53,613 nt of DNA, from positions 1 to 53,613 of IMG/VR virus record IMGVR_UViG_3300009184_002810. One strand, written 5' to 3'. Source of the DNA: a virus (Duplodnaviria > Caudoviricetes). Below, piece by piece: positions 1 through 53,613 of this stretch. How positions within the stretch are numbered: position 1 is the first letter of the stretch; each line of letters begins with the position of its first letter. The position numbers and the translations under genes were made by a program. Below the pieces are notes generated by a model that did not search any database, was not told the origin of the DNA, and saw only the letters and a program-made list of their open reading frames with translations.

Positions 1-1214
1 CCTTTTCCGTCTGATACTGCATAGTCAATTAGTATTGAATCATATACAACTAAAAGAACTTTACTTTGCTTATCTTTTAGGTAATCTTTTAACTTATTTA
101 GTTTTTTTACGTTATTTACCGTTTCTAGGCATTGAATATAGTAGTTAAATAGTTTTTGAGGATTAGCGTTTTCTTGAGTAAGCTTTCTACCGTTTGGTAA
201 CTCTAAAAAACCGTTATTTGTATATGCAGTCCATATAGCTCTTACCGTATGATATACGTCTTCGAAGAATTCAATGTGCATATACTCCTCCTCTACTCCG
301 TTATACATCTGCCTAAATGTAATTTTCTTAGCTTCTTGGTATTCTTCAGGTGTTAGTTCTTCTTTATTGAAGTATTGTTTACCTAAATACTCGTGAATTG
401 ATTGATCTTGTGGAATATCGGTGTACATTGCATCGGCAATTAACCTTATATGGTATCCATCAAAGTCAAACTCTACAAAAGCGTCGTTTTGCGGTATAAA
501 AGCCGTTCTAGAACCGTTTTCTTTATTAAAAGCAAGGAAGTTTATACTATTAAATGCATTAGTAGGACGTGAAGTAATGTTATATAGGTTATAACTTGAA
601 TAAACCCTACTATCCTTTAGAGATCTCCCTTTCCAAGGAGTTTCAAAGTACTTATCAAAGAGCTTTTCATCTACTAAGATTCCCTGCTCTTCTACCCATT
701 TATATACCCCAGTGTATTTAGCCTGCCATTCAGTATTCAATTCTTTTCCTACGTAGTCTCTAACCATTTCAAACATACATTCACATCTTTCGTAATGTTT
801 TGAGATTGGGATAAAGGTATTTACCTGTGGTGAGTACTTAAACTTCTCATAGAAGTCTAAATGCACTGGAGTATAACAATTAAAATCCTGTATTTTACCT
901 TCTATATCTAAAACAGTAAAGTATAGGTCTATAGAATTAGGTAAATCTAGATAGTAAGAATGCCACTTCTTATCTAATAAGTAAATTTTAGGAATACCCT
1001 TTAAAAAAGTCTGAATTTCATCAACAGGTAGAGAGAAAGCTTCTGAATGATTAATTGGAATAATATAGCCTTTCTCAAAATCATTGTAATATAAGACGCA
1101 CGGTGTAGTTAAGGCCGGATGAGTGTGTTCAGACATCGACATTAACTCGATAAAGCATTTTTCCGGTCTAGGTAGCTGTGAGAGCTGCTCTGCTGTCTCA
1201 ATAATGAAATACAT
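1..1214 (-). CDS. polA: Compact divergent family-A DNA polymerase (3' end runs off window; missing from ORF track)
   Basis: Manual translation from ATG at 1214 (MYFIIETAEQ...) stays open to the window edge. Motifs: YNITSRPTN (TGRLSS-like), motif A FDFDGYHIRL, motif B EAKKITFRQMYNG, motif C VVYDSIL. Confidence 0.8.
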   Translation of the reverse strand, partial: MYFIIETAEQLSQLPRPEKCFIELMSMSEHTHPALTTPCVLYYNDFEKGYIIPINHSEAFSLPVDEIQTFLKGIPKIYLLDKKWHSYYLDLPNSIDLYFTVLDIEGKIQDFNCYTPVHLDFYEKFKYSPQVNTFIPISKHYERCECMFEMVRDYVGKELNTEWQAKYTGVYKWVEEQGILVDEKLFDKYFETPWKGRSLKDSRVYSSYNLYNITSRPTNAFNSINFLAFNKENGSRTAFIPQNDAFVEFDFDGYHIRLIADAMYTDIPQDQSIHEYLGKQYFNKEELTPEEYQEAKKITFRQMYNGVEEEYMHIEFFEDVYHTVRAIWTAYTNNGFLELPNGRKLTQENANPQKLFNYYIQCLETVNNVKKLNKLKDYLKDKQSKVLLVVYDSILIDYAVSDGK

Positions 1215-1228
1215 AACTTTTATTTACA

Positions 1229-1260
1229 GTAAAATAAGAAGGTCTTTTTAAAAAACCAAC
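1229..1260 (-). promoter_or_regulatory. Putative Bacteroidota-type host-sigma promoter for the polymerase gene
   Basis: GTTG-N20-TATTTTAC, resembling the TTTG / TAnnTTTG consensus. Same spacing recurs at 12512-12543 and 23364-23395. Confidence 0.55.
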
Positions 1261-1262
1261 TC

Positions 1263-1922
1263 TTATGGAGTTATTTTTGCAAACTTTGTATAATCTCCTC
1301 CGATAAATTCTATAATACCCCTGAAACTCTTTTGTTTAGCTTCTGTTACTCTTTTATTAGTGTTATAAACTCCTCCTTGAATTTGATACTGAGATTTTCT
1401 CGTATCATTCAAAGGACCAGTTAACTGCCATAACATACTTGTTGACTCATAACCTAAAACCGTGTCACTTATATTTCCATTTTGAATTTTAGTCCAGTCG
1501 AGTTGAGATATTTCAAATACAAACCCAGGACCGCTTACATTCTTAGCAAAATACCTTGTAAAGTATCCTCGTGCATAATCTGAATCTAGAGGGACGGGAT
1601 AATACGGGTTTAGTGAGGTTAATTCAAGGTTAGAATCTACTCCAGGATTTGCAGCAGCATACCCTCTTGCTGAGGTTAACTGTAAAGTACTAGACCTACT
1701 ATTTCCTGTAAAATCAGAATTATACTCATCTGTTACGTTAGCTTTTCTTATCGGAGTCAGTAATATGTTATTTCCTAATACCGGGTTAATACCTGTATAC
1801 GCCTTATCTTCGTAAGTCACATAATACCTGCCGGTATAAGCTTTTCGATCAGGAGTTAAGTACTCATTACCTCTCGTGTATAGGTTTGTTTTTATTCGAG
1901 TTAAAGGAAAATACTTTATCAT
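1263..1922 (-). CDS. Hypothetical protein, probably baseplate-associated
   Basis: 219-aa ORF overlapping the end of the hub gene by ATGA; last gene of the tail operon. Confidence 0.5.
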   Translation of the reverse strand: MIKYFPLTRIKTNLYTRGNEYLTPDRKAYTGRYYVTYEDKAYTGINPVLGNNILLTPIRKANVTDEYNSDFTGNSRSSTLQLTSARGYAAANPGVDSNLELTSLNPYYPVPLDSDYARGYFTRYFAKNVSGPGFVFEISQLDWTKIQNGNISDTVLGYESTSMLWQLTGPLNDTRKSQYQIQGGVYNTNKRVTEAKQKSFRGIIEFIGGDYTKFAKITP

Positions 1923-4900
1923 AATAATTTACCCGTGTTGTCTATGTAAGTTAAAAGCTTTCCAGTCTTCAATCCTATGTGTAAATGCGGATAACCCTGT
2001 AAGCGGGATGAATAATTACTAGGCCATTGACCTACATACGCTACTAAGTCCCCTTTTTTAACATTAGTACCTGCGGGTACTACTACTGAATCTAAATGAG
2101 TGTAGAAGAAGGTATTATTACTGCTTCCTATTGTAAGACTATACCCCCATACTGTGTTATTATTTTCACTAAACTTGACATTACTTATAGTTCCGTCGGC
2201 AATTGCATAAACTGGTGTTCCTGCAGCAACTCCTAAATCCCAGGCGTTATTATTTTGCCATATTTCCGGCAAATCTCCCCAGTTTGGATGTGCTGGGGTA
2301 TCGTACGCTAACCCGCTTTTTGCAGCACCGAATAGGTAGGTAGAAGTCTTTAGAGAATTTGTAGCTTTAAATAGATCTGTACCTCTTGGGTTATCTGATC
2401 GACTAGATACATTAATTTCTTGACTTTGTATTTCTCCTACAAGAGTTGAAGCTGTAACTTGTTTAACCTCGTTCCTTAGCTTAATCATTTGACCTTTAAT
2501 CTTGGTCAGCCATTGATTATTCTGAATTGTATGAGTAAGTCCAGTCACGATAAAAGCTACCTTTGCAAGCCCGTCTCTGCCTCTCAGTGAAAGCGGTAAT
2601 CTGTTTTGTGGAATAGTAAATGCATTACCCATTATAATACCGCTAATACCATCTAATGTCATCTCTAATTCAGCAGGAATAAAAGGTGCAGCAGATGTAA
2701 TTACATCACCGGACTTAACTTTAGACATTCTTTCAATATAATAGTTCTTAGCAAGGGCAATTCTATCTGTATTTAACTTAAAATTAGAATATATGTTTAT
2801 AATATGGTCGTTAAATAACTCAGCCGCTCTTTGATCATTCGATTCTTCATTATTTTTTGAGTTAGAATTATTACCAGACTCTCCATTAGAAGCATCTTGA
2901 ATATAGGGTTTATACCTATCTTGAAAGTTTTCATTTAAGTAACTTAAAGAGGAATGATCTTTTGCATTCACAGATCCTGTATTTGCTTGTGCTGATATCG
3001 CTATCATACTTGCAAGTTTAGTAGACATTACTGATTTTAACTGAAACTGTCTTGCTAAACCTAGGTTACCTGCAACAGGTAATTCTTGTGGATCGCTAGA
3101 AATAGGTAATAACCCTGCAAGTTTTTTATTGTTTCCTTCTTTTAAGTTGGACTTGTATTTCTCTGCACCAAGTATAGAGGCTTCTGTTCCGTTTAAGCTA
3201 GGTACCCACTGGTCATCTTGAATTTGAATTGTGTTGGAGTCGTCTCTATAAGCAGATCTAAAGGCATTTGTGTTTCCTAGAGATTTATTAATATCAACTA
3301 AAATTTGCTGTAAAAAAGGTTCTAATTTAACAGCATGTTCTGGGTCTGCACCAGCAGAGTTTTTTACAAGTCCTAGTAAATAGTCTACGTTTAATAGAAT
3401 ATCCATTATTCTTCCCTGATACGTATCGGTTTGTGTTTTGTAGGTAAGTCCTGCTTTCTTTATCAGTGTTGATACACCGTTAAATTTACCTGCAGGGTCA
3501 AATATAGGAGTTGCTTTATCAGTCCCTCGCCAGTTCTTTACTACATTTTCAGGAAAAATACTCTCATACTGAGGCTTTGTAGCTTGAAGCGGCACTAAGC
3601 AGGTTAAAGGATCAACGGAAAGTTGTTGGGGTGAGGTTAAGCAGAAATTTGTTTCTGGGTTAAAGTCGATGTAGACGTAAGGTCGTTTTGGAGTTCCTGT
3701 AGCTGCATTATTATTTGTTGTTAATTTAGAATCAGGTGAATCGTAAATTAAGCACATATTATTTAAGAAAGCTAATAGATAGCCGAAAGGTATGTATATA
3801 GGAGAGTACAGTACGGTATCGCTTCCCTCTTCCCCGCCTTGTCCGTATGCAAATGCAAAAGCAGTACATAACTTAGTATAATCTACTTTAGGTATAATAT
3901 CATAAAGGGTCGGGTCAATCATTAAGTTACTATTAAACCCTCTTGATGCATATGCAACTAAGAAATCCTTTTCTTTAAGGTCAGCAAATCTTTTAGGTAT
4001 ATTACTATCATTTAAAACCCCGTTCATTATACCGTCTTGAAAAAATTTTTCTGTTAAAGCACTAATATTAACTGCAAGACCTTTTACATTTGATTTAGCT
4101 ATTGCAACTTGGGCTACTGCCTGTACAATAGTTAGCATTGCTTGTAGTGCTGATGCAAAACCTTCAACAGCTTCTTGTTGATCAGTACTAGCTTTATTTA
4201 CAGTGCCGTTTGTATCTCCAGTGTTAGCTGTGTCTTTAGGTTTAGGATTTGTATCAGCAGGCGGTATAGGGGTTAATACATCAGCTATAAAGCCCGGGTT
4301 ATTAGTAGTTACCTTAAAGGTAATAGGTACTTTTTTCTTACTCTTATCTCCGTTATATCCTGGGTTTAATGCTTCTGAAGCGGCTCTATTAGACTCTAAA
4401 CCGTTGTAGTTTGCTACTATGTAATAAGTAGTGGTGCCGCTTATTTTAAAGTCTGAACCTACTCCAGAGTAAGTCACATTATCTAAACGGCTTCCATCAA
4501 TCTGCCATTGATCTAAAGCTACTAGTATGTCTGCTCTAGTTGGTTGGAAACTAGTATCGGTCCAGGAAGCTTGTATAGTAGTATTAGAAAAAGGAAAAAG
4601 TCTATTAGTCTCGTCGATTCTTACTGGTGCTACTAAGAATGAGTAAACTGCTTCAACTTTCCCGCCAGGTACTACTCCTGTTAAGGGAAGATCTACAGTT
4701 TTAGTACCTATTCCGATTACATTCATTAAGTCAAATGCCGTTAAACTTCCAATACCGGCCTGTCCTTTTAACCATTCTCCAGTAGCTGTTACAGCTTTTG
4801 TAGTATCTGTATTTGCAGCAAAGTATTTAGTAGCTGTTGTAAATGACCAACCTTTAACAGCACCTGTATAGCTGTCCATTTTGTCTTCAAGACTTCTTAT

Positions 4901-6295
4901 TTTCCCTCTAATATCTTCACTATTACCTCCATTTCCTTCTAGTATCCCCCTTATAGCCTTACTGAGTAGCTCTGTATCAAATTTAATTGAAGTTATAGTG
5001 GAGGGAGTATACCTTTTAAAGCCATAAGGCGCTTTATTGAGCCATAAACCTCCATAAGCTACTGAAACTGCGTTCTTAACATCTGGGTTAGTATTCTTGG
5101 TAAACGGTATATTAAAGGCGTAAAAATCTATATTTATATCATCTCCTTTAGGAATATAGACACCAATATTACTCGGGTACAGAAACTGGTATTTTTTAAC
5201 AAGAGGTGCTATTCCGTAAGTCTTAACAAAAGCAGCAAAATCTCCTTGAAGCCCATCGTATTTTTGTGCGCGCGCAAATAATTCTGGTACGGTTACAGGA
5301 ACTGGGTCGATTTGAGTTGTTGATGTAGTTTCGCCTTTAGGAGGATTGTCTTGTAGCTCCTTTAATAATCGTTTTGTTTCTGCTAACTGTGCCTGTATTT
5401 GTGCGTATTCACTTTTACTCTTCTTATACTCCTTTAATAGGCCGTCTGGTAGTTTGTAGGCTTGGTTAATTCTCATAGAATCCATTACAGATCCTAATCC
5501 TACTAGCTTGACGCTGCAGTCGTACCCTCCATCTTGATTCATAGACCAGTTAAAGTTGGAAACTATACCTAACATTCCATCGTAGTTACCAAAAGTGTTT
5601 CTTGCTTGAAATGCAATAGCTTGTTGTATGTTTTCTTTTCTCTGATTACCTTTAAATGGATCATCGATTCCAAATGCAATACGGTTAAAGCCTCCGTTGT
5701 TTTCATAATACTGAGTATGTCCCCATTCAAGTAACATAGAGTATCCTAGTCTAAAATAAAGAGCTTCAATTACATTAAGTTGGTTCATGTTCCAAACCTT
5801 AAACTGTATATTTGCTTGTCTTAAAGATCCTAAACGTCCTGTAGTCTCTATCGTGACTCCTGTTAGTCCAGGTAGTGGCCTATAGCCCATCTCTTCTGTA
5901 CCTCCTAAGCCGTATGCACCATCGGGTCCAATACCTGATCTTAAGTTAATTCCATTTCCTTTTTGTATAGAAGTTCCTGCTTCAAGAATCCAATTTTTCG
6001 CTAGAGAATCCGGTGCATTATAAGATAGTGTAGAATCTAAGTTAAAACGACTATAGTAAGTCTTATAGTCTTTGTCTGTTAATTTAAGTAAATTAGAAGT
6101 CGGCTGTAATTCAATATTCACAGAGGATACAAGACGTGCCGAACCCGTTTTATTAGCTAAAAATAAAATATCGTCATTTGACCTGCTAACTGTACTATTC
6201 TGTGCAGCTCTAATATAAAGCTGTAAAAGGACATAGTCGCTAAATGGTGCACCTATAACATTGGATAACTTTACATTAGTATCGCTAGTAGCCAT
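1919..6295 (-). CDS. Large baseplate hub / tail-tip protein with C-terminal M23 peptidase-like domain
   Basis: 1458 aa, downstream of tape measure. C-terminus has WDLGVAAGTPVYAIADG, YTHLD, VKKGDLVAYVG and PHLHIG, typical of M23. Confidence 0.7.
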   Translation of the reverse strand: MATSDTNVKLSNVIGAPFSDYVLLQLYIRAAQNSTVSRSNDDILFLANKTGSARLVSSVNIELQPTSNLLKLTDKDYKTYYSRFNLDSTLSYNAPDSLAKNWILEAGTSIQKGNGINLRSGIGPDGAYGLGGTEEMGYRPLPGLTGVTIETTGRLGSLRQANIQFKVWNMNQLNVIEALYFRLGYSMLLEWGHTQYYENNGGFNRIAFGIDDPFKGNQRKENIQQAIAFQARNTFGNYDGMLGIVSNFNWSMNQDGGYDCSVKLVGLGSVMDSMRINQAYKLPDGLLKEYKKSKSEYAQIQAQLAETKRLLKELQDNPPKGETTSTTQIDPVPVTVPELFARAQKYDGLQGDFAAFVKTYGIAPLVKKYQFLYPSNIGVYIPKGDDINIDFYAFNIPFTKNTNPDVKNAVSVAYGGLWLNKAPYGFKRYTPSTITSIKFDTELLSKAIRGILEGNGGNSEDIRGKIRSLEDKMDSYTGAVKGWSFTTATKYFAANTDTTKAVTATGEWLKGQAGIGSLTAFDLMNVIGIGTKTVDLPLTGVVPGGKVEAVYSFLVAPVRIDETNRLFPFSNTTIQASWTDTSFQPTRADILVALDQWQIDGSRLDNVTYSGVGSDFKISGTTTYYIVANYNGLESNRAASEALNPGYNGDKSKKKVPITFKVTTNNPGFIADVLTPIPPADTNPKPKDTANTGDTNGTVNKASTDQQEAVEGFASALQAMLTIVQAVAQVAIAKSNVKGLAVNISALTEKFFQDGIMNGVLNDSNIPKRFADLKEKDFLVAYASRGFNSNLMIDPTLYDIIPKVDYTKLCTAFAFAYGQGGEEGSDTVLYSPIYIPFGYLLAFLNNMCLIYDSPDSKLTTNNNAATGTPKRPYVYIDFNPETNFCLTSPQQLSVDPLTCLVPLQATKPQYESIFPENVVKNWRGTDKATPIFDPAGKFNGVSTLIKKAGLTYKTQTDTYQGRIMDILLNVDYLLGLVKNSAGADPEHAVKLEPFLQQILVDINKSLGNTNAFRSAYRDDSNTIQIQDDQWVPSLNGTEASILGAEKYKSNLKEGNNKKLAGLLPISSDPQELPVAGNLGLARQFQLKSVMSTKLASMIAISAQANTGSVNAKDHSSLSYLNENFQDRYKPYIQDASNGESGNNSNSKNNEESNDQRAAELFNDHIINIYSNFKLNTDRIALAKNYYIERMSKVKSGDVITSAAPFIPAELEMTLDGISGIIMGNAFTIPQNRLPLSLRGRDGLAKVAFIVTGLTHTIQNNQWLTKIKGQMIKLRNEVKQVTASTLVGEIQSQEINVSSRSDNPRGTDLFKATNSLKTSTYLFGAAKSGLAYDTPAHPNWGDLPEIWQNNNAWDLGVAAGTPVYAIADGTISNVKFSENNNTVWGYSLTIGSSNNTFFYTHLDSVVVPAGTNVKKGDLVAYVGQWPSNYSSRLQGYPHLHIGLKTGKLLTYIDNTGKLL

Positions 6296-6593
6296 TATTT
6301 ACTAAATTATAATTACTTAAAATTGACTGTACATTAGTAGGAATTCTTAATTGTATGCCGATAGGAGGGTATATAGAATCACCTGGTAGTGCATTTGCAG
6401 ATGCAATAACCCACCATAAGCTTGAATCTTGATAGAAATCAAGAGCCATTAAATCTAATCTATCCTCTACAGTTGTAATAATATAATAGTCGTCGTTAGT
6501 TGGCTGTATTTCAGGGTACACATTAGTTTGATAATAAGTACTTCCTGTTACATTTAACTTTGTAGTTGGTATAGTTTGGTATCTTGATTGCAT
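6285..6593 (-). CDS. LysM-like baseplate wedge / tail protein X-like
   Basis: EDRLDLMALDFYQDSSLWWVIASAN...GIQLRIP pattern; position in the tail module. Confidence 0.75.
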   Translation of the reverse strand: MQSRYQTIPTTKLNVTGSTYYQTNVYPEIQPTNDDYYIITTVEDRLDLMALDFYQDSSLWWVIASANALPGDSIYPPIGIQLRIPTNVQSILSNYNLVNNGY

Positions 6594-6595
6594 AA

Positions 6596-8521
6596 TTATA
6601 GAGCTAAAGAATTAATGTTGTTAGTGAAGACGGAGGTACTAACTCGATTATCAACGAGTGTGATATTCTGCTGCACAGTAGTTCCAACTGCTTGTGCACC
6701 TACTCCTGATCCTTCTGTTGGTACTAGAGGTCCTTGTACCGGTGTTAAAGGAGTTTGATTACTTTTTAATAGTAGTGTTTTCTGTTTATCTATGGTATCA
6801 GCATTTGGATCTAAATAACGGTCTTTATTTGCTATCAATGGTACGAATGAATTTAAAGAACCTCCATAGTTTCCGCTCTCCTTTCTTGGTAAAATATCCA
6901 TAATAGGTTTAAAGCTACATTGAATTGTTAACATATGAGGTAGTTGTCTAACATCGTCGTCAGCATATTCATTTAATAGAATTTCCCAAGGCGTATTACT
7001 GTTATCAATAGTAACGTTCACATTATCTAAAAATCCAGGTACTCTATAAAGATAGTCACCAATTGTCAATCTAACAACATTTCCGCGCATTAAATTATAC
7101 TCCGGAGAGTAGTCGGGGTATACTTGAGAGATTAATTGATTTACTTTCTTATATAAAGGTTGCATTTCTTGTCTACTTTGAGCAAGAATTTTAAAGCTAA
7201 AGCTAATACTTCTATCAAAACCTTGATAAGTTCTGAAGGTTTCCCCTCTACCTAGATACTTAAAGGTATTATATTCTGCAGTATTTGTATCACTAATTTG
7301 CCCTTCTAAAAAAGCTCTAAAAATCAAAGCTACGGAAAAAACAGGATTATTATTATCAATACACTCAAAAGCAAACTTAATAATATCGCTACTGTCTTTT
7401 TTGTTTACAGCCCAAGGGTCTGTTTGAGTCGGATCAAAAAAGAAAGGATTTAGTAGATTTAAACTGTCTTCACCTACTCTAGTACCGTAATCTACATAAT
7501 TTTTTCTTGCATTAGGTGCACCAGGACTACCAATATTTAGTCTATTAATTAAGCTCTTTGTTCTGTAGTCTGATCTAGGGGAACCTGTAGGTAGATAATT
7601 TCTAAAATCTTGTACTGTCGCCGCTATCGGCATTTTATTCTCCTGAGTGTTTTGATCTGCAATCTGCTGATAAGTAAAAGCTATTGTAGAGTAGGGTTGA
7701 GCTAATTTTCCGTTAGCAGTAAAGTTAGGATCTGGTGAAGTTATACTTAAGTAGGTAGCATCTGTATTAGTGGTTCTAAAAATTCTCGTAAAACCAATTC
7801 CGTATACAGATCCAGGTCCTCCTGAGTAATTAAATATTTGATTTTGTAAAGGTGATATGCCCATTCTATCTGCTAAGGAAGGGTCAATGCCGGCTGCGTA
7901 TGTCATATCCGGGTTTACAAGAAAGTTTGTATTCTGTATTAACTTTAAAGCTCGTAAAATAGCTAATCTATTAGTAACTTCTGTGTTATTTTGAGGTGCG
8001 CCTGCAACATACTGATAAGTTGTTCTTACACCTTCGTAGATTGTGGGACTTACTCCGTGTCTATTATAGTGAGCACCGGTTCCTTGAACCCCTACTTGTA
8101 TAAGGGTATTTTTTGGATCATAAACCTGCGTTACAGGTATAACTGCATTATCTAAAGATAATCCTACAAACTGTAATGAATTTGGTACTTGAGTTCTAGG
8201 ATTAGAAAGTTGTAATCCTTTTTGTTTCTGTATAAAAGCAGTACCGCGAGGAGAAGATTTAAAAAACTTTTTAATACGTTCGAAATCCACTAGTGCTGCA
8301 TCAGTAGTATACGTTCCGTTTACTAGAGAGCTTATCGCTCCCCCTCTTATTGGATAATCTAAGCTAGTTCTATTAAGCGTATAGAGGTCCTTAAAATCCG
8401 TAGGAGTATTAACAGTCTCAATAGGAGCTTGAATGAATGGCTGACCGCTATCACCACCTCCAGGTTGATCCATGCCAAATCTAAGACTGGTAAAATTCGT
8501 TTTAAAGTTTATTAATGGCAT
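6596..8521 (-). CDS. Baseplate / tail-tube initiator-like protein
   Basis: C-terminal FRAFL...YLGRGE...YQGFDRSISFSF...RLTIGDY...PGFL pattern of tube-initiator folds; follows tape measure. Confidence 0.6.
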   Translation of the reverse strand: MPLINFKTNFTSLRFGMDQPGGGDSGQPFIQAPIETVNTPTDFKDLYTLNRTSLDYPIRGGAISSLVNGTYTTDAALVDFERIKKFFKSSPRGTAFIQKQKGLQLSNPRTQVPNSLQFVGLSLDNAVIPVTQVYDPKNTLIQVGVQGTGAHYNRHGVSPTIYEGVRTTYQYVAGAPQNNTEVTNRLAILRALKLIQNTNFLVNPDMTYAAGIDPSLADRMGISPLQNQIFNYSGGPGSVYGIGFTRIFRTTNTDATYLSITSPDPNFTANGKLAQPYSTIAFTYQQIADQNTQENKMPIAATVQDFRNYLPTGSPRSDYRTKSLINRLNIGSPGAPNARKNYVDYGTRVGEDSLNLLNPFFFDPTQTDPWAVNKKDSSDIIKFAFECIDNNNPVFSVALIFRAFLEGQISDTNTAEYNTFKYLGRGETFRTYQGFDRSISFSFKILAQSRQEMQPLYKKVNQLISQVYPDYSPEYNLMRGNVVRLTIGDYLYRVPGFLDNVNVTIDNSNTPWEILLNEYADDDVRQLPHMLTIQCSFKPIMDILPRKESGNYGGSLNSFVPLIANKDRYLDPNADTIDKQKTLLLKSNQTPLTPVQGPLVPTEGSGVGAQAVGTTVQQNITLVDNRVSTSVFTNNINSLAL

Positions 8522-8522
8522 C

Positions 8523-8753
8523 TTAGGATTTATTAGAAGCTTTTAAATAATCTAAGTAAGTAGGTTGTGGCTTTGCACCATAAGTAACATCTATTGGATT
8601 TTGACTTACAGGAATTACAGAAGAGGCTAAAGGAACAGAAGAGCCTCTCAATACTGTCGTTACATTTTGAGGAGTACCTTCAAATTGTCCTGTAGGGTTA
8701 GTTCTACCTTGCTTGCTTAATTGCGAATCTTTTATTTGATTTAATACTGACAT
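8523..8753 (-). CDS. Small hypothetical tail protein
   Basis: 76-aa ORF tightly packed between tail genes. Confidence 0.5.
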   Translation of the reverse strand: MSVLNQIKDSQLSKQGRTNPTGQFEGTPQNVTTVLRGSSVPLASSVIPVSQNPIDVTYGAKPQPTYLDYLKASNKS

Positions 8754-8755
8754 AA

Positions 8756-11098
8756 TTATTTTGTAGTTTGACCGTAAACAGTGGATGAATGCTTTGTAGC
8801 AGACCTAGCTATAACATCTCCGTCTACTGTAGTGTAGACAACAAGTTCGATAGGTGCATTACTGGTCCCGGCATTACTACTTGAACTGTCTCCTGAAGCT
8901 TTATATTGCTTAGATCCATTTTCAACATTATTACTAATAGATCCTGCTGGCGCGCCGCCTAGAGAATTGGTAGTTGCTCTAATACTACCTGCTAATCCGC
9001 CAGAACCAGATCTAACTGATTCAGCCATTCCCTGCCATTTATCTTTATCTGTAAAAGGTAAGTGGCTAATACCGTCAAGCATCGTAGCTATAATTTCGCC
9101 AATCATACTAATTGTACTTGCAAGTTTATCGGCCATTCCTTTGATAAAGTTGTTTACTTTTACTGGATCGGTAATAAATTCAAATAAGCCTGAGTTTCTT
9201 AAGAAGTCTACAAAAGTCTTCTTGATTCTTTCCATTACTTCAGAGAGCTTTTCTGCTGTACTTACTTGAGTATAGGTGTTATATGCATCTTTACCTATCA
9301 TAGCACTAATCTGCTCCTGTGTTTTACCTTGCTTCTCTAATAATTCTATTTTTTTATTAAAAGTTTCTACGTCTGTAGCACCTAGTTTAGAGTATAGCGT
9401 CTGCTTCTTTAAAACATCTGCAAGACTGTCTCTTGACATACCAACAGAGCTAGCAATTGCCTCTTGCTGAATCCTATTCATCTTTAAATAGGCATTTGCA
9501 TCACCTATATTCTTAGTTATCTCTGATGCAAGCTTTGCATTATCGTTATTTAAAGCAGCCTCTCTTGCAGCTGTAAGGTTCATATCCTTACCCGTTAAGA
9601 CCTGTGCTTCCATCTCTTTAGAAATACTTCCTTCAAAGTCTAAGAAACTTTCTGCTGTACTGTCTAGCTGTTTTAAGTCAAATCCAAGAGTCTTTACTGA
9701 TAAAATAGCTTTAGTGAGTTTTTCTGGATATTTAGCGAATGTTAAACCCATTACTCCGGCCATCTTGGAAGCCTCTCCTATAATATCATTAAACTTAAAG
9801 CTAGTTCCTACTAGTTTATTAAATGCACCTACAGTGCCTATTACACCTTGCGTTAATTTAGTTGCATTACGTCCTGTTACGATAGATGATTCTGCAATCT
9901 TCTGTCTTGATTCTGCCTCTAATCCTAAAATATCTCTTAACTTAACGTCGTTTACTAAAATATCGGCGCTTAATTGCTTATTGGTACCTAATTGCTTACT
10001 AATCTCTACTTGAGATTGTAGCATTCTAGTAGAGTTAACTACTATGTTATCACTTGCTGCAGCAATGCCGTCAAATTGCTTTCTCATACTGTCGGCTGCG
10101 CCGGCTGAAATATTTAAAGCTCTACCGACTCTAAAGTTTGCCTGTTCTACGCCTAGTACAGCATCAAGCATTGCTTTAAACCCATCTACTAATCCTCCTA
10201 AAAGGCCACCTATGAATGGAATCTTACTTAAAATACTACTAAGTCCTCCTAGTATACTAGTTGCACCTGATGCTTTAGCTTTACCGCCTCCCATACCTAA
10301 ATCATCACCGGTAAGTAAGCCTGCTGCATCTGCAAGCGGAGCTGACAGTCCTGCTTTAATTTGATTACCCAATTCTTTGAAAGGTGCTGCCATAGCTTTT
10401 ACAGCTTTTACTACTGCTGCTGCTGCCATACCGTATGGTCCTAATGCTCCCGAACCTCCTGCTTGTTCTACAGTATCTAATAACCCACCACCTCCTGCTC
10501 CTCCTTTTCCGCCAGGCGTGCCTATTTGATTACCGCCGCCTGCATTTGCTCTAGCGATACTTACACTGAGGTCTTTTCTTTCTTTTGATCTAAAGAGGTC
10601 CATTATCTTACCCCCAAGACCTCTCTCTTTATTAATATCTTTAATTAACTGTTTTTCAGTCTTAAGGCCCTGTGATTTAATGTCAATTTCTTGCTTGGCT
10701 TTTAGTAAAGCGACTGCTGTTGTCTTCTCTAACTCTGTTCTTTCTAATTGACGAGCTGCTATTATAGCTTGCTGTTGTTGAAGCTGATCTTCTATTTCTT
10801 GTTTTCGAAAACCGTTAGCTGTTTTTAAGTCTCCTTGAAGTTGTCCCTGTTGCCTGAGAGCATTATTTAACTCGTCAGCTCCTCTTTTATAATCCTCAAT
10901 ATCTTCTAGCTGAGATTCGGTGAGTTTATTAATAGCTTCTTGAACTGTCTGAGATTGCCTATCTGCTTCTCTAATCTGAAGTTTTAGACGCAGGATGTTA
11001 GCTAACCCAAGTTCTTCAGCTTGTAAAGCTTTTACTTTGGTAGGATCTGCTGCGTTTGCAAGTCTCTCTTCTGCGGATTTTGGTTTGTTATCAGCCAT
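8756..11098 (-). CDS. Tail tape measure protein
   Basis: 780 aa, Ala/Gly/Lys-rich and helical; directly after the tail chaperone pair. Confidence 0.8.
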   Translation of the reverse strand: MADNKPKSAEERLANAADPTKVKALQAEELGLANILRLKLQIREADRQSQTVQEAINKLTESQLEDIEDYKRGADELNNALRQQGQLQGDLKTANGFRKQEIEDQLQQQQAIIAARQLERTELEKTTAVALLKAKQEIDIKSQGLKTEKQLIKDINKERGLGGKIMDLFRSKERKDLSVSIARANAGGGNQIGTPGGKGGAGGGGLLDTVEQAGGSGALGPYGMAAAAVVKAVKAMAAPFKELGNQIKAGLSAPLADAAGLLTGDDLGMGGGKAKASGATSILGGLSSILSKIPFIGGLLGGLVDGFKAMLDAVLGVEQANFRVGRALNISAGAADSMRKQFDGIAAASDNIVVNSTRMLQSQVEISKQLGTNKQLSADILVNDVKLRDILGLEAESRQKIAESSIVTGRNATKLTQGVIGTVGAFNKLVGTSFKFNDIIGEASKMAGVMGLTFAKYPEKLTKAILSVKTLGFDLKQLDSTAESFLDFEGSISKEMEAQVLTGKDMNLTAAREAALNNDNAKLASEITKNIGDANAYLKMNRIQQEAIASSVGMSRDSLADVLKKQTLYSKLGATDVETFNKKIELLEKQGKTQEQISAMIGKDAYNTYTQVSTAEKLSEVMERIKKTFVDFLRNSGLFEFITDPVKVNNFIKGMADKLASTISMIGEIIATMLDGISHLPFTDKDKWQGMAESVRSGSGGLAGSIRATTNSLGGAPAGSISNNVENGSKQYKASGDSSSSNAGTSNAPIELVVYTTVDGDVIARSATKHSSTVYGQTTK

Positions 11099-11117
11099 AC
11101 TGTATTAAACTATACAA

Positions 11118-11124
11118 ATAAATA
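11118..11124 (-). promoter_or_regulatory. Putative late promoter motif TATTTAT (tape measure operon)
   Basis: Motif about 20 nt upstream of the ATG; recurs before at least 11 genes. Confidence 0.55.
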
Positions 11125-11129
11125 GCTAT

Positions 11130-11408
11130 TTACTTCCTTTTTACCTTAGATGTATAGGTAGGAGTATCGTTTGGCGCCTTTACGTTAGGCTTAGTGATTA
11201 GAGGTTTGTTAGCAGTTACCATTTGCTGGTCGTTTCGGATCTCTTGAAGCTTTTCTAGATGCTCATTAATGAACTGTATATTAAGTCTTCTCTCGCGAAT
11301 AGGCATCTCCATGACTTCAGACCACGAAAAGCCTCCGCCGCCATGGTAAGTAAGTTCAAAAACTTCTTTTTTATAGATTTGTCTGTACTCAGGTCCCGGG
11401 AAAAAAAA
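11130..11408 (-). CDS. Frameshift extension of tail assembly chaperone (gpT / gp51-like segment)
   Basis: The +1 frame is open from the U9 tract (FFPGPEYRQIYKKEVFELTYHGGGGFSWSEVMEMPIRERR...). The ORF track only calls it from the internal Met at 11312. Confidence 0.7.
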   Translation of the reverse strand, partial: FFFPGPEYRQIYKKEVFELTYHGGGGFSWSEVMEMPIRERRLNIQFINEHLEKLQEIRNDQQMVTANKPLITKPNVKAPNDTPTYTSKVKRK

Positions 11409-12141
11409 ATTCCGCCGTTAAAGGCAAACTTTGTGTAATTTCTTTACCGTTTAATAAGGTAAAATTGATTGTAAGATCGATATCTGGTGATATAGTTGTA
11501 ATATAGGATCGCAGTGGATTAGAGTCTTTGGCGATTAAAAAGTTATCTACAAAATCTCTAACATCTTTAGGTTCGTAATTACCGTTTACAGATAAAATTT
11601 GATGCTTTAAACGGGAAGTAACCTCACCTACTGCAATATTGGCTTTCTTTAAACCTTTTGCTTCGGCTTCAATAGCCTTCTCATCGCTTACAGTAAGTAA
11701 TTTGAAAGTTATAGTGTTTTTAGAATGAGGTAAGTTAAAAGTAAACTCGTTCTTATTATTATATAAAGAATAATCTACTTCTTTATTCTTCAAATCGTTT
11801 AAATCGATGTTAATAGTCTCTTTAGACTCTGATTCTGAATCATAATACTCAAAACTATAGGCAGAACCGTAAGCTAAAATACGAGCTGCAATTAATAGAG
11901 AGTTTCTATCTCCTAATAATAAATCCTCATATTTGATAGGAGACTTAATAATAGACTGTAACATTTTTTCAATTGCTACACCTTGTCTTAATAAGTTAAT
12001 GTTTGTAAGTATATCCTCTTCTCTTGCTGTCATATACTTCATTTCGATAGTACCAGACGATAAAGGATTAGTAATATCGTAGATTTTACCTTGAGAAGGT
12101 AATTCAATCATCTCTGTAGGAAGTGTAAACTTTTCTGCCAT
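11389..12141 (-). CDS. Tail/baseplate assembly chaperone (T4 gp26-like)
   Basis: IELPSQG...MTAREEDIL...ARILAYG...FNLPHSK; ends EFFFPGT*; lies between tube and tape measure. Confidence 0.75.
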   Translation of the reverse strand: MAEKFTLPTEMIELPSQGKIYDITNPLSSGTIEMKYMTAREEDILTNINLLRQGVAIEKMLQSIIKSPIKYEDLLLGDRNSLLIAARILAYGSAYSFEYYDSESESKETINIDLNDLKNKEVDYSLYNNKNEFTFNLPHSKNTITFKLLTVSDEKAIEAEAKGLKKANIAVGEVTSRLKHQILSVNGNYEPKDVRDFVDNFLIAKDSNPLRSYITTISPDIDLTINFTLLNGKEITQSLPLTAEFFFPGT

Positions 12142-12163
12142 AATCTTAATTTGTTATATACTA

Positions 12164-12170
12164 ATAAATA
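12164..12170 (-). promoter_or_regulatory. Putative late promoter motif TATTTAT
   Basis: About 23 nt upstream of the chaperone ATG. Confidence 0.55.
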
Positions 12171-12193
12171 TATAGGGTTATAATTTTTAGTAC

Positions 12194-12493
12194 TTATTTT
12201 TTAAAAAACTTTATAACCATTCCGAAAATATCTCCTATAATAGTCATATACACGAGCATCATAACTGTATAAAATACAGCGGAATATGCAAAATACATAG
12301 AAAATCCTGTCCAGGTTCCATCTGTACATAATGCATGTATCATTTCAAAGGTAAGTGCGGTAACACCTGCACATACTATAATCCCTAGTATAATGAATAG
12401 GATACCCCCTATAAACATTAACGGTATCCAGAAGATTCTTATGAAAATCCCTAAGCAAACTAGGAGGAAGGTGTATAATAAGAACGTTACCAT
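12194..12493 (-). CDS. Small multi-pass membrane protein (moron-like)
   Basis: 99 aa, almost entirely hydrophobic, about 3 TM segments; has its own upstream promoter. Confidence 0.65.
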   Translation of the reverse strand: MVTFLLYTFLLVCLGIFIRIFWIPLMFIGGILFIILGIIVCAGVTALTFEMIHALCTDGTWTGFSMYFAYSAVFYTVMMLVYMTIIGDIFGMVIKFFKK

Positions 12494-12511
12494 AACTTTT
12501 ATTTTTATACC

Positions 12512-12543
12512 TAAATATAAGTACTTTATCTTAATATACCAAC
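12512..12543 (-). promoter_or_regulatory. Putative Bacteroidota-type promoter
   Basis: GTTG-N20-TATATTTA, followed by AATAAAAGTTATG identical to the polymerase start context. Confidence 0.55.
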
Positions 12544-12553
12544 TTTTTTACAT

Positions 12554-12580
12554 AAAAAAACCGCCAAAAAGGCGGCTTTC
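12554..12580 (-). terminator. Rho-independent terminator after the tail tube gene
   Basis: Minus strand reads GAAAGCCGCC-TTTTT-GGCGG-TTTTTTT: GC stem followed by a U tract. Confidence 0.85.
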
Positions 12581-12597
12581 TTAATATTCTTAATCGA

Positions 12598-13083
12598 TTA
12601 GTAGTTAAGGATACAATAATCCATTCCGATTTGTAATTCAATTGTGATAGCATCTTGGTTAGACCAATCGTAAGAACCGAAGTTTGATGTCTTAATGAAA
12701 GCTCCTTTAATAATCCACTCTGATACTACATCGCCTACTGGGCCTAAGATTGATAAGTTCAAATCTTTCTTGTAGAAGTCAGAATAACCATCACGGCCAG
12801 TTACTGATTCATGTGATAGACGAATCCACTCCATTACGGCTTGTTGACCTGAAGGAGAGATTGGGTTGTATAAGTTTAAAGTCATATCTTGCCACTCAGC
12901 CTTACCCTTAATCTTGCGGTAAACGTTGATATGGTCGATTTTAACTTCGTTCAAGTTGATGTTTGGTGCAGTTGCACTTTTAATCATAAATGAAGGTATA
13001 CCGTCAATATACATGATGAAACGGTTCTGAACGGTTGGTTCAAAGGCCGTAAACATTATTTCATTTGGATCTAATACTGGCAT
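12598..13083 (-). CDS. Tail tube protein (T4 gp19-like)
   Basis: FEPTVQNRF...KGKAEWQDMTLNLY...WIIKGAFI...GSYDW; downstream of sheath. Confidence 0.85.
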   Translation of the reverse strand: MPVLDPNEIMFTAFEPTVQNRFIMYIDGIPSFMIKSATAPNINLNEVKIDHINVYRKIKGKAEWQDMTLNLYNPISPSGQQAVMEWIRLSHESVTGRDGYSDFYKKDLNLSILGPVGDVVSEWIIKGAFIKTSNFGSYDWSNQDAITIELQIGMDYCILNY

Positions 13084-13100
13084 TTTATTCTCTGTTTAAT

Positions 13101-13107
13101 ATAAATA
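13101..13107 (-). promoter_or_regulatory. Putative late promoter motif TATTTAT
   Basis: About 18 nt upstream of the tube ATG. Confidence 0.55.
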
Positions 13108-13126
13108 TCTACTAATGCAAAACTTA

Positions 13127-14244
13127 TTAACGGCAATAAGACATACTAACTACTGTATATTCATGTTCGTCGTTATATCTACGGCATTGACCGTTTACTA
13201 CTCTATAATCGTCATTCTCATACTCTTTTAAAGCATTTTTTTCATTCTGCGGTCCGAAAGTTTTACTTGTATCAACACCATGTCCTTGGCCAGGTGTGTT
13301 ACCTGCTTGTCTGTCCATAGCTGAACTAATTCCTTGAGCTTTCTCAAAGCTTTTTGGATACTTTTTCTTCCACCACTGATGCATTTTATCGATAGCTAAT
13401 GGTGCTAATCCCATAGCTGCCATACCTGCTGCAACTGCTTCCCAAGAAACGTCAACCATTTCATTCATTTGACCTTCTTCTGCTACGTTCGTTTCCATTT
13501 CTTTTTTCAAATTATTGCAGTATGAATGGTGAACTTTTGCTCTTTCTTGTGTTTCAGGATTAATCCTAATACAATTACCGTCTTGTAGACGATACGTATA
13601 GTCGTAGTGGTTGCTAAAATCATTTGCTTCCTCCATTTTTTTCATCTTATCGGTATCCATTTCAGCGTCTACCTCATTATACAAACCCTTAGCCATTTTC
13701 TCTTTAGAAGACATCTTCTCTTTTAAACCTGGCATTGGTGGTGCTTTAGGAGCAGAATTAGCTGATTTATTTGTAGGAACTTGTGGCATTGCAGGAGCTC
13801 CACTAGATAATGTTCTAAGTGCATCCATTGCTCTTTTAATGTTAGGATTGCTCTCTGGCTTGAACCCTTCTTTGCTCTGTAATTTTTGAGCAATATCTAA
13901 TATAGCTTTTCAAAAGTTTTTGCATCTTTAATCTCCATGTTTGCACCGGCTAAATTTAATTTATCTACAGCGGATTTTCCAGGTACTGGTGGTATTGGTG
14001 GTGCACCAGCTGCTTCTTTTTTACCGTTTTGATGCCAATTACTATCATCTACAACTACACCGCCTGGTCCGATATTTGCTGGATCTAAACCTTCAGTTTT
14101 TTCTTTTACCTGCTTAGGTGCTTTTGGTTGTTTAACTGCTACAGTATAACCGTCGTTAGCTTTTGCTTCTTTGATAATCTCTCTTGTTAGAGATTCAAAT
14201 AATTGCTTAGATAAATGTAATCTAACTTTTGTATTATTCTTCAT
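13127..14244 (-). pseudogene. Probably one hypothetical virion protein split by a 1-nt frameshift (ORFs 13897-14244 and 13127-13828)
   Basis: The downstream frame is open upstream of its Met (KAILDIAQKLQSKEGFKPESNPNIKRA-MDAL) right up to the end of the upstream ORF. One added base near 13905-13911 fuses them. Confidence 0.55.
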
Positions 14245-14265
14245 CGAGTTGTTTTTTATTCTTTA

Positions 14266-16365
14266 TTAACCGAATGTTACTCCAGTTGGTAATACGTTGA
14301 AATCTAATTGGATGTATTCAGCTGTTCTAGTTGGTTGTAAGTAAATAGCACCTACAAGTAAGTTTCTATCAATTACGTCCGGTGTGTTATTAGTCTCATC
14401 CATTACCACTCTGAATGCATATAAACCTTGTCTTTGTTGTACATACTCTAAGTAAGGGTTAACTTGAGATAAGAATTTATTTCTAGTTACAGCAGTATTT
14501 TGTTCGAATACTAATGTTTCTGCAATTTGACCAATATATCCTTTCAATGCAATTAATAATCTTCTAACATTTACTCTATCTAAAGCAGAAGCTCTAGCTT
14601 GTAAAGTCTTTTGACCATATACTACCGTACCTTGACCTGGGAATACTGCGATTGGGTTAACTTTAGCTGTATACAAAGTGTTTCTTTGTGCTACTGTTAA
14701 TCTTCTTTCAGGTTGGATTACTGTTGGTAAACCTCCTCTGTTAAGACCCGCAGGTGCAAACCACTCAGCAGATACCTTATCATTGTATTCGTATACTCCT
14801 GGAATAATAGTAGAAGCTGGTACGAAATGTAATCTACCTGTCTCTTGGGATCTTACTTGAACCCATGGCCAATAAGTAGCGCCGTAAGAATTGTCGTAAG
14901 ATTGAGCTCCAGTTGTTACTGTCGTAATATTTTGATTGTATCCAACCATATCTACTACTGCAACAGCATCACCGCGGTTTTGAACCGTGCTTAATAAAGC
15001 AGATACTTGGCTTGCAGCATTTTGATTAGTAATACCTGGTGCATAAATTGCATTATAAGCATAAGCATCTGAATTTGCAAGTAAGCTAATTGCTACATCG
15101 TAGTCATTATTAACTAAACCTTGAATATTATTAGCAGCAGCGGTTGCAGCTACTGTTGGAATTTGTTCGAATAAATTTAATGCAACAGAAGCACTTCCGT
15201 TTGATAATAAACCTCCGTATAAAGCACCAGTTGCGTTACTGAAAGATCCATTTACAGAACCGCTACCGTTTACAGGTATAGAAGCTGTGTATGCAGCATA
15301 TGCTTGTCCTTGTGGATTTAAATAGTTCGGTGTTGGCGTATTTACGTTAGATACTCTAATGTAATTAGATCTATTAGGGTAGCTGCCTGTTATATTTAAG
15401 TAAGCAGCGCCGCTTTCGTCGTAAGCTACGTTTTGAGCCTGATCTCCAATTACGTATGCAATATAGTTATTTTGATTTGGATCTAAAGATAAATTAGTCC
15501 AAGTCTCTAATACTGTTTGGCCTTGTGTATAATCGTTTCCTTGTCTAACAAGTAAGGTAAAGTACCCTGAAGCTGTATCAGCTTGAGTTACTTGCCATCT
15601 AACGTTGTTAGCAGAACCAGAAGGTAATAAACCATTAGTTGCTGTTGCTGATCCTTGGTTATTATTCATTACTGTACCTACTGATAGTGTTTCTAATTCA
15701 AAAGTATATGTAGGAGATATTCCGTTTGCAAAGGTTGCGGTAATAGAGCTAGTTGTATAGCTGAAGCTGTTACCTGCGGTTCCTTTTTCTTTTGCTGTAA
15801 AACTTACAGTGCTAGCAGAAGCATATGCAATAACACCAAGTGTACTAGTTAAAGTATTAACTTTAGTAGCAATGTTTGTTGCTGTTATTGCTGCTGTTGA
15901 ACCGGTTGTTACGTAGTATGTAGGAGCTGCATCTACCTGTGTAGTACTTGAAGTTACAAAAAATCGACTTACTGCAGATCCAGTTAATTGGAAGAAAGCG
16001 CTGTCTGTATAACTTGCTGATGTAAGCAAAGATGCTGTAAAACCAGTGTTATTAGGTACGTATGCGGTTGCTGCTGTATAAGAACCGCTCGCTACTCTTG
16101 CTACTAACAATGAAGTACCTCCTTGTTGGAAGTAGTTATATGCTGCTTGAGAAGTTAAGTATTCCTGTGTGTTACCTCCAGAAATGAAAGTAGTTCCGTA
16201 CTTAGCCTTATATTCAGAGTATGAAGTTACAAGAGTTGGTATATTTACTTTTCCTACTACTGTAGGGCCTATTAAAGCCGATCCTACTGTAATTGGACCT
16301 GCTGTTATTTGGGAAAGGTCGTTTTCTCTAAGGAAAACGCCAGGACTAATTAATGCTTCTGCCAT
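14266..16365 (-). CDS. Contractile tail sheath protein
   Basis: SPGVFLRENDLS N-terminus; YWPW, WFAPAGLNRG, VNPI, GQKTLQ, RVNVRRLL, FEQN, QPTRTAEYI. Confidence 0.95.
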   Translation of the reverse strand: MAEALISPGVFLRENDLSQITAGPITVGSALIGPTVVGKVNIPTLVTSYSEYKAKYGTTFISGGNTQEYLTSQAAYNYFQQGGTSLLVARVASGSYTAATAYVPNNTGFTASLLTSASYTDSAFFQLTGSAVSRFFVTSSTTQVDAAPTYYVTTGSTAAITATNIATKVNTLTSTLGVIAYASASTVSFTAKEKGTAGNSFSYTTSSITATFANGISPTYTFELETLSVGTVMNNNQGSATATNGLLPSGSANNVRWQVTQADTASGYFTLLVRQGNDYTQGQTVLETWTNLSLDPNQNNYIAYVIGDQAQNVAYDESGAAYLNITGSYPNRSNYIRVSNVNTPTPNYLNPQGQAYAAYTASIPVNGSGSVNGSFSNATGALYGGLLSNGSASVALNLFEQIPTVAATAAANNIQGLVNNDYDVAISLLANSDAYAYNAIYAPGITNQNAASQVSALLSTVQNRGDAVAVVDMVGYNQNITTVTTGAQSYDNSYGATYWPWVQVRSQETGRLHFVPASTIIPGVYEYNDKVSAEWFAPAGLNRGGLPTVIQPERRLTVAQRNTLYTAKVNPIAVFPGQGTVVYGQKTLQARASALDRVNVRRLLIALKGYIGQIAETLVFEQNTAVTRNKFLSQVNPYLEYVQQRQGLYAFRVVMDETNNTPDVIDRNLLVGAIYLQPTRTAEYIQLDFNVLPTGVTFG

Positions 16366-16386
16366 TTTATGTGTTTATTTCTGATA

Positions 16387-16393
16387 ATAAATA
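16387..16393 (-). promoter_or_regulatory. Putative late promoter motif TATTTAT
   Basis: About 22 nt upstream of the sheath ATG. Confidence 0.55.
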
Positions 16394-16418
16394 GCTGGTA
16401 ACGATGGCAAAACCTAAT

Positions 16419-16673
16419 TTATTGTATTGGGGTAATTACGCCGGTTTCTACATCGATAGAACCGTTACCATACTTAGTGCCAAACCCTGTTAATAAGGTT
16501 TTTTCCTTTAGAGCGTTTTGCTTAATAACGTTGTTTAAATTCTCAATTTCGAACTCTAAAAGAGTCTTTTTGTAATTTAAATCACCTAAAACTCCGATTG
16601 TTTCGAAGATTTCTTCTCTAAGACCTTGGAACTCTTTAAGTTCCTCTTGTGTTAACGTAACTTTTTCTGACAT
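16419..16673 (-). CDS. Small coiled-coil hypothetical protein
   Basis: 84 aa with heptad pattern, ending KYGNGSIDVETG. Confidence 0.6.
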   Translation of the reverse strand: MSEKVTLTQEELKEFQGLREEIFETIGVLGDLNYKKTLLEFEIENLNNVIKQNALKEKTLLTGFGTKYGNGSIDVETGVITPIQ

Positions 16674-16674
16674 T

Positions 16675-16911
16675 TTACTTGTTTTTAACTTGTTTAACTA
16701 CTGCTTTAGCGGTTTTTACGGCTTTTGCAGCTTTTTTTACTGTTTCATTCTTAGGAGCTACTTTCTCTACCTTTTCTACTACTTCTATTACTTCTTCAAC
16801 TGCTGGAGCGATTACTTCTTTTGCGTTGTTAATAGCTTTAGAGATCTTAGACTTGTTTAATAAGTAAACAGCAACTGCTGCTACTACTACAATAATGATT
16901 CCGAATAACAT
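16675..16911 (-). CDS. Small membrane-anchored Lys/Ala/Val-rich protein (start revised to ATG at 16911)
   Basis: MLFGIIIVVVAAVAVYLL TM segment; TATTTAT motif at 16938-16944 lies upstream of this ATG. Confidence 0.6.
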   Translation of the reverse strand: MLFGIIIVVVAAVAVYLLNKSKISKAINNAKEVIAPAVEEVIEVVEKVEKVAPKNETVKKAAKAVKTAKAVVKQVKNK

Positions 16912-16981
16912 AAAATTAAATTTTGGTGTTGTATTATATAAATATACGTAATAACCTGTAGACAATCAAATTTATTAGGTT

Positions 16982-17425
16982 TTAATTCCTTTTAAATCCT
17001 AGACTATTAAACAGCTTAATAGATTTTTCATTCCATTCATCTACATCGGCGTATATCGGGTACTCGTTTTCGAATCTATTAATTATATCTGAGGTAAACT
17101 CCGTACCGGTGTAGCTCTTTGTTTTAACTCTATTTTTAACAAACAAATTGAATAAGTAACTACCGTTTTTGTAGTCTTTAAACCACACGTGTCCAAATAC
17201 CCCTGAATCTACTAGTCCAATATACATTCTCATATTATCTGAGATTCTACTGTTTGCCTCTTCTAAAGTAAACATCCTATTCCATTCAATCTCTAAGTTA
17301 AAATTATTTATCGAATCTAATATATACTGTCTGTTACTTTCAAAATTAATACAATCTACTTTAATTATCGTATACTCTATTCCTAAGGGAGTAAAATCGT
17401 TTTTGCTTAAACTAAATGATATCAT
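16982..17425 (-). CDS. GNAT-family acetyltransferase-like protein
   Basis: YLFNLFV...YADVDEWNEKSIKLFNSLGF matches the GNAT C-terminal N-x-x-S-x-x-L-F-x-x-L-G-F motif. Confidence 0.7.
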   Translation of the reverse strand: MISFSLSKNDFTPLGIEYTIIKVDCINFESNRQYILDSINNFNLEIEWNRMFTLEEANSRISDNMRMYIGLVDSGVFGHVWFKDYKNGSYLFNLFVKNRVKTKSYTGTEFTSDIINRFENEYPIYADVDEWNEKSIKLFNSLGFKRN

Positions 17426-17979
17426 ATTAATCTATTTGGAACTAAATCAACTCTATACCTGTGTCCGTAAGGAAAATCTTTATTCTCTAAATCTGGTAAA
17501 TTAATATAGTCTAATAGCCTTTGAAATCCGTTATTATAATACAGTTCTTCATAGGATACTTTAAAGTAATCTTTATCTAGGTAATCTCTCTTAATCCCTT
17601 CTTTTATTTGATTAAAAAAAGCTGCATCTTCATTTTTAACTAAATTTTCCTTAAACACCCACTGTTTATCCCAGCTATTCGTCTTACTTGCATTTAACCA
17701 GGACTGGGATTGTTCGTTTTCATTTTCTCTATATAAAATAATTACTTTATTAGCTATTTCTACTAATTCAGAGAAATCTACGGCTGGATAATAGGTCTCT
17801 TTAACTAGAAGATATTGAGTACTATACTTCCATAGCTTCGGAGATACTCTATTCTGATACCATTTCCTTTGTGGGCCTGTGATTGGTTCATATAGTATTG
17901 TAAACTCTCTCTTGTCTAAAAACCAATTAGCTAAGTTAGTAGATCCACTTCTAGGTTCACATAAAAGTAAGATTACCAT
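17422..17979 (-). CDS. Sulfotransferase (Stf0-like)
   Basis: 5'-PSB loop PRSGST; ILYRENENEQSQSW 3'-PB-like motif; SYEEL. Confidence 0.75.
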   Translation of the reverse strand: MVILLLCEPRSGSTNLANWFLDKREFTILYEPITGPQRKWYQNRVSPKLWKYSTQYLLVKETYYPAVDFSELVEIANKVIILYRENENEQSQSWLNASKTNSWDKQWVFKENLVKNEDAAFFNQIKEGIKRDYLDKDYFKVSYEELYYNNGFQRLLDYINLPDLENKDFPYGHRYRVDLVPNRLI

Positions 17980-17981
17980 TT

Positions 17982-18710
17982 TTAAAGTAGAGTTTTAATT
18001 TTTTTATAATCGGCAAACTTCTCATAAATACTATCGTACTTTTTTCTAAAGTTTTCTGTGTTTTTTAAACCGCATTCAAAATGTTGACTTGAATTTATCT
18101 TTTCTAACTTAAACGGCTTACCTAGTTTATTTGATACCCATTCCTCTAATTCTTTTAAATTTTTTATATCAAACCAAATTACGTTATTGTAATTTTCATG
18201 GTACTGTGACAGCGGGGGATACAAAATCTTAATAGCGTTTTCAGTATAAGGGTGCCATGATTTAATATTGAGGCGCTTCATAAAGTCGTAGAATATTCTA
18301 TTAACATCTTCTGGATTAGTTATATCGTTCGAAGTGTAAAAAAGTATATCGTCAACAGTTAGCTCTTTAAATATACTGTAATTAGCTACGTCTCTTACTC
18401 TGTGGATTTCATCTAAAATATGTTTCCATAAAGATATAAACTGGTCGTACCTATCTCTCTTTACAGATATAATGTCATATCCAGTACCAAACTTCCTTTC
18501 TAAGTTAAGTATACTTTCATGACCATGAGTTAAGCTGTCAGCTAACTCTTCATTCGTCATTTTTACTAAATCTACTCGGCGTTGATTTTCTATATCCCAA
18601 AAAGAGTTAAAATGTTCTATCTTAACATCCTGCTTTAAACAGGATATCATAAAGCTAGTAGAAGCACATCTCGGTAAAGAGATAAAATAAAACTTATTAT
18701 CAACTAACAC
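17982..18710 (-). CDS. Sulfotransferase family protein
   Basis: FISLPRCASTS; SVKRDRYDQFISLW (R-x7-S); KINSS. Confidence 0.75.
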   Translation of the reverse strand: MLVDNKFYFISLPRCASTSFMISCLKQDVKIEHFNSFWDIENQRRVDLVKMTNEELADSLTHGHESILNLERKFGTGYDIISVKRDRYDQFISLWKHILDEIHRVRDVANYSIFKELTVDDILFYTSNDITNPEDVNRIFYDFMKRLNIKSWHPYTENAIKILYPPLSQYHENYNNVIWFDIKNLKELEEWVSNKLGKPFKLEKINSSQHFECGLKNTENFRKKYDSIYEKFADYKKIKTLL

Positions 18711-19006
18711 TATAAGAGAGTTTTATTACTTTTATTTTTTTTCTCAAAGTACACTTCTTGATATTGAGTATCAGTATTAAGCCACTTATGTTGTGGACAG
18801 GCACTAAACTTCGGTGAGAATATTTTTTTGCTTAGAGGACATCCGCAATCGTCACAATACTCGTCATGAGTCACTGCCCTTGTTTCTCGGTAATGTTCAC
18901 ATTGTAAGCAGATACTATACCTCTTCTGAGCTATTTCTTTCTGTAGCGGAGATGGGTTGGCTGCTATTAGCCAGGACTTGGCTATTTCTCTTATGTCAAA
19001 ACTCAT
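18710..19006 (-). CDS. Small Cys-rich putative metal-binding protein
   Basis: RYSICLQCEH...CDDCGCPL..K.....ACPQHKW. Confidence 0.7.
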   Translation of the reverse strand: MSFDIREIAKSWLIAANPSPLQKEIAQKRYSICLQCEHYRETRAVTHDEYCDDCGCPLSKKIFSPKFSACPQHKWLNTDTQYQEVYFEKKNKSNKTLL

Positions 19007-19018
19007 ATTAGTACTACT

Positions 19019-19108
19019 CTATGAATTAGCAGTAACAACTAGGCTTCCTATTTGAGTCATTACAGCGTTCATACTATTTATTTCTTCTTGTGTAAGTATC
19101 TTTGTCAT
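19019..19108 (-). CDS. Unannotated 29-aa peptide MTKILTQEEINSMNAVMTQIGSLVVTANS
   Basis: Manual translation; fills the gap between 19127 and 19006 with an A-rich start context. Confidence 0.55.
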   Translation of the reverse strand: MTKILTQEEINSMNAVMTQIGSLVVTANS

Positions 19109-19126
19109 ATAATTTATATTTTAATA

Positions 19127-20617
19127 TTAACAACATGCTCCGCATGTTCCCCAAGGTTGCCACCAAGCAGCACCTTGACAGCAATAACCTTTAGGGCAAT
19201 CAGTGCACTGTTGCCAACATGCTCCGCAGTTAAGACTGTAGTAGTAGCAGCTAATAACGTTGTGCTCTATAGCAACATAGGAACTAGAAGTATCTCCACT
19301 TTCTTTAGTCAAGAACAAGTGAGCTCTTTCTACTGTCATATCCCATCCTTTAAAGAATTTCATTTCAGTTTCAGTACTTTCAATAACTTTTTCAGTAAAA
19401 GAAACTACGTCTGGATTAGAGCTATCGATTAATAGAAACTTATCTCCTGCTACTAGTTGCTGTGATGGAAGGAATCTGATCTCACCGTCTCTTTCAACTA
19501 GGTAGTTTGATACAGCGTAGTCCACCCAATCCGTACTATCCGTAAATTTAAGAGTTACTAGCTGAGTTCTTGCGCTCATTCGTTTCTTAAAAGTTATAGC
19601 GTTAGTGCTATAAGTGGTTCCTGCTACTAGTTCATCGTAAGTTATTCTATAATTTGCTAAGTCGTTTGCGTTATCAACACTAAATGGGTTTGGAATATCT
19701 ATAGTCTTTAATAAATCTCCAACCTGTAATTCAGCTGCTGTTTTAAAAGTCCCGTCAGCCATCTCAACTAAATCTGTATCGTCTAATTTAGGTTTAAACA
19801 CTCTTTCAGTGCCAGTTACGTACTGTTCTCTAAATTCTGATTTTAATTCAGTATTCTCATATTCAGCATTACCGTAAACACTATTTTCGCATATCTTATG
19901 GTAAGCTCCTATAGAAATAGATTCTAAGTCTGGTGGAAATAGTATATTTAAGGATCTAACAACAGATATATGTTCTTCTTGAATATTTTTATCGTTATAA
20001 TAGTATGGCATTAAGAAGTACCCTGCTGTTAAACTAGCGGCTAGGCTGTTTAACTCCTCTTGAGTCGTTATTCTATATAACTTAGGGTACACCTCTTTAT
20101 CGTAACTAGGTAAAATAGCTTTTACTAAAAAATTAGGGTGAATACCATTATCGATTATAGTACTAATATTGTTAACTAATGCTCCTTCTGCATCCAAATA
20201 TGCAAATTCATGTCCAAATGTCGATGTTTTAATCAGGTTTAGGAAATTAACCTTATCTTTACAGTACGTATCGTCTATTAAAGCTGTTGTATCGTATGCA
20301 CTTCTTATGATTAATACATCCTCTGCATCTTCGATGTTAGGTATAGTAATTGCTCCGGCTTTTAATACGTGCATCTCACATGGAATAGTTACGGAACTTG
20401 TAAGTTGATTAAAAAAAGAACTAACATTTCCTATATATTCGATTTTACTAAAAGCTTTCTCATTAACAAAAGCAGATAAAGCTGTTAAATCTAATGTTTC
20501 GGCATCTGACTCCAATTTGTCGTACCCGTTCCAGCCGATACTGGTATTAATCTCTATTGGCTTTAAATTTCCTTCATTGTCATACATGAAGTCTGTACCT
20601 AATAATACTGTTCTCAT
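19127..20617 (-). CDS. Circularly permuted ATP-grasp-like domain + Hint domain + C-terminal 43-aa Cys-rich peptide
   Basis: N-terminal GTDF...PIEINT, later DK, LVK and VVRS. Hint 19259-19789 (LVEMADGTFKTAAELQVGD ... WDMTVERAHLF ... IEHN). Tail VISCYYYSLNCGACWQQCTDCPKGYCCQGAAWWQPWGTCGACC at 19130-19258. Confidence 0.75.
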   Translation of the reverse strand: MRTVLLGTDFMYDNEGNLKPIEINTSIGWNGYDKLESDAETLDLTALSAFVNEKAFSKIEYIGNVSSFFNQLTSSVTIPCEMHVLKAGAITIPNIEDAEDVLIIRSAYDTTALIDDTYCKDKVNFLNLIKTSTFGHEFAYLDAEGALVNNISTIIDNGIHPNFLVKAILPSYDKEVYPKLYRITTQEELNSLAASLTAGYFLMPYYYNDKNIQEEHISVVRSLNILFPPDLESISIGAYHKICENSVYGNAEYENTELKSEFREQYVTGTERVFKPKLDDTDLVEMADGTFKTAAELQVGDLLKTIDIPNPFSVDNANDLANYRITYDELVAGTTYSTNAITFKKRMSARTQLVTLKFTDSTDWVDYAVSNYLVERDGEIRFLPSQQLVAGDKFLLIDSSNPDVVSFTEKVIESTETEMKFFKGWDMTVERAHLFLTKESGDTSSSYVAIEHNVISCYYYSLNCGACWQQCTDCPKGYCCQGAAWWQPWGTCGACC

Positions 20618-20634
20618 TTATTCCGATTTTATAT

Positions 20635-20641
20635 ATAAATA
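20635..20641 (-). promoter_or_regulatory. Putative late promoter motif TATTTAT heading the ATP-grasp-Hint operon
   Basis: About 18 nt upstream of ATG 20617. Confidence 0.55.
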
Positions 20642-20651
20642 GGCCAAGAAA

Positions 20652-20861
20652 CTACTTCCTCACCCCGTATTTGATCCATTTATACCAAACTCTTTCGTGT
20701 ATATAATACTGAATAGGTTTATATATTAATTCCGCTATTCCAAATGCGGCGCCTACCTTAATAGATCCGCTTATCAACCACATTAATAGGAATCCGATTA
20801 AAGTACTTACGATTCTGTAGCTAATTGTCTTAGCTATGTGTCTTTTTCTCTCTACTACCAT
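20652..20861 (-). CDS. DUF2061-like small membrane protein
   Basis: RHIAKTISYR...YYIHERVW pattern. Confidence 0.75.
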   Translation of the reverse strand: MVVERKRHIAKTISYRIVSTLIGFLLMWLISGSIKVGAAFGIAELIYKPIQYYIHERVWYKWIKYGVRK

Positions 20862-21244
20862 AACTTACCCTCCTTTTTCATCTGTTCCCTAATTTGAGTA
20901 GCTGAAATATCGTGTATTTCTTGAGGTGGTACATGTTCTATAACGTCGTACCCGATTCCTCTACCGATATTAACTGATTCAATATCAGGAATAATGATAA
21001 TTTTTACTTTTCCTTCAGATACTAAGTCTATTAACGCTGTAGCGAGATTCATTAGAACCTCGTGTGCAGTCCAAGGATTCTTCTCGTCCGGCTCTACGTC
21101 TCTAATACAGAGTAGTACTTTTTTGCCTTCGTTTAAAGCCTGATCTATTAACCAGCGATGTCCATCATGCCAAGGTTGCCATCTTCCAATAAACATTGCA
21201 TAACCTTTACCGTTACTATTTCCTTTTGCTAGTATATTTTTCAT
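20855..21244 (-). CDS. HIGH-motif nucleotidyltransferase (cytidylyltransferase-like; candidate minimal sulfate adenylyltransferase)
   Basis: GRWQPWHDGH, KNPW, ISATQIR; coupled to the APS kinase gene. Confidence 0.75.
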   Translation of the reverse strand: MKNILAKGNSNGKGYAMFIGRWQPWHDGHRWLIDQALNEGKKVLLCIRDVEPDEKNPWTAHEVLMNLATALIDLVSEGKVKIIIIPDIESVNIGRGIGYDVIEHVPPQEIHDISATQIREQMKKEGKLW

Positions 21245-21678
21245 AAATTTAATTTTTGTCTTAATTCTTGAAATACTTCGAATTCCCCTCGACTTGTCGT
21301 ATCAATATCTATAAAATTCTCCGATGGAGCTTGATAATCAACTACGAAATAACTTTCTCTACCTCTAATACTCGTAGTATGTACGTATACCTCTTTAATA
21401 CTGGCTCCCATAGCTTCCTTAAAGGAATCTCTTTGATCTTTATAAGGTGATACCAGTGATACAATAGCTACTTCCCCTTTGTGATGAAGAAATTTAGCTA
21501 TGTTTTGTGCAAGTTCTATATTCTTTCTTCTACCTATTTCAGAGTAGTCTTTATTATCAAAGATCGCTCTTATATCATCACCGTCTACAATAGTAGCTTT
21601 ACCTGCAAAATGTGCTTCTAGCCATTTAGCTAGTGTTGTCTTACCTGCTCCGGGCTGTCCTGTTAACCATACTACCAT
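21241..21678 (-). CDS. cysC: Adenylyl-sulfate (APS) kinase
   Basis: WLTGQPGAGKTT, DGDDIR, YSEIGRRKN, SLVSPY, YQAP. Confidence 0.9.
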   Translation of the reverse strand: MVVWLTGQPGAGKTTLAKWLEAHFAGKATIVDGDDIRAIFDNKDYSEIGRRKNIELAQNIAKFLHHKGEVAIVSLVSPYKDQRDSFKEAMGASIKEVYVHTTSIRGRESYFVVDYQAPSENFIDIDTTSRGEFEVFQELRQKLNL

Positions 21679-21686
21679 ATTGCTCT

Positions 21687-23243
21687 TTATTTTTTAAAAA
21701 ACATCTGATTATTAATAACTAATATGTCTATATCTGTCTCTAAAAACGTCTTCAAGGCATCTTCAGGATATAGTATCATTGTCTTATCTTTTACATTAAA
21801 AGAAGTATTAAGTAGAATCGGGAAGCCACTTAGCTTTTCAAAACGTGTTAATAACTCGTACATGCTAGTCGCTTGATTGTAAACAGTTTGTATTCTTGCT
21901 GTACCATCTATGTGAGTTACTGCTTTTAACTTATCTCTGTATTCCTCTTTTACCTTTACTACTTGATTCATGTAAGGAACAAAGTCCTCTGATTCAAAAT
22001 ACTTGCTTTGTGCAGACTGAATAACCATTGGTGCAAAAGGTCTAAACATTTCACGCTTTTTAATAAGCTTATTTATTCGGTCTTGCATTCCCGGTAAAGT
22101 TGGATTAGCTAGAATACTTCTATGTCCCAAAGCACGTGCTCCGAACTCAATCCTACCTTCATACCATCCTACTACCTTACCTTTGTATAATTCTTTTGCT
22201 ATAACTTTTAGATCTAAAATTTCTGCGTTACACATCGTAAGGTCGTATCCCGGTCCTAAAAAAGGATCCTGCTCTATACGGTGACCTATAAAATTAGTAC
22301 AGGCACCGATACATGAACCTGCATCAGAAGGTGCAACAGGTATCCAAATATTCTTATAAGGAGTATTTTCTCTTATTTTACCGTTTGCAGAGCCGTTGTA
22401 AGCACATCCTCCGCTTAAGCATAAATTCTCTCCTGGATATTGATTTAAAAAATGAAATAATGCTTTTTCGTATATCCATTGGAGGGATGCTGCAATGTCT
22501 TTGTGTCTTTGTAGTACTGGTTCATCAGGAAGTCTATTATCTCCTAGCAATTCTACTAAATAGTGATTAAACATTACTCTATTACTCTTATCCCAAGTAA
22601 AGTACTTCATGTCTATCTGTAATCCTCTCTTATAGTTTACTAATTTTCTAAACTTTCCTCTATACTTTGTTGAATTTCCGTAAGAAGCTAGTCCCATTAC
22701 CTTATACTCACCTTCGTTTGGTTTAAACCCTAGGTAAGCGGTGATAGCTGAGTATAGTAGCCCTAAAGAGTGAGGATATTTGACAGTAAGTTCAGGAACA
22801 ACCTCTCCATTCACCATTCTTACTACTCTTAACGTCTCTTCTTCCCCGACTCCGTCAATACTAACTAGAGTTGCATCTGTAAAGGGAGAACTATGGTAAG
22901 CATACATTAAATGAGACATGTGATGTTCAGAAAAGAACACGGTATTACTAAGCTTCTTTAGTTTAACCCATGCTTTAATGCCTGTCCATAAAATTCTAGG
23001 TATAGAACTCCAGTTGTGCTTCAAAGCTCTTAATAACTTCAAGTGTGGCTTTTCATAATAACATACTACATCGAATTTATCTGTGTAGTTATCCTTAATA
23101 TACTGTATTGCATTAACGGGGAAAGAAGAATCATGCTTTATTCCTGTAAATTTCTCTTCTTCACATGCAAATACGAGTTTTCCGTCCTGAAATAAGCAAG
23201 CTGCGGAGTCGTGGTAATATGCTGATATTCCTAATACGTTCAT
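21687..23243 (-). CDS. Carbamoyltransferase (NodU/CmcH/TobZ family)
   Basis: YHDSAA, EHHMSH, DGVGE, EYKVMGLASYG, SGGCAYN, EFGARALGHRS, RPFAP, THIDGTARIQTV, LNTSFN. Confidence 0.95.
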   Translation of the reverse strand: MNVLGISAYYHDSAACLFQDGKLVFACEEEKFTGIKHDSSFPVNAIQYIKDNYTDKFDVVCYYEKPHLKLLRALKHNWSSIPRILWTGIKAWVKLKKLSNTVFFSEHHMSHLMYAYHSSPFTDATLVSIDGVGEEETLRVVRMVNGEVVPELTVKYPHSLGLLYSAITAYLGFKPNEGEYKVMGLASYGNSTKYRGKFRKLVNYKRGLQIDMKYFTWDKSNRVMFNHYLVELLGDNRLPDEPVLQRHKDIAASLQWIYEKALFHFLNQYPGENLCLSGGCAYNGSANGKIRENTPYKNIWIPVAPSDAGSCIGACTNFIGHRIEQDPFLGPGYDLTMCNAEILDLKVIAKELYKGKVVGWYEGRIEFGARALGHRSILANPTLPGMQDRINKLIKKREMFRPFAPMVIQSAQSKYFESEDFVPYMNQVVKVKEEYRDKLKAVTHIDGTARIQTVYNQATSMYELLTRFEKLSGFPILLNTSFNVKDKTMILYPEDALKTFLETDIDILVINNQMFFKK

Positions 23244-23359
23244 TAGTGGTTGTAGATAAATGGATCACGTTTTTTTAACTCTTCAATCTTCTTTTTAAAG
23301 CGCTTTTTACGCTTACGCTCTTCCCATTTACTCTTAAACCATTCGATAATCTTCTTCAT
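23243..23359 (-). CDS. Unannotated 38-aa basic peptide MKKIIEWFKSKWEERKRKKRFKKKIEELKKRDPFIYNH
   Basis: Manual translation; TAATG stop/start overlap with the carbamoyltransferase. Confidence 0.7.
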   Translation of the reverse strand: MKKIIEWFKSKWEERKRKKRFKKKIEELKKRDPFIYNH

Positions 23360-23363
23360 AACT

Positions 23364-23395
23364 GTAATATATGCTTTTTTTAAATTAATTCCAAA
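23364..23395 (-). promoter_or_regulatory. Putative Bacteroidota-type promoter for the carbamoyltransferase-cysC operon
   Basis: TTTG-N20-TATATTAC, only 4 nt before the ATG at 23359. Confidence 0.45.
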
Positions 23396-24126
23396 TATTT
23401 TTGTATTTCTTCTCGTAAAAAGTAAGGATTCATTGGAAATTGTATACTAATCCCCCAGCTTTCTAGGAAAGTATCATGGTAATCACGGGCATTAAATACA
23501 GCCGCTACCGAATTAAGGTTGTGTATTTCGTCTTTAACATTATCATATACAAATAACGTCTTTTCATCTGACATAACCATGTGTAGTTTGTAGGTATGCT
23601 TTATTGTTTGCCAGTACTCCTCGCCAAGCTTTGCCTTTTCCACTGCTTCGAAGTCTAGGTCTATTGCATTATACTCTGGATTAACATCTTCAAGCTTAGT
23701 TACAATCTTAAAGTCCGCTTTATTCTTTAACAACTCCCAATATCCTGTTTTGAGGTGTTGTTTATAGTCTAGAATTAAAGAATTACATGCAGTTATATTT
23801 GGAAGTGCAGGTTGCCAGTCGTGATGTAATAAGACGGAGTTATGTTCTTTGCTACTCCACCTAATGTTGAAAGGAACTACTTCTTTAGCAAACACTGAAA
23901 TATACTCCCAAGTTTTAGGTAATGCTTCTCTCTGTCTTTTTTGAAACTCTTCATCTGCATTCCAATCAGTTCCATTAAAACCTACGAAAGTTTCTACGTT
24001 TTCTTCGTCTTGCTTCTGTTTGTACTGTGCAAGCTCTTGTTTTGCCGCTATAAACTTACTATTCTCAACAAAATCTTGTAGAGATATAAACGGAACCTTA
24101 ATACTGTTTTTAATTAGTCCAATCAT
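23380..24126 (-). CDS. Putative Fe(II)/2-oxoglutarate (aspartyl beta-hydroxylase-like) oxygenase; start revised to 24126
   Basis: LLHHDW (HxD), KLHMVM, AVFNARDYHDT (distal His); ATG lies 20 nt from the promoter motif. Confidence 0.5.
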   Translation of the reverse strand: MIGLIKNSIKVPFISLQDFVENSKFIAAKQELAQYKQKQDEENVETFVGFNGTDWNADEEFQKRQREALPKTWEYISVFAKEVVPFNIRWSSKEHNSVLLHHDWQPALPNITACNSLILDYKQHLKTGYWELLKNKADFKIVTKLEDVNPEYNAIDLDFEAVEKAKLGEEYWQTIKHTYKLHMVMSDEKTLFVYDNVKDEIHNLNSVAAVFNARDYHDTFLESWGISIQFPMNPYFLREEIQKYLELI

Positions 24127-24145
24127 TTTTATTGTTTTTATACTA

Positions 24146-24159
24146 ATAAATATATTTAT
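24146..24159. promoter_or_regulatory. Palindromic bidirectional TATTTAT promoter (ATAAATATATTTAT)
   Basis: Perfect 14-bp palindrome, 20 nt from each of the divergent ATGs at 24126 and 24179. Confidence 0.65.
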
Positions 24160-24178
24160 ATACAGTAATAAGTTATAA

Positions 24179-24724
24179 ATGAGTAATAAATGGGATGAGT
24201 TCATAGAAACTCCATCAAATAAGTTCGGTTATGAAGTACCAGTATTCACTCCCTCAATCTACAGGGAATATAGAGGTGAGATATTCACTACATTCCATAG
24301 TGAAGAGCATCCTGTAATGAGACATGTACATTATGAAAAAAGTGAGCTTAGTATTCACGGTAGATTCTCTAAATCTTATAAAGGCGTCTTAAGAGGATTG
24401 CACTACGACAACAAAACTTGGAAATTAGTCCAAGCACTTGTTGGTGATCTTTACTTAGTAGTACTAGATGTAAGAGAAGCGTCTTCAACATACGGTGAAT
24501 GGGAGTCTTTTTTACTAACTGAAAGGAGTAGGAATCAAGTTTTAGTTCCTCCTGGTTTTGCTAACGGTCATTACGCTTTAACTGACTGTGTTTTCCATTA
24601 TAACTTACTGTACAAAGGAGAATATGTTGATTCTATAGATCACGGAGTTGTTAAGTGGAATGATCCAGAGTTTCAAATAGAATGGCCTACAGATAATCCA
24701 ACTCTACAAAAGAAAGACAAATGA
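24179..24724 (+). CDS. rmlC: dTDP-4-dehydrorhamnose 3,5-epimerase family
   Basis: SYKGVLRGLHY, VVLDVR, LVPPGFANGH, WNDPE..IEWP. Confidence 0.9.
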   Translation: MSNKWDEFIETPSNKFGYEVPVFTPSIYREYRGEIFTTFHSEEHPVMRHVHYEKSELSIHGRFSKSYKGVLRGLHYDNKTWKLVQALVGDLYLVVLDVREASSTYGEWESFLLTERSRNQVLVPPGFANGHYALTDCVFHYNLLYKGEYVDSIDHGVVKWNDPEFQIEWPTDNPTLQKKDK

Positions 24725-25302
24725 TACAAGATTTAATTGCATTTGAAAGAAAAATAGCAGATCACTGGGAAGCTGGTAGGATAAAAGGTCCAGTACATCT
24801 TAGTGGAGGTAATGAAAAAGAGCTTATTGAAATTTTTAAAGACGTAAAACAGGGTGATTGGGTATTTTCAACTTGGAGATCTCATTACCATGCATTATTA
24901 AAAGGCATAGACCCTTCTTGGCTAGAAAAAGAGATACTAGAAGGTAGGTCTATTACTATTGTTAATCAAGAACATAACTTTTACTCTTCGGCTATTGTAG
25001 GAGCTATTATACCTATAGCGGTAGGTGTTGCAATGCAATTAAAAGCTTCAAGCAGTGAAAATAAAGTATGGGTCTTTATAGGTGATATGGCTTTTGAAAC
25101 AGGTCAATTCTATGAGATGCATAAATACGTTACAAATCACGGGTTACCGGTACAGTTTGTAGTTGAAGATAATGGTGTATCAACAAATACTCCTACAGTT
25201 GAAACATGGAAGGTTCAAAAACCTATTCCAGATAATGTAATTTATTACAAATACGAAAAACAGTGGCCGCACTACGGAACAGGAAAATGGGTAATGTTTT
25301 AA
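24721..25302 (+). CDS. TPP-dependent enzyme, E1-alpha-like subunit
   Basis: GPVHLSGGNE, STWRSHYHAL, SAIVG, TPP motif GDMA...EDN. Confidence 0.85.
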   Translation: MIQDLIAFERKIADHWEAGRIKGPVHLSGGNEKELIEIFKDVKQGDWVFSTWRSHYHALLKGIDPSWLEKEILEGRSITIVNQEHNFYSSAIVGAIIPIAVGVAMQLKASSSENKVWVFIGDMAFETGQFYEMHKYVTNHGLPVQFVVEDNGVSTNTPTVETWKVQKPIPDNVIYYKYEKQWPHYGTGKWVMF

Positions 25303-26297
25303 TCACAGGTATTACAGGTATGGTAGGTTCTCACCTAGCTGATTTCTTATTAGAGAATACAGACTGGAAGATTTACGGTTTTCTAAGGTGGAATGATAAC
25401 TTAGAAAATATAGAGCACTTATCTGATACTATAAATAAAGGTAAAAGAATCAAATTAATATACGGAGACTTAAATGACATGTGTTCTTTAATAAATGCTG
25501 TTAATATATCCAAGCCAAATTACGTCTTTCATCTAGCAGCACAGTCTTATCCTCAAACAAGTTTTATATCTCCTATTGAAACGTTACAAACGAACATTAT
25601 AGGTACAGCTAACCTACTTGAAACACTAAAAAACTCTAAGTATAGTGATGCTAAGATACATGTTTGTTCTTCCAGTGAGATATTCGGTAAGGTTTCAAAA
25701 GATAAACTTCCAATAAACGAAGAGTGTTCAATACACCCAGCATCTCCTTATGCTATTTCAAAATGCGGTACAGATTTACTGGGTAAGTACTACGCTGAAG
25801 CATTCGATATGCAGATTATGACTACTAGAATGTTTACTCACACTGGTCCAAGACGTGGTGATGTATTTCATGAGTCTACTTTTGCAAAACAAATTGCAAT
25901 GATTGAAGCAGGATTACAGGAACCTAAGATCTACGTTGGTAATTTACAATCTTTAAGAACTTATGCTGATGTGAGAGATGCAGTTAAAGCTTACTACTTG
26001 CTTTTAACAGTTAATCCTACTGCAGGTGAGTATTACAATATAGGAGGAGAGTATACTTGTACAGTAGAAGAAACTTTATACCATTTAGTTAGACTTTCTA
26101 CGGTATCTAATATTCAAATAGTTGTTGACCAGGAAAGGTTAAGGCCTATAGATGCTGATTTGCAATTACCAGATACTTCTAAGTTTAAAAACCATACAGG
26201 TTGGAAGCCAGAAATATCTTACGAAACAACTATGCTAGATTTATTAAATTATTGGAGAGATAAAATAAAAACCGGACGTAAATTTTTAAGACGATGA
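25287..26297 (+). CDS. gmd: GDP-mannose 4,6-dehydratase-like extended SDR (start revised to ATG 25287)
   Basis: ITGITGMVGSHL, HLAAQS, SSSE, SPYAISK, VGNL...R...DVRD. Confidence 0.8.
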   Translation: MGNVLITGITGMVGSHLADFLLENTDWKIYGFLRWNDNLENIEHLSDTINKGKRIKLIYGDLNDMCSLINAVNISKPNYVFHLAAQSYPQTSFISPIETLQTNIIGTANLLETLKNSKYSDAKIHVCSSSEIFGKVSKDKLPINEECSIHPASPYAISKCGTDLLGKYYAEAFDMQIMTTRMFTHTGPRRGDVFHESTFAKQIAMIEAGLQEPKIYVGNLQSLRTYADVRDAVKAYYLLLTVNPTAGEYYNIGGEYTCTVEETLYHLVRLSTVSNIQIVVDQERLRPIDADLQLPDTSKFKNHTGWKPEISYETTMLDLLNYWRDKIKTGRKFLRR

Positions 26298-26836
26298 GTA
26301 CACCGCAATATACCCCTTATAAAGATGCTTTAACTAAAGCAATGGATACTTTAGGGCAATTCAGCTTCACTAATTTTATAGGTCAACAAATATTATGGCC
26401 AGGTAATCCTATGAGTACTACTTTAGGAGGAGTTCCTAAGCATAAAATGGTTGAAGTACCAGTTATGGAGGAATCTCAAATGGGAATGTCTCTCGGTTTA
26501 GCAATGGCAGGTAGATTTGTAATTACCTTCTATCCTCGTTGGGACTTCTTAATCTGTGCTACTAACCAACTAGTTAATCATGTTGATAAATTAAAACCGA
26601 TGAGTGGTTGGAATGTAGATATGATCATTAGAGTAGGTAAAGGATCAGATAAGCCCTTAGATCCAGGACATCAGCATAAAGGTAACTACTTAGAAGAGTT
26701 TAAATCAATGTGTAAGAATATAGAATTTCATAACTGCCTTACTTGGCAAGATATAGACTTGGCTTACGCTTACGCTACAAACTCCGGAGGTATAAATGTT
26801 ATTGTTGAGTATCCGGAGTTGTATTATTCCAGCTAA
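26294..26836 (+). CDS. TPP-dependent enzyme, E1-beta / transketolase pyrimidine-binding subunit
   Basis: EVPVMEESQMGMSLGLA, DFLICATNQLVN, GHQH. Confidence 0.85.
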   Translation: MSTPQYTPYKDALTKAMDTLGQFSFTNFIGQQILWPGNPMSTTLGGVPKHKMVEVPVMEESQMGMSLGLAMAGRFVITFYPRWDFLICATNQLVNHVDKLKPMSGWNVDMIIRVGKGSDKPLDPGHQHKGNYLEEFKSMCKNIEFHNCLTWQDIDLAYAYATNSGGINVIVEYPELYYSS

Positions 26837-27230
26837 CTTCCCAAACTTGCATATCAGCTGCCAAACAGTCAATCTTATAGTCCTTTCTACCGCCTGCTAC
26901 TTCTTGAATCTTATTCTTAGCTGTATTACGAATACCGTTTAGTCCGTGGGTTAGTTCTAAAGTGTTACCGTCTTTAATTCCTTTACGTACATTAGATTCG
27001 TTATGCCAGATATGCAAATTCATCTGTGCAAGGACTATAATTGCTCTAATTGTTTCTGCTGTTACTACTCCTTTCTGTTCGTTAAGCGCTAATTGTACGT
27101 CATGAGTGATATCTGCAATCTCTTGTGCATATTCAGCTTTATGTTCAGGTATGAAAACCTCTTTTAACTGTACAATACTTAATCTGTCTACTAATTCACT
27201 TAAGGTAGGTAAATACTTTCTGTCTGTCAT
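26799..27230 (-). CDS. Hypothetical helical protein often found in glycan loci (DUF6165/DUF4254-like)
   Basis: SELVDRLSIVQLK...NLHIWHNE...NGIR...KNKI pattern. Confidence 0.55.
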   Translation of the reverse strand: MTDRKYLPTLSELVDRLSIVQLKEVFIPEHKAEYAQEIADITHDVQLALNEQKGVVTAETIRAIIVLAQMNLHIWHNESNVRKGIKDGNTLELTHGLNGIRNTAKNKIQEVAGGRKDYKIDCLAADMQVWEVSWNNTTPDTQQ

Positions 27231-27589
27231 TATATGTTTATTTTATTAATTCCAAAATCTCGTTCTAAAGTTATTGCTACTGCTGTCTCTTCAGTGCTAT
27301 TAGGTTTATAGTCGTTAATTAGCACTCTTACTCCTCCTCCTATACCCATAATCAATTGATCATAGAATATTCCTGCTGATTCTAACTGTTCTACGGTAAT
27401 TTTTCTCATAGACTCTTTTCTTCCTGTAGTTAGGATAATGTTATACCCTTTCTTATCCCATTCTAATAACTTCTCTACAGTACCAGGTAGAACTTTAGGT
27501 TTAAAACCGTAAAAGCTTGCTCCTGGGGGGAAATGCTCGAGTAATGTTCCGTCTATATCGCAAAAAATTGTTTTAGGCCTAATATCCAT
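27230..27589 (-). CDS. Capless HAD-family phosphatase
   Basis: CDIDGT, LTTGR, YDQLIMG, IND. Confidence 0.85.
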   Translation of the reverse strand: MDIRPKTIFCDIDGTLLEHFPPGASFYGFKPKVLPGTVEKLLEWDKKGYNIILTTGRKESMRKITVEQLESAGIFYDQLIMGIGGGVRVLINDYKPNSTEETAVAITLERDFGINKINI

Positions 27590-28511
27590 TTAATCTATGT
27601 TTTATTGTATCTTTAACAATGTTATTTATGTCTTTCTTTAAGGTTAGCTTACCGTAATTATAATGTCCGCATACTCTTATTACCGTATCTTTATCGTTTA
27701 TATCAAACTCCGGCGTAACCCATCGCTCCCACTTTCTAGACTCTACACACACCTTATAAAAAGCGTTTTTTTCTACTTCGCTCATATGTTCTAGATATAC
27801 TTCTGTTTCAAGCTGTATTAATTCAGGCCCTATATTAATAGCATCTATTCCAGCATGGAATCTCATATCTTTTTCTTCCTTTGATAAGTAATCACCGTTA
27901 TGCTCCTTAGTCTTTTTTCCGTACTCTTTACATACCCTAACCATAGCTGATAAAGGTTCTGTTAAAAACTTACTTGTATTCTTTCTGCTTACTAAATCTA
28001 TCTTAACTCCAGACTGTACTACTACATATTCTATATTATCAAACGCTTCTGCAGAAAAAAACCTTAGGTCTGAAAGTATAGCTCGGTATTCTTTATAATT
28101 GAATTGCTTAATAGCAGCTTCTGTTAGTACTTCGTATTTTACTTTAGGATTATGCTGATATAACTCTAGCAAAGTATTATTAGTTAGGCTTAATCCTTCT
28201 GAAATAGACTTAGCTTGCTTCCAGGGGTCAATATGTATTATATCAAAGTAGTTTAAATCATCTCTATAAGAAACAAGTCCGTTATCCTCAACTGTTCCTT
28301 GAGAAGGTCCTCCATGGTCTCTCTCTAATATAATACTACTATTTTTACTTTTAACGTAATCGTAAAAACTTTTCGTATTCCATCCGTTAACATATCCGCC
28401 GTCATAATCTACTTGACGTCTAGTTACTGCAAAGCCAAAGTCAGTAGAGTCTAGCACACAGACAGTATCTACAATATTTTTCGACATCGGACAAATAAAG
28501 TACTTAGCCAT
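27579..28511 (-). CDS. GatZ/KbaZ-like TIM-barrel (tagatose-phosphate epimerase/aldolase family)
   Basis: ERDHGGP, IHIDP, VVVQSG, KEHNGDY, AINIGPE. Confidence 0.75.
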   Translation of the reverse strand: MAKYFICPMSKNIVDTVCVLDSTDFGFAVTRRQVDYDGGYVNGWNTKSFYDYVKSKNSSIILERDHGGPSQGTVEDNGLVSYRDDLNYFDIIHIDPWKQAKSISEGLSLTNNTLLELYQHNPKVKYEVLTEAAIKQFNYKEYRAILSDLRFFSAEAFDNIEYVVVQSGVKIDLVSRKNTSKFLTEPLSAMVRVCKEYGKKTKEHNGDYLSKEEKDMRFHAGIDAINIGPELIQLETEVYLEHMSEVEKNAFYKVCVESRKWERWVTPEFDINDKDTVIRVCGHYNYGKLTLKKDINNIVKDTIKHRLNGY

Positions 28512-29124
28512 TTATGTATAGTTTATATTGTTCTTCTGCTTGTAACTTAGATATCTCTTTTCCTACTTCTGTAAAGCCTCTAGCATCAAAGATAGTATTG
28601 ATTTCAGATTTAATCTCAGCTGGTGTTGCATTTATAAAATATTCTCCAGTTACTTCGTCTATAGTATTAATATCTTTTCTACTTACTATTGAAAAATTTA
28701 TGCCTAGTTGAGTAAAAGCATACATTATTGCTTTAGCAAAGCCGCCTGTCCCTATAATATTAATATGTTTTAAGCCTTTATCTTTAAAAAAGTTAAATAC
28801 TCCTACCCAATCTGTATTATAAGCTTTAAAATGTCCGTTATTATTCACAACAGTATTAGCAGCGCCTATTACTTGAGCTATAGGATCTACTTCGTCCACG
28901 TACTTTAATACTTCTGTTTTAAATGGCATACTAACAGCAAAGCCGCTAAAGTTTAATATTCTAGCAGCAAAAACAGAATCTCTTATATCCTCCGAGTAGA
29001 AAGATTTATAGATAGCATTTATACTGTCTTGTTCAAACTTGGGATTAAAGAACATAGATCCGTTGTTGCCTGGGTCTGAAGAAAATGATCCGTATAGTCT
29101 TGTATGTTTATTTACTGTAGTCAT
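28504..29124 (-). CDS. aroE: Shikimate/quinate dehydrogenase-like protein
   Basis: VSMPFK, IGAANTV, YNTDWVG, GTGGFAKA, INATP. Confidence 0.8.
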   Translation of the reverse strand: MTTVNKHTRLYGSFSSDPGNNGSMFFNPKFEQDSINAIYKSFYSEDIRDSVFAARILNFSGFAVSMPFKTEVLKYVDEVDPIAQVIGAANTVVNNNGHFKAYNTDWVGVFNFFKDKGLKHINIIGTGGFAKAIMYAFTQLGINFSIVSRKDINTIDEVTGEYFINATPAEIKSEINTIFDARGFTEVGKEISKLQAEEQYKLYING

Positions 29125-31021
29125 TTAATATTTCAATTGCTTTAAACCATAACATCTTTCCGAACTTCTCATCATGCAACGGAGACATGTTTAAAAATAT
29201 CAAGCCCGTTATTAATTTTACCTTATCTAAGTCGAATCCATTTTTAGTAATCCAGTTCTCATACTGTAATCTAAACTCTCCTAAATCTTCGCTAACAAAG
29301 TAATTGTACACAATCTCAGTAGACCCTTCTACTAATTCGATAGCATTATATTCCTTCATCATATCGTAAGGAATAATAGTACCGCCGTACAACTTAGCTA
29401 AGTCATAGTAGATGTCTCCGCCCTTTGTTGAACCCCCGAACGACTCTCTCCAATCAATATAAGTAAATTTACCCGAAAAGCTATGCCAAATTATATTATC
29501 AAACTGCAAATCGCCGTGAAATAAAGTATACATCGGATTGTCGTAGAGTACCTGTGTATCAAGTTGAGTTAGTATAGAGTCCATTGAACTATACTTCTTA
29601 CCGTTAATACTGTAGTTTTTATTAAAGTACTCTGAACCAAACCTATCTAGAAAAGCTAATACTCTATTAGTAGTCTTTGTACCGTAGAATTTATCAAATA
29701 ACTCCTTATCTCCTTTATATTTTTCACTACTATTAATATTAACCTCTAATTGATTTAAAAATTTACTATAAAGAATACTCGAATCATGTCTATATAGAGT
29801 ATCGCCCTGCTCCCAATGATAGCTTATAAAATTATCTGTCGATTTAAAGTTTGACGGAATTAAATCCTTTAGTATCTCTGCTCTTTCAGCCTTATTCCTG
29901 TTAAACTCTCTATCCGGACTAAATTTAATAAAATTACCCATTTTATAAGTTACTTCCTCTGTTACTTTATATAGAGATAAAGGGTTATCGTGAAAATATT
30001 CCTTAGCTCTATTTAAATCATCTAGGTTACCTGTATCTAACCACTTTAAATGCTTAGCTTTAAACTTAGTATACTTATTTGTATTTTCAAATGCAGATAC
30101 TAGCTCTCCATTCTTCATATTAGCCTCTAATTCACTCCAGAATATCTCATAATCCCAGATGCTAGCTAAGCCTATAAACGCATTATCGTAACCTTTAGCG
30201 TCTTTGTTTGTAAATGCTAAAATATTATCGTCTTTATCAATTTGAATTGTCGAATACTTCTCAGGATAGGCTGTAGGATGTACAGCTAACCAGTTTCCGT
30301 CTAAATGAGGCATTTTAGAATCGATAATACAATCTGCTACTGCAAAATAAAAGGGTCGTTGTAAATACTCTTTGCATTGTAGTGCTGAATAACCTGGACC
30401 AGAACCTTCTCCTTCGTACTTGTCTATGTTTACAAATGTAAAGTTATGCTCTGGGTAGGCTAATTGGCAGTACTGCTTTAACTCACTTCCTTTATAACCT
30501 AAAGACATTACAAATTCATACTCTTTAGGAAATTTATCAATAATATAAGAGATAATAGCTCTGTTGTTAATTGGTAACATTGCTTTATTCATACTCTTTG
30601 TTAAATCACCTAAACGGGTTCCTAATCCTGCAGCAGCAATAAATACAGCAGGTGTTTTATGCTCTGCTTCAATTTTACCATCGGTTCTATTAAATTCGTC
30701 GTTTATTCTAATAACATCATCTACATGAGGTGTAGATACTTCCTGTAAAATAATATCTGTAAGAGCTATTACTCTATGCTTTCTAGGAGGTACTACGTTA
30801 AAGAAATCTCCTGCTTTCATTATCTTCTTCTCAACAATTCCACTTTCGTTTTCAAGCCATATTTCAGCTGTTCCTTCAATTATATAGTTAGTCTCTCGTT
30901 TAAACTCGTGGTATTGATAGCTAGTCTTATAGCCAGCGTTAATATAAATGCGCTTATAGCAATAAGCATCATTTAATTCAAGCCATTCTTCCTTTCCCCA
31001 CGGTTTATGTACTACTTTCAT
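29108..31021 (-). CDS. Three-domain cupin + sugar nucleotidyltransferase + APH/choline-kinase-like protein
   Basis: KPWGKE / SYQYH cupin; AAGLGTR...NKAML nucleotidyltransferase; HGDLQFDNI...IDWRE...YDLAKL kinase. Confidence 0.85.
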   Translation of the reverse strand: MKVVHKPWGKEEWLELNDAYCYKRIYINAGYKTSYQYHEFKRETNYIIEGTAEIWLENESGIVEKKIMKAGDFFNVVPPRKHRVIALTDIILQEVSTPHVDDVIRINDEFNRTDGKIEAEHKTPAVFIAAAGLGTRLGDLTKSMNKAMLPINNRAIISYIIDKFPKEYEFVMSLGYKGSELKQYCQLAYPEHNFTFVNIDKYEGEGSGPGYSALQCKEYLQRPFYFAVADCIIDSKMPHLDGNWLAVHPTAYPEKYSTIQIDKDDNILAFTNKDAKGYDNAFIGLASIWDYEIFWSELEANMKNGELVSAFENTNKYTKFKAKHLKWLDTGNLDDLNRAKEYFHDNPLSLYKVTEEVTYKMGNFIKFSPDREFNRNKAERAEILKDLIPSNFKSTDNFISYHWEQGDTLYRHDSSILYSKFLNQLEVNINSSEKYKGDKELFDKFYGTKTTNRVLAFLDRFGSEYFNKNYSINGKKYSSMDSILTQLDTQVLYDNPMYTLFHGDLQFDNIIWHSFSGKFTYIDWRESFGGSTKGGDIYYDLAKLYGGTIIPYDMMKEYNAIELVEGSTEIVYNYFVSEDLGEFRLQYENWITKNGFDLDKVKLITGLIFLNMSPLHDEKFGKMLWFKAIEILNDYSK

Positions 31022-31794
31022 ATTTTATCTTTTATAAAACCGTAAAATCCATCGGCAAAGCTCTTATGCCATGCTGTTCCTGGATGTTGGTTGTCTGCAG
31101 CCTTGTGATCGTTCTGATAACAGTCTTCTGGCTCGTAAAATGTACGGTAATTAATTGTATTTTCCAACTTTGATTTTAAATTCTTATAAATTTCGTAATA
31201 ATAACCGGCTACAGTGTGGAAGGTCTTTATTCTGTATACTCTTGAGAGAGCTTCTACGAATTGATATGCTTCCCAGAATTCCATTAAGTCTTGATTGTCA
31301 TTTCTTAGCTGTAAAAACAGTAAATCCTCTTCGTTATTACGCCAAACAGGGTCTTCATTAGTAGCTGTTCTAAAACCTCCTATCTTTCGAAATTCCCCCG
31401 TCTCTGTTATGTAGTCCCTTCTAGAAAACCCAGGCCACATTATTAAGGCTATATCTGGAGTTATTTCAGAGTTGAGAAACTTGTAAAAGGTCTTAGCAAC
31501 AAAAGAAACAGATGCACCGTACATTCCGTAGTTATGAACTCTACCTAATTTATTTCCTATAAGGCTAGGCCAGATTAAATTGTTATCAACACCTATTCCC
31601 ATTGTCCAGGAACATCCTAAAGTTAGTACGTTGTATTGAGGTACTGTTTTAAAAGGTTTAGAAGCACGATACCCGTATTCGTTCATTTCATACGTAATAA
31701 GACCGCTATTATCACTAGCTAAAGTGCTTAGGGTCTTGTTTACATACTGCGGATGTACAATAATATTATTTGATAATACTGACTCTATGTTCAT
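31018..31794 (-). CDS. SGNH/GDSL-like protein
   Basis: LGCSWTMG, NYGMYGAS, DNQHPG. Confidence 0.75.
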   Translation of the reverse strand: MNIESVLSNNIIVHPQYVNKTLSTLASDNSGLITYEMNEYGYRASKPFKTVPQYNVLTLGCSWTMGIGVDNNLIWPSLIGNKLGRVHNYGMYGASVSFVAKTFYKFLNSEITPDIALIMWPGFSRRDYITETGEFRKIGGFRTATNEDPVWRNNEEDLLFLQLRNDNQDLMEFWEAYQFVEALSRVYRIKTFHTVAGYYYEIYKNLKSKLENTINYRTFYEPEDCYQNDHKAADNQHPGTAWHKSFADGFYGFIKDKI

Positions 31795-33209
31795 ATTAAC
31801 TTATTAACGATATCGCTAAACTCTTTTATTACAGCCTCTCCAAATAATCTGTTTTTATGATGATTTATAAGGTGGTTGTGGTTATGAATGAGTATATCTT
31901 TCATTCCCCAATACCAGTTATGTAGTTCTTCTTTAGACATACTACAAAGTCTTTTAATTTCAACATATACCTTCTTTAATCTAAGATTCGCATCTTCTAT
32001 CTCATCATAACTTTCGTCAATATAAGGAGAAAATGTCTTGAAACCTAATTCTCTTAGTAACTTTAACGCTCCAGGATAGGCTACTAATATAAAAGGAGAG
32101 TAATTTACTAAAGGCTTAAATACTTTTTCCGTGAAAGACTTATGTTCCCCGTGAATGAAAGTTTCGAAACATATTTCAAAGTATGAATCGCTATAAGATT
32201 TAAAATCAACGTCGGTCCATGCATTTACGCTATACTGTGATATAGCCTGTTCGTTTTGTAAGAAATGAGGTGCAGTATCGTGTAACTGCTTTACAGTTTC
32301 TAAATTAACATCTGTGAAGTCGTAGTGATCTAACGTACCTACAGCTGCAGTTTCGTTATAAGGACTGTTTAGTAAAAAAGACCAATCCCCGTACTTTAAT
32401 AAATCGTCAGTAGCCATTTTATACAGGAATGCTAATCTTTGGCTTCTGCCGTTTCTTATTTTCATTAAAAAATGATTCCTCCTAATAGTAGAGTGTGTAG
32501 ATAAAAAATCCTGCTCATTCATACAAAGAGGAATATTTTTTTCTAAAGCATCACTGTAGTACCAGGAACTATGATCGTAACAAAAAGGTAGGTTTCTAAC
32601 TTTTAATTGTCTTTCTTCTTCTGGAAACCAGTTTTCGTAACACTGTTGTGCGTTAAAGCTATTAACGCATATGAAAACTGATTTAGAGGGTATATCGCTG
32701 AGTTTTAAACATTCGTGTAATGCAATATAAGTTTCTCTATCGATCCATGGTTCCATGGAATAGTCTAAATAGATAGTAGCTCTTCTGTCTTTAATGTATT
32801 CCATTGCTCTTTTAGAAATGTACTTCCAGAAGAACTCTCCATTCATTCTATTTCCTTGTCCTGTATTATAACCTGCAAATTGATTTAATATAGCGTTAGG
32901 TTTGATAGGGTATATAAAATCTCGATAAGAGGGTATATTCAAATACAGAGCTTTTTCTTCGCTTTGTACTAAAGACTTATACACTTGTGCTTGATAAAAA
33001 TAACCTGTTGCAGAATTTGGCATTCCTCCAAGTTCGTTATCAAATAGCTCTCCTAAAGAAATCTGCTGTTCAAATAAGGTTGCATTCTGTGCTTTAGTAG
33101 AATGCATAGAAGACAAGTAGTTAATTACTCCAACCTCCGGCATAGTAGCATTCGGGAGTATAAATGTAGGAAAAACGTAGTCAAAAATAAAGTCTATTTT
33201 ATATTTCAT
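31791..33209 (-). CDS. Putative glycosyltransferase (GT10-like C-terminal domain)
   Basis: EICFET...FTEKVFKP...PFILV...LRELGFKTF...DESYD. Confidence 0.55.
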   Translation of the reverse strand: MKYKIDFIFDYVFPTFILPNATMPEVGVINYLSSMHSTKAQNATLFEQQISLGELFDNELGGMPNSATGYFYQAQVYKSLVQSEEKALYLNIPSYRDFIYPIKPNAILNQFAGYNTGQGNRMNGEFFWKYISKRAMEYIKDRRATIYLDYSMEPWIDRETYIALHECLKLSDIPSKSVFICVNSFNAQQCYENWFPEEERQLKVRNLPFCYDHSSWYYSDALEKNIPLCMNEQDFLSTHSTIRRNHFLMKIRNGRSQRLAFLYKMATDDLLKYGDWSFLLNSPYNETAAVGTLDHYDFTDVNLETVKQLHDTAPHFLQNEQAISQYSVNAWTDVDFKSYSDSYFEICFETFIHGEHKSFTEKVFKPLVNYSPFILVAYPGALKLLRELGFKTFSPYIDESYDEIEDANLRLKKVYVEIKRLCSMSKEELHNWYWGMKDILIHNHNHLINHHKNRLFGEAVIKEFSDIVNKLI

Positions 33210-33985
33210 TAGAATAGCGGGTAGTTTAGGGCTTTGTTATAAGGTTTGTTTAAATGAGTAAAAAACGAAGTAGCTTGCGTTTGATGAGATCTTAAATCTA
33301 AAGTGCTTTCTAATAGTTCGTAAATTTCTCTAGTTTTATTTGTATTAAATTCAGGTAATTTTTCTTTTACGAATTCGTAATGCATTAACTGAGTCGGATG
33401 TCCGTCTTCGTGCTGGTCGTGTTCAAATCTATAGTAATCTTTAGGGTAGGTGTACCTTTTATTCTTCCAGGTATCCATAGATTCTTTATCGTCAAGTAAA
33501 TTTATAAACTCTTCGTAGTATTTCTTAGTAGGTTCTTTAATTTCTTCATAAAAGGAAGAATATATTATAGAATTATCTAGAGAAGAAAGAAATTTGTACT
33601 TTACCTTTTTAAGATCTAGTATAGTTTTTATAGTACTAGCAGCAATCCAGGTATTATAGACTCCCCAATCTATTGACCACATATTATCTATAAAGCCTTT
33701 ATCTATGCCTGCATGATATACATTACCGTTACATACCCAGCCGTCTTTATTATAAAATGAGAACCTTGTTATACCAGTAAACATAATTATAACATGGTCC
33801 TGCTCGTTTAAATTAAGTAGTTTATCTACCTCTATAAATTTATTCATTAAATAGGTATTACACGCTCCACCGCGGCCAAAATTATAGTACTCTTTAAAAT
33901 TAGGTCCTATTAAGTCTGCCCAGGTAGCAAACCAGCAACCGGTATAACTACATCCAAACGTAAAAAGTCTATTTAAGCCATCCAT
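33209..33985 (-). CDS. SGNH/GDSL-like protein
   Basis: FGCSYT, NFGRGGACN, DGHP. Confidence 0.75.
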   Translation of the reverse strand: MDGLNRLFTFGCSYTGCWFATWADLIGPNFKEYYNFGRGGACNTYLMNKFIEVDKLLNLNEQDHVIIMFTGITRFSFYNKDGWVCNGNVYHAGIDKGFIDNMWSIDWGVYNTWIAASTIKTILDLKKVKYKFLSSLDNSIIYSSFYEEIKEPTKKYYEEFINLLDDKESMDTWKNKRYTYPKDYYRFEHDQHEDGHPTQLMHYEFVKEKLPEFNTNKTREIYELLESTLDLRSHQTQATSFFTHLNKPYNKALNYPLF

Positions 33986-34763
33986 TAGTCTCTACTTTTT
34001 TAAGTATAGTTTCGTATACAACTTTCTGACCTTCTGCAGATGTGTGTAAGGTGTTTAAATCGTCTGGAAATTTACTTGATAACTTATACCAGTCTACATT
34101 TACTAGATTTTCTCTAGGTACAAATTGAGTAAATTCACTATCATATGTTAAAATTAAATGATTAACTCCCTTACTCTTTAATAAGTTATGAGCCATTGTA
34201 ATAATACCAACATCAAAGTACCGTTGTATCTTTTCATCAAATATTTCAGCATAGTACTCTCTTAGTAACTTCATTCTTTCCGGTCTCTCTCCTTTAAACT
34301 TAGCAAAATAATCTCCTGCGCCTCTCTTACCGCTTAGGATGTTATCTACATAATCCACCACCCCGTAGAAGTTCTCTGTAAGCATCTCTCCCTTGTACTT
34401 AGGATCATCTTTCATTGGATTATCTAAAAGGTAGGCATACGTGTCTTTACCGTAGGGCGGATACTGGTGATAATTCACATTAGTTAGTCTAAGTTGTCCG
34501 TCTTTTAGGTTTATATCTTCAGGAAACCAATCCACTCTGTTGTAAGATGTAACTCCGATACAGAGTAAGTCTATATTATTTAAATTTTCTAAAGCATACT
34601 TTACTTGTAAAAAGATAGATAGATTTGTACTAGATCCTTTAGCATAGTTATAAAGTTTCTTATTAAAGTTTTTCGCTAGTAAAGACCCGAAAGGCTCATT
34701 ATGTAAATCATGGCAACCTATCCCAATACTAAACGAATCGCCACACACAACTATATTGCTCAT
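33969..34763 (-). CDS. SGNH/GDSL-like protein
   Basis: CGDSFSIG, NYAKGSSTN, TLHTS. Confidence 0.7.
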   Translation of the reverse strand: MSNIVVCGDSFSIGIGCHDLHNEPFGSLLAKNFNKKLYNYAKGSSTNLSIFLQVKYALENLNNIDLLCIGVTSYNRVDWFPEDINLKDGQLRLTNVNYHQYPPYGKDTYAYLLDNPMKDDPKYKGEMLTENFYGVVDYVDNILSGKRGAGDYFAKFKGERPERMKLLREYYAEIFDEKIQRYFDVGIITMAHNLLKSKGVNHLILTYDSEFTQFVPRENLVNVDWYKLSSKFPDDLNTLHTSAEGQKVVYETILKKVETNGWLK

Positions 34764-35635
34764 AACAAATTATTTTCATTAATGTATTTAACTAATTCTT
34801 CTGCCCATAATCTATGAGACTTAGGAGAAGGATGCCAACCGTTGTACGGGTCTTCTGTATTTTTAAGCTCCATAAAGCTCTTAAAAGTACTTACAGGTAG
34901 GTCTTTTTTATAAAATCTCACTTTATCTATAGTATCCCATAAACTAAGATACTCGTACATGTGATGCTTTCTGCCTTGCTCAGTAGAAGTCTGGTATGGT
35001 GTTCCATGTAAGTTTAATTGTTCTAATTCTCCTTTAACATCTAAATCATTCCACTCTTTAGGATTTTTACCTGGTGTTTGATAGAATGAATTGTAGCACA
35101 TCCACTTAATATTATGTGCATTTAAAAAATTCTGTAACTGTAATACGTTCATTACATAACGAGGTAAGTACTCTTCAGGATGCCATAGGTATGTTACATA
35201 TAGTTGCCAAAAGTCTTCTTGTGGAGGGCTATCGAAATGCCTTACTTGAGGCCATAATCTAAACTTACCGTCATATTTTTCATCTTTATACCAAAAAGAG
35301 TTCCTTTCAGGAGAAGACCAACCTACGATTACAAATAAATCGTCTGTCGGTAATCCTTTAGCTATGTAGTTGGTTGTAATATATGTAATAGTTCTATTCA
35401 AAATAGTTCCATTATCGTCAGCAGGCCATGCTAAATTTATTACTTCTGCATCCATTAACTCAGACAAATGAGTTGTGAATATTTCAGGTATTCTATAGGA
35501 ATCGTTTTCTTCCATCCAATCGTACTTACCGGGATGAACTTTTCCGTCATATCTCATACTAATATTAGGGTCTGCTATTTCAGATCCAAAGGTCCAAGAA
35601 TCTCCATCGCAAATAACTTTCAATTTTTTACTCAT
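34760..35635 (-). CDS. SGNH/GDSL-like protein
   Basis: DGDSWTFG, NLAWPADDN, GWHPS. Confidence 0.7.
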   Translation of the reverse strand: MSKKLKVICDGDSWTFGSEIADPNISMRYDGKVHPGKYDWMEENDSYRIPEIFTTHLSELMDAEVINLAWPADDNGTILNRTITYITTNYIAKGLPTDDLFVIVGWSSPERNSFWYKDEKYDGKFRLWPQVRHFDSPPQEDFWQLYVTYLWHPEEYLPRYVMNVLQLQNFLNAHNIKWMCYNSFYQTPGKNPKEWNDLDVKGELEQLNLHGTPYQTSTEQGRKHHMYEYLSLWDTIDKVRFYKKDLPVSTFKSFMELKNTEDPYNGWHPSPKSHRLWAEELVKYINENNLL

Positions 35636-36306
35636 TATACTAATTTTTTTATTGCTACTATTTCTAAAGGCGCTGCTTTTATTTTATTCAGCATTACATT
35701 AGCAAAAGCCCTATGTCCTTTATAAGACCAGTGTGCATCTACAATTTTTCCATCGGTTGCTTCATGTATTCTCTCATAATTTTTCTTATCGTGATAATTC
35801 AAAACGTCCCATATAAGACACTTCTGTACTCTTTTAGATAAAAACAACTTTTTCATAAAGTTAAACCTACTATCTACTCGCATATCATTAAATTCTCCAT
35901 CCATAAGCCAAACTGCATGCATTATACTGTTTATTTCATCGTTGTCATACCCTTGTTGTTTTAATAACTCTTCACAGTGAGGTGTCACTGTTAGTCCTCG
36001 TCTGGCATAAGGTTCGTTTTTTTCTCTTCTATAGGTGATATCGAATCTATGAGTAAAGGTTTTTTGTATTATTACAATATCTCCTTCTTGAACTTCGTCT
36101 AGAGATTCAATCATGGTATCAAGTATCTTATCATTAGAAAAAGCCCCCATTCCATGGTTAAATAATGTAAGGCCTAGTTCTTTTGCAACAATTTCGGGCC
36201 ATATTAAATCGTCTTCTAATTTTCTATACTTTTTATAGTAGGAATCGTAAGGTAAGCATCCGTTTCCGTTAGTAAAAGAGCATCCGTACGTAAATAAATT
36301 ACTCAT
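35635..36306 (-). CDS. SGNH/GDSL-like protein
   Basis: YGCSFTNG, NHGMGAFSN, DAHWS. Confidence 0.7.
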   Translation of the reverse strand: MSNLFTYGCSFTNGNGCLPYDSYYKKYRKLEDDLIWPEIVAKELGLTLFNHGMGAFSNDKILDTMIESLDEVQEGDIVIIQKTFTHRFDITYRREKNEPYARRGLTVTPHCEELLKQQGYDNDEINSIMHAVWLMDGEFNDMRVDSRFNFMKKLFLSKRVQKCLIWDVLNYHDKKNYERIHEATDGKIVDAHWSYKGHRAFANVMLNKIKAAPLEIVAIKKLV

Positions 36307-37534
36307 ATAATATAAAATCTAATAGGTTATTTGAATTTTTGGGTGTTTTTAGGTATTCCATGAAAATATTAAAGTTATTTTGCATTTTTTCTGAATATAA
36401 TTCTGTTAACTTGTCGTGAGTCTGCTCTAAGGACTTTGTTTCGTTATGTAATCCTAAGATAAACTCTATACTTTTAAATATAGAGCTTTTCATATTTTGA
36501 GATATATTCTCATCAGAATCTACCTGTTCAAAATTAAAAAATTCTGTGTTTAAAAACCAAAAACCTAGTTTATTTAGTTCTACAAAACTGTAAGGGTTCA
36601 TATCTACTATAAAAGCAATATTAAGCTTTGAATATAAAATAGCTTTTAAGGTCTTCTCTGTTATATAATGTCTTTCTTTGCTATTAGAGGGCCATTGAAA
36701 TTCTGAATAATTAGAGGTCTCAAATACAAATCCACATACTGAGGTTATATAGTCCAGGTACGATGTTATATGGTTTTTATCCCATCCTGTAGGTATATGT
36801 AACGTCTTCAAATCAGTAAGGAACTCTGGTCGCGGTTCAACTCCGTAAATCTCTAATAGTTCTTTCTGGTCAAATAGCTGCTTTATTTCTTCGTATAAAT
36901 TATCTCTTAGCGGCTTGTAGTTTTTTCTTAAGTACATCCCTAGCAAATTCGTCTTTTTTACTTCTAGCTGTTTAAAAGGTAGAAAATCAAAACCATACGT
37001 GTAGTAGAAGTAAAGTAAATTTAAAAACGGATCATAGTAAAATTTTCCACTAGAATGTTTAAATTGACTTGCAGAAATTACTTTATGTTCCTGTAAGAAC
37101 TGCTTCATAATATCATCCGTGTCATGAAAAGTCTCTATTACGTTTAAGTAGATCACTTCTAATGCTTCTTTATCAGTAAAATTCCATTCCTTCCAGTTAA
37201 AATCTTTTTCAAACATCTTTCTTATAAAAGCAAAGACTTTATCGTAACCTTGCTCTTCTTTTTGCTGTCTAGCAAAGGCTTCATAGCTAGGGGCATCACT
37301 ATGTCTAAAATTAACTATCTTATAGTCTATTTCAATCCCATGATACAAAAACTTATAATGCTTCTCTAAGTTTTCTAAGCTCTGTGCTTTATTCTCGTAC
37401 CAGCTCTTAACAGGTGTATTATAGGCATATACATCTACTACCTCTGAGTGACCTCTTTCGACTTGGTAAGGCATTAAATAAGATAGTAGTATACTTTCTT
37501 TGTCAATAGGAGATAAAAATAATACTTTTTTCAT
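36299..37534 (-). CDS. Putative glycosyltransferase, distant paralogue of 31791-33209
   Basis: FVFET...YITEKTLKAI...LNKLGFW. Confidence 0.5.
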   Translation of the reverse strand: MKKVLFLSPIDKESILLSYLMPYQVERGHSEVVDVYAYNTPVKSWYENKAQSLENLEKHYKFLYHGIEIDYKIVNFRHSDAPSYEAFARQQKEEQGYDKVFAFIRKMFEKDFNWKEWNFTDKEALEVIYLNVIETFHDTDDIMKQFLQEHKVISASQFKHSSGKFYYDPFLNLLYFYYTYGFDFLPFKQLEVKKTNLLGMYLRKNYKPLRDNLYEEIKQLFDQKELLEIYGVEPRPEFLTDLKTLHIPTGWDKNHITSYLDYITSVCGFVFETSNYSEFQWPSNSKERHYITEKTLKAILYSKLNIAFIVDMNPYSFVELNKLGFWFLNTEFFNFEQVDSDENISQNMKSSIFKSIEFILGLHNETKSLEQTHDKLTELYSEKMQNNFNIFMEYLKTPKNSNNLLDFILYE

Positions 37535-38418
37535 TATTTAAAGCTTTCATTTGCTGCGTAGCCAGTATTATACCAGTCCCAATGTAAGTCGTGTATTTGT
37601 TTCCAATCCTTTATGCTATGTAACCCTAGGTCTAACGCTGTCTTTCTAACAACGTAGTATGGATTAGCATGCTCTGCATAAGGATGTATATTCCAGTTTA
37701 CTAAATGTTTGTAAAGTAAAGTCCCGGGTCCGTAATAGTATTCAGCATCTTCTACATACTCACCTGCTTGTTTTTTAATTAATCCTCTAACGGTTATGTC
37801 TTTATACCAATCATATACAAGAGCTATTAAATCCATTGTAGGGGAATCAGCATAAAAGAATACATCGTCGAAAGAATTATAATAGAATTCCACGGGGAAT
37901 TTGGTAGGAGTAAAGGATGAAGCATAAGCTGTTAAAGGTCTACAGATATGTGGATAAAACCTGTTTATAGGTAAGCTATACTTATTTATGCCTTCTTGAG
38001 GAAAGTTTATATCAAATCTCGTCTTAACGACCATATCATAGACAATGTCGTGCTTTAGCTCATACTTCCTCTTAAGCATAACACTTCTCATAAAGCTATA
38101 AAGTAATCCAGACCAAGCGTGTAGATGTGTTTCAGAATCGTAAGCTTCATATTCCATAGCTGCTGGAATAAAAGTAAATTTTATATCGTCCTCTTCTGAA
38201 GGATCTATTTTATAATCAGCATTCTCCCACCTCGGTTGTGTCTTATCTCTATAACTGTTAGTGTCCCAGGTATGTATAAAGTAATCTACGTTAACCTTTA
38301 CTCCAGGACGTTGCTCTATTTCTTTTATATTCAAATAATTTAAAATATTCTCTTTAGCAGAGCGCCATGTTCTTGACTGTCCGCTAATACAGACAGCGAT
38401 ATTAAATACATCTTTCAT
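37534..38418 (-). CDS. Putative glycosyltransferase-like protein
   Basis: IAVCISGQSR, DYFIHTW, YDMVVKTRFD, DVFFYA. Confidence 0.55.
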   Translation of the reverse strand: MKDVFNIAVCISGQSRTWRSAKENILNYLNIKEIEQRPGVKVNVDYFIHTWDTNSYRDKTQPRWENADYKIDPSEEDDIKFTFIPAAMEYEAYDSETHLHAWSGLLYSFMRSVMLKRKYELKHDIVYDMVVKTRFDINFPQEGINKYSLPINRFYPHICRPLTAYASSFTPTKFPVEFYYNSFDDVFFYADSPTMDLIALVYDWYKDITVRGLIKKQAGEYVEDAEYYYGPGTLLYKHLVNWNIHPYAEHANPYYVVRKTALDLGLHSIKDWKQIHDLHWDWYNTGYAANESFK

Positions 38419-38419
38419 A

Positions 38420-39208
38420 CTATCTTTGAACTTTAGGGTCGAGCTTTAATCTCATATTTTTAAAATTAAACATCCTCATAAAATACACAAGCATCTCTTC
38501 TATCCTGAAATCAACTCTAAAAATATGAGGGTCCATTTGAGAGAGCCAATTATACAAAGAAGACATCACATCGTAAGTCTCTGAATCAGAATAAAAGAAG
38601 ATGTCTCCTGCTGCATCATGTGGAAATTCGTGAGTAGCAAAACTATGACAAGAATATACCGTTTTTGACTTAAGCGGCGTAAAATCATTAGCTAAGATAC
38701 GTCTGTTCAATTCGTTAAAGTGTAAATCGGGTCTTAGTCTAACGACCATGTCGTATTTAAAACCGTTTTCTAATTCGTATTCTTTTTTTAACCAGCCGGC
38801 CATCATCAGACCGTATAGTTGACTACCAGACCAACTTAAAGGAGGCCATTTAGTATCGTCTAGTCGAAATCTAGATCTTTCATCTAATTTTATTTTCCTA
38901 GAATCGCTCTTTTCTTCGTTTTCAATTAAGTACTTTTTAGGCTTAACAAGGCTTAGAAAATCCTCTAATTCTTTCTGATCATGTAACTCAGCAGGAGGGG
39001 CTTGAAAACCGTTTATGCCTTGTCTCTCTAAAGTCCATTGAGAATAAGGCTTACTGTTAAAGTCCCACGTATGAATAAAGTAATCTATCTCTATAATCTC
39101 GTTTTCTAAGTGTTTAGACTTCTCTAATCCTTTAAATAGTAGATCCCAAGACTCATAACACTGTCTCCATGTTCTTAGTTGTCCACTTAAACAAACAGCT
39201 ATCTTCAT
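38420..39208 (-). CDS. Putative glycosyltransferase-like protein, paralogue of 37534-38418
   Basis: IAVCLSGQLR, DYFIHTW, YDMVVRLRPD, DIFFYS. Confidence 0.55.
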   Translation of the reverse strand: MKIAVCLSGQLRTWRQCYESWDLLFKGLEKSKHLENEIIEIDYFIHTWDFNSKPYSQWTLERQGINGFQAPPAELHDQKELEDFLSLVKPKKYLIENEEKSDSRKIKLDERSRFRLDDTKWPPLSWSGSQLYGLMMAGWLKKEYELENGFKYDMVVRLRPDLHFNELNRRILANDFTPLKSKTVYSCHSFATHEFPHDAAGDIFFYSDSETYDVMSSLYNWLSQMDPHIFRVDFRIEEMLVYFMRMFNFKNMRLKLDPKVQR

Positions 39209-39210
39209 AA

Positions 39211-39954
39211 TTAATCTTTAATAAATAATTCTGGATAATATCCGTTAAAGGCATAATTCCAAACTTTGTAACGGTTTGTATCTTTGAAGTCACAGAAAAA
39301 AGTAAAGTACTTAGTTAGTTCCCAATCTGGCTTGAAGGCAGCGTATTTTTCAAATACAGGCATACTATACTTTAAGCGATAATTTTCTAGTAAATCTTTT
39401 ACTTCTTCTACGCTTAAAGGTTTCCTGATAGAGAAGGCGATATCGTATTCAAAATCTCCTACTTGCTTTTCTCCTTCATTAAGCATATTTCCGCATCCGA
39501 ACCAGTAGGGAGCATCGTCGTAAAAAGCTTTAAGTTTTCCTTGGTAATTCATAGTACCTGCTAATTTACCGTTGCAGTAACAGTCTATTTTACTTTCTTC
39601 TTGATTATTAACCATCCATAAGTTTATATAGTCGCTTAACTCTTCTTCTTCTAATTTAAAATGTATCTGTTGTACGTCTAAAATATCTTTTTTAGCAGTC
39701 TTTTCCCAAAACCAATACGAATACTGTACATAAAGGTTATAATTATAATCATCCTTTACTATCGATATGCCGGAGTGAGCTCCGTTTCTTGCTATTACAA
39801 ACTTATCTATTCCTTCAAGTATATCCTGGTCTGTAACTTTAATTCTAGCAAATAAAGTAAAATCATCGCTCATTGAATCCTCTTCTAATTTATCGAAAAA
39901 AGGAATTTTAGCAGATACTTTATAAATGTTATCTTTATTTATTCTTAAACTCAT
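39211..39954 (-). CDS. Concanavalin A/LamG-like lectin domain protein
   Basis: DFTLFARIK, IARNGAHSGI, CYCNGK, WFGCG, LSVEEVK. Confidence 0.55.
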   Translation of the reverse strand: MSLRINKDNIYKVSAKIPFFDKLEEDSMSDDFTLFARIKVTDQDILEGIDKFVIARNGAHSGISIVKDDYNYNLYVQYSYWFWEKTAKKDILDVQQIHFKLEEEELSDYINLWMVNNQEESKIDCYCNGKLAGTMNYQGKLKAFYDDAPYWFGCGNMLNEGEKQVGDFEYDIAFSIRKPLSVEEVKDLLENYRLKYSMPVFEKYAAFKPDWELTKYFTFFCDFKDTNRYKVWNYAFNGYYPELFIKD

Positions 39955-41357
39955 ATTTGAATCGTTTTACAAAAGTTATAGAAATCTTCTAATTCAGGAA
40001 AAGTTTTAATAAAGTCTGTCCCTCTACGTTTATCATGTTCTTCAAAGAACTTATGAAAACTATACCTATTTTTCATCTGCTGATCTAGGTCTTGTGGTGC
40101 TATCATCCAATCGTAAATTCTCTCTACTTTCTGTACCTCTACATCAGCGTATCCTATATGACGTGTATCAAAGGAAGGTGCTGCAAGATAACTTACTAGC
40201 TTGGCTTGATCTAATACTAATTGGGAGAAATCATAAGGTAATATCTGTACTGTTTGATGTAGCGGATACCTTAAGTAAGAGGAGTCTAAGAATGTAGCTG
40301 AGTTCCAATATCTATCAGGACTAGCATACATTTCTTTTAGTTTGTAGACTTCTTCAATAAGTCTTCCGTAGTTGAATACGCTTAAAGCATTATATGTTAC
40401 CATAAATGTAACAACGACTCTAGGACATGCTGTTAAAATTTTATTAATGTTATCCCAAAATCTATTAAACTCTAACCCGGATCTAATATACTCAGCTTGT
40501 TCTCCCCAAGTATCGCAAGAAGTAAATACAACTAATTCCTCTACTCTACCTTCATCTTCAATACGCTTTATTTTTTCAATAAATTTATTAATCAACTCGT
40601 CAGGAGCTCCTAAGTTAGAGTTGATAGCTAACTTTAGCTTTTTATTTGGGTCTGGATGATCGATAATATAGTCTAATACCTTCCAGGTATCTTTTGCTAA
40701 TAAAGGCTCTCCTCCTGTAATCCTAAAAGTATGTAGGTCCTTATATAATTCAGGCCACCATTTCCAGAAAGCTTCAGTATAGGGATTATCTTCACTAGCT
40801 AAGATAGGCATTTTATCTTCTCTTGTCATCCAATCTGTAGAGTTAAAATTATCTAATGTCGGATATCCTCCAAACTTATTAATTTCTTCCATCCACTTAG
40901 TACTAAAAGAAGGTCCACAATATGAACACTTAAAGTTACACGTACTAGAAAAAGCAACTTCTACGTACTTAGGGTTATAATCTTCTCTCCAATCTGATTT
41001 AAAAATCTCCTCTTTAAACGGAAAGGACCAGGATTCAGCTGATTTAAAGACTCTATCGCTAAATAACTTAGAACTATCTTCTACATTCCAACAATAATCA
41101 CATTCTGCAGGTCTCTCTCCCATTAACATCTCTCTTCTACGTAATTTTTTATAACGAGTATTGTGTAGAGCAGAAGGATTTCTCTTAATCTCTTCTTTAG
41201 AAATTTTATGAGTAGTAGGGTGGTGACAGGAGTGGTTATGCCCGCTCTGCAGCTGTAAAGTTACTTGCGTCCATTTAGCTAGACACATTCCATGTCCTAC
41301 GCTATCAAGCTCTTTTTTAACATTCCTAAAGAATGGATTCTCTAATGCTGTTGACAT
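39951..41357 (-). CDS. Radical SAM protein with N-terminal auxiliary Cys cluster
   Basis: CNFKCSYC, TGGEP, YIRSG; N-terminal CLAKW...SCHH...ECDYCW. Confidence 0.9.
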   Translation of the reverse strand: MSTALENPFFRNVKKELDSVGHGMCLAKWTQVTLQLQSGHNHSCHHPTTHKISKEEIKRNPSALHNTRYKKLRRREMLMGERPAECDYCWNVEDSSKLFSDRVFKSAESWSFPFKEEIFKSDWREDYNPKYVEVAFSSTCNFKCSYCGPSFSTKWMEEINKFGGYPTLDNFNSTDWMTREDKMPILASEDNPYTEAFWKWWPELYKDLHTFRITGGEPLLAKDTWKVLDYIIDHPDPNKKLKLAINSNLGAPDELINKFIEKIKRIEDEGRVEELVVFTSCDTWGEQAEYIRSGLEFNRFWDNINKILTACPRVVVTFMVTYNALSVFNYGRLIEEVYKLKEMYASPDRYWNSATFLDSSYLRYPLHQTVQILPYDFSQLVLDQAKLVSYLAAPSFDTRHIGYADVEVQKVERIYDWMIAPQDLDQQMKNRYSFHKFFEEHDKRRGTDFIKTFPELEDFYNFCKTIQI

Positions 41358-41358
41358 A

Positions 41359-42792
41359 TTATAATATTACGTTTATCATGAAACAATTTTTTGCAATTTC
41401 TTCTTTACTTACTAAAGTATATTTTAAGGTATTCATACCGTCTTTTTTATGGTTTATCTTGCCTTGCTGCATTCCCATGATGTATCTAAACTCATTTCGT
41501 GCAGTAGTTTCTCCTTTAGCCCATTTTCCATCTACAAGCCCTTCATCTACATGCGGTAAACATTCCATTCTACCGGGAGTTCTATGCGGTACTATAGTAT
41601 AAGGAATTTTAATGTCTTCTTCAAACTTTTTACAGTTAAAAACTAAACTGTTATTACTATTACCGGATAGATCTTCTAGAGAATCTTCGCTATTGAGTTC
41701 GTAATCTAATATAAGACCTTCTACTTGATTGCTAAGGGAATCTAGTATTTCTTTTTGATCTAAACACCTATCCCATATCTTTACTTTAGCTATGTCTCCT
41801 TTAAAAAACTTTGCAGGATGCTCTTCATCTACTGATAAAGTTGTACCTAAGTAATAGTCTATATTATGATACTTTTTTAAACCTCCTTTGTAAGAGGCTG
41901 GAGAATCTACTCCTGTACCGTTAGATGCTTGAGACTCTATTCCGTTCATATAGACGTGAATCTTCTTCTCGTAAGAATCAACAGTAAATGTAACCCAGCT
42001 CCACTGATTCTCGTACCTTTTCATCCATTGGTAGATAGGTTTATTAAATAGGTCCCATAGCATTACTGTATAGGCTCTAGAATTATTATAGGAAATACCG
42101 TAATCGTATCCAGGTCTTCTGAATATAGGGTACTCAATAAATTGTTTATCTTCAGCGCCAATTAAGTAGATTGGCATTTTTTCTTGTTGGTGAAAAGACC
42201 TTACTAGTATAGAAACTGTATGGCTTTTTTGAGTAAGTAAATTTAGAGTATTACTTGAAGGTATCTTTACATATGAACTACGTCCATCGAATCTTAAAAA
42301 AGGCTTAGTTTCTTTATAATCTACGTACTTAATATCAGCGTACCCTTCTAATACACATCTCCAGAATAAGTCATCATCTTCCATACCCCAGTCCCAGTAA
42401 TCATTAGAGTATCCGTTAGTACGTTCTACTTGTTCTTTTGTGAATATAACTGCGCCGCCAAAGTAATCTTCGTACTTTAAATGGTAGTCTGTTTTTGAAA
42501 TATGAATAGCAATATGTCTTGGATTATCTTTTGGATAAGAATAATCACAATCATCGTCTAGAGGGATCATATCAATGTCATGCCATACAATGTAATCGCA
42601 TCCGTCTTTAAAAGCTTGTTCAGCTGCTACGTTTTTCATAGCACCTCTATTAAATAACTTATCGTCTACCTGATGTCCAAAGTACATAGCATACTCTATA
42701 CCTCTCTCTTCTAAAAATTTTCCTACTCGAGGTACAAATTCTTTGAGATGTTCTTCTCTGTTTCTATATGGTACACATACTCCTAATTTCAT
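41359..42792 (-). CDS. GT7 (beta-1,4-galactosyltransferase-like) with inserted LamG domain
   Basis: VPYRNR, FNRG..KN, HDID, YFGG, NGYSN.YWDWGMEDDD; then FDG..SYV...FFKGDIA LamG; then CLPH...KDGMN. Confidence 0.85.
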   Translation of the reverse strand: MKLGVCVPYRNREEHLKEFVPRVGKFLEERGIEYAMYFGHQVDDKLFNRGAMKNVAAEQAFKDGCDYIVWHDIDMIPLDDDCDYSYPKDNPRHIAIHISKTDYHLKYEDYFGGAVIFTKEQVERTNGYSNDYWDWGMEDDDLFWRCVLEGYADIKYVDYKETKPFLRFDGRSSYVKIPSSNTLNLLTQKSHTVSILVRSFHQQEKMPIYLIGAEDKQFIEYPIFRRPGYDYGISYNNSRAYTVMLWDLFNKPIYQWMKRYENQWSWVTFTVDSYEKKIHVYMNGIESQASNGTGVDSPASYKGGLKKYHNIDYYLGTTLSVDEEHPAKFFKGDIAKVKIWDRCLDQKEILDSLSNQVEGLILDYELNSEDSLEDLSGNSNNSLVFNCKKFEEDIKIPYTIVPHRTPGRMECLPHVDEGLVDGKWAKGETTARNEFRYIMGMQQGKINHKKDGMNTLKYTLVSKEEIAKNCFMINVIL

Positions 42793-44087
42793 TATATTCC
42801 AACGTTTAAATGTATTATATTACCTTGATTAGCTTTACCGTGTATTTTATATTTTCCTAAAGTTGTTAGGCCGTCTATTTTTCTATCTCCGGAACCTGTT
42901 TGTATTTCATTATTATATCTTAATTGATTCCATCTACTATTATCATCTTGCCACCTACCATTATTAAACCCACAGTCTTTGTGTTCTAATTTTACCAGTT
43001 TACTATTTCGTCTAAATGGAATATATGAATAATAATTTATAAATGGTTTAAAGTAGTCAATATAGATATTAAAAAACTCTCCGTGATTTTCATTACTAGA
43101 AATATCAGTAAATTTATATTCATTAATATCATAGTTTTTGTAGTGTATTTTTATTTGATCATTTTGCTCTAATAAAAACTCATTTATACTGCCTTTAAAA
43201 AAATGTTTCTTTTCATCATCAGAACCTACTATTATACTTTCTTCTTTTGAATAATTGTATATACTATTTGATAGTTCGACACTACCTAAAATACCGTTTA
43301 CTGAAAAATTAACGATATTTTTTTCCTTGTTATATTCGATTAATATCTTATTATTTGATGCTGTTACAATATCCGAATGAAGATCATAATAATTACCTTT
43401 TTTATCAAATAACTGTAAATAAAATCTATTAAAAGAATTGTAAAATAATTTAAAATCGTAGCCTTTTATTGATAAAATAGGAAATATATCATATTGCAGA
43501 TTTTCATTATAAACAACTCTAGCCAAATTGATATCTAATTCTATTTTAAAACTTTTATTATAATTTACAATATTAGGAATTTTTGCGTAAGCATTGACTC
43601 CATTAAAAATAGGTAATTTTTGTTTAGTAAATGTATCACTTATAGTTTTTTTAAATGGTACATTTTTTTTTACACATCTATAACGTAAATCATCATCTTC
43701 AAATCCCCATCCCCAATATAAATTAGAAAACCCATTTATTTTTTCAAATATATCAGTAGGGAACATAGTCATTCCGCCAAAATAAGATTCAAATGGAATA
43801 TTATCAGTTGCTAAATGCACGGGTACATTTGAATACGAATAATCCACATCAACTGGTATCATGTCAATATCGTGGATTACTATATAATCACAATTTTCTT
43901 TTTGTGCTTCTATAAACCCAATGTTGCATAACATTCCTCTATTAAAAAGTTTAGCATTGTCTTGTTCGACGATGATAATTTTAAAATCCATATTTTTAGA
44001 TTCTAAATATTTTACTATACTTTTTTTAAACTCTTGCAAATGCTCATACCTGTTTCTGTATGGAACTATTACACCAAGTTTATGCAT
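42792..44087 (-). CDS. GT7 glycosyltransferase with inserted LamG domain
   Basis: VPYRNR, FNRG..CN, HDID, NGFSN.YWGWGFEDDD; FNGVNAY...FFKGSI; LEH...DGL. Confidence 0.85.
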   Translation of the reverse strand: MHKLGVIVPYRNRYEHLQEFKKSIVKYLESKNMDFKIIIVEQDNAKLFNRGMLCNIGFIEAQKENCDYIVIHDIDMIPVDVDYSYSNVPVHLATDNIPFESYFGGMTMFPTDIFEKINGFSNLYWGWGFEDDDLRYRCVKKNVPFKKTISDTFTKQKLPIFNGVNAYAKIPNIVNYNKSFKIELDINLARVVYNENLQYDIFPILSIKGYDFKLFYNSFNRFYLQLFDKKGNYYDLHSDIVTASNNKILIEYNKEKNIVNFSVNGILGSVELSNSIYNYSKEESIIVGSDDEKKHFFKGSINEFLLEQNDQIKIHYKNYDINEYKFTDISSNENHGEFFNIYIDYFKPFINYYSYIPFRRNSKLVKLEHKDCGFNNGRWQDDNSRWNQLRYNNEIQTGSGDRKIDGLTTLGKYKIHGKANQGNIIHLNVGI

Positions 44088-44280
44088 TAGTTTTTTCTTT
44101 TGGTACTAACTTATGAAATTCAGACAAATAATACTGGATTCTATCACTCCATTCTTGTTTATCTACTTCTTCAAACCAAACTGTAAGAGCATCTACGCTG
44201 TTTGCAATTTTTTCTAACGCTTTTACTTTTCTTGTTTCAAGAAGTAATAAGTCGTTATCTGTTTCTTTTTTTGTACTCAT
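44080..44280 (-). CDS. Small hypothetical protein
   Basis: 66-aa ORF within the operon. Confidence 0.55.
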   Translation of the reverse strand: MSTKKETDNDLLLLETRKVKALEKIANSVDALTVWFEEVDKQEWSDRIQYYLSEFHKLVPKEKTNA

Positions 44281-44290
44281 ATTAATTGTA

Positions 44291-45130
44291 TTATATTGAA
44301 ATTATTAAGTTAAGTAATCTATCCCAGTTTTTATAGTCCCAAACTCCAACCTCTTCTATCATAAAACGAGGATCCGTTATGTCAATTTTAAACCTAGACT
44401 TTGCTAACTCTCTATACATTTTTCTATACTCTTCCGAGTATGCACTTTCTCTATTTGTATTTGCTACTGCTCTAATCCTGTCACCACAAGTAGCATCCCA
44501 TTTAAAATGGTTTACTATAACGTTAAATTTTCTATGAGGAGCAATTAGTGGATGGTTCCAACCTTGCCATTTCCAAGTTACATGTCCGTCTATCTTTGCA
44601 TAATGTTGTCCAGGAGTTAATTCTACATAACCTTTCATAATACAAATCTTATTTGGACATGCTCCTGATAAAGGATATCTAAAGAATCCTGCTAGAGGAA
44701 ATTGCTCAAAGATATCTTTTTCTGGTTGTAGTTCTGGAAACGTTCCACCTGGTCCTATTCTATCAACAAATCCTCCTCTTACTAAATCCCATCCATTTTC
44801 TTCACAGTCATGTATAATATATTCTAAAGATTCGGAGTATTCGTGAAACTCATCATCATCAGCAACAATCCACCAATCTTCAGGATGCTGATTTTTTATT
44901 TCATTGTACATGTTAGTTACAGTCTCCCAATTATACTTTTCAGCTGTACGTCTTAGAACTATTTTTGCTTTCGGAAACTCCTCTATTATTTTTTCTACTT
45001 CTTTAGAGAGCTCTTTATCGCTCCAATCGTAGACACCTACACAAATCTCATCTACTATATCAGAGTAGTAAGTTAAAAAATGCCAAAGTATATTTGTTCT
45101 AGATCCAACAACAGTTGCTAGTCTAATCAT
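44291..45130 (-). CDS. GT2/GT-A fold glycosyltransferase-like protein
   Basis: WHFLTYY, WWIVADDDEF (DxD), GQH, NHFKW. Confidence 0.7.
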   Translation of the reverse strand: MIRLATVVGSRTNILWHFLTYYSDIVDEICVGVYDWSDKELSKEVEKIIEEFPKAKIVLRRTAEKYNWETVTNMYNEIKNQHPEDWWIVADDDEFHEYSESLEYIIHDCEENGWDLVRGGFVDRIGPGGTFPELQPEKDIFEQFPLAGFFRYPLSGACPNKICIMKGYVELTPGQHYAKIDGHVTWKWQGWNHPLIAPHRKFNVIVNHFKWDATCGDRIRAVANTNRESAYSEEYRKMYRELAKSRFKIDITDPRFMIEEVGVWDYKNWDRLLNLIISI

Positions 45131-45849
45131 TTCTTATTAATTATTGTAATACCAGTTGAAGACGGTTTATCCTTCAATATACGAAAATTAAATAGATTTA
45201 CCAAATTCCATTCGGGATTTTCTTGTAATTCTTTAACAAATTTTGCAGGTCCATCGAAAGAATGGTAATCTTTCTTAGCATCTTCGGAAATTATCAGGGA
45301 ATTAGAGTAATTTTCATCAGAATCATGTAGTATTACTACGCCTTTTGGGGCTAAAAGTTTCGAATACAATTCAAAATCAAGTTTTACCCCTTCGTAAGAG
45401 TGGTCTCCGTCGATAAACAACACGTCTATTTTAATATCTTGTGGAACAAAGAAGTTATAGTAGGCTTCCTCTGATGTAGACTTAATAAAGCGAGGTTGGA
45501 ATACACTACGGAAAAACGAAGTCTCCCTTTCAAGATCATTAGGTCCTCCAACACCGTTACAAGCATCTACTACATAGGTTACCCCTATATCTCCCCAGGA
45601 TATCCCAGGATCTCCCGTAAAAATCCCTTGTTCATGTAGGTCTTTACGTGCTTGAGTCATGATTCTCGGTATAAACCCGCCGCCAGACCCTATACATACA
45701 CAGTTTTTGGCTCGCATATGCTGAATTAGAGCATAAAGCACCAGTCCGTCTCCTAAATGTAGATCGGTTGCACCATGAGTCCACCTATAAGGAATAGGTT
45801 CGTCTAGGTTATTGGTAAGATGAGTCTTTAGATATTCATAATTAAACAT
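45127..45849 (-). CDS. Class I SAM-dependent methyltransferase (Methyltransf_24-like)
   Basis: CIGSGGG, LFIDGDHSYEGVKLD, GVVILHD. Confidence 0.85.
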   Translation of the reverse strand: MFNYEYLKTHLTNNLDEPIPYRWTHGATDLHLGDGLVLYALIQHMRAKNCVCIGSGGGFIPRIMTQARKDLHEQGIFTGDPGISWGDIGVTYVVDACNGVGGPNDLERETSFFRSVFQPRFIKSTSEEAYYNFFVPQDIKIDVLFIDGDHSYEGVKLDFELYSKLLAPKGVVILHDSDENYSNSLIISEDAKKDYHSFDGPAKFVKELQENPEWNLVNLFNFRILKDKPSSTGITIINKK

Positions 45850-46714
45850 AACCAGTTTCTAATAAGTTTAAAACATTTACACTTAAGTGCGGAAAGTACT
45901 TAAAGAACACTTCTAATACATTTTGCTTGCATTCTAAGTAGTATCCATCGCTATCATCAAAAGACCTTCTTTTATTAGGTCCGAAATGAGTTGCATAATC
46001 GTATTCATCCTTTTTATCAAATAATCCTAATCCGTTTTTAATCCATTGATCTTTCCAGCAGATTAAAGTTTCGTCAAATAGGAATTTATGACTTAAATTA
46101 CGGTGTTTAACCAGTTGCCACAGTAGTTTCTGCTCACAAAAGACCATATTAAGTCCGTTCACAGTTCCACCGTTCTTAGTCATGATCTCCATCCACTCTA
46201 AAGCTGTTTTTGCATACTCTGCTCTTAACTCTTCACTGTTTATATAAAGAAAAGCTACATTTATAGCTTTATCATCCCATTCATAGTTAGGAAGGTCCAT
46301 ATACTTCTTAATCTTGTAGGGTTCTAGGTAATGATTCTTAGTTATTTCCATAAAGTTACCTACAACGTCATATTTCCAGTAATCTTCCGGTATAAACTTT
46401 GTCTTAATGAATAAATCAAGGTCTAGGATAACAAATGGAGCTTCAATTTCATTAATTACCTTTAACTTTGAAGAAGCCCAAAAAGCGGTCTGATCAAACT
46501 CATACTTCTTCTTGTTAAGAACGTCTGTATTAACATTATCCCATAAGTCAAGTATACCCATGTTCTGGATAATAGCTTTGCTATGGTCGTCACAGTAAAG
46601 ATTTGTAGTATGTTCAGGATAAAAATGCTTCCAAGTAAGAACGGAAGTATAAAGGAATGCCTTTTCTAAATTAGAATAAAACTGTATGTGCTCGGCACAC
46701 CATATTACGTTCAT
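45842..46714 (-). CDS. GT-A fold putative glycosyltransferase (DUF6734-like)
   Basis: LYCD, FWASSKL, PFVILDLDLF, INVAF, CEQ. Confidence 0.55.
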   Translation of the reverse strand: MNVIWCAEHIQFYSNLEKAFLYTSVLTWKHFYPEHTTNLYCDDHSKAIIQNMGILDLWDNVNTDVLNKKKYEFDQTAFWASSKLKVINEIEAPFVILDLDLFIKTKFIPEDYWKYDVVGNFMEITKNHYLEPYKIKKYMDLPNYEWDDKAINVAFLYINSEELRAEYAKTALEWMEIMTKNGGTVNGLNMVFCEQKLLWQLVKHRNLSHKFLFDETLICWKDQWIKNGLGLFDKKDEYDYATHFGPNKRRSFDDSDGYYLECKQNVLEVFFKYFPHLSVNVLNLLETGYV

Positions 46715-46727
46715 AACTGATTTATTA

Positions 46728-46734
46728 ATAAATA
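46728..46734 (-). promoter_or_regulatory. Putative late promoter motif TATTTAT heading the glycosyltransferase operon
   Basis: About 14 nt upstream of ATG 46714. Confidence 0.5.
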
Positions 46735-47226
46735 TTAAGAGAACACAGCATAAATCGTTGTATAACTTTCAGCATCAGTTGTATTGAAGTTGTAAGTGTA
46801 CACGATTGGAGATGCTGCAGTACCGTAAGGTTGGTTAGCACCCGATGTTGTTCCTCCGGTCAAGATTGGAGTTACTCCACCTGAAGTAGTTGCCCATCTT
46901 CTAAAATAGAAAGGGTAAATTGAAGTAGCTACGATAGTAATATAAGCATATGCTTTTGAGATTACAAATACGCCTGTACCTGCGCCTTGTCCGCTAGCTG
47001 AAAAAGGATATGTAATAGATACTGTTCCTTGTGCTACGTTACTACTCTGTACTATAACTTGAAATAAGCTAGTACTTTGTAACATAGTATTCATAGATGC
47101 TGCACCTGTATTATAGAGAGGGAAAGTTTTACCTCCTACAGTACGTAGAGATTTTGGCGAAGCTCCTACATAGGTAGCAGCCTGATTTAAAGAAACGTTA
47201 GTCGCTCCGAAAGTACTTATGCCCAT
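46735..47226 (-). CDS. Putative fibre-tip / virion protein
   Basis: Ser/Thr/Gly-rich beta protein, YFRRW...IYAVF; follows the fibre genes. Confidence 0.5.
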   Translation of the reverse strand: MGISTFGATNVSLNQAATYVGASPKSLRTVGGKTFPLYNTGAASMNTMLQSTSLFQVIVQSSNVAQGTVSITYPFSASGQGAGTGVFVISKAYAYITIVATSIYPFYFRRWATTSGGVTPILTGGTTSGANQPYGTAASPIVYTYNFNTTDAESYTTIYAVFS

Positions 47227-47759
47227 TAGTCGTCTATTATGTTTTCGTCTCCAAATATTGCTCCAAACTCTCTTTTAATCTGCTCGTAAGCAAAAGAGTA
47301 AATATTACCGCTGTTCTTATTAATGTCTATCTTCTGCTTTACTATTGTTTGAGTACCTGTTTGAACAATTTTCTTAGCTTCAGTCTGTTTTTCTCTTTCT
47401 ACTATATTACCGTCTTCGTCGAAATCGTAATACTTACTTATTTTAGTCTCAGTTACTTCTTCAAATACCGGTATCTCTACTTCTTCATCTTTAACAAGAG
47501 GTATTTCAAAATAGGTAGGATACTGTATTTCTTGATCGTTATATACAAGACTCACTCCTATAATTTGAGATGGATGTGGATTAACCTCTCCAAAGTATAT
47601 CGGAAAAGTTTCTAAAGCTGCTTGTCTGCTAGGATACATTGCAATAGTTGTATGTAATAATCCGTAGAACATATCTACTATGTACATTTCAATTCTTACA
47701 TAAGCCTCGGTTAAGAGGCCTTGGTTTGTCTCCAAGGGCTGCTTTACAATAAATCCCAT
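47226..47759 (-). CDS. Hypothetical protein, possible fibre assembly factor
   Basis: Acidic 177-aa ORF directly downstream of the S74-containing fibre. Confidence 0.45.
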   Translation of the reverse strand: MGFIVKQPLETNQGLLTEAYVRIEMYIVDMFYGLLHTTIAMYPSRQAALETFPIYFGEVNPHPSQIIGVSLVYNDQEIQYPTYFEIPLVKDEEVEIPVFEEVTETKISKYYDFDEDGNIVEREKQTEAKKIVQTGTQTIVKQKIDINKNSGNIYSFAYEQIKREFGAIFGDENIIDD

Positions 47760-47762
47760 AAC

Positions 47763-49979
47763 TTATTTATTTAAAATTGCTTTTACTTCTTCTAATTGTT
47801 GTTGTAAGAAATCTATTTGCGCCTGTTGTGCTTTCATACCTTCAATTAATAAAGCATTTAATTTTTCATATTTAACAGCTTTGTACCCATTATCACGAGT
47901 AGTAACAGTGTCAGGTAAATTAATAGCTTCAATTTGTTGTGCTATAACTCCAGTATCGCTGCCTGTATGAGAATGTACTTCTTCAAATCCTCCTTTCCAG
48001 CTAAAAGTAACACCGTCTATTGCTTTAATTTTAGCAATTGGGTCTTCAATTCTAGTAATATTCTCTTTTAATCTTTCATCTGAAGAATAGTAAGCTGTAA
48101 TATCGGCAGTTGCTCTAATTTCACCTACTGTAGCAGATCCTGCTGTACCAACTCCTAATGAGTTAAATTGTACGTTAGAAGAAGTAGCTACTGCTTGACC
48201 GATAGAGATTGTTACTGCGCCAGTTGCACCACTTACGCTAACACCTGTTCCTGCTACGTTTGAAGTTACACCCGTATTATTAATTGTTACCGCACCTGTA
48301 GCTCCAGATACTGAAATTGCAGTACCAGCTACTGCTGAAGTTACACCCGTGTTAGTAATAGTTACTGCTCCTGTAGCTCCAGATACTGAAATACCAGTAC
48401 TTGCTACGTTTGAAGTAACACCCGTATTGGTAATAGTTACGTTTCCTGTTGCAGAAGCATTTGTACTTAAGCCTGTATTTGTAGTTAATGAAGTTACACC
48501 TGCGTTAGTTAATGTTACTGATGATCCTAATGCAACAGCACCGCCACCTAACATACCTGTACCTGCTGTTACTGTTACTGAACTATTTGCTAATTGAGCG
48601 TTTGTAATACTTGCAGCTGGTATTTGAACTGACCCGCTAAATACTCCTGTACTTGTTAAAATAGTAGCTGCTGTAATTGAACCGCCTAAAGAAGTTGAAG
48701 TACCTGCGATTGTGATTGCACTATTTGTTAATCTATCGTTTGCTACAGATCCGGCTATTAAATTAGATCCGTTTAATGAACCTGTTAAATTAGTTGCAAT
48801 CAATGAACCTGTAACTTGTAATGGTCCTGAAGGTAAGGTAACTGTACCCCATAAAGTTTGTACATCATTAGATGCATCTCCAAGCTGGTTGCTACCAGTA
48901 GAGAATATTATAGAAGAAGTTTCATAAACAACATTTAAGTATTGAATTGAAGCAGTATTAAATTGAGCATTAGATGCTGTTATATTGCCAAATACATTAT
49001 TACCTGTAAAAGTATTACTTACTACTAATTGTGGAAATTGGCTTGAGCTTAATGAGTTAAATAACGTTGAGTTATCTGCACTAGCTGCACTTGTTGCTCT
49101 TGAAGCACTTACTGCATTTGCTACATAAGAAGCTGTTGTAGCAGTTCCTAATAAAGAACCAGTAATACCACCATTTACGTTTAACGAACCTGTTATATTG
49201 GTTGAGCCTGTTATATTAACACTTGTACTAGTAACGCGTATTCTTTCTATATTGGCTCCATAAATGGTTGTATAATATGGATTTCCAAATCCGCCCATCT
49301 TAAATTCACCACTGAAAGCATTCAATGTAAATCCAGCGGCTAGAGTTGGTGTTACAACACTGTCATAGAAATATAAGCTACCGGTGTATTGAGCTCCTCT
49401 TGTACCTGCAATTGCAATATTTTGGTTTACTGTTAAATCATATCCTGCTATTGAACTAGTATTAATTGAAAATCTAGTAGAATATGAAGAAGTATTAGCG
49501 TATGATGCACTTACTGCGTTTAAGACATAGGAAGCTGTGTCAGCATTAGCTGCGCTTGTTGCACGAGATGCGCTTGTTGCATTTAAAGCATAAGAACCGC
49601 TTAATGCATAAGATGCGCTCGTTGCGTTATCAGCATTAGCTGCTGAAGTAGCACGAGATGCACTTGTTGCGCTATCTGCTGTTGAAGCATTTAAAGCATA
49701 AGATGCACTTGTTGCTGTATCTGCACTAGCTGCACTAGTTGCTCTTGAAGCACTTGTTGCACTATTAGCAGTTGTTGCATTTAAAGCATAAGATGCACTT
49801 AGTGCGTAGGATGCACTTACAGCGTTTGTAATAGAACCGGTTATAGCACCAGAAATTGGGCCATTTACGTTTAAACTACCGGTAATACTAACGTTACCTT
49901 GTAAGTTACTGCTGCCTGTTACGATAAGAGATCCGCTTACTTGAAGTGATCCGGTTATTACGCCACTATCTATGATCAT
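47763..49979 (-). CDS. Tail fibre protein with C-terminal peptidase S74 intramolecular chaperone
   Basis: ASYA repeats; YSSDERLKENI...GVIAQ...AVKYEKL..LLIE followed by a coiled coil. Confidence 0.9.
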   Translation of the reverse strand: MIIDSGVITGSLQVSGSLIVTGSSNLQGNVSITGSLNVNGPISGAITGSITNAVSASYALSASYALNATTANSATSASRATSAASADTATSASYALNASTADSATSASRATSAANADNATSASYALSGSYALNATSASRATSAANADTASYVLNAVSASYANTSSYSTRFSINTSSIAGYDLTVNQNIAIAGTRGAQYTGSLYFYDSVVTPTLAAGFTLNAFSGEFKMGGFGNPYYTTIYGANIERIRVTSTSVNITGSTNITGSLNVNGGITGSLLGTATTASYVANAVSASRATSAASADNSTLFNSLSSSQFPQLVVSNTFTGNNVFGNITASNAQFNTASIQYLNVVYETSSIIFSTGSNQLGDASNDVQTLWGTVTLPSGPLQVTGSLIATNLTGSLNGSNLIAGSVANDRLTNSAITIAGTSTSLGGSITAATILTSTGVFSGSVQIPAASITNAQLANSSVTVTAGTGMLGGGAVALGSSVTLTNAGVTSLTTNTGLSTNASATGNVTITNTGVTSNVASTGISVSGATGAVTITNTGVTSAVAGTAISVSGATGAVTINNTGVTSNVAGTGVSVSGATGAVTISIGQAVATSSNVQFNSLGVGTAGSATVGEIRATADITAYYSSDERLKENITRIEDPIAKIKAIDGVTFSWKGGFEEVHSHTGSDTGVIAQQIEAINLPDTVTTRDNGYKAVKYEKLNALLIEGMKAQQAQIDFLQQQLEEVKAILNK
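48200..48510 (-). repeat. Tandem ~75-bp coding repeats (NTGVTSxVAGTGISVSGATGAVTIT, about 4 copies)
   Basis: Visible in the translation and in the DNA (recurrent gaagttacacccgt and cctgtagctccagatactgaaat). Confidence 0.85.
49750..49801. repeat. 52-bp exact repeat shared with 52660-52711
   Basis: gcacttgttgcactattagcagttgttgcatttaaagcataagatgcactta is present in two different fibre genes. Confidence 0.9.
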
Positions 49980-49998
49980 TGTTGAAATATTATTTGTT

Positions 49999-50005
49999 AT
50001 AAATA
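49999..50005 (-). promoter_or_regulatory. Putative late promoter motif TATTTAT
   Basis: 20 nt upstream of ATG 49979. Confidence 0.55.
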
Positions 50006-50030
50006 TCTAAATTCTAGGAATAAAATGTGC

Positions 50031-50531
50031 TTATATAACCCTTGCATAACCGCTAATAGCCGTTGAAAATGTAACAGTCACTGTGTTAGTATTGGTTCCT
50101 ACTATTGTTGCAGGAATTATAACAGCATCACTTGAATCATATATCTGAACTAAAGGATATTTGTTGTTCAAGTTATGATTAATTGTCCATGTACTTGAAG
50201 GTGAGCTTTGTACAAAATTAATTCCAACGCTAGCTGCATAAGAAGATGTTAAAGCATAAGAAGCGCTTACAGCGTTTAATACATAACTAGCTGTATCTGC
50301 GTTAGCTGCACTCGTAGCACGAGATGCGCTTACTGCAACAGCTACATAGCTTGCTGTCTGTGCTATTAATACATAAGAGGCTGTTACAGCGAAAGTAGAA
50401 TAAGAAGAAGAAGCTACACTAGCTACATAAGATGCAGTTAATGCAAATGATGCGCTATCTATAATTGCTCCTTCTATATATACCGAAGTCCCTGTTAAGG
50501 GTATAATTCTATTAACCTGTAAAGTACTCAT
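50031..50531 (-). CDS. Short fibre module protein
   Basis: MSTLQVNRI N-terminus, ASYA repeats, C-terminal STWTINHNLN..YPLVQIYD domain. Confidence 0.7.
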   Translation of the reverse strand: MSTLQVNRIIPLTGTSVYIEGAIIDSASFALTASYVASVASSSYSTFAVTASYVLIAQTASYVAVAVSASRATSAANADTASYVLNAVSASYALTSSYAASVGINFVQSSPSSTWTINHNLNNKYPLVQIYDSSDAVIIPATIVGTNTNTVTVTFSTAISGYARVI

Positions 50532-50559
50532 CTTGTTTTATTTTGTTTTTATACCTATT

Positions 50560-50566
50560 ATAAATA
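50560..50566 (-). promoter_or_regulatory. Putative late promoter motif TATTTAT
   Basis: About 29 nt upstream of ATG 50531. Confidence 0.5.
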
Positions 50567-50586
50567 TTTCGTTTTATACATTAAAC

Positions 50587-50994
50587 CTATAGTATTATTA
50601 AGCGTGATCCAATCTCTACGCTACTTGTACCCTGTAGCTGCACTGGTGTTAATAGTAGTCCGTTATATCCAGCAGGAACCACTACATTAGAGGCGGTTTG
50701 TGGATATAAAAATATATTCGCAGACGCACTTCCTGTAACAGTTAAGCTACCAGATATAGTTTGACTTCCAGAAAATGTATTTGATCCTGTTGTGGCGCCG
50801 CCACCTGATCCTCCATTTAAAACATATGAAGCAGTCAGGGCGTAAGAAGAAGAAACAGCTTGGGAAGCAGTTCCATATAAAGAGCCGGTAAATTGATTAG
50901 CACTAATTATAGAGGCAGATATAGAAGTATCTACACTAAGAGATGATAGGTTTCCGGCACTGCCAGAGACAATGAGTTTTTTCCAATTCGGCAT
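50587..50994 (-). CDS. Short fibre module protein (start revised to ATG 50994, MPNWKKLIVSGS)
   Basis: N-terminus matches MANWKKLAVSGS of 51099-52922. Confidence 0.7.
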   Translation of the reverse strand: MPNWKKLIVSGSAGNLSSLSVDTSISASIISANQFTGSLYGTASQAVSSSYALTASYVLNGGSGGGATTGSNTFSGSQTISGSLTVTGSASANIFLYPQTASNVVVPAGYNGLLLTPVQLQGTSSVEIGSRLIIL

Positions 50995-51007
50995 TTTATA
51001 CAATTTG

Positions 51008-51071
51008 TATTGTGGTTAGATACATACACTTATGCCGTGTATATGCCTACTTCCTGTTAAGGCCTACAATA
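51008..51071 (-). ncRNA. Putative structured 5' leader RNA (three-way junction)
   Basis: P1 UAUUGU(A)GG/CCACAAUA; P2 CCU-UAAC-AGG; P3 UAGGCAUAUACAC-GGCAUAA-GUGUAUGUAUCUA. Lies between the promoter motif at 51079-51085 and the ATG. Confidence 0.55.
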
Positions 51072-51078
51072 TTCTATT

Positions 51079-51085
51079 ATAAATA
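51079..51085 (-). promoter_or_regulatory. Putative late promoter motif TATTTAT
   Basis: 85 nt upstream of ATG 50994, immediately before the structured leader. Confidence 0.5.
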
Positions 51086-51098
51086 GAGCCTTTATTGA

Positions 51099-52922
51099 TT
51101 AAAAATATATGAAAAGCTCGTCGGTAGCAGTATTTATCCACATGTTACCTTGACCTAATCCCGTACCGCCAAATTGTGGAACAGCATTTCCAGGTGTAGA
51201 TCCTGAAATCAAAGCAGTTACTGCATATTCTGCAGCTGTTGCTGCTGTTGCATCAGGTAAGACGCCGCTTGCTACTGCAAAACGTCCGTTTAAGGCGCTA
51301 GTACCTGTAGTAGTACCTGCTGTTTCTAGGAAGAAAGCTGAGCCGGAATTTGCACTATTACCAGTGTTGATTACGATACCTGAATCTTGGAATGTAGTTG
51401 AACCGGAGTTTAATAAAATAAACTGGTCTACGACTGCTAAGTTTTGTACGTTTTGGAACGAAGCGGTACCGTTTACAGTTAAGTTAGCCTGCATTACCAC
51501 ATTATCGTGGAATGTAGAAGCACCTGTTACATATAAGCCTCCTGCTTGAACTAAAACTCCGCCTGCGTTATTAATAGTAACGTTAGCAGCATCAGTAATA
51601 CTAGAATTTGCAAATGCAGCTCCTGTCCATTTTGTTACTAATCCAGTAGTTAAAGTAGCTGCTCCTGATACTGCTACTGCAGCTGTAGTAGATCCATCAT
51701 ATGTGAAAGCGCTAATACCAGTACCTTGAGTCAAGTCAGGTAAGTTACTAGTACCTACAAAGTTACCAGCAAAGCTTCCGGTAAATGAACCAGTTAGGCT
51801 AGAGTTAGCACCTGTTGCAACTACGTTTCCTGCACTATTAATGTTACTAGATACTATTAAAGATCCAGTAATTTGAGAATTTGTATTTACTGTAAATCCT
51901 AAATCAGGAGAAATTGAAGCAGTTGCTGAACCACTAGCAATTCTAGATAAATTTAATCCTGTAATTCCTGAAGCAGGTATATTCGTTAATCCACTTCCGT
52001 CTCCTTGGAAGGAACCGCTAAATGAACCGCTAAATGTACCGTTTCCTGTTGCTGCAAATGATGCCGAAGTTGCATTGTCAGCATTAGCTGCTGAAGTTGC
52101 TCTAGATGCACTTACTGCATTTAAAACATAAGATGCAGTTTGTGCGGTTTCAACATAAGATGCAGTAAGAGCAGAAATTGCGCATGAAGCAGATAATGCA
52201 TAAGAAGATGATAATGCATAAGAAGATGATAATGCATAAGAAGCTGATATTGCAAAAGAGGCTGTAGCAGGAACATTTAGAGCATAAGATGCTGTTAAGG
52301 CAAAAGAAGCTGTATTAGCATATGATGCACTTACTACTGTTGGTGCACTACCTGTAAATCCACCAATACTAGCTACAGCTGTACCGGCAGTTGGAACGCT
52401 AAAAGTAATTGTAGCAGTAACAGTATTGTTTGCTGTAATTGAAGTTGGTATGATTACCTGATTACTTGCATTGAATACTTGGAATACAGGGAATTGATCG
52501 TTTAAGAAGTGATTAAATACCCATGTACTTGCAGGAGTAGGCTGTACAAATGTAGCATTAGAACCTGTAACAATAGTTTTATCTAAAACATATGAAGCAG
52601 TTAATGCAAAATTGGAATAAGAAGAAGATAAAGCATAAGATGCACTTGTTGCATTAGCTGCACTTGTTGCACTATTAGCAGTTGTTGCATTTAAAGCATA
52701 AGATGCACTTAAAGCATAGGAAGCACTTATTGAAGAATCAGATCCTGGTGCGTAAGAGGCACTTAAAGCATAAGAAGAACTTACTGCTGCTGAAGCAGTT
52801 CCAGCTAAAGATCCAATAAATTGAGATCCGCTAAAGATAGAAGCGGTTATAGATGTATCTACCTTAAGTTGAGGGAAAGCTGTAGCACTACCTGAGACTG
52901 CGAGTTTTTTCCAATTTGCCAT
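51099..52922 (-). CDS. Tail fibre / fibre scaffold protein
   Basis: 607 aa, Ser/Ala/Thr-rich; ASYAL repeats; GSFSGSFQGDGSGLT; internal STWVFNH domain. Confidence 0.8.
   Translation of the reverse strand: MANWKKLAVSGSATAFPQLKVDTSITASIFSGSQFIGSLAGTASAAVSSSYALSASYAPGSDSSISASYALSASYALNATTANSATSAANATSASYALSSSYSNFALTASYVLDKTIVTGSNATFVQPTPASTWVFNHFLNDQFPVFQVFNASNQVIIPTSITANNTVTATITFSVPTAGTAVASIGGFTGSAPTVVSASYANTASFALTASYALNVPATASFAISASYALSSSYALSSSYALSASCAISALTASYVETAQTASYVLNAVSASRATSAANADNATSASFAATGNGTFSGSFSGSFQGDGSGLTNIPASGITGLNLSRIASGSATASISPDLGFTVNTNSQITGSLIVSSNINSAGNVVATGANSSLTGSFTGSFAGNFVGTSNLPDLTQGTGISAFTYDGSTTAAVAVSGAATLTTGLVTKWTGAAFANSSITDAANVTINNAGGVLVQAGGLYVTGASTFHDNVVMQANLTVNGTASFQNVQNLAVVDQFILLNSGSTTFQDSGIVINTGNSANSGSAFFLETAGTTTGTSALNGRFAVASGVLPDATAATAAEYAVTALISGSTPGNAVPQFGGTGLGQGNMWINTATDELFIYF
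52192..52243. repeat. 18-bp tandem repeat, about 3 copies (SSSYAL)
   Basis: gataatgcataagaagat repeated. Confidence 0.85.
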
Positions 52923-52945
52923 TTGTTATATTTTATATTGTACTA

Positions 52946-53167
52946 CTACCTAGTAATCGTAGTATAATATTGTTGAAGTTTTAAAATTAAATTATAAACT
53001 CTTTCGATACTCTCCCCTTTAAACGTTGCATCTCTAACTGTAATTAGAAGTATCTCTACTTCCTCTTTTGTTAAACTAAGGTACTGTTCCTTAGGCGTTG
53101 AAAGAAGAGGAGTTGTCGAAGACTCCTCTTTATTATTATTATTAATATGTTTTGTTAAAAAAGCCAT
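52946..53167 (-). CDS. Small hypothetical protein between fibre genes
   Basis: 73 aa, LTKEEVEILL...TFKGE..E.VY..ILKLQ. Confidence 0.6.
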   Translation of the reverse strand: MAFLTKHINNNNKEESSTTPLLSTPKEQYLSLTKEEVEILLITVRDATFKGESIERVYNLILKLQQYYTTITR

Positions 53168-53189
53168 AACTGTATTTTATTTAACCTAA

Positions 53190-53613
53190 TTAAGCATAAA
53201 TCCAAATATCACTAGTTGATGTATCAACCCATGTGTTACCTTGACCCAATCCTGTACCTCCAAATTGTGGAGTAGCATTACCTGGAGCAGATCCTGAAAT
53301 TACAGTTGTGTTAGCATATTCAGCAGCTGTTGCAGAAGTTGCATCCGGTAGAACATTAATTCCTACTGCGAAACGACCGTATAATCCGTTAGTACCAGTT
53401 GTTGTACCTGAAGTTTCTAAGAAGAAAGCAGATCCTGAGTTAGCAGCGTTGCCTGTATTGATTACAATACCTGAATCTTGGAATGTAGAAGAACCAGAGT
53501 TTAATAAGATAAATTGATCTTTAACTGCTAAGTTGTCAACATTTTGGAACGATGCAGTACCTTGTACAGTTAAGTTACCTTGCATTACCACGTTATCATG
53601 GAATGTAGATGAA
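53190..53613 (-). CDS. Fibre protein, C-terminal part (5' end outside window); paralogue of the 51099-52922 C-terminus
   Basis: Frame open to the window end (SSTFHDNVVMQ...); nearly collinear with STFHDNVVMQANLTV...GQGNMWINT. Confidence 0.8.
   Translation of the reverse strand, partial: SSTFHDNVVMQGNLTVQGTASFQNVDNLAVKDQFILLNSGSSTFQDSGIVINTGNAANSGSAFFLETSGTTTGTNGLYGRFAVGINVLPDATSATAAEYANTTVISGSAPGNATPQFGGTGLGQGNTWVDTSTSDIWIYA

Follow-up and report, generated by a model that had tools for sequence, protein, structure and literature searches.

A protein family of uncultured phages that combines a permuted ATP-grasp-like ligase domain, a Hint domain without its N-terminal nucleophile and a fast-evolving cysteine-rich tail

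In the reactions of the circularly permuted ATP-grasp amide ligases GspS (from E. coli), YgiC/YjfC and eukaryotic glutathione synthetase, a small peptide is activated at its C-terminal carboxylate and then coupled to an amine. ATP-grasp chemistry is also directed at ribosomally made substrates, since in the graspetides (microviridins), PGM1, RimK/TTL and LysX-LysW systems an amide bond is formed on a ribosomal peptide or a protein C-terminus; the C-terminus of LysW consists of acidic residues. Hint-type domains can likewise yield conjugates, as in Tetrahymena BUBL, where BIL domains conjugate a ubiquitin-like domain to lysine, and engineered twin-intein systems release or cyclize a peptide in the laboratory. 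In inteins, asparagine cyclization that is uncoupled from splicing is often slow. Here we describe a protein family that joins an ATP-grasp domain, a Hint domain and a Cys-rich cargo on one chain, an architecture of which we found no description. We refer to this ATP-grasp/Hint/Cys-rich tail protein as AGH.

The AGH considered here, protein P0001, is encoded in the window, by which we mean the entire 53,613-nucleotide stretch of viral DNA that was analyzed, and its source is an uncultured freshwater myovirus. An initial annotation of this DNA had called the open reading frame and read it as a ligase followed by a Hint domain and a short peptide; the reading frame, its length and this layout were all reproduced. 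The features of the gene are as follows.

19127..20617, minus strand: AGH, whole gene, encoding ATP-grasp, Hint and Cys-rich tail; 496 amino acids plus stop (open reading frame and translation)
19802..20617, minus strand: circularly permuted ATP-grasp-like ligase domain, residues 1-272 (VIA and Foldseek)
20546..20593, minus strand: D9 ... E22-x-N24 at the extreme N-terminus, presumed Mg2+-ligand triad (conservation and motif)
20120..20122, minus strand: K166 in the PNF(I/L)xK strand, presumed ATP-phosphate-binding lysine (role taken from the motif)
19955..19957, minus strand: R221, invariant arginine of the ligase domain, 108/108 homologues, with a putative role
19259..19789, minus strand: Hint domain, residues 277-453, without N-terminal nucleophile or block-B His (VIA, Foldseek and column counts)
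19259..19264, minus strand: H452-N453, terminal His-Asn, presumed site of Asn cyclization with a cut between N453 and V454 (conservation; codons read)
19130..19258, minus strand: tail, residues 454-496, 43 amino acids with 10 Cys and a single Lys (sequence and relatives)
19190..19192, minus strand: K476, sole lysine of the tail, in a C-x-K motif found in 120/120 near relatives

Sequence searches placed AGH in no described family, in line with the earlier statement that no system of this architecture was known. The only Pfam match of P0001 was DUF1617, at an E value of 0.032 and under the cut-off of that family, and the search against PHROGs returned zero matches. A tblastn search with AGH of 50,697 records of cultured phages, a set in which close records of the window may be missing, gave nothing at 1e-3, a PDB sequence-profile search with the whole protein yielded only the Ataxin-1 AXH domain (E = 0.73), and scanning contigs of cellular genomes with patterns of the near family matched nine stretches, none of which encodes a relative. 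The searched full-text literature, including PMC7824862, does not describe an ATP-grasp-Hint fusion, although an earlier mention may still exist, for example in supplements. The family is large: clustering at 90% identity gives at least 716 clusters, and 263 representatives are left at 50% identity. The observed pattern is far beyond chance. Below, residue conservation is counted over 108 diverse full-length homologues, tail properties of near relatives over 120 sequences, Pfam domains over 85 members and gene neighborhood over 73 related loci. The catalytic-type residues are retained down to ∼23% identity among the 108 homologues, and dN/dS of the body is 0.06 to 0.14. The two domains never occurred apart, E-x-N being kept in 108/108 full-length homologues and His-Asn nearly always.

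Motifs of the ligase domain run in the order D9, E22 and N24 (GTDF...PIEINT), D121-K122, L164-V165-K166 and V219-V220-R221-S222. This is the permuted order that had been proposed, with D...ExN first and DK, LVK and VVRS later, and the structural alignments agree with it. The best structural matches to residues 1-272 were GspS, YgiC/YjfC and eukaryotic glutathione synthetase, which have the permuted order in common with AGH, the E-x-N strand preceding the Lys strand. In VIA comparisons, GspS (2io7) scored Z values of 8.1 with the whole model and 7.4 with the domain model (over 201 and 207 residues, with rmsd of 4.5 and 4.9, respectively), and YgiC scored 7.9 and 7.0. The alignments of these permuted enzymes start at model residue 1, as for 2io7, where model residues 1..272 correspond to chain residues 308..609, whereas for classical ATP-grasps the match begins no earlier than about residue 55 and falls on their own N-termini (RimK 4iwx, model 55..272 with chain -1..217; LysX/ArgX, model 57..272 with 1..206). 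With the domain model, the top ten rows were all ATP-grasp or ATP-grasp-like (Z, 7.4 to 5.4) and the first unrelated fold came at rank 12 with a Z of 5.2; with the whole model, ATP-grasp entries started at rank 27, behind the Hint matches. Foldseek returned 33 matches at E ≤ 1e-3 (best, 1.8e-5), and among the matches listed all were glutathione synthetase, GspS, YgiC/YjfC or glutathione-synthetase-like. Structure neighbors in the ESM Atlas included clusters of GSH_synth, GSP_synth and CP_ATPgrasp, with TM scores of 0.54 to 0.56.

The scores of the domain-only search were moderate, with no chain at Z 8, query-normalized TM of 0.37 to 0.46 and rmsd of 4.5 to 6 Å. On such moderate structural scores, the models indicate that residues 1-272 are a circularly permuted ATP-grasp of the GspS or eukaryotic glutathione-synthetase type. 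AGH differs from these enzymes in lacking a sequence-family match, in its fusion to a Hint domain and in the absence of the ∼90 to 300 residues found ahead of the aligned region in YgiC and GspS. The Pfam families GSP_synth, GSH_synth_ATP, CP_ATPgrasp and ATP-grasp_x did not match P0001 at E ≤ 10, none of the 85 members matched a Pfam ATP-grasp family at E ≤ 0.01, and a PDB profile search with the N-terminal domain gave zero matches. Residues E22, N24, R105, D115 and R221 are kept in 108/108 homologues, K166 and P161 each in 107/108, and D9 and N162 each in 106/108. The spacing of D9, E22 and N24 (13 + 2) matches that of the Mg ligands in classical ATP-grasps; by motif, these three residues are presumed to bind Mg2+ and K166 is presumed to be the ATP-binding lysine.

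In VIA, the second domain matched the NpuDnaB intein (Z, 12.4), BIL2 (6tmm; Z, 12.2), the Hint-fold entry 2lwy (Z, 12.0) and hedgehog 1at0 (Z, 11.2; model residues 277..453); over residues 274-452, Z was 12.4 with 4o1r and 12.3 with 4o1s, and the Foldseek E value was 2.9e-6. Both folds that the initial annotation wanted examined by structure comparison were thus found by VIA and Foldseek. Residue 1 of six solved inteins and of hedgehog aligns with K277 and their ends align with residues 451-453, and the Hint span given earlier (19259-19789) coincides exactly with residues 277-453; the Lys at position 1, the missing block-B TxxH and the retained His-Asn were likewise as described. Across the 108 homologues, position 277 is never Cys (His in 31, Lys in 17, Leu in 14, Ile in 9, Ser in 7 and Thr in 5), and throughout columns 278-431 the count per column stays at or below 6 sequences for His and 4 for Cys. 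By contrast with this loss, H452 is present in 103/108 and N453 in 107/108, as the annotation had expected of homologues, and [IV]EHN occurs in 120/120 near relatives. Block-F position 433 is Asp in 54/108 and His in 35/108.

Among the hallmarks of an intein, AGH therefore shows the Hint fold itself, whereas the position-1 nucleophile, the class-3 block-F Cys, the block-B T-x-x-H and the +1 nucleophile are all missing; the features of C-terminal cleavage, His-Asn at the end of the domain and Asp or His in block F, are in place, and such cleavage is predicted. Because the first Hint lacks both a conserved Cys, Ser or Thr at position 1 and the block-B His, only the C-terminal reaction would be possible. 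Splicing had been discounted on account of a Val at +1, and this Val was confirmed; a residue capable of splicing follows His-Asn in merely 11/108 homologues (Cys in 1, Ser in 6 and Thr in 4). Plain native chemical ligation would not be expected either, as the residue right after His-Asn is not Cys.

The border between conserved and variable sequence lies exactly behind N453. The tail has the composition reported earlier (43 residues with 10 Cys, 4 Tyr and 4 Trp, starting with the +1 Val), and AlphaFold pLDDT is below 50 over most of residues 452-494. Where the body is 80% identical the tail is 53% identical, and tail dN/dS was 0.17 to 0.48 versus 0.06 to 0.14 for the body in the four distinct pairs that were computable. 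Between loci L019 and L020, dS was 0.014 in the body and 0.239 in the tail. The prediction that the peptide behind His-Asn would vary while its cysteines persist was borne out: the tail outpaces the body and the Cys framework is retained, with an even number of Cys in 119/120 near relatives and in 69/71 diverse tails. Positive selection on the tail was considered and rejected, as dN/dS never exceeded 1, and we thus describe the tail as faster and cassette-like rather than as positively selected. For the 53.6-kb window, a diversity-generating retroelement was also rejected as the origin of this variation: there was no template repeat, the only repeat of tail DNA being an internal one of 14 nucleotides, a crude YxDD scan gave one match without any other sign of a reverse transcriptase, and tail lengths vary as well.

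Lysine is obligatory in the tail, being absent from none of 119 tails and from none of the 71 diverse short tails, of which 16.4 would be expected to lack it by composition. Arginine in the same 71 tails is at chance, with 38 lacking it and 37.1 expected. A required Lys in the cargo means that the amine used by a ligase need not be the new N-terminus. Asp and Glu are both missing from 11/119 tails, so a side-chain lactam of the graspetide type cannot be universal in the family.

The cargo differs widely among relatives, from 3 to 7 amino acids (P0214, P0231, P0241 and P0247, with nearly no cargo) to more than 1,000, the BACON-bearing tails of P0177, P0179 and P0180 being 700 to 1,240 amino acids long. 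With tails tiny or huge in some members, a peptide product cannot be the whole story. The 224-residue tail of P0142 had no usable match in the ESM Atlas. Peptidase_S74 was detected in 7/85 members (E ≤ 0.01), although not in the window protein, and Intein_splicing together with PT-HINT in 8/85; P0201, P0020, P0208, P0206, P0227, P0174 and P0178 carry Peptidase_S74 or a second Hint above the Pfam gathering score. Peptidase_S74 (PF13884), an intramolecular chaperone, lies C-terminal to the cargo, at 24.5 bits in P0020 and 25.3 bits in P0201 against a cut-off of 22, and the core of this class ends in ...K-S right before the S74 domain or holds C-x-K. The second Hint is canonical, its Cys1 coming directly behind a Cys-rich core of ∼30 residues; this core has no Lys, which is instead found after the second His-Asn. 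From these arrangements, the Cys-rich piece of the S74 and second-Hint relatives would be freed at both ends. The presence of a second self-cleaving domain behind the Cys-rich piece in some relatives strengthens the idea of release.

Genes around AGH are listed here, all on the same strand.

18710..19006, minus strand: Zn98, zinc-ribbon-like protein of 98 amino acids ending KTLL; same strand in 72/73 related loci
17982..18710, minus strand: ST1, 242 amino acids, ending KTLL; in 24/73 loci, no Pfam match at E ≤ 5; presumably sulfotransferase-like, going by a P-loop-like motif only
17422..17979, minus strand: ST2, 185 amino acids, ending NRLI; in 27/73 loci, no Pfam match; taken by us to be sulfotransferase-like from a motif only
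20652..23243, minus strand: upstream block of DUF2061, cytidylyltransferase-like, APS kinase and carbamoyltransferase genes (Pfam)

Zn98 matches phrog_13558 (E = 7.5e-10) and gives weak zinc-ribbon matches in the PDB (E, 0.009 to 0.4); its invariant residues are C36, C51, C54, C56, C70, W12, W75 and K61. A complex prediction for AGH with Zn98 scored 0.02 against a mark of 0.32, a result that counts neither for nor against an interaction. The four upstream genes were found in 33, 32, 25 and 27 of 73 loci, respectively, many of the loci being incomplete. A C-terminal [KN]-x-[LI]-[LIF] motif ends 126 of 174 distinct open reading frames within 2 kb downstream of AGH versus 3 to 11% upstream, and it is on none of the four proteins of the upstream block. 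Its bearers are unrelated enzymes encoded just downstream of AGH, and a common C-terminal tetrapeptide on such neighbors points to a recognition code. Accordingly, where virion proteins, glycans or host targets had been suggested as the other partner in ligation, co-encoded proteins with this common motif are candidate carboxylate partners too, and not only virion proteins or glycans. Downstream genes for a radical SAM enzyme and a 2OG-oxygenase are found in 44/73 and 64/73 loci, respectively; both are missing from the window, and they were rejected as obligatory partners in peptide maturation.

We propose that AGH is a single-chain precursor of enzyme plus cargo, in which Hint-mediated release would be followed by formation of an ATP-dependent amide bond on the released module, a reading whose chances of being right or wrong we consider evenly balanced. 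In the Hint domain, the N-terminal acyl shift would be lost and the block-F and block-G residues kept, so that Asn453 may cyclize and the chain be cut between N453 and V454, freeing a C-terminal module that bears a new alpha-amine. This module would be a peptide rich in Cys, Gly and Tyr that has an even number of Cys and one obligatory Lys, probably disulfide paired once oxidized. In relatives, its C-terminal side might also be freed, by Peptidase_S74 or by the second, Cys1-bearing Hint. The minimal permuted ATP-grasp would then use ATP to form one amide bond involving the module, with either the obligatory Lys or the new N-terminus as the amine and the C-terminus of a peptide or protein as the carboxylate. 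The latter could belong to the module itself, in which case a cyclic or lariat product would result, or to the co-encoded [KN]-x-[LI]-[LIF] proteins. Of the release and ligation suggested in the initial annotation, the folds, the conserved His-Asn and the fast tail all speak in favor, whereas the notion of a small peptide as the cargo does not hold for every member, and the frequent slowness of uncoupled Asn cyclization in inteins counts against release.

A more specific form of this proposal, which we regard as improbable, is a phage tagging system like ubiquitin or Pup, in which the Hint-freed, cystine-rich tag would be joined by the ligase to co-encoded C-termini. The tag's single Lys or its new N-terminus would be linked to activated C-terminal carboxylates, and the putative targets, ending in [KN]-x-[LI]-[LIF], would be Zn98, the sulfotransferase-like proteins, 2OG oxygenases and the radical SAM enzyme. 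As a close alternative to tagging, the ligase might close the freed peptide on itself, and a cystine-rich product with a backbone-cyclic or lariat form would result.

Other explanations account for parts of these observations. The variable module could be a surface or host-binding element, such as an adhesin or fiber tip, that the Hint-ligase attaches covalently or that sits in the virion as part of the whole protein. Cargo domains typical of phage fibers and adhesins (Peptidase_S74 in 7/85 members; BACON in P0177, P0179 and P0180), the swapping of the cargo as a cassette seen in the dS values of L019 and L020, and the location of AGH ∼2.8 kb from a tail-sheath gene on the same strand would all fit. 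We nevertheless consider display on the virion unlikely: no PHROG structural family was matched, the adjoining genes encode enzymes rather than structural proteins, a Cys-rich peptide of 30 to 45 amino acids is small for a receptor-binding domain, and members with tails of 3 to 7 residues would have nothing to show. The absence of a cut altogether, with the tail staying on the ligase to bind metal (Zn or Fe-S) or to sense redox state and His-Asn kept for structural reasons, seems very improbable to us. Metal sites, too, would suit an even Cys count, the bacterial cytoplasm is reducing and the partner Zn98 is itself zinc-ribbon-like. Against this, a Hint fold does not need His-Asn, yet His and Asn are kept in 103 and 107 of 108 homologues while the block-B His and residue 1 are lost, and one would not expect a regulatory metal site to outpace the body, to vary in length or to yield its place to S74, a second Hint or BACON.

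It is also conceivable, though in our judgment quite unlikely, that AGH resembles polymorphic toxins or bacteriocins, with the Hint domain merely releasing a bioactive peptide (a toxin, antimicrobial or signal) and the ATP-grasp, fused for coexpression only, serving a separate job such as the neighboring sulfation, carbamoylation or glycan pathway. The succession of conserved N-terminal part, Hint and variable C-terminus does recall PT-HINT toxins, P0177 even matching PT-HINT (E = 3.4e-4); hypervariability on a kept Cys framework is seen in secreted toxin peptides; and the upstream APS kinase and carbamoyltransferase genes hint at small-molecule or glycan chemistry. This layout is, however, all that AGH has in common with polymorphic toxins, as secretion or trafficking domains and known toxin families were absent by Pfam from the 85 members. 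In place of a variable immunity gene there is the conserved Zn98, which differs at ∼3/100 residues between L019 and L020 and does not covary with their strongly different tails. That explanation furthermore leaves the obligatory Lys unaccounted for and sits poorly with two domains that are never separated in 108 full-length homologues.

Several described systems resemble parts of the proposed precursor of enzyme plus cargo. BIL and PT-HINT domains resemble AGH in the Hint fold, in a predicted release of a C-terminal module and in a terminal His-Asn followed by a nonnucleophilic residue between variable flanks, and the second Hint of some relatives exceeds the gathering scores of PT-HINT and Intein_splicing. 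The first Hint of AGH departs from them in that position 1 holds no conserved Cys, Ser or Thr and the block-B His is missing, and AGH contains neither a secretion nor a toxin domain. BUBL (6tmm and 6y75) was among the top structural matches and, like AGH if our proposal holds, employs a Hint-type domain for a protein conjugate rather than for splicing; BUBL, however, works through a Cys1 thioester without an ATP-dependent ligase, whereas AGH has no Cys1 and carries an ATP-grasp instead. LysX/ArgX-LysW and RimK were weak structural matches to AGH (Z of ∼5). The partner of LysX is a small zinc-ribbon carrier protein, a part that Zn98 might play for AGH, although the K-T-L-L end of Zn98 is unlike that of LysW. 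The enzymes of graspetides, PGM1, RimK/TTL and LysX are nonpermuted and not fused to their substrate, in contrast to the permuted AGH with its fused cargo. Graspetides moreover have a separate, leader-bearing precursor and a core that requires Asp or Glu and in which acidic and Thr/Ser/Lys residues are cross-linked, whereas the cargo of AGH is part of the enzyme chain and 11/119 tails have neither Asp nor Glu. The second-Hint relatives share with twin-intein constructs a Cys-rich core placed between a C-terminally cleaving Hint and a Cys1 Hint, and differ from them in being natural, in always having the ATP-grasp and in that the first residue past His-Asn is not Cys.

Should the proposed steps hold, AGH would represent a widespread and unnoticed phage route for freeing a fast-evolving Cys-rich peptide in which no protease is needed and the chain that bears the peptide also supplies a dedicated ATP-dependent ligase. 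It would then extend ribosomal peptide or conjugate chemistry by a new class, give laboratory twin-intein release of peptides a counterpart in nature and assign a new function to Hint domains that miss their first nucleophile. The parts of AGH are small and self-contained and thus attractive as protein-engineering tools, and many genes of freshwater viral metagenomes that otherwise lack annotation belong to the family. In library X6, a lake metatranscriptome of the kind that may contain DNA, four contigs were identical to parts of Zn98 and AGH.

AGH, the protein that joins an ATP-grasp, a Hint domain and a C-terminal tail, is encoded on a linear viral metagenome record with an estimated completeness of ~18% (CheckV). 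The record also carries baseplate hub and tail-fibre genes, and its sheath protein has a Flavobacterium phage as its closest cultured relative (45.7% identity). The window DNA is found again in metagenomes from freshwater and lakes. The features referred to below are as follows:

14266-16365: tail sheath gene, which marks a myovirus-like phage
18710-19006, minus strand: Zn98, a zinc-ribbon-like gene of 98 aa, on the same strand as AGH in 72 of 73 related loci
19127-20617, minus strand: AGH ORF, 496 aa

AGH reached the cut-off of no Pfam family, had no match in PHROG, and had none by tblastn among 50,697 cultured-phage records. Its family is nevertheless large: scoring of 7999 candidates gave at least 716 clusters at E ≤ 1e-3, and the 120 clusters listed are 473 to 568 aa long, with names that are all absent or "hypothetical". 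At 50% identity there are 263 representatives, 86 of them at E ≤ 1e-30. The 73 distinct loci come from viral contigs, the longest of which is 335 kb, and the nine candidate stretches from cellular genomes (one per species) contained no AGH relative.

AlphaFold models of the whole protein (pLDDT 76.6) and of residues 1-275 alone (pLDDT 84.3, pTM 0.82) were compared with the PDB by Foldseek and by VIA, which is independent of Foldseek. With the domain model, Foldseek returned 33 matches at E ≤ 1e-3 (best, 1.8e-5); those listed, with similar further chains of one entry left out, were all glutathione synthetase, glutathionylspermidine synthetase (GspS), YgiC/YjfC or glutathione-synthetase-like proteins, and the whole model gave the same picture. 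VIA placed GspS 2io7 at Z 8.1 for the whole model (201 residues aligned) and 7.4 for the domain model (207 aligned), and YgiC at 7.9 and 7.0, respectively, values that are moderate, since Z below 8 can reflect a common arrangement; the first unrelated fold appeared at Z 5.2. Other leading VIA matches were two Methylobacillus GspS-like proteins, glutathione-synthetase-like effectors and Cp1B, which is presented as an E-64 ligase in the abstract of PMC12568646.

The permuted enzymes align from AGH model residue 1; the classical ATP-grasps RimK, LysX/ArgX, DdlA, DcsG, BacD, synapsin and the TTLLs align only from about residue 55, which falls on their own N-termini. In the predicted structures, the permuted strand order proposed in the initial annotation is thus directly visible in the alignment ranges, and residues 1-54, with D9, E22 and N24, correspond to the C-terminal part of the classical enzymes. 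Confidence in the ATP-grasp assignment is raised by these ranges, by the lead of ATP-grasps in the search (the best ten domain-model VIA rows are all ATP-grasp or ATP-grasp-like) and by the ESM Atlas structure neighbours of the domain, among which are GSH_synth, GSP_synth and CP_ATPgrasp clusters.

Across 108 diverse full-length homologues, with identities down to 22-23%, E22, N24, R105, D115, P178 and R221 are each found in all 108, K166 and P161 in 107 each, and D9, N162 and T25 in 106 each. From the sequence motifs, we take D9 and E22-x-N24 to be the putative Mg2+ ligands and K166 to be the putative ATP-binding Lys. Curated ATP-grasp sequence models matched none of 85 AGH members; by sequence, the domain is a new branch.

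Residues 274-453 matched inteins, BIL domains and the hedgehog autoprocessing domain with VIA Z scores of 11-12.4 and a Foldseek E of 3e-6, so that the Hint fold originally claimed is upheld by the model. In the structural alignments, K277 coincides with the first residue of hedgehog and of six inteins with solved structures, and 451-453 with their C-terminal ends. The loss of the position-1 nucleophile noted in the window protein extends to the whole family: Cys occurs at 277 in 0/108 homologues, where His (31), Lys (17), Leu (14), Ile (9), Ser (7) and Thr (5) are found. No column from 278 to 431 holds more than 6 His or more than 4 Cys among the 108, so that there is neither a block-B His, which had not been evident in the window protein, nor a class-3 block-F Cys. 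Block-F position 433 is Asp in 54 and His in 35. The terminal His-Asn, in turn, is kept (H452 in 103/108, N453 in 107/108), and all 120 near relatives have both [IV]EHN and K277. Only 11/108 have C, S or T directly after Asn. Read from these alignments, the AGH Hint domain is not an intein and is predicted to be capable only of Asn cyclisation, the reaction at the C-terminal end. Intein mutants and BIL domains are known to cleave in this uncoupled way.

Sequence conservation ends exactly at N453. The tail that follows has 43 aa in the window protein, among them 10 Cys, 4 Tyr, 4 Trp and a single Lys; in near relatives it spans 27-112 aa (median, 45) and is rich in Cys (18%), Gly (13%) and Tyr (10.5%). 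Near-relative tails carry 8 (91 tails), 6 (15), 10 (13) or 9 (1) Cys, and all 120 contain C-x-K. A peptide varying around kept cysteines, as had been anticipated, is what we observed: tail identity is 53% where body identity is 80%, dN/dS in four distinct pairs is 0.17-0.48 for the tail versus 0.06-0.14 for the body (no positive selection, i.e., dN/dS above 1, was found in these pairs), and the Cys count is even in 69/71 diverse short tails. At two related loci, L019 and L020 (AGH genes at 8001-9500), hardly any change separates the bodies (dN 0.001, dS 0.014), and the tails have diverged strongly (dN 0.114, dS 0.239). This looks like cassette exchange and suggests that the tail may be swapped by recombination.

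None of the 71 short tails lacks Lys, where composition predicts 16.4; Arg is missing from 38, which is the chance level (37.1 expected). Exactly one Lys is present in 46 of these tails, and in 67 a Lys lies in C-x-K or among the last four residues. Within the tail DNA of the window, a 14-nt exact direct repeat (19131-19144 and 19215-19228) codes for both C-G-A-C segments of the peptide.

We surveyed what follows His-Asn in the 108 full-length representatives, with Pfam domain counts from 85 members. A Cys-rich peptide is the commonest form, 71 tails being ≤70 aa. Four homologues (P0214, P0231, P0241 and P0247) have nearly absent tails of 3-7 aa in which Lys is still present; others carry 150-240-aa domains of unassigned family, or BACON-bearing extensions that are 700-1240 aa long. 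In 7/85 members (E ≤ 0.01; P0020 and P0201 also exceed the gathering score), the Cys-rich core is followed by Peptidase_S74 and either closes with K-S right before that domain or has C-x-K. In 8/85, five of them above the gathering score, a core of ~30 aa runs immediately into a second, canonical Hint domain with Cys at its start and, at its end, His-Asn and a short Lys-containing terminus (KK, KKF etc.); here the core is without Lys, which is placed after the second His-Asn. S74 domains sever themselves at the Ser that begins them, and a Hint domain with Cys1 cleaves or splices at its own N-terminal end. The core in such relatives is thus bracketed by two self-cleaving elements, an arrangement that gives the strongest indirect argument that it may be meant for excision.

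Zn98 usually lies directly downstream of AGH, sometimes 1-2 kb off, and directly upstream in three loci. Its family (842 proteins) is as large as that of AGH; it matches phrog_13558, which has no assigned function, and zinc ribbons weakly. C36, C51, C54, C56, C70, W12, W75 and K61 are invariant, and the C-terminus is of the K-T-L-L type. By eye, the 120-bp AGH-Zn98 spacer holds a 29-codon ATG-to-TAG ORF (19018-19107, minus strand). One lake metatranscriptome library contains four contigs that are identical in sequence to segments of Zn98 and of AGH (window 18814-20280), at best a hint of expression, since DNA carry-over is possible.

The Zn98 terminus recurs in its neighbours. Across the 73 loci and the window, 303/1306 ORFs encoded on the same strand as AGH have [TS][LIM][LIFYM] at the C-terminus, versus 1/239 spurious ORFs on the opposite strand, and a related tetrapeptide declines with distance downstream of AGH.

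ORFs ending in [KN]-x-[LI]-[LIF], counted as distinct proteins in the loci
0-2 kb downstream of AGH: 126/174 (72%)
2-4 kb downstream: 68/127 (54%)
4-6 kb downstream: 29/94 (31%)
6-8 kb downstream: 7/44 (16%)
Upstream bins: 3-11%

The motif block occupies 17422-19006 (minus strand) in the window, where 3/4 ORFs lying up to 2 kb downstream of AGH have this ending, and 0-6 kb downstream of AGH in the related viral loci L002-L074; typical ends are KTLL, KTLI and NKLI. Carriers belong to at least 10 unrelated families, including 2OG-Fe(II) oxygenases (64 loci), a radical SAM enzyme (44 loci), Zn98 and proteins that we take, from a sequence motif, to be sulfotransferase-like. Synonymous last-residue codons and stop codons vary among these ORFs, so the constraint acts on the protein. 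AGH itself and the upstream block (carbamoyltransferase, APS kinase, cytidylyltransferase-like protein and DUF2061, in 25-33 of 73 loci, many incomplete) are without the motif. The radical SAM protein (347 aa, ending KTLI; L063:3904-4947 and 43 other loci) is absent from the window; among loci with AGHs that are each only ~45-51% identical to that of the window, it mostly keeps 80-95% identity from one locus to another.

The best-supported model is one of release and ligation in three steps. Cyclisation of Asn453 would set the C-terminal module free; the freed module would be a Lys-bearing peptide, probably with disulfides; and the GspS-like ligase would then form one amide bond involving it. 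By analogy with the structural relatives of the ligase, we favour the C-terminal carboxylate of a peptide or protein as the group that would be activated, with the amine supplied by the obligatory Lys or by the new N-terminus. The candidate products are a peptide closed into a ring or lariat, a tag attached to the co-encoded proteins that share the C-terminal motif, and a modification that decorates the virion.

The folds of AGH are known; their combination is not known elsewhere. It joins a minimal permuted ATP-grasp to a Hint domain capable only of C-terminal cleavage, a hypervariable Cys-rich cargo with an obligatory Lys and an optional second self-cleaving domain, and, as neighbours, a constant zinc-ribbon partner and an enzyme block with a common C-terminal tetrapeptide. 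It matches no described system whose defining features were testable. Full-text literature searches found neither an ATP-grasp-Hint fusion nor the AGH family described, a passing mention elsewhere being possible, and the passages on ATP-grasp and HINT in a comparison of jumbo phages (PMC7824862) describe neither.

At 23380-31021, on both strands, lies a cluster of sugar-nucleotide and modification genes, with which the window phage probably synthesises or alters a glycan. It encodes a dTDP-4-dehydrorhamnose epimerase-like protein, an epimerase of the GDP-mannose-dehydratase type, parts of a split TPP enzyme (E1_dh and Transket_pyr), a HAD phosphatase, a shikimate-dehydrogenase-like protein, and a cupin plus nucleotidyltransferase. 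Elsewhere in the window (1919-6295, minus strand), the last ~100 residues of a 1458-aa protein match metallo-endopeptidase and tape-measure PHROGs.
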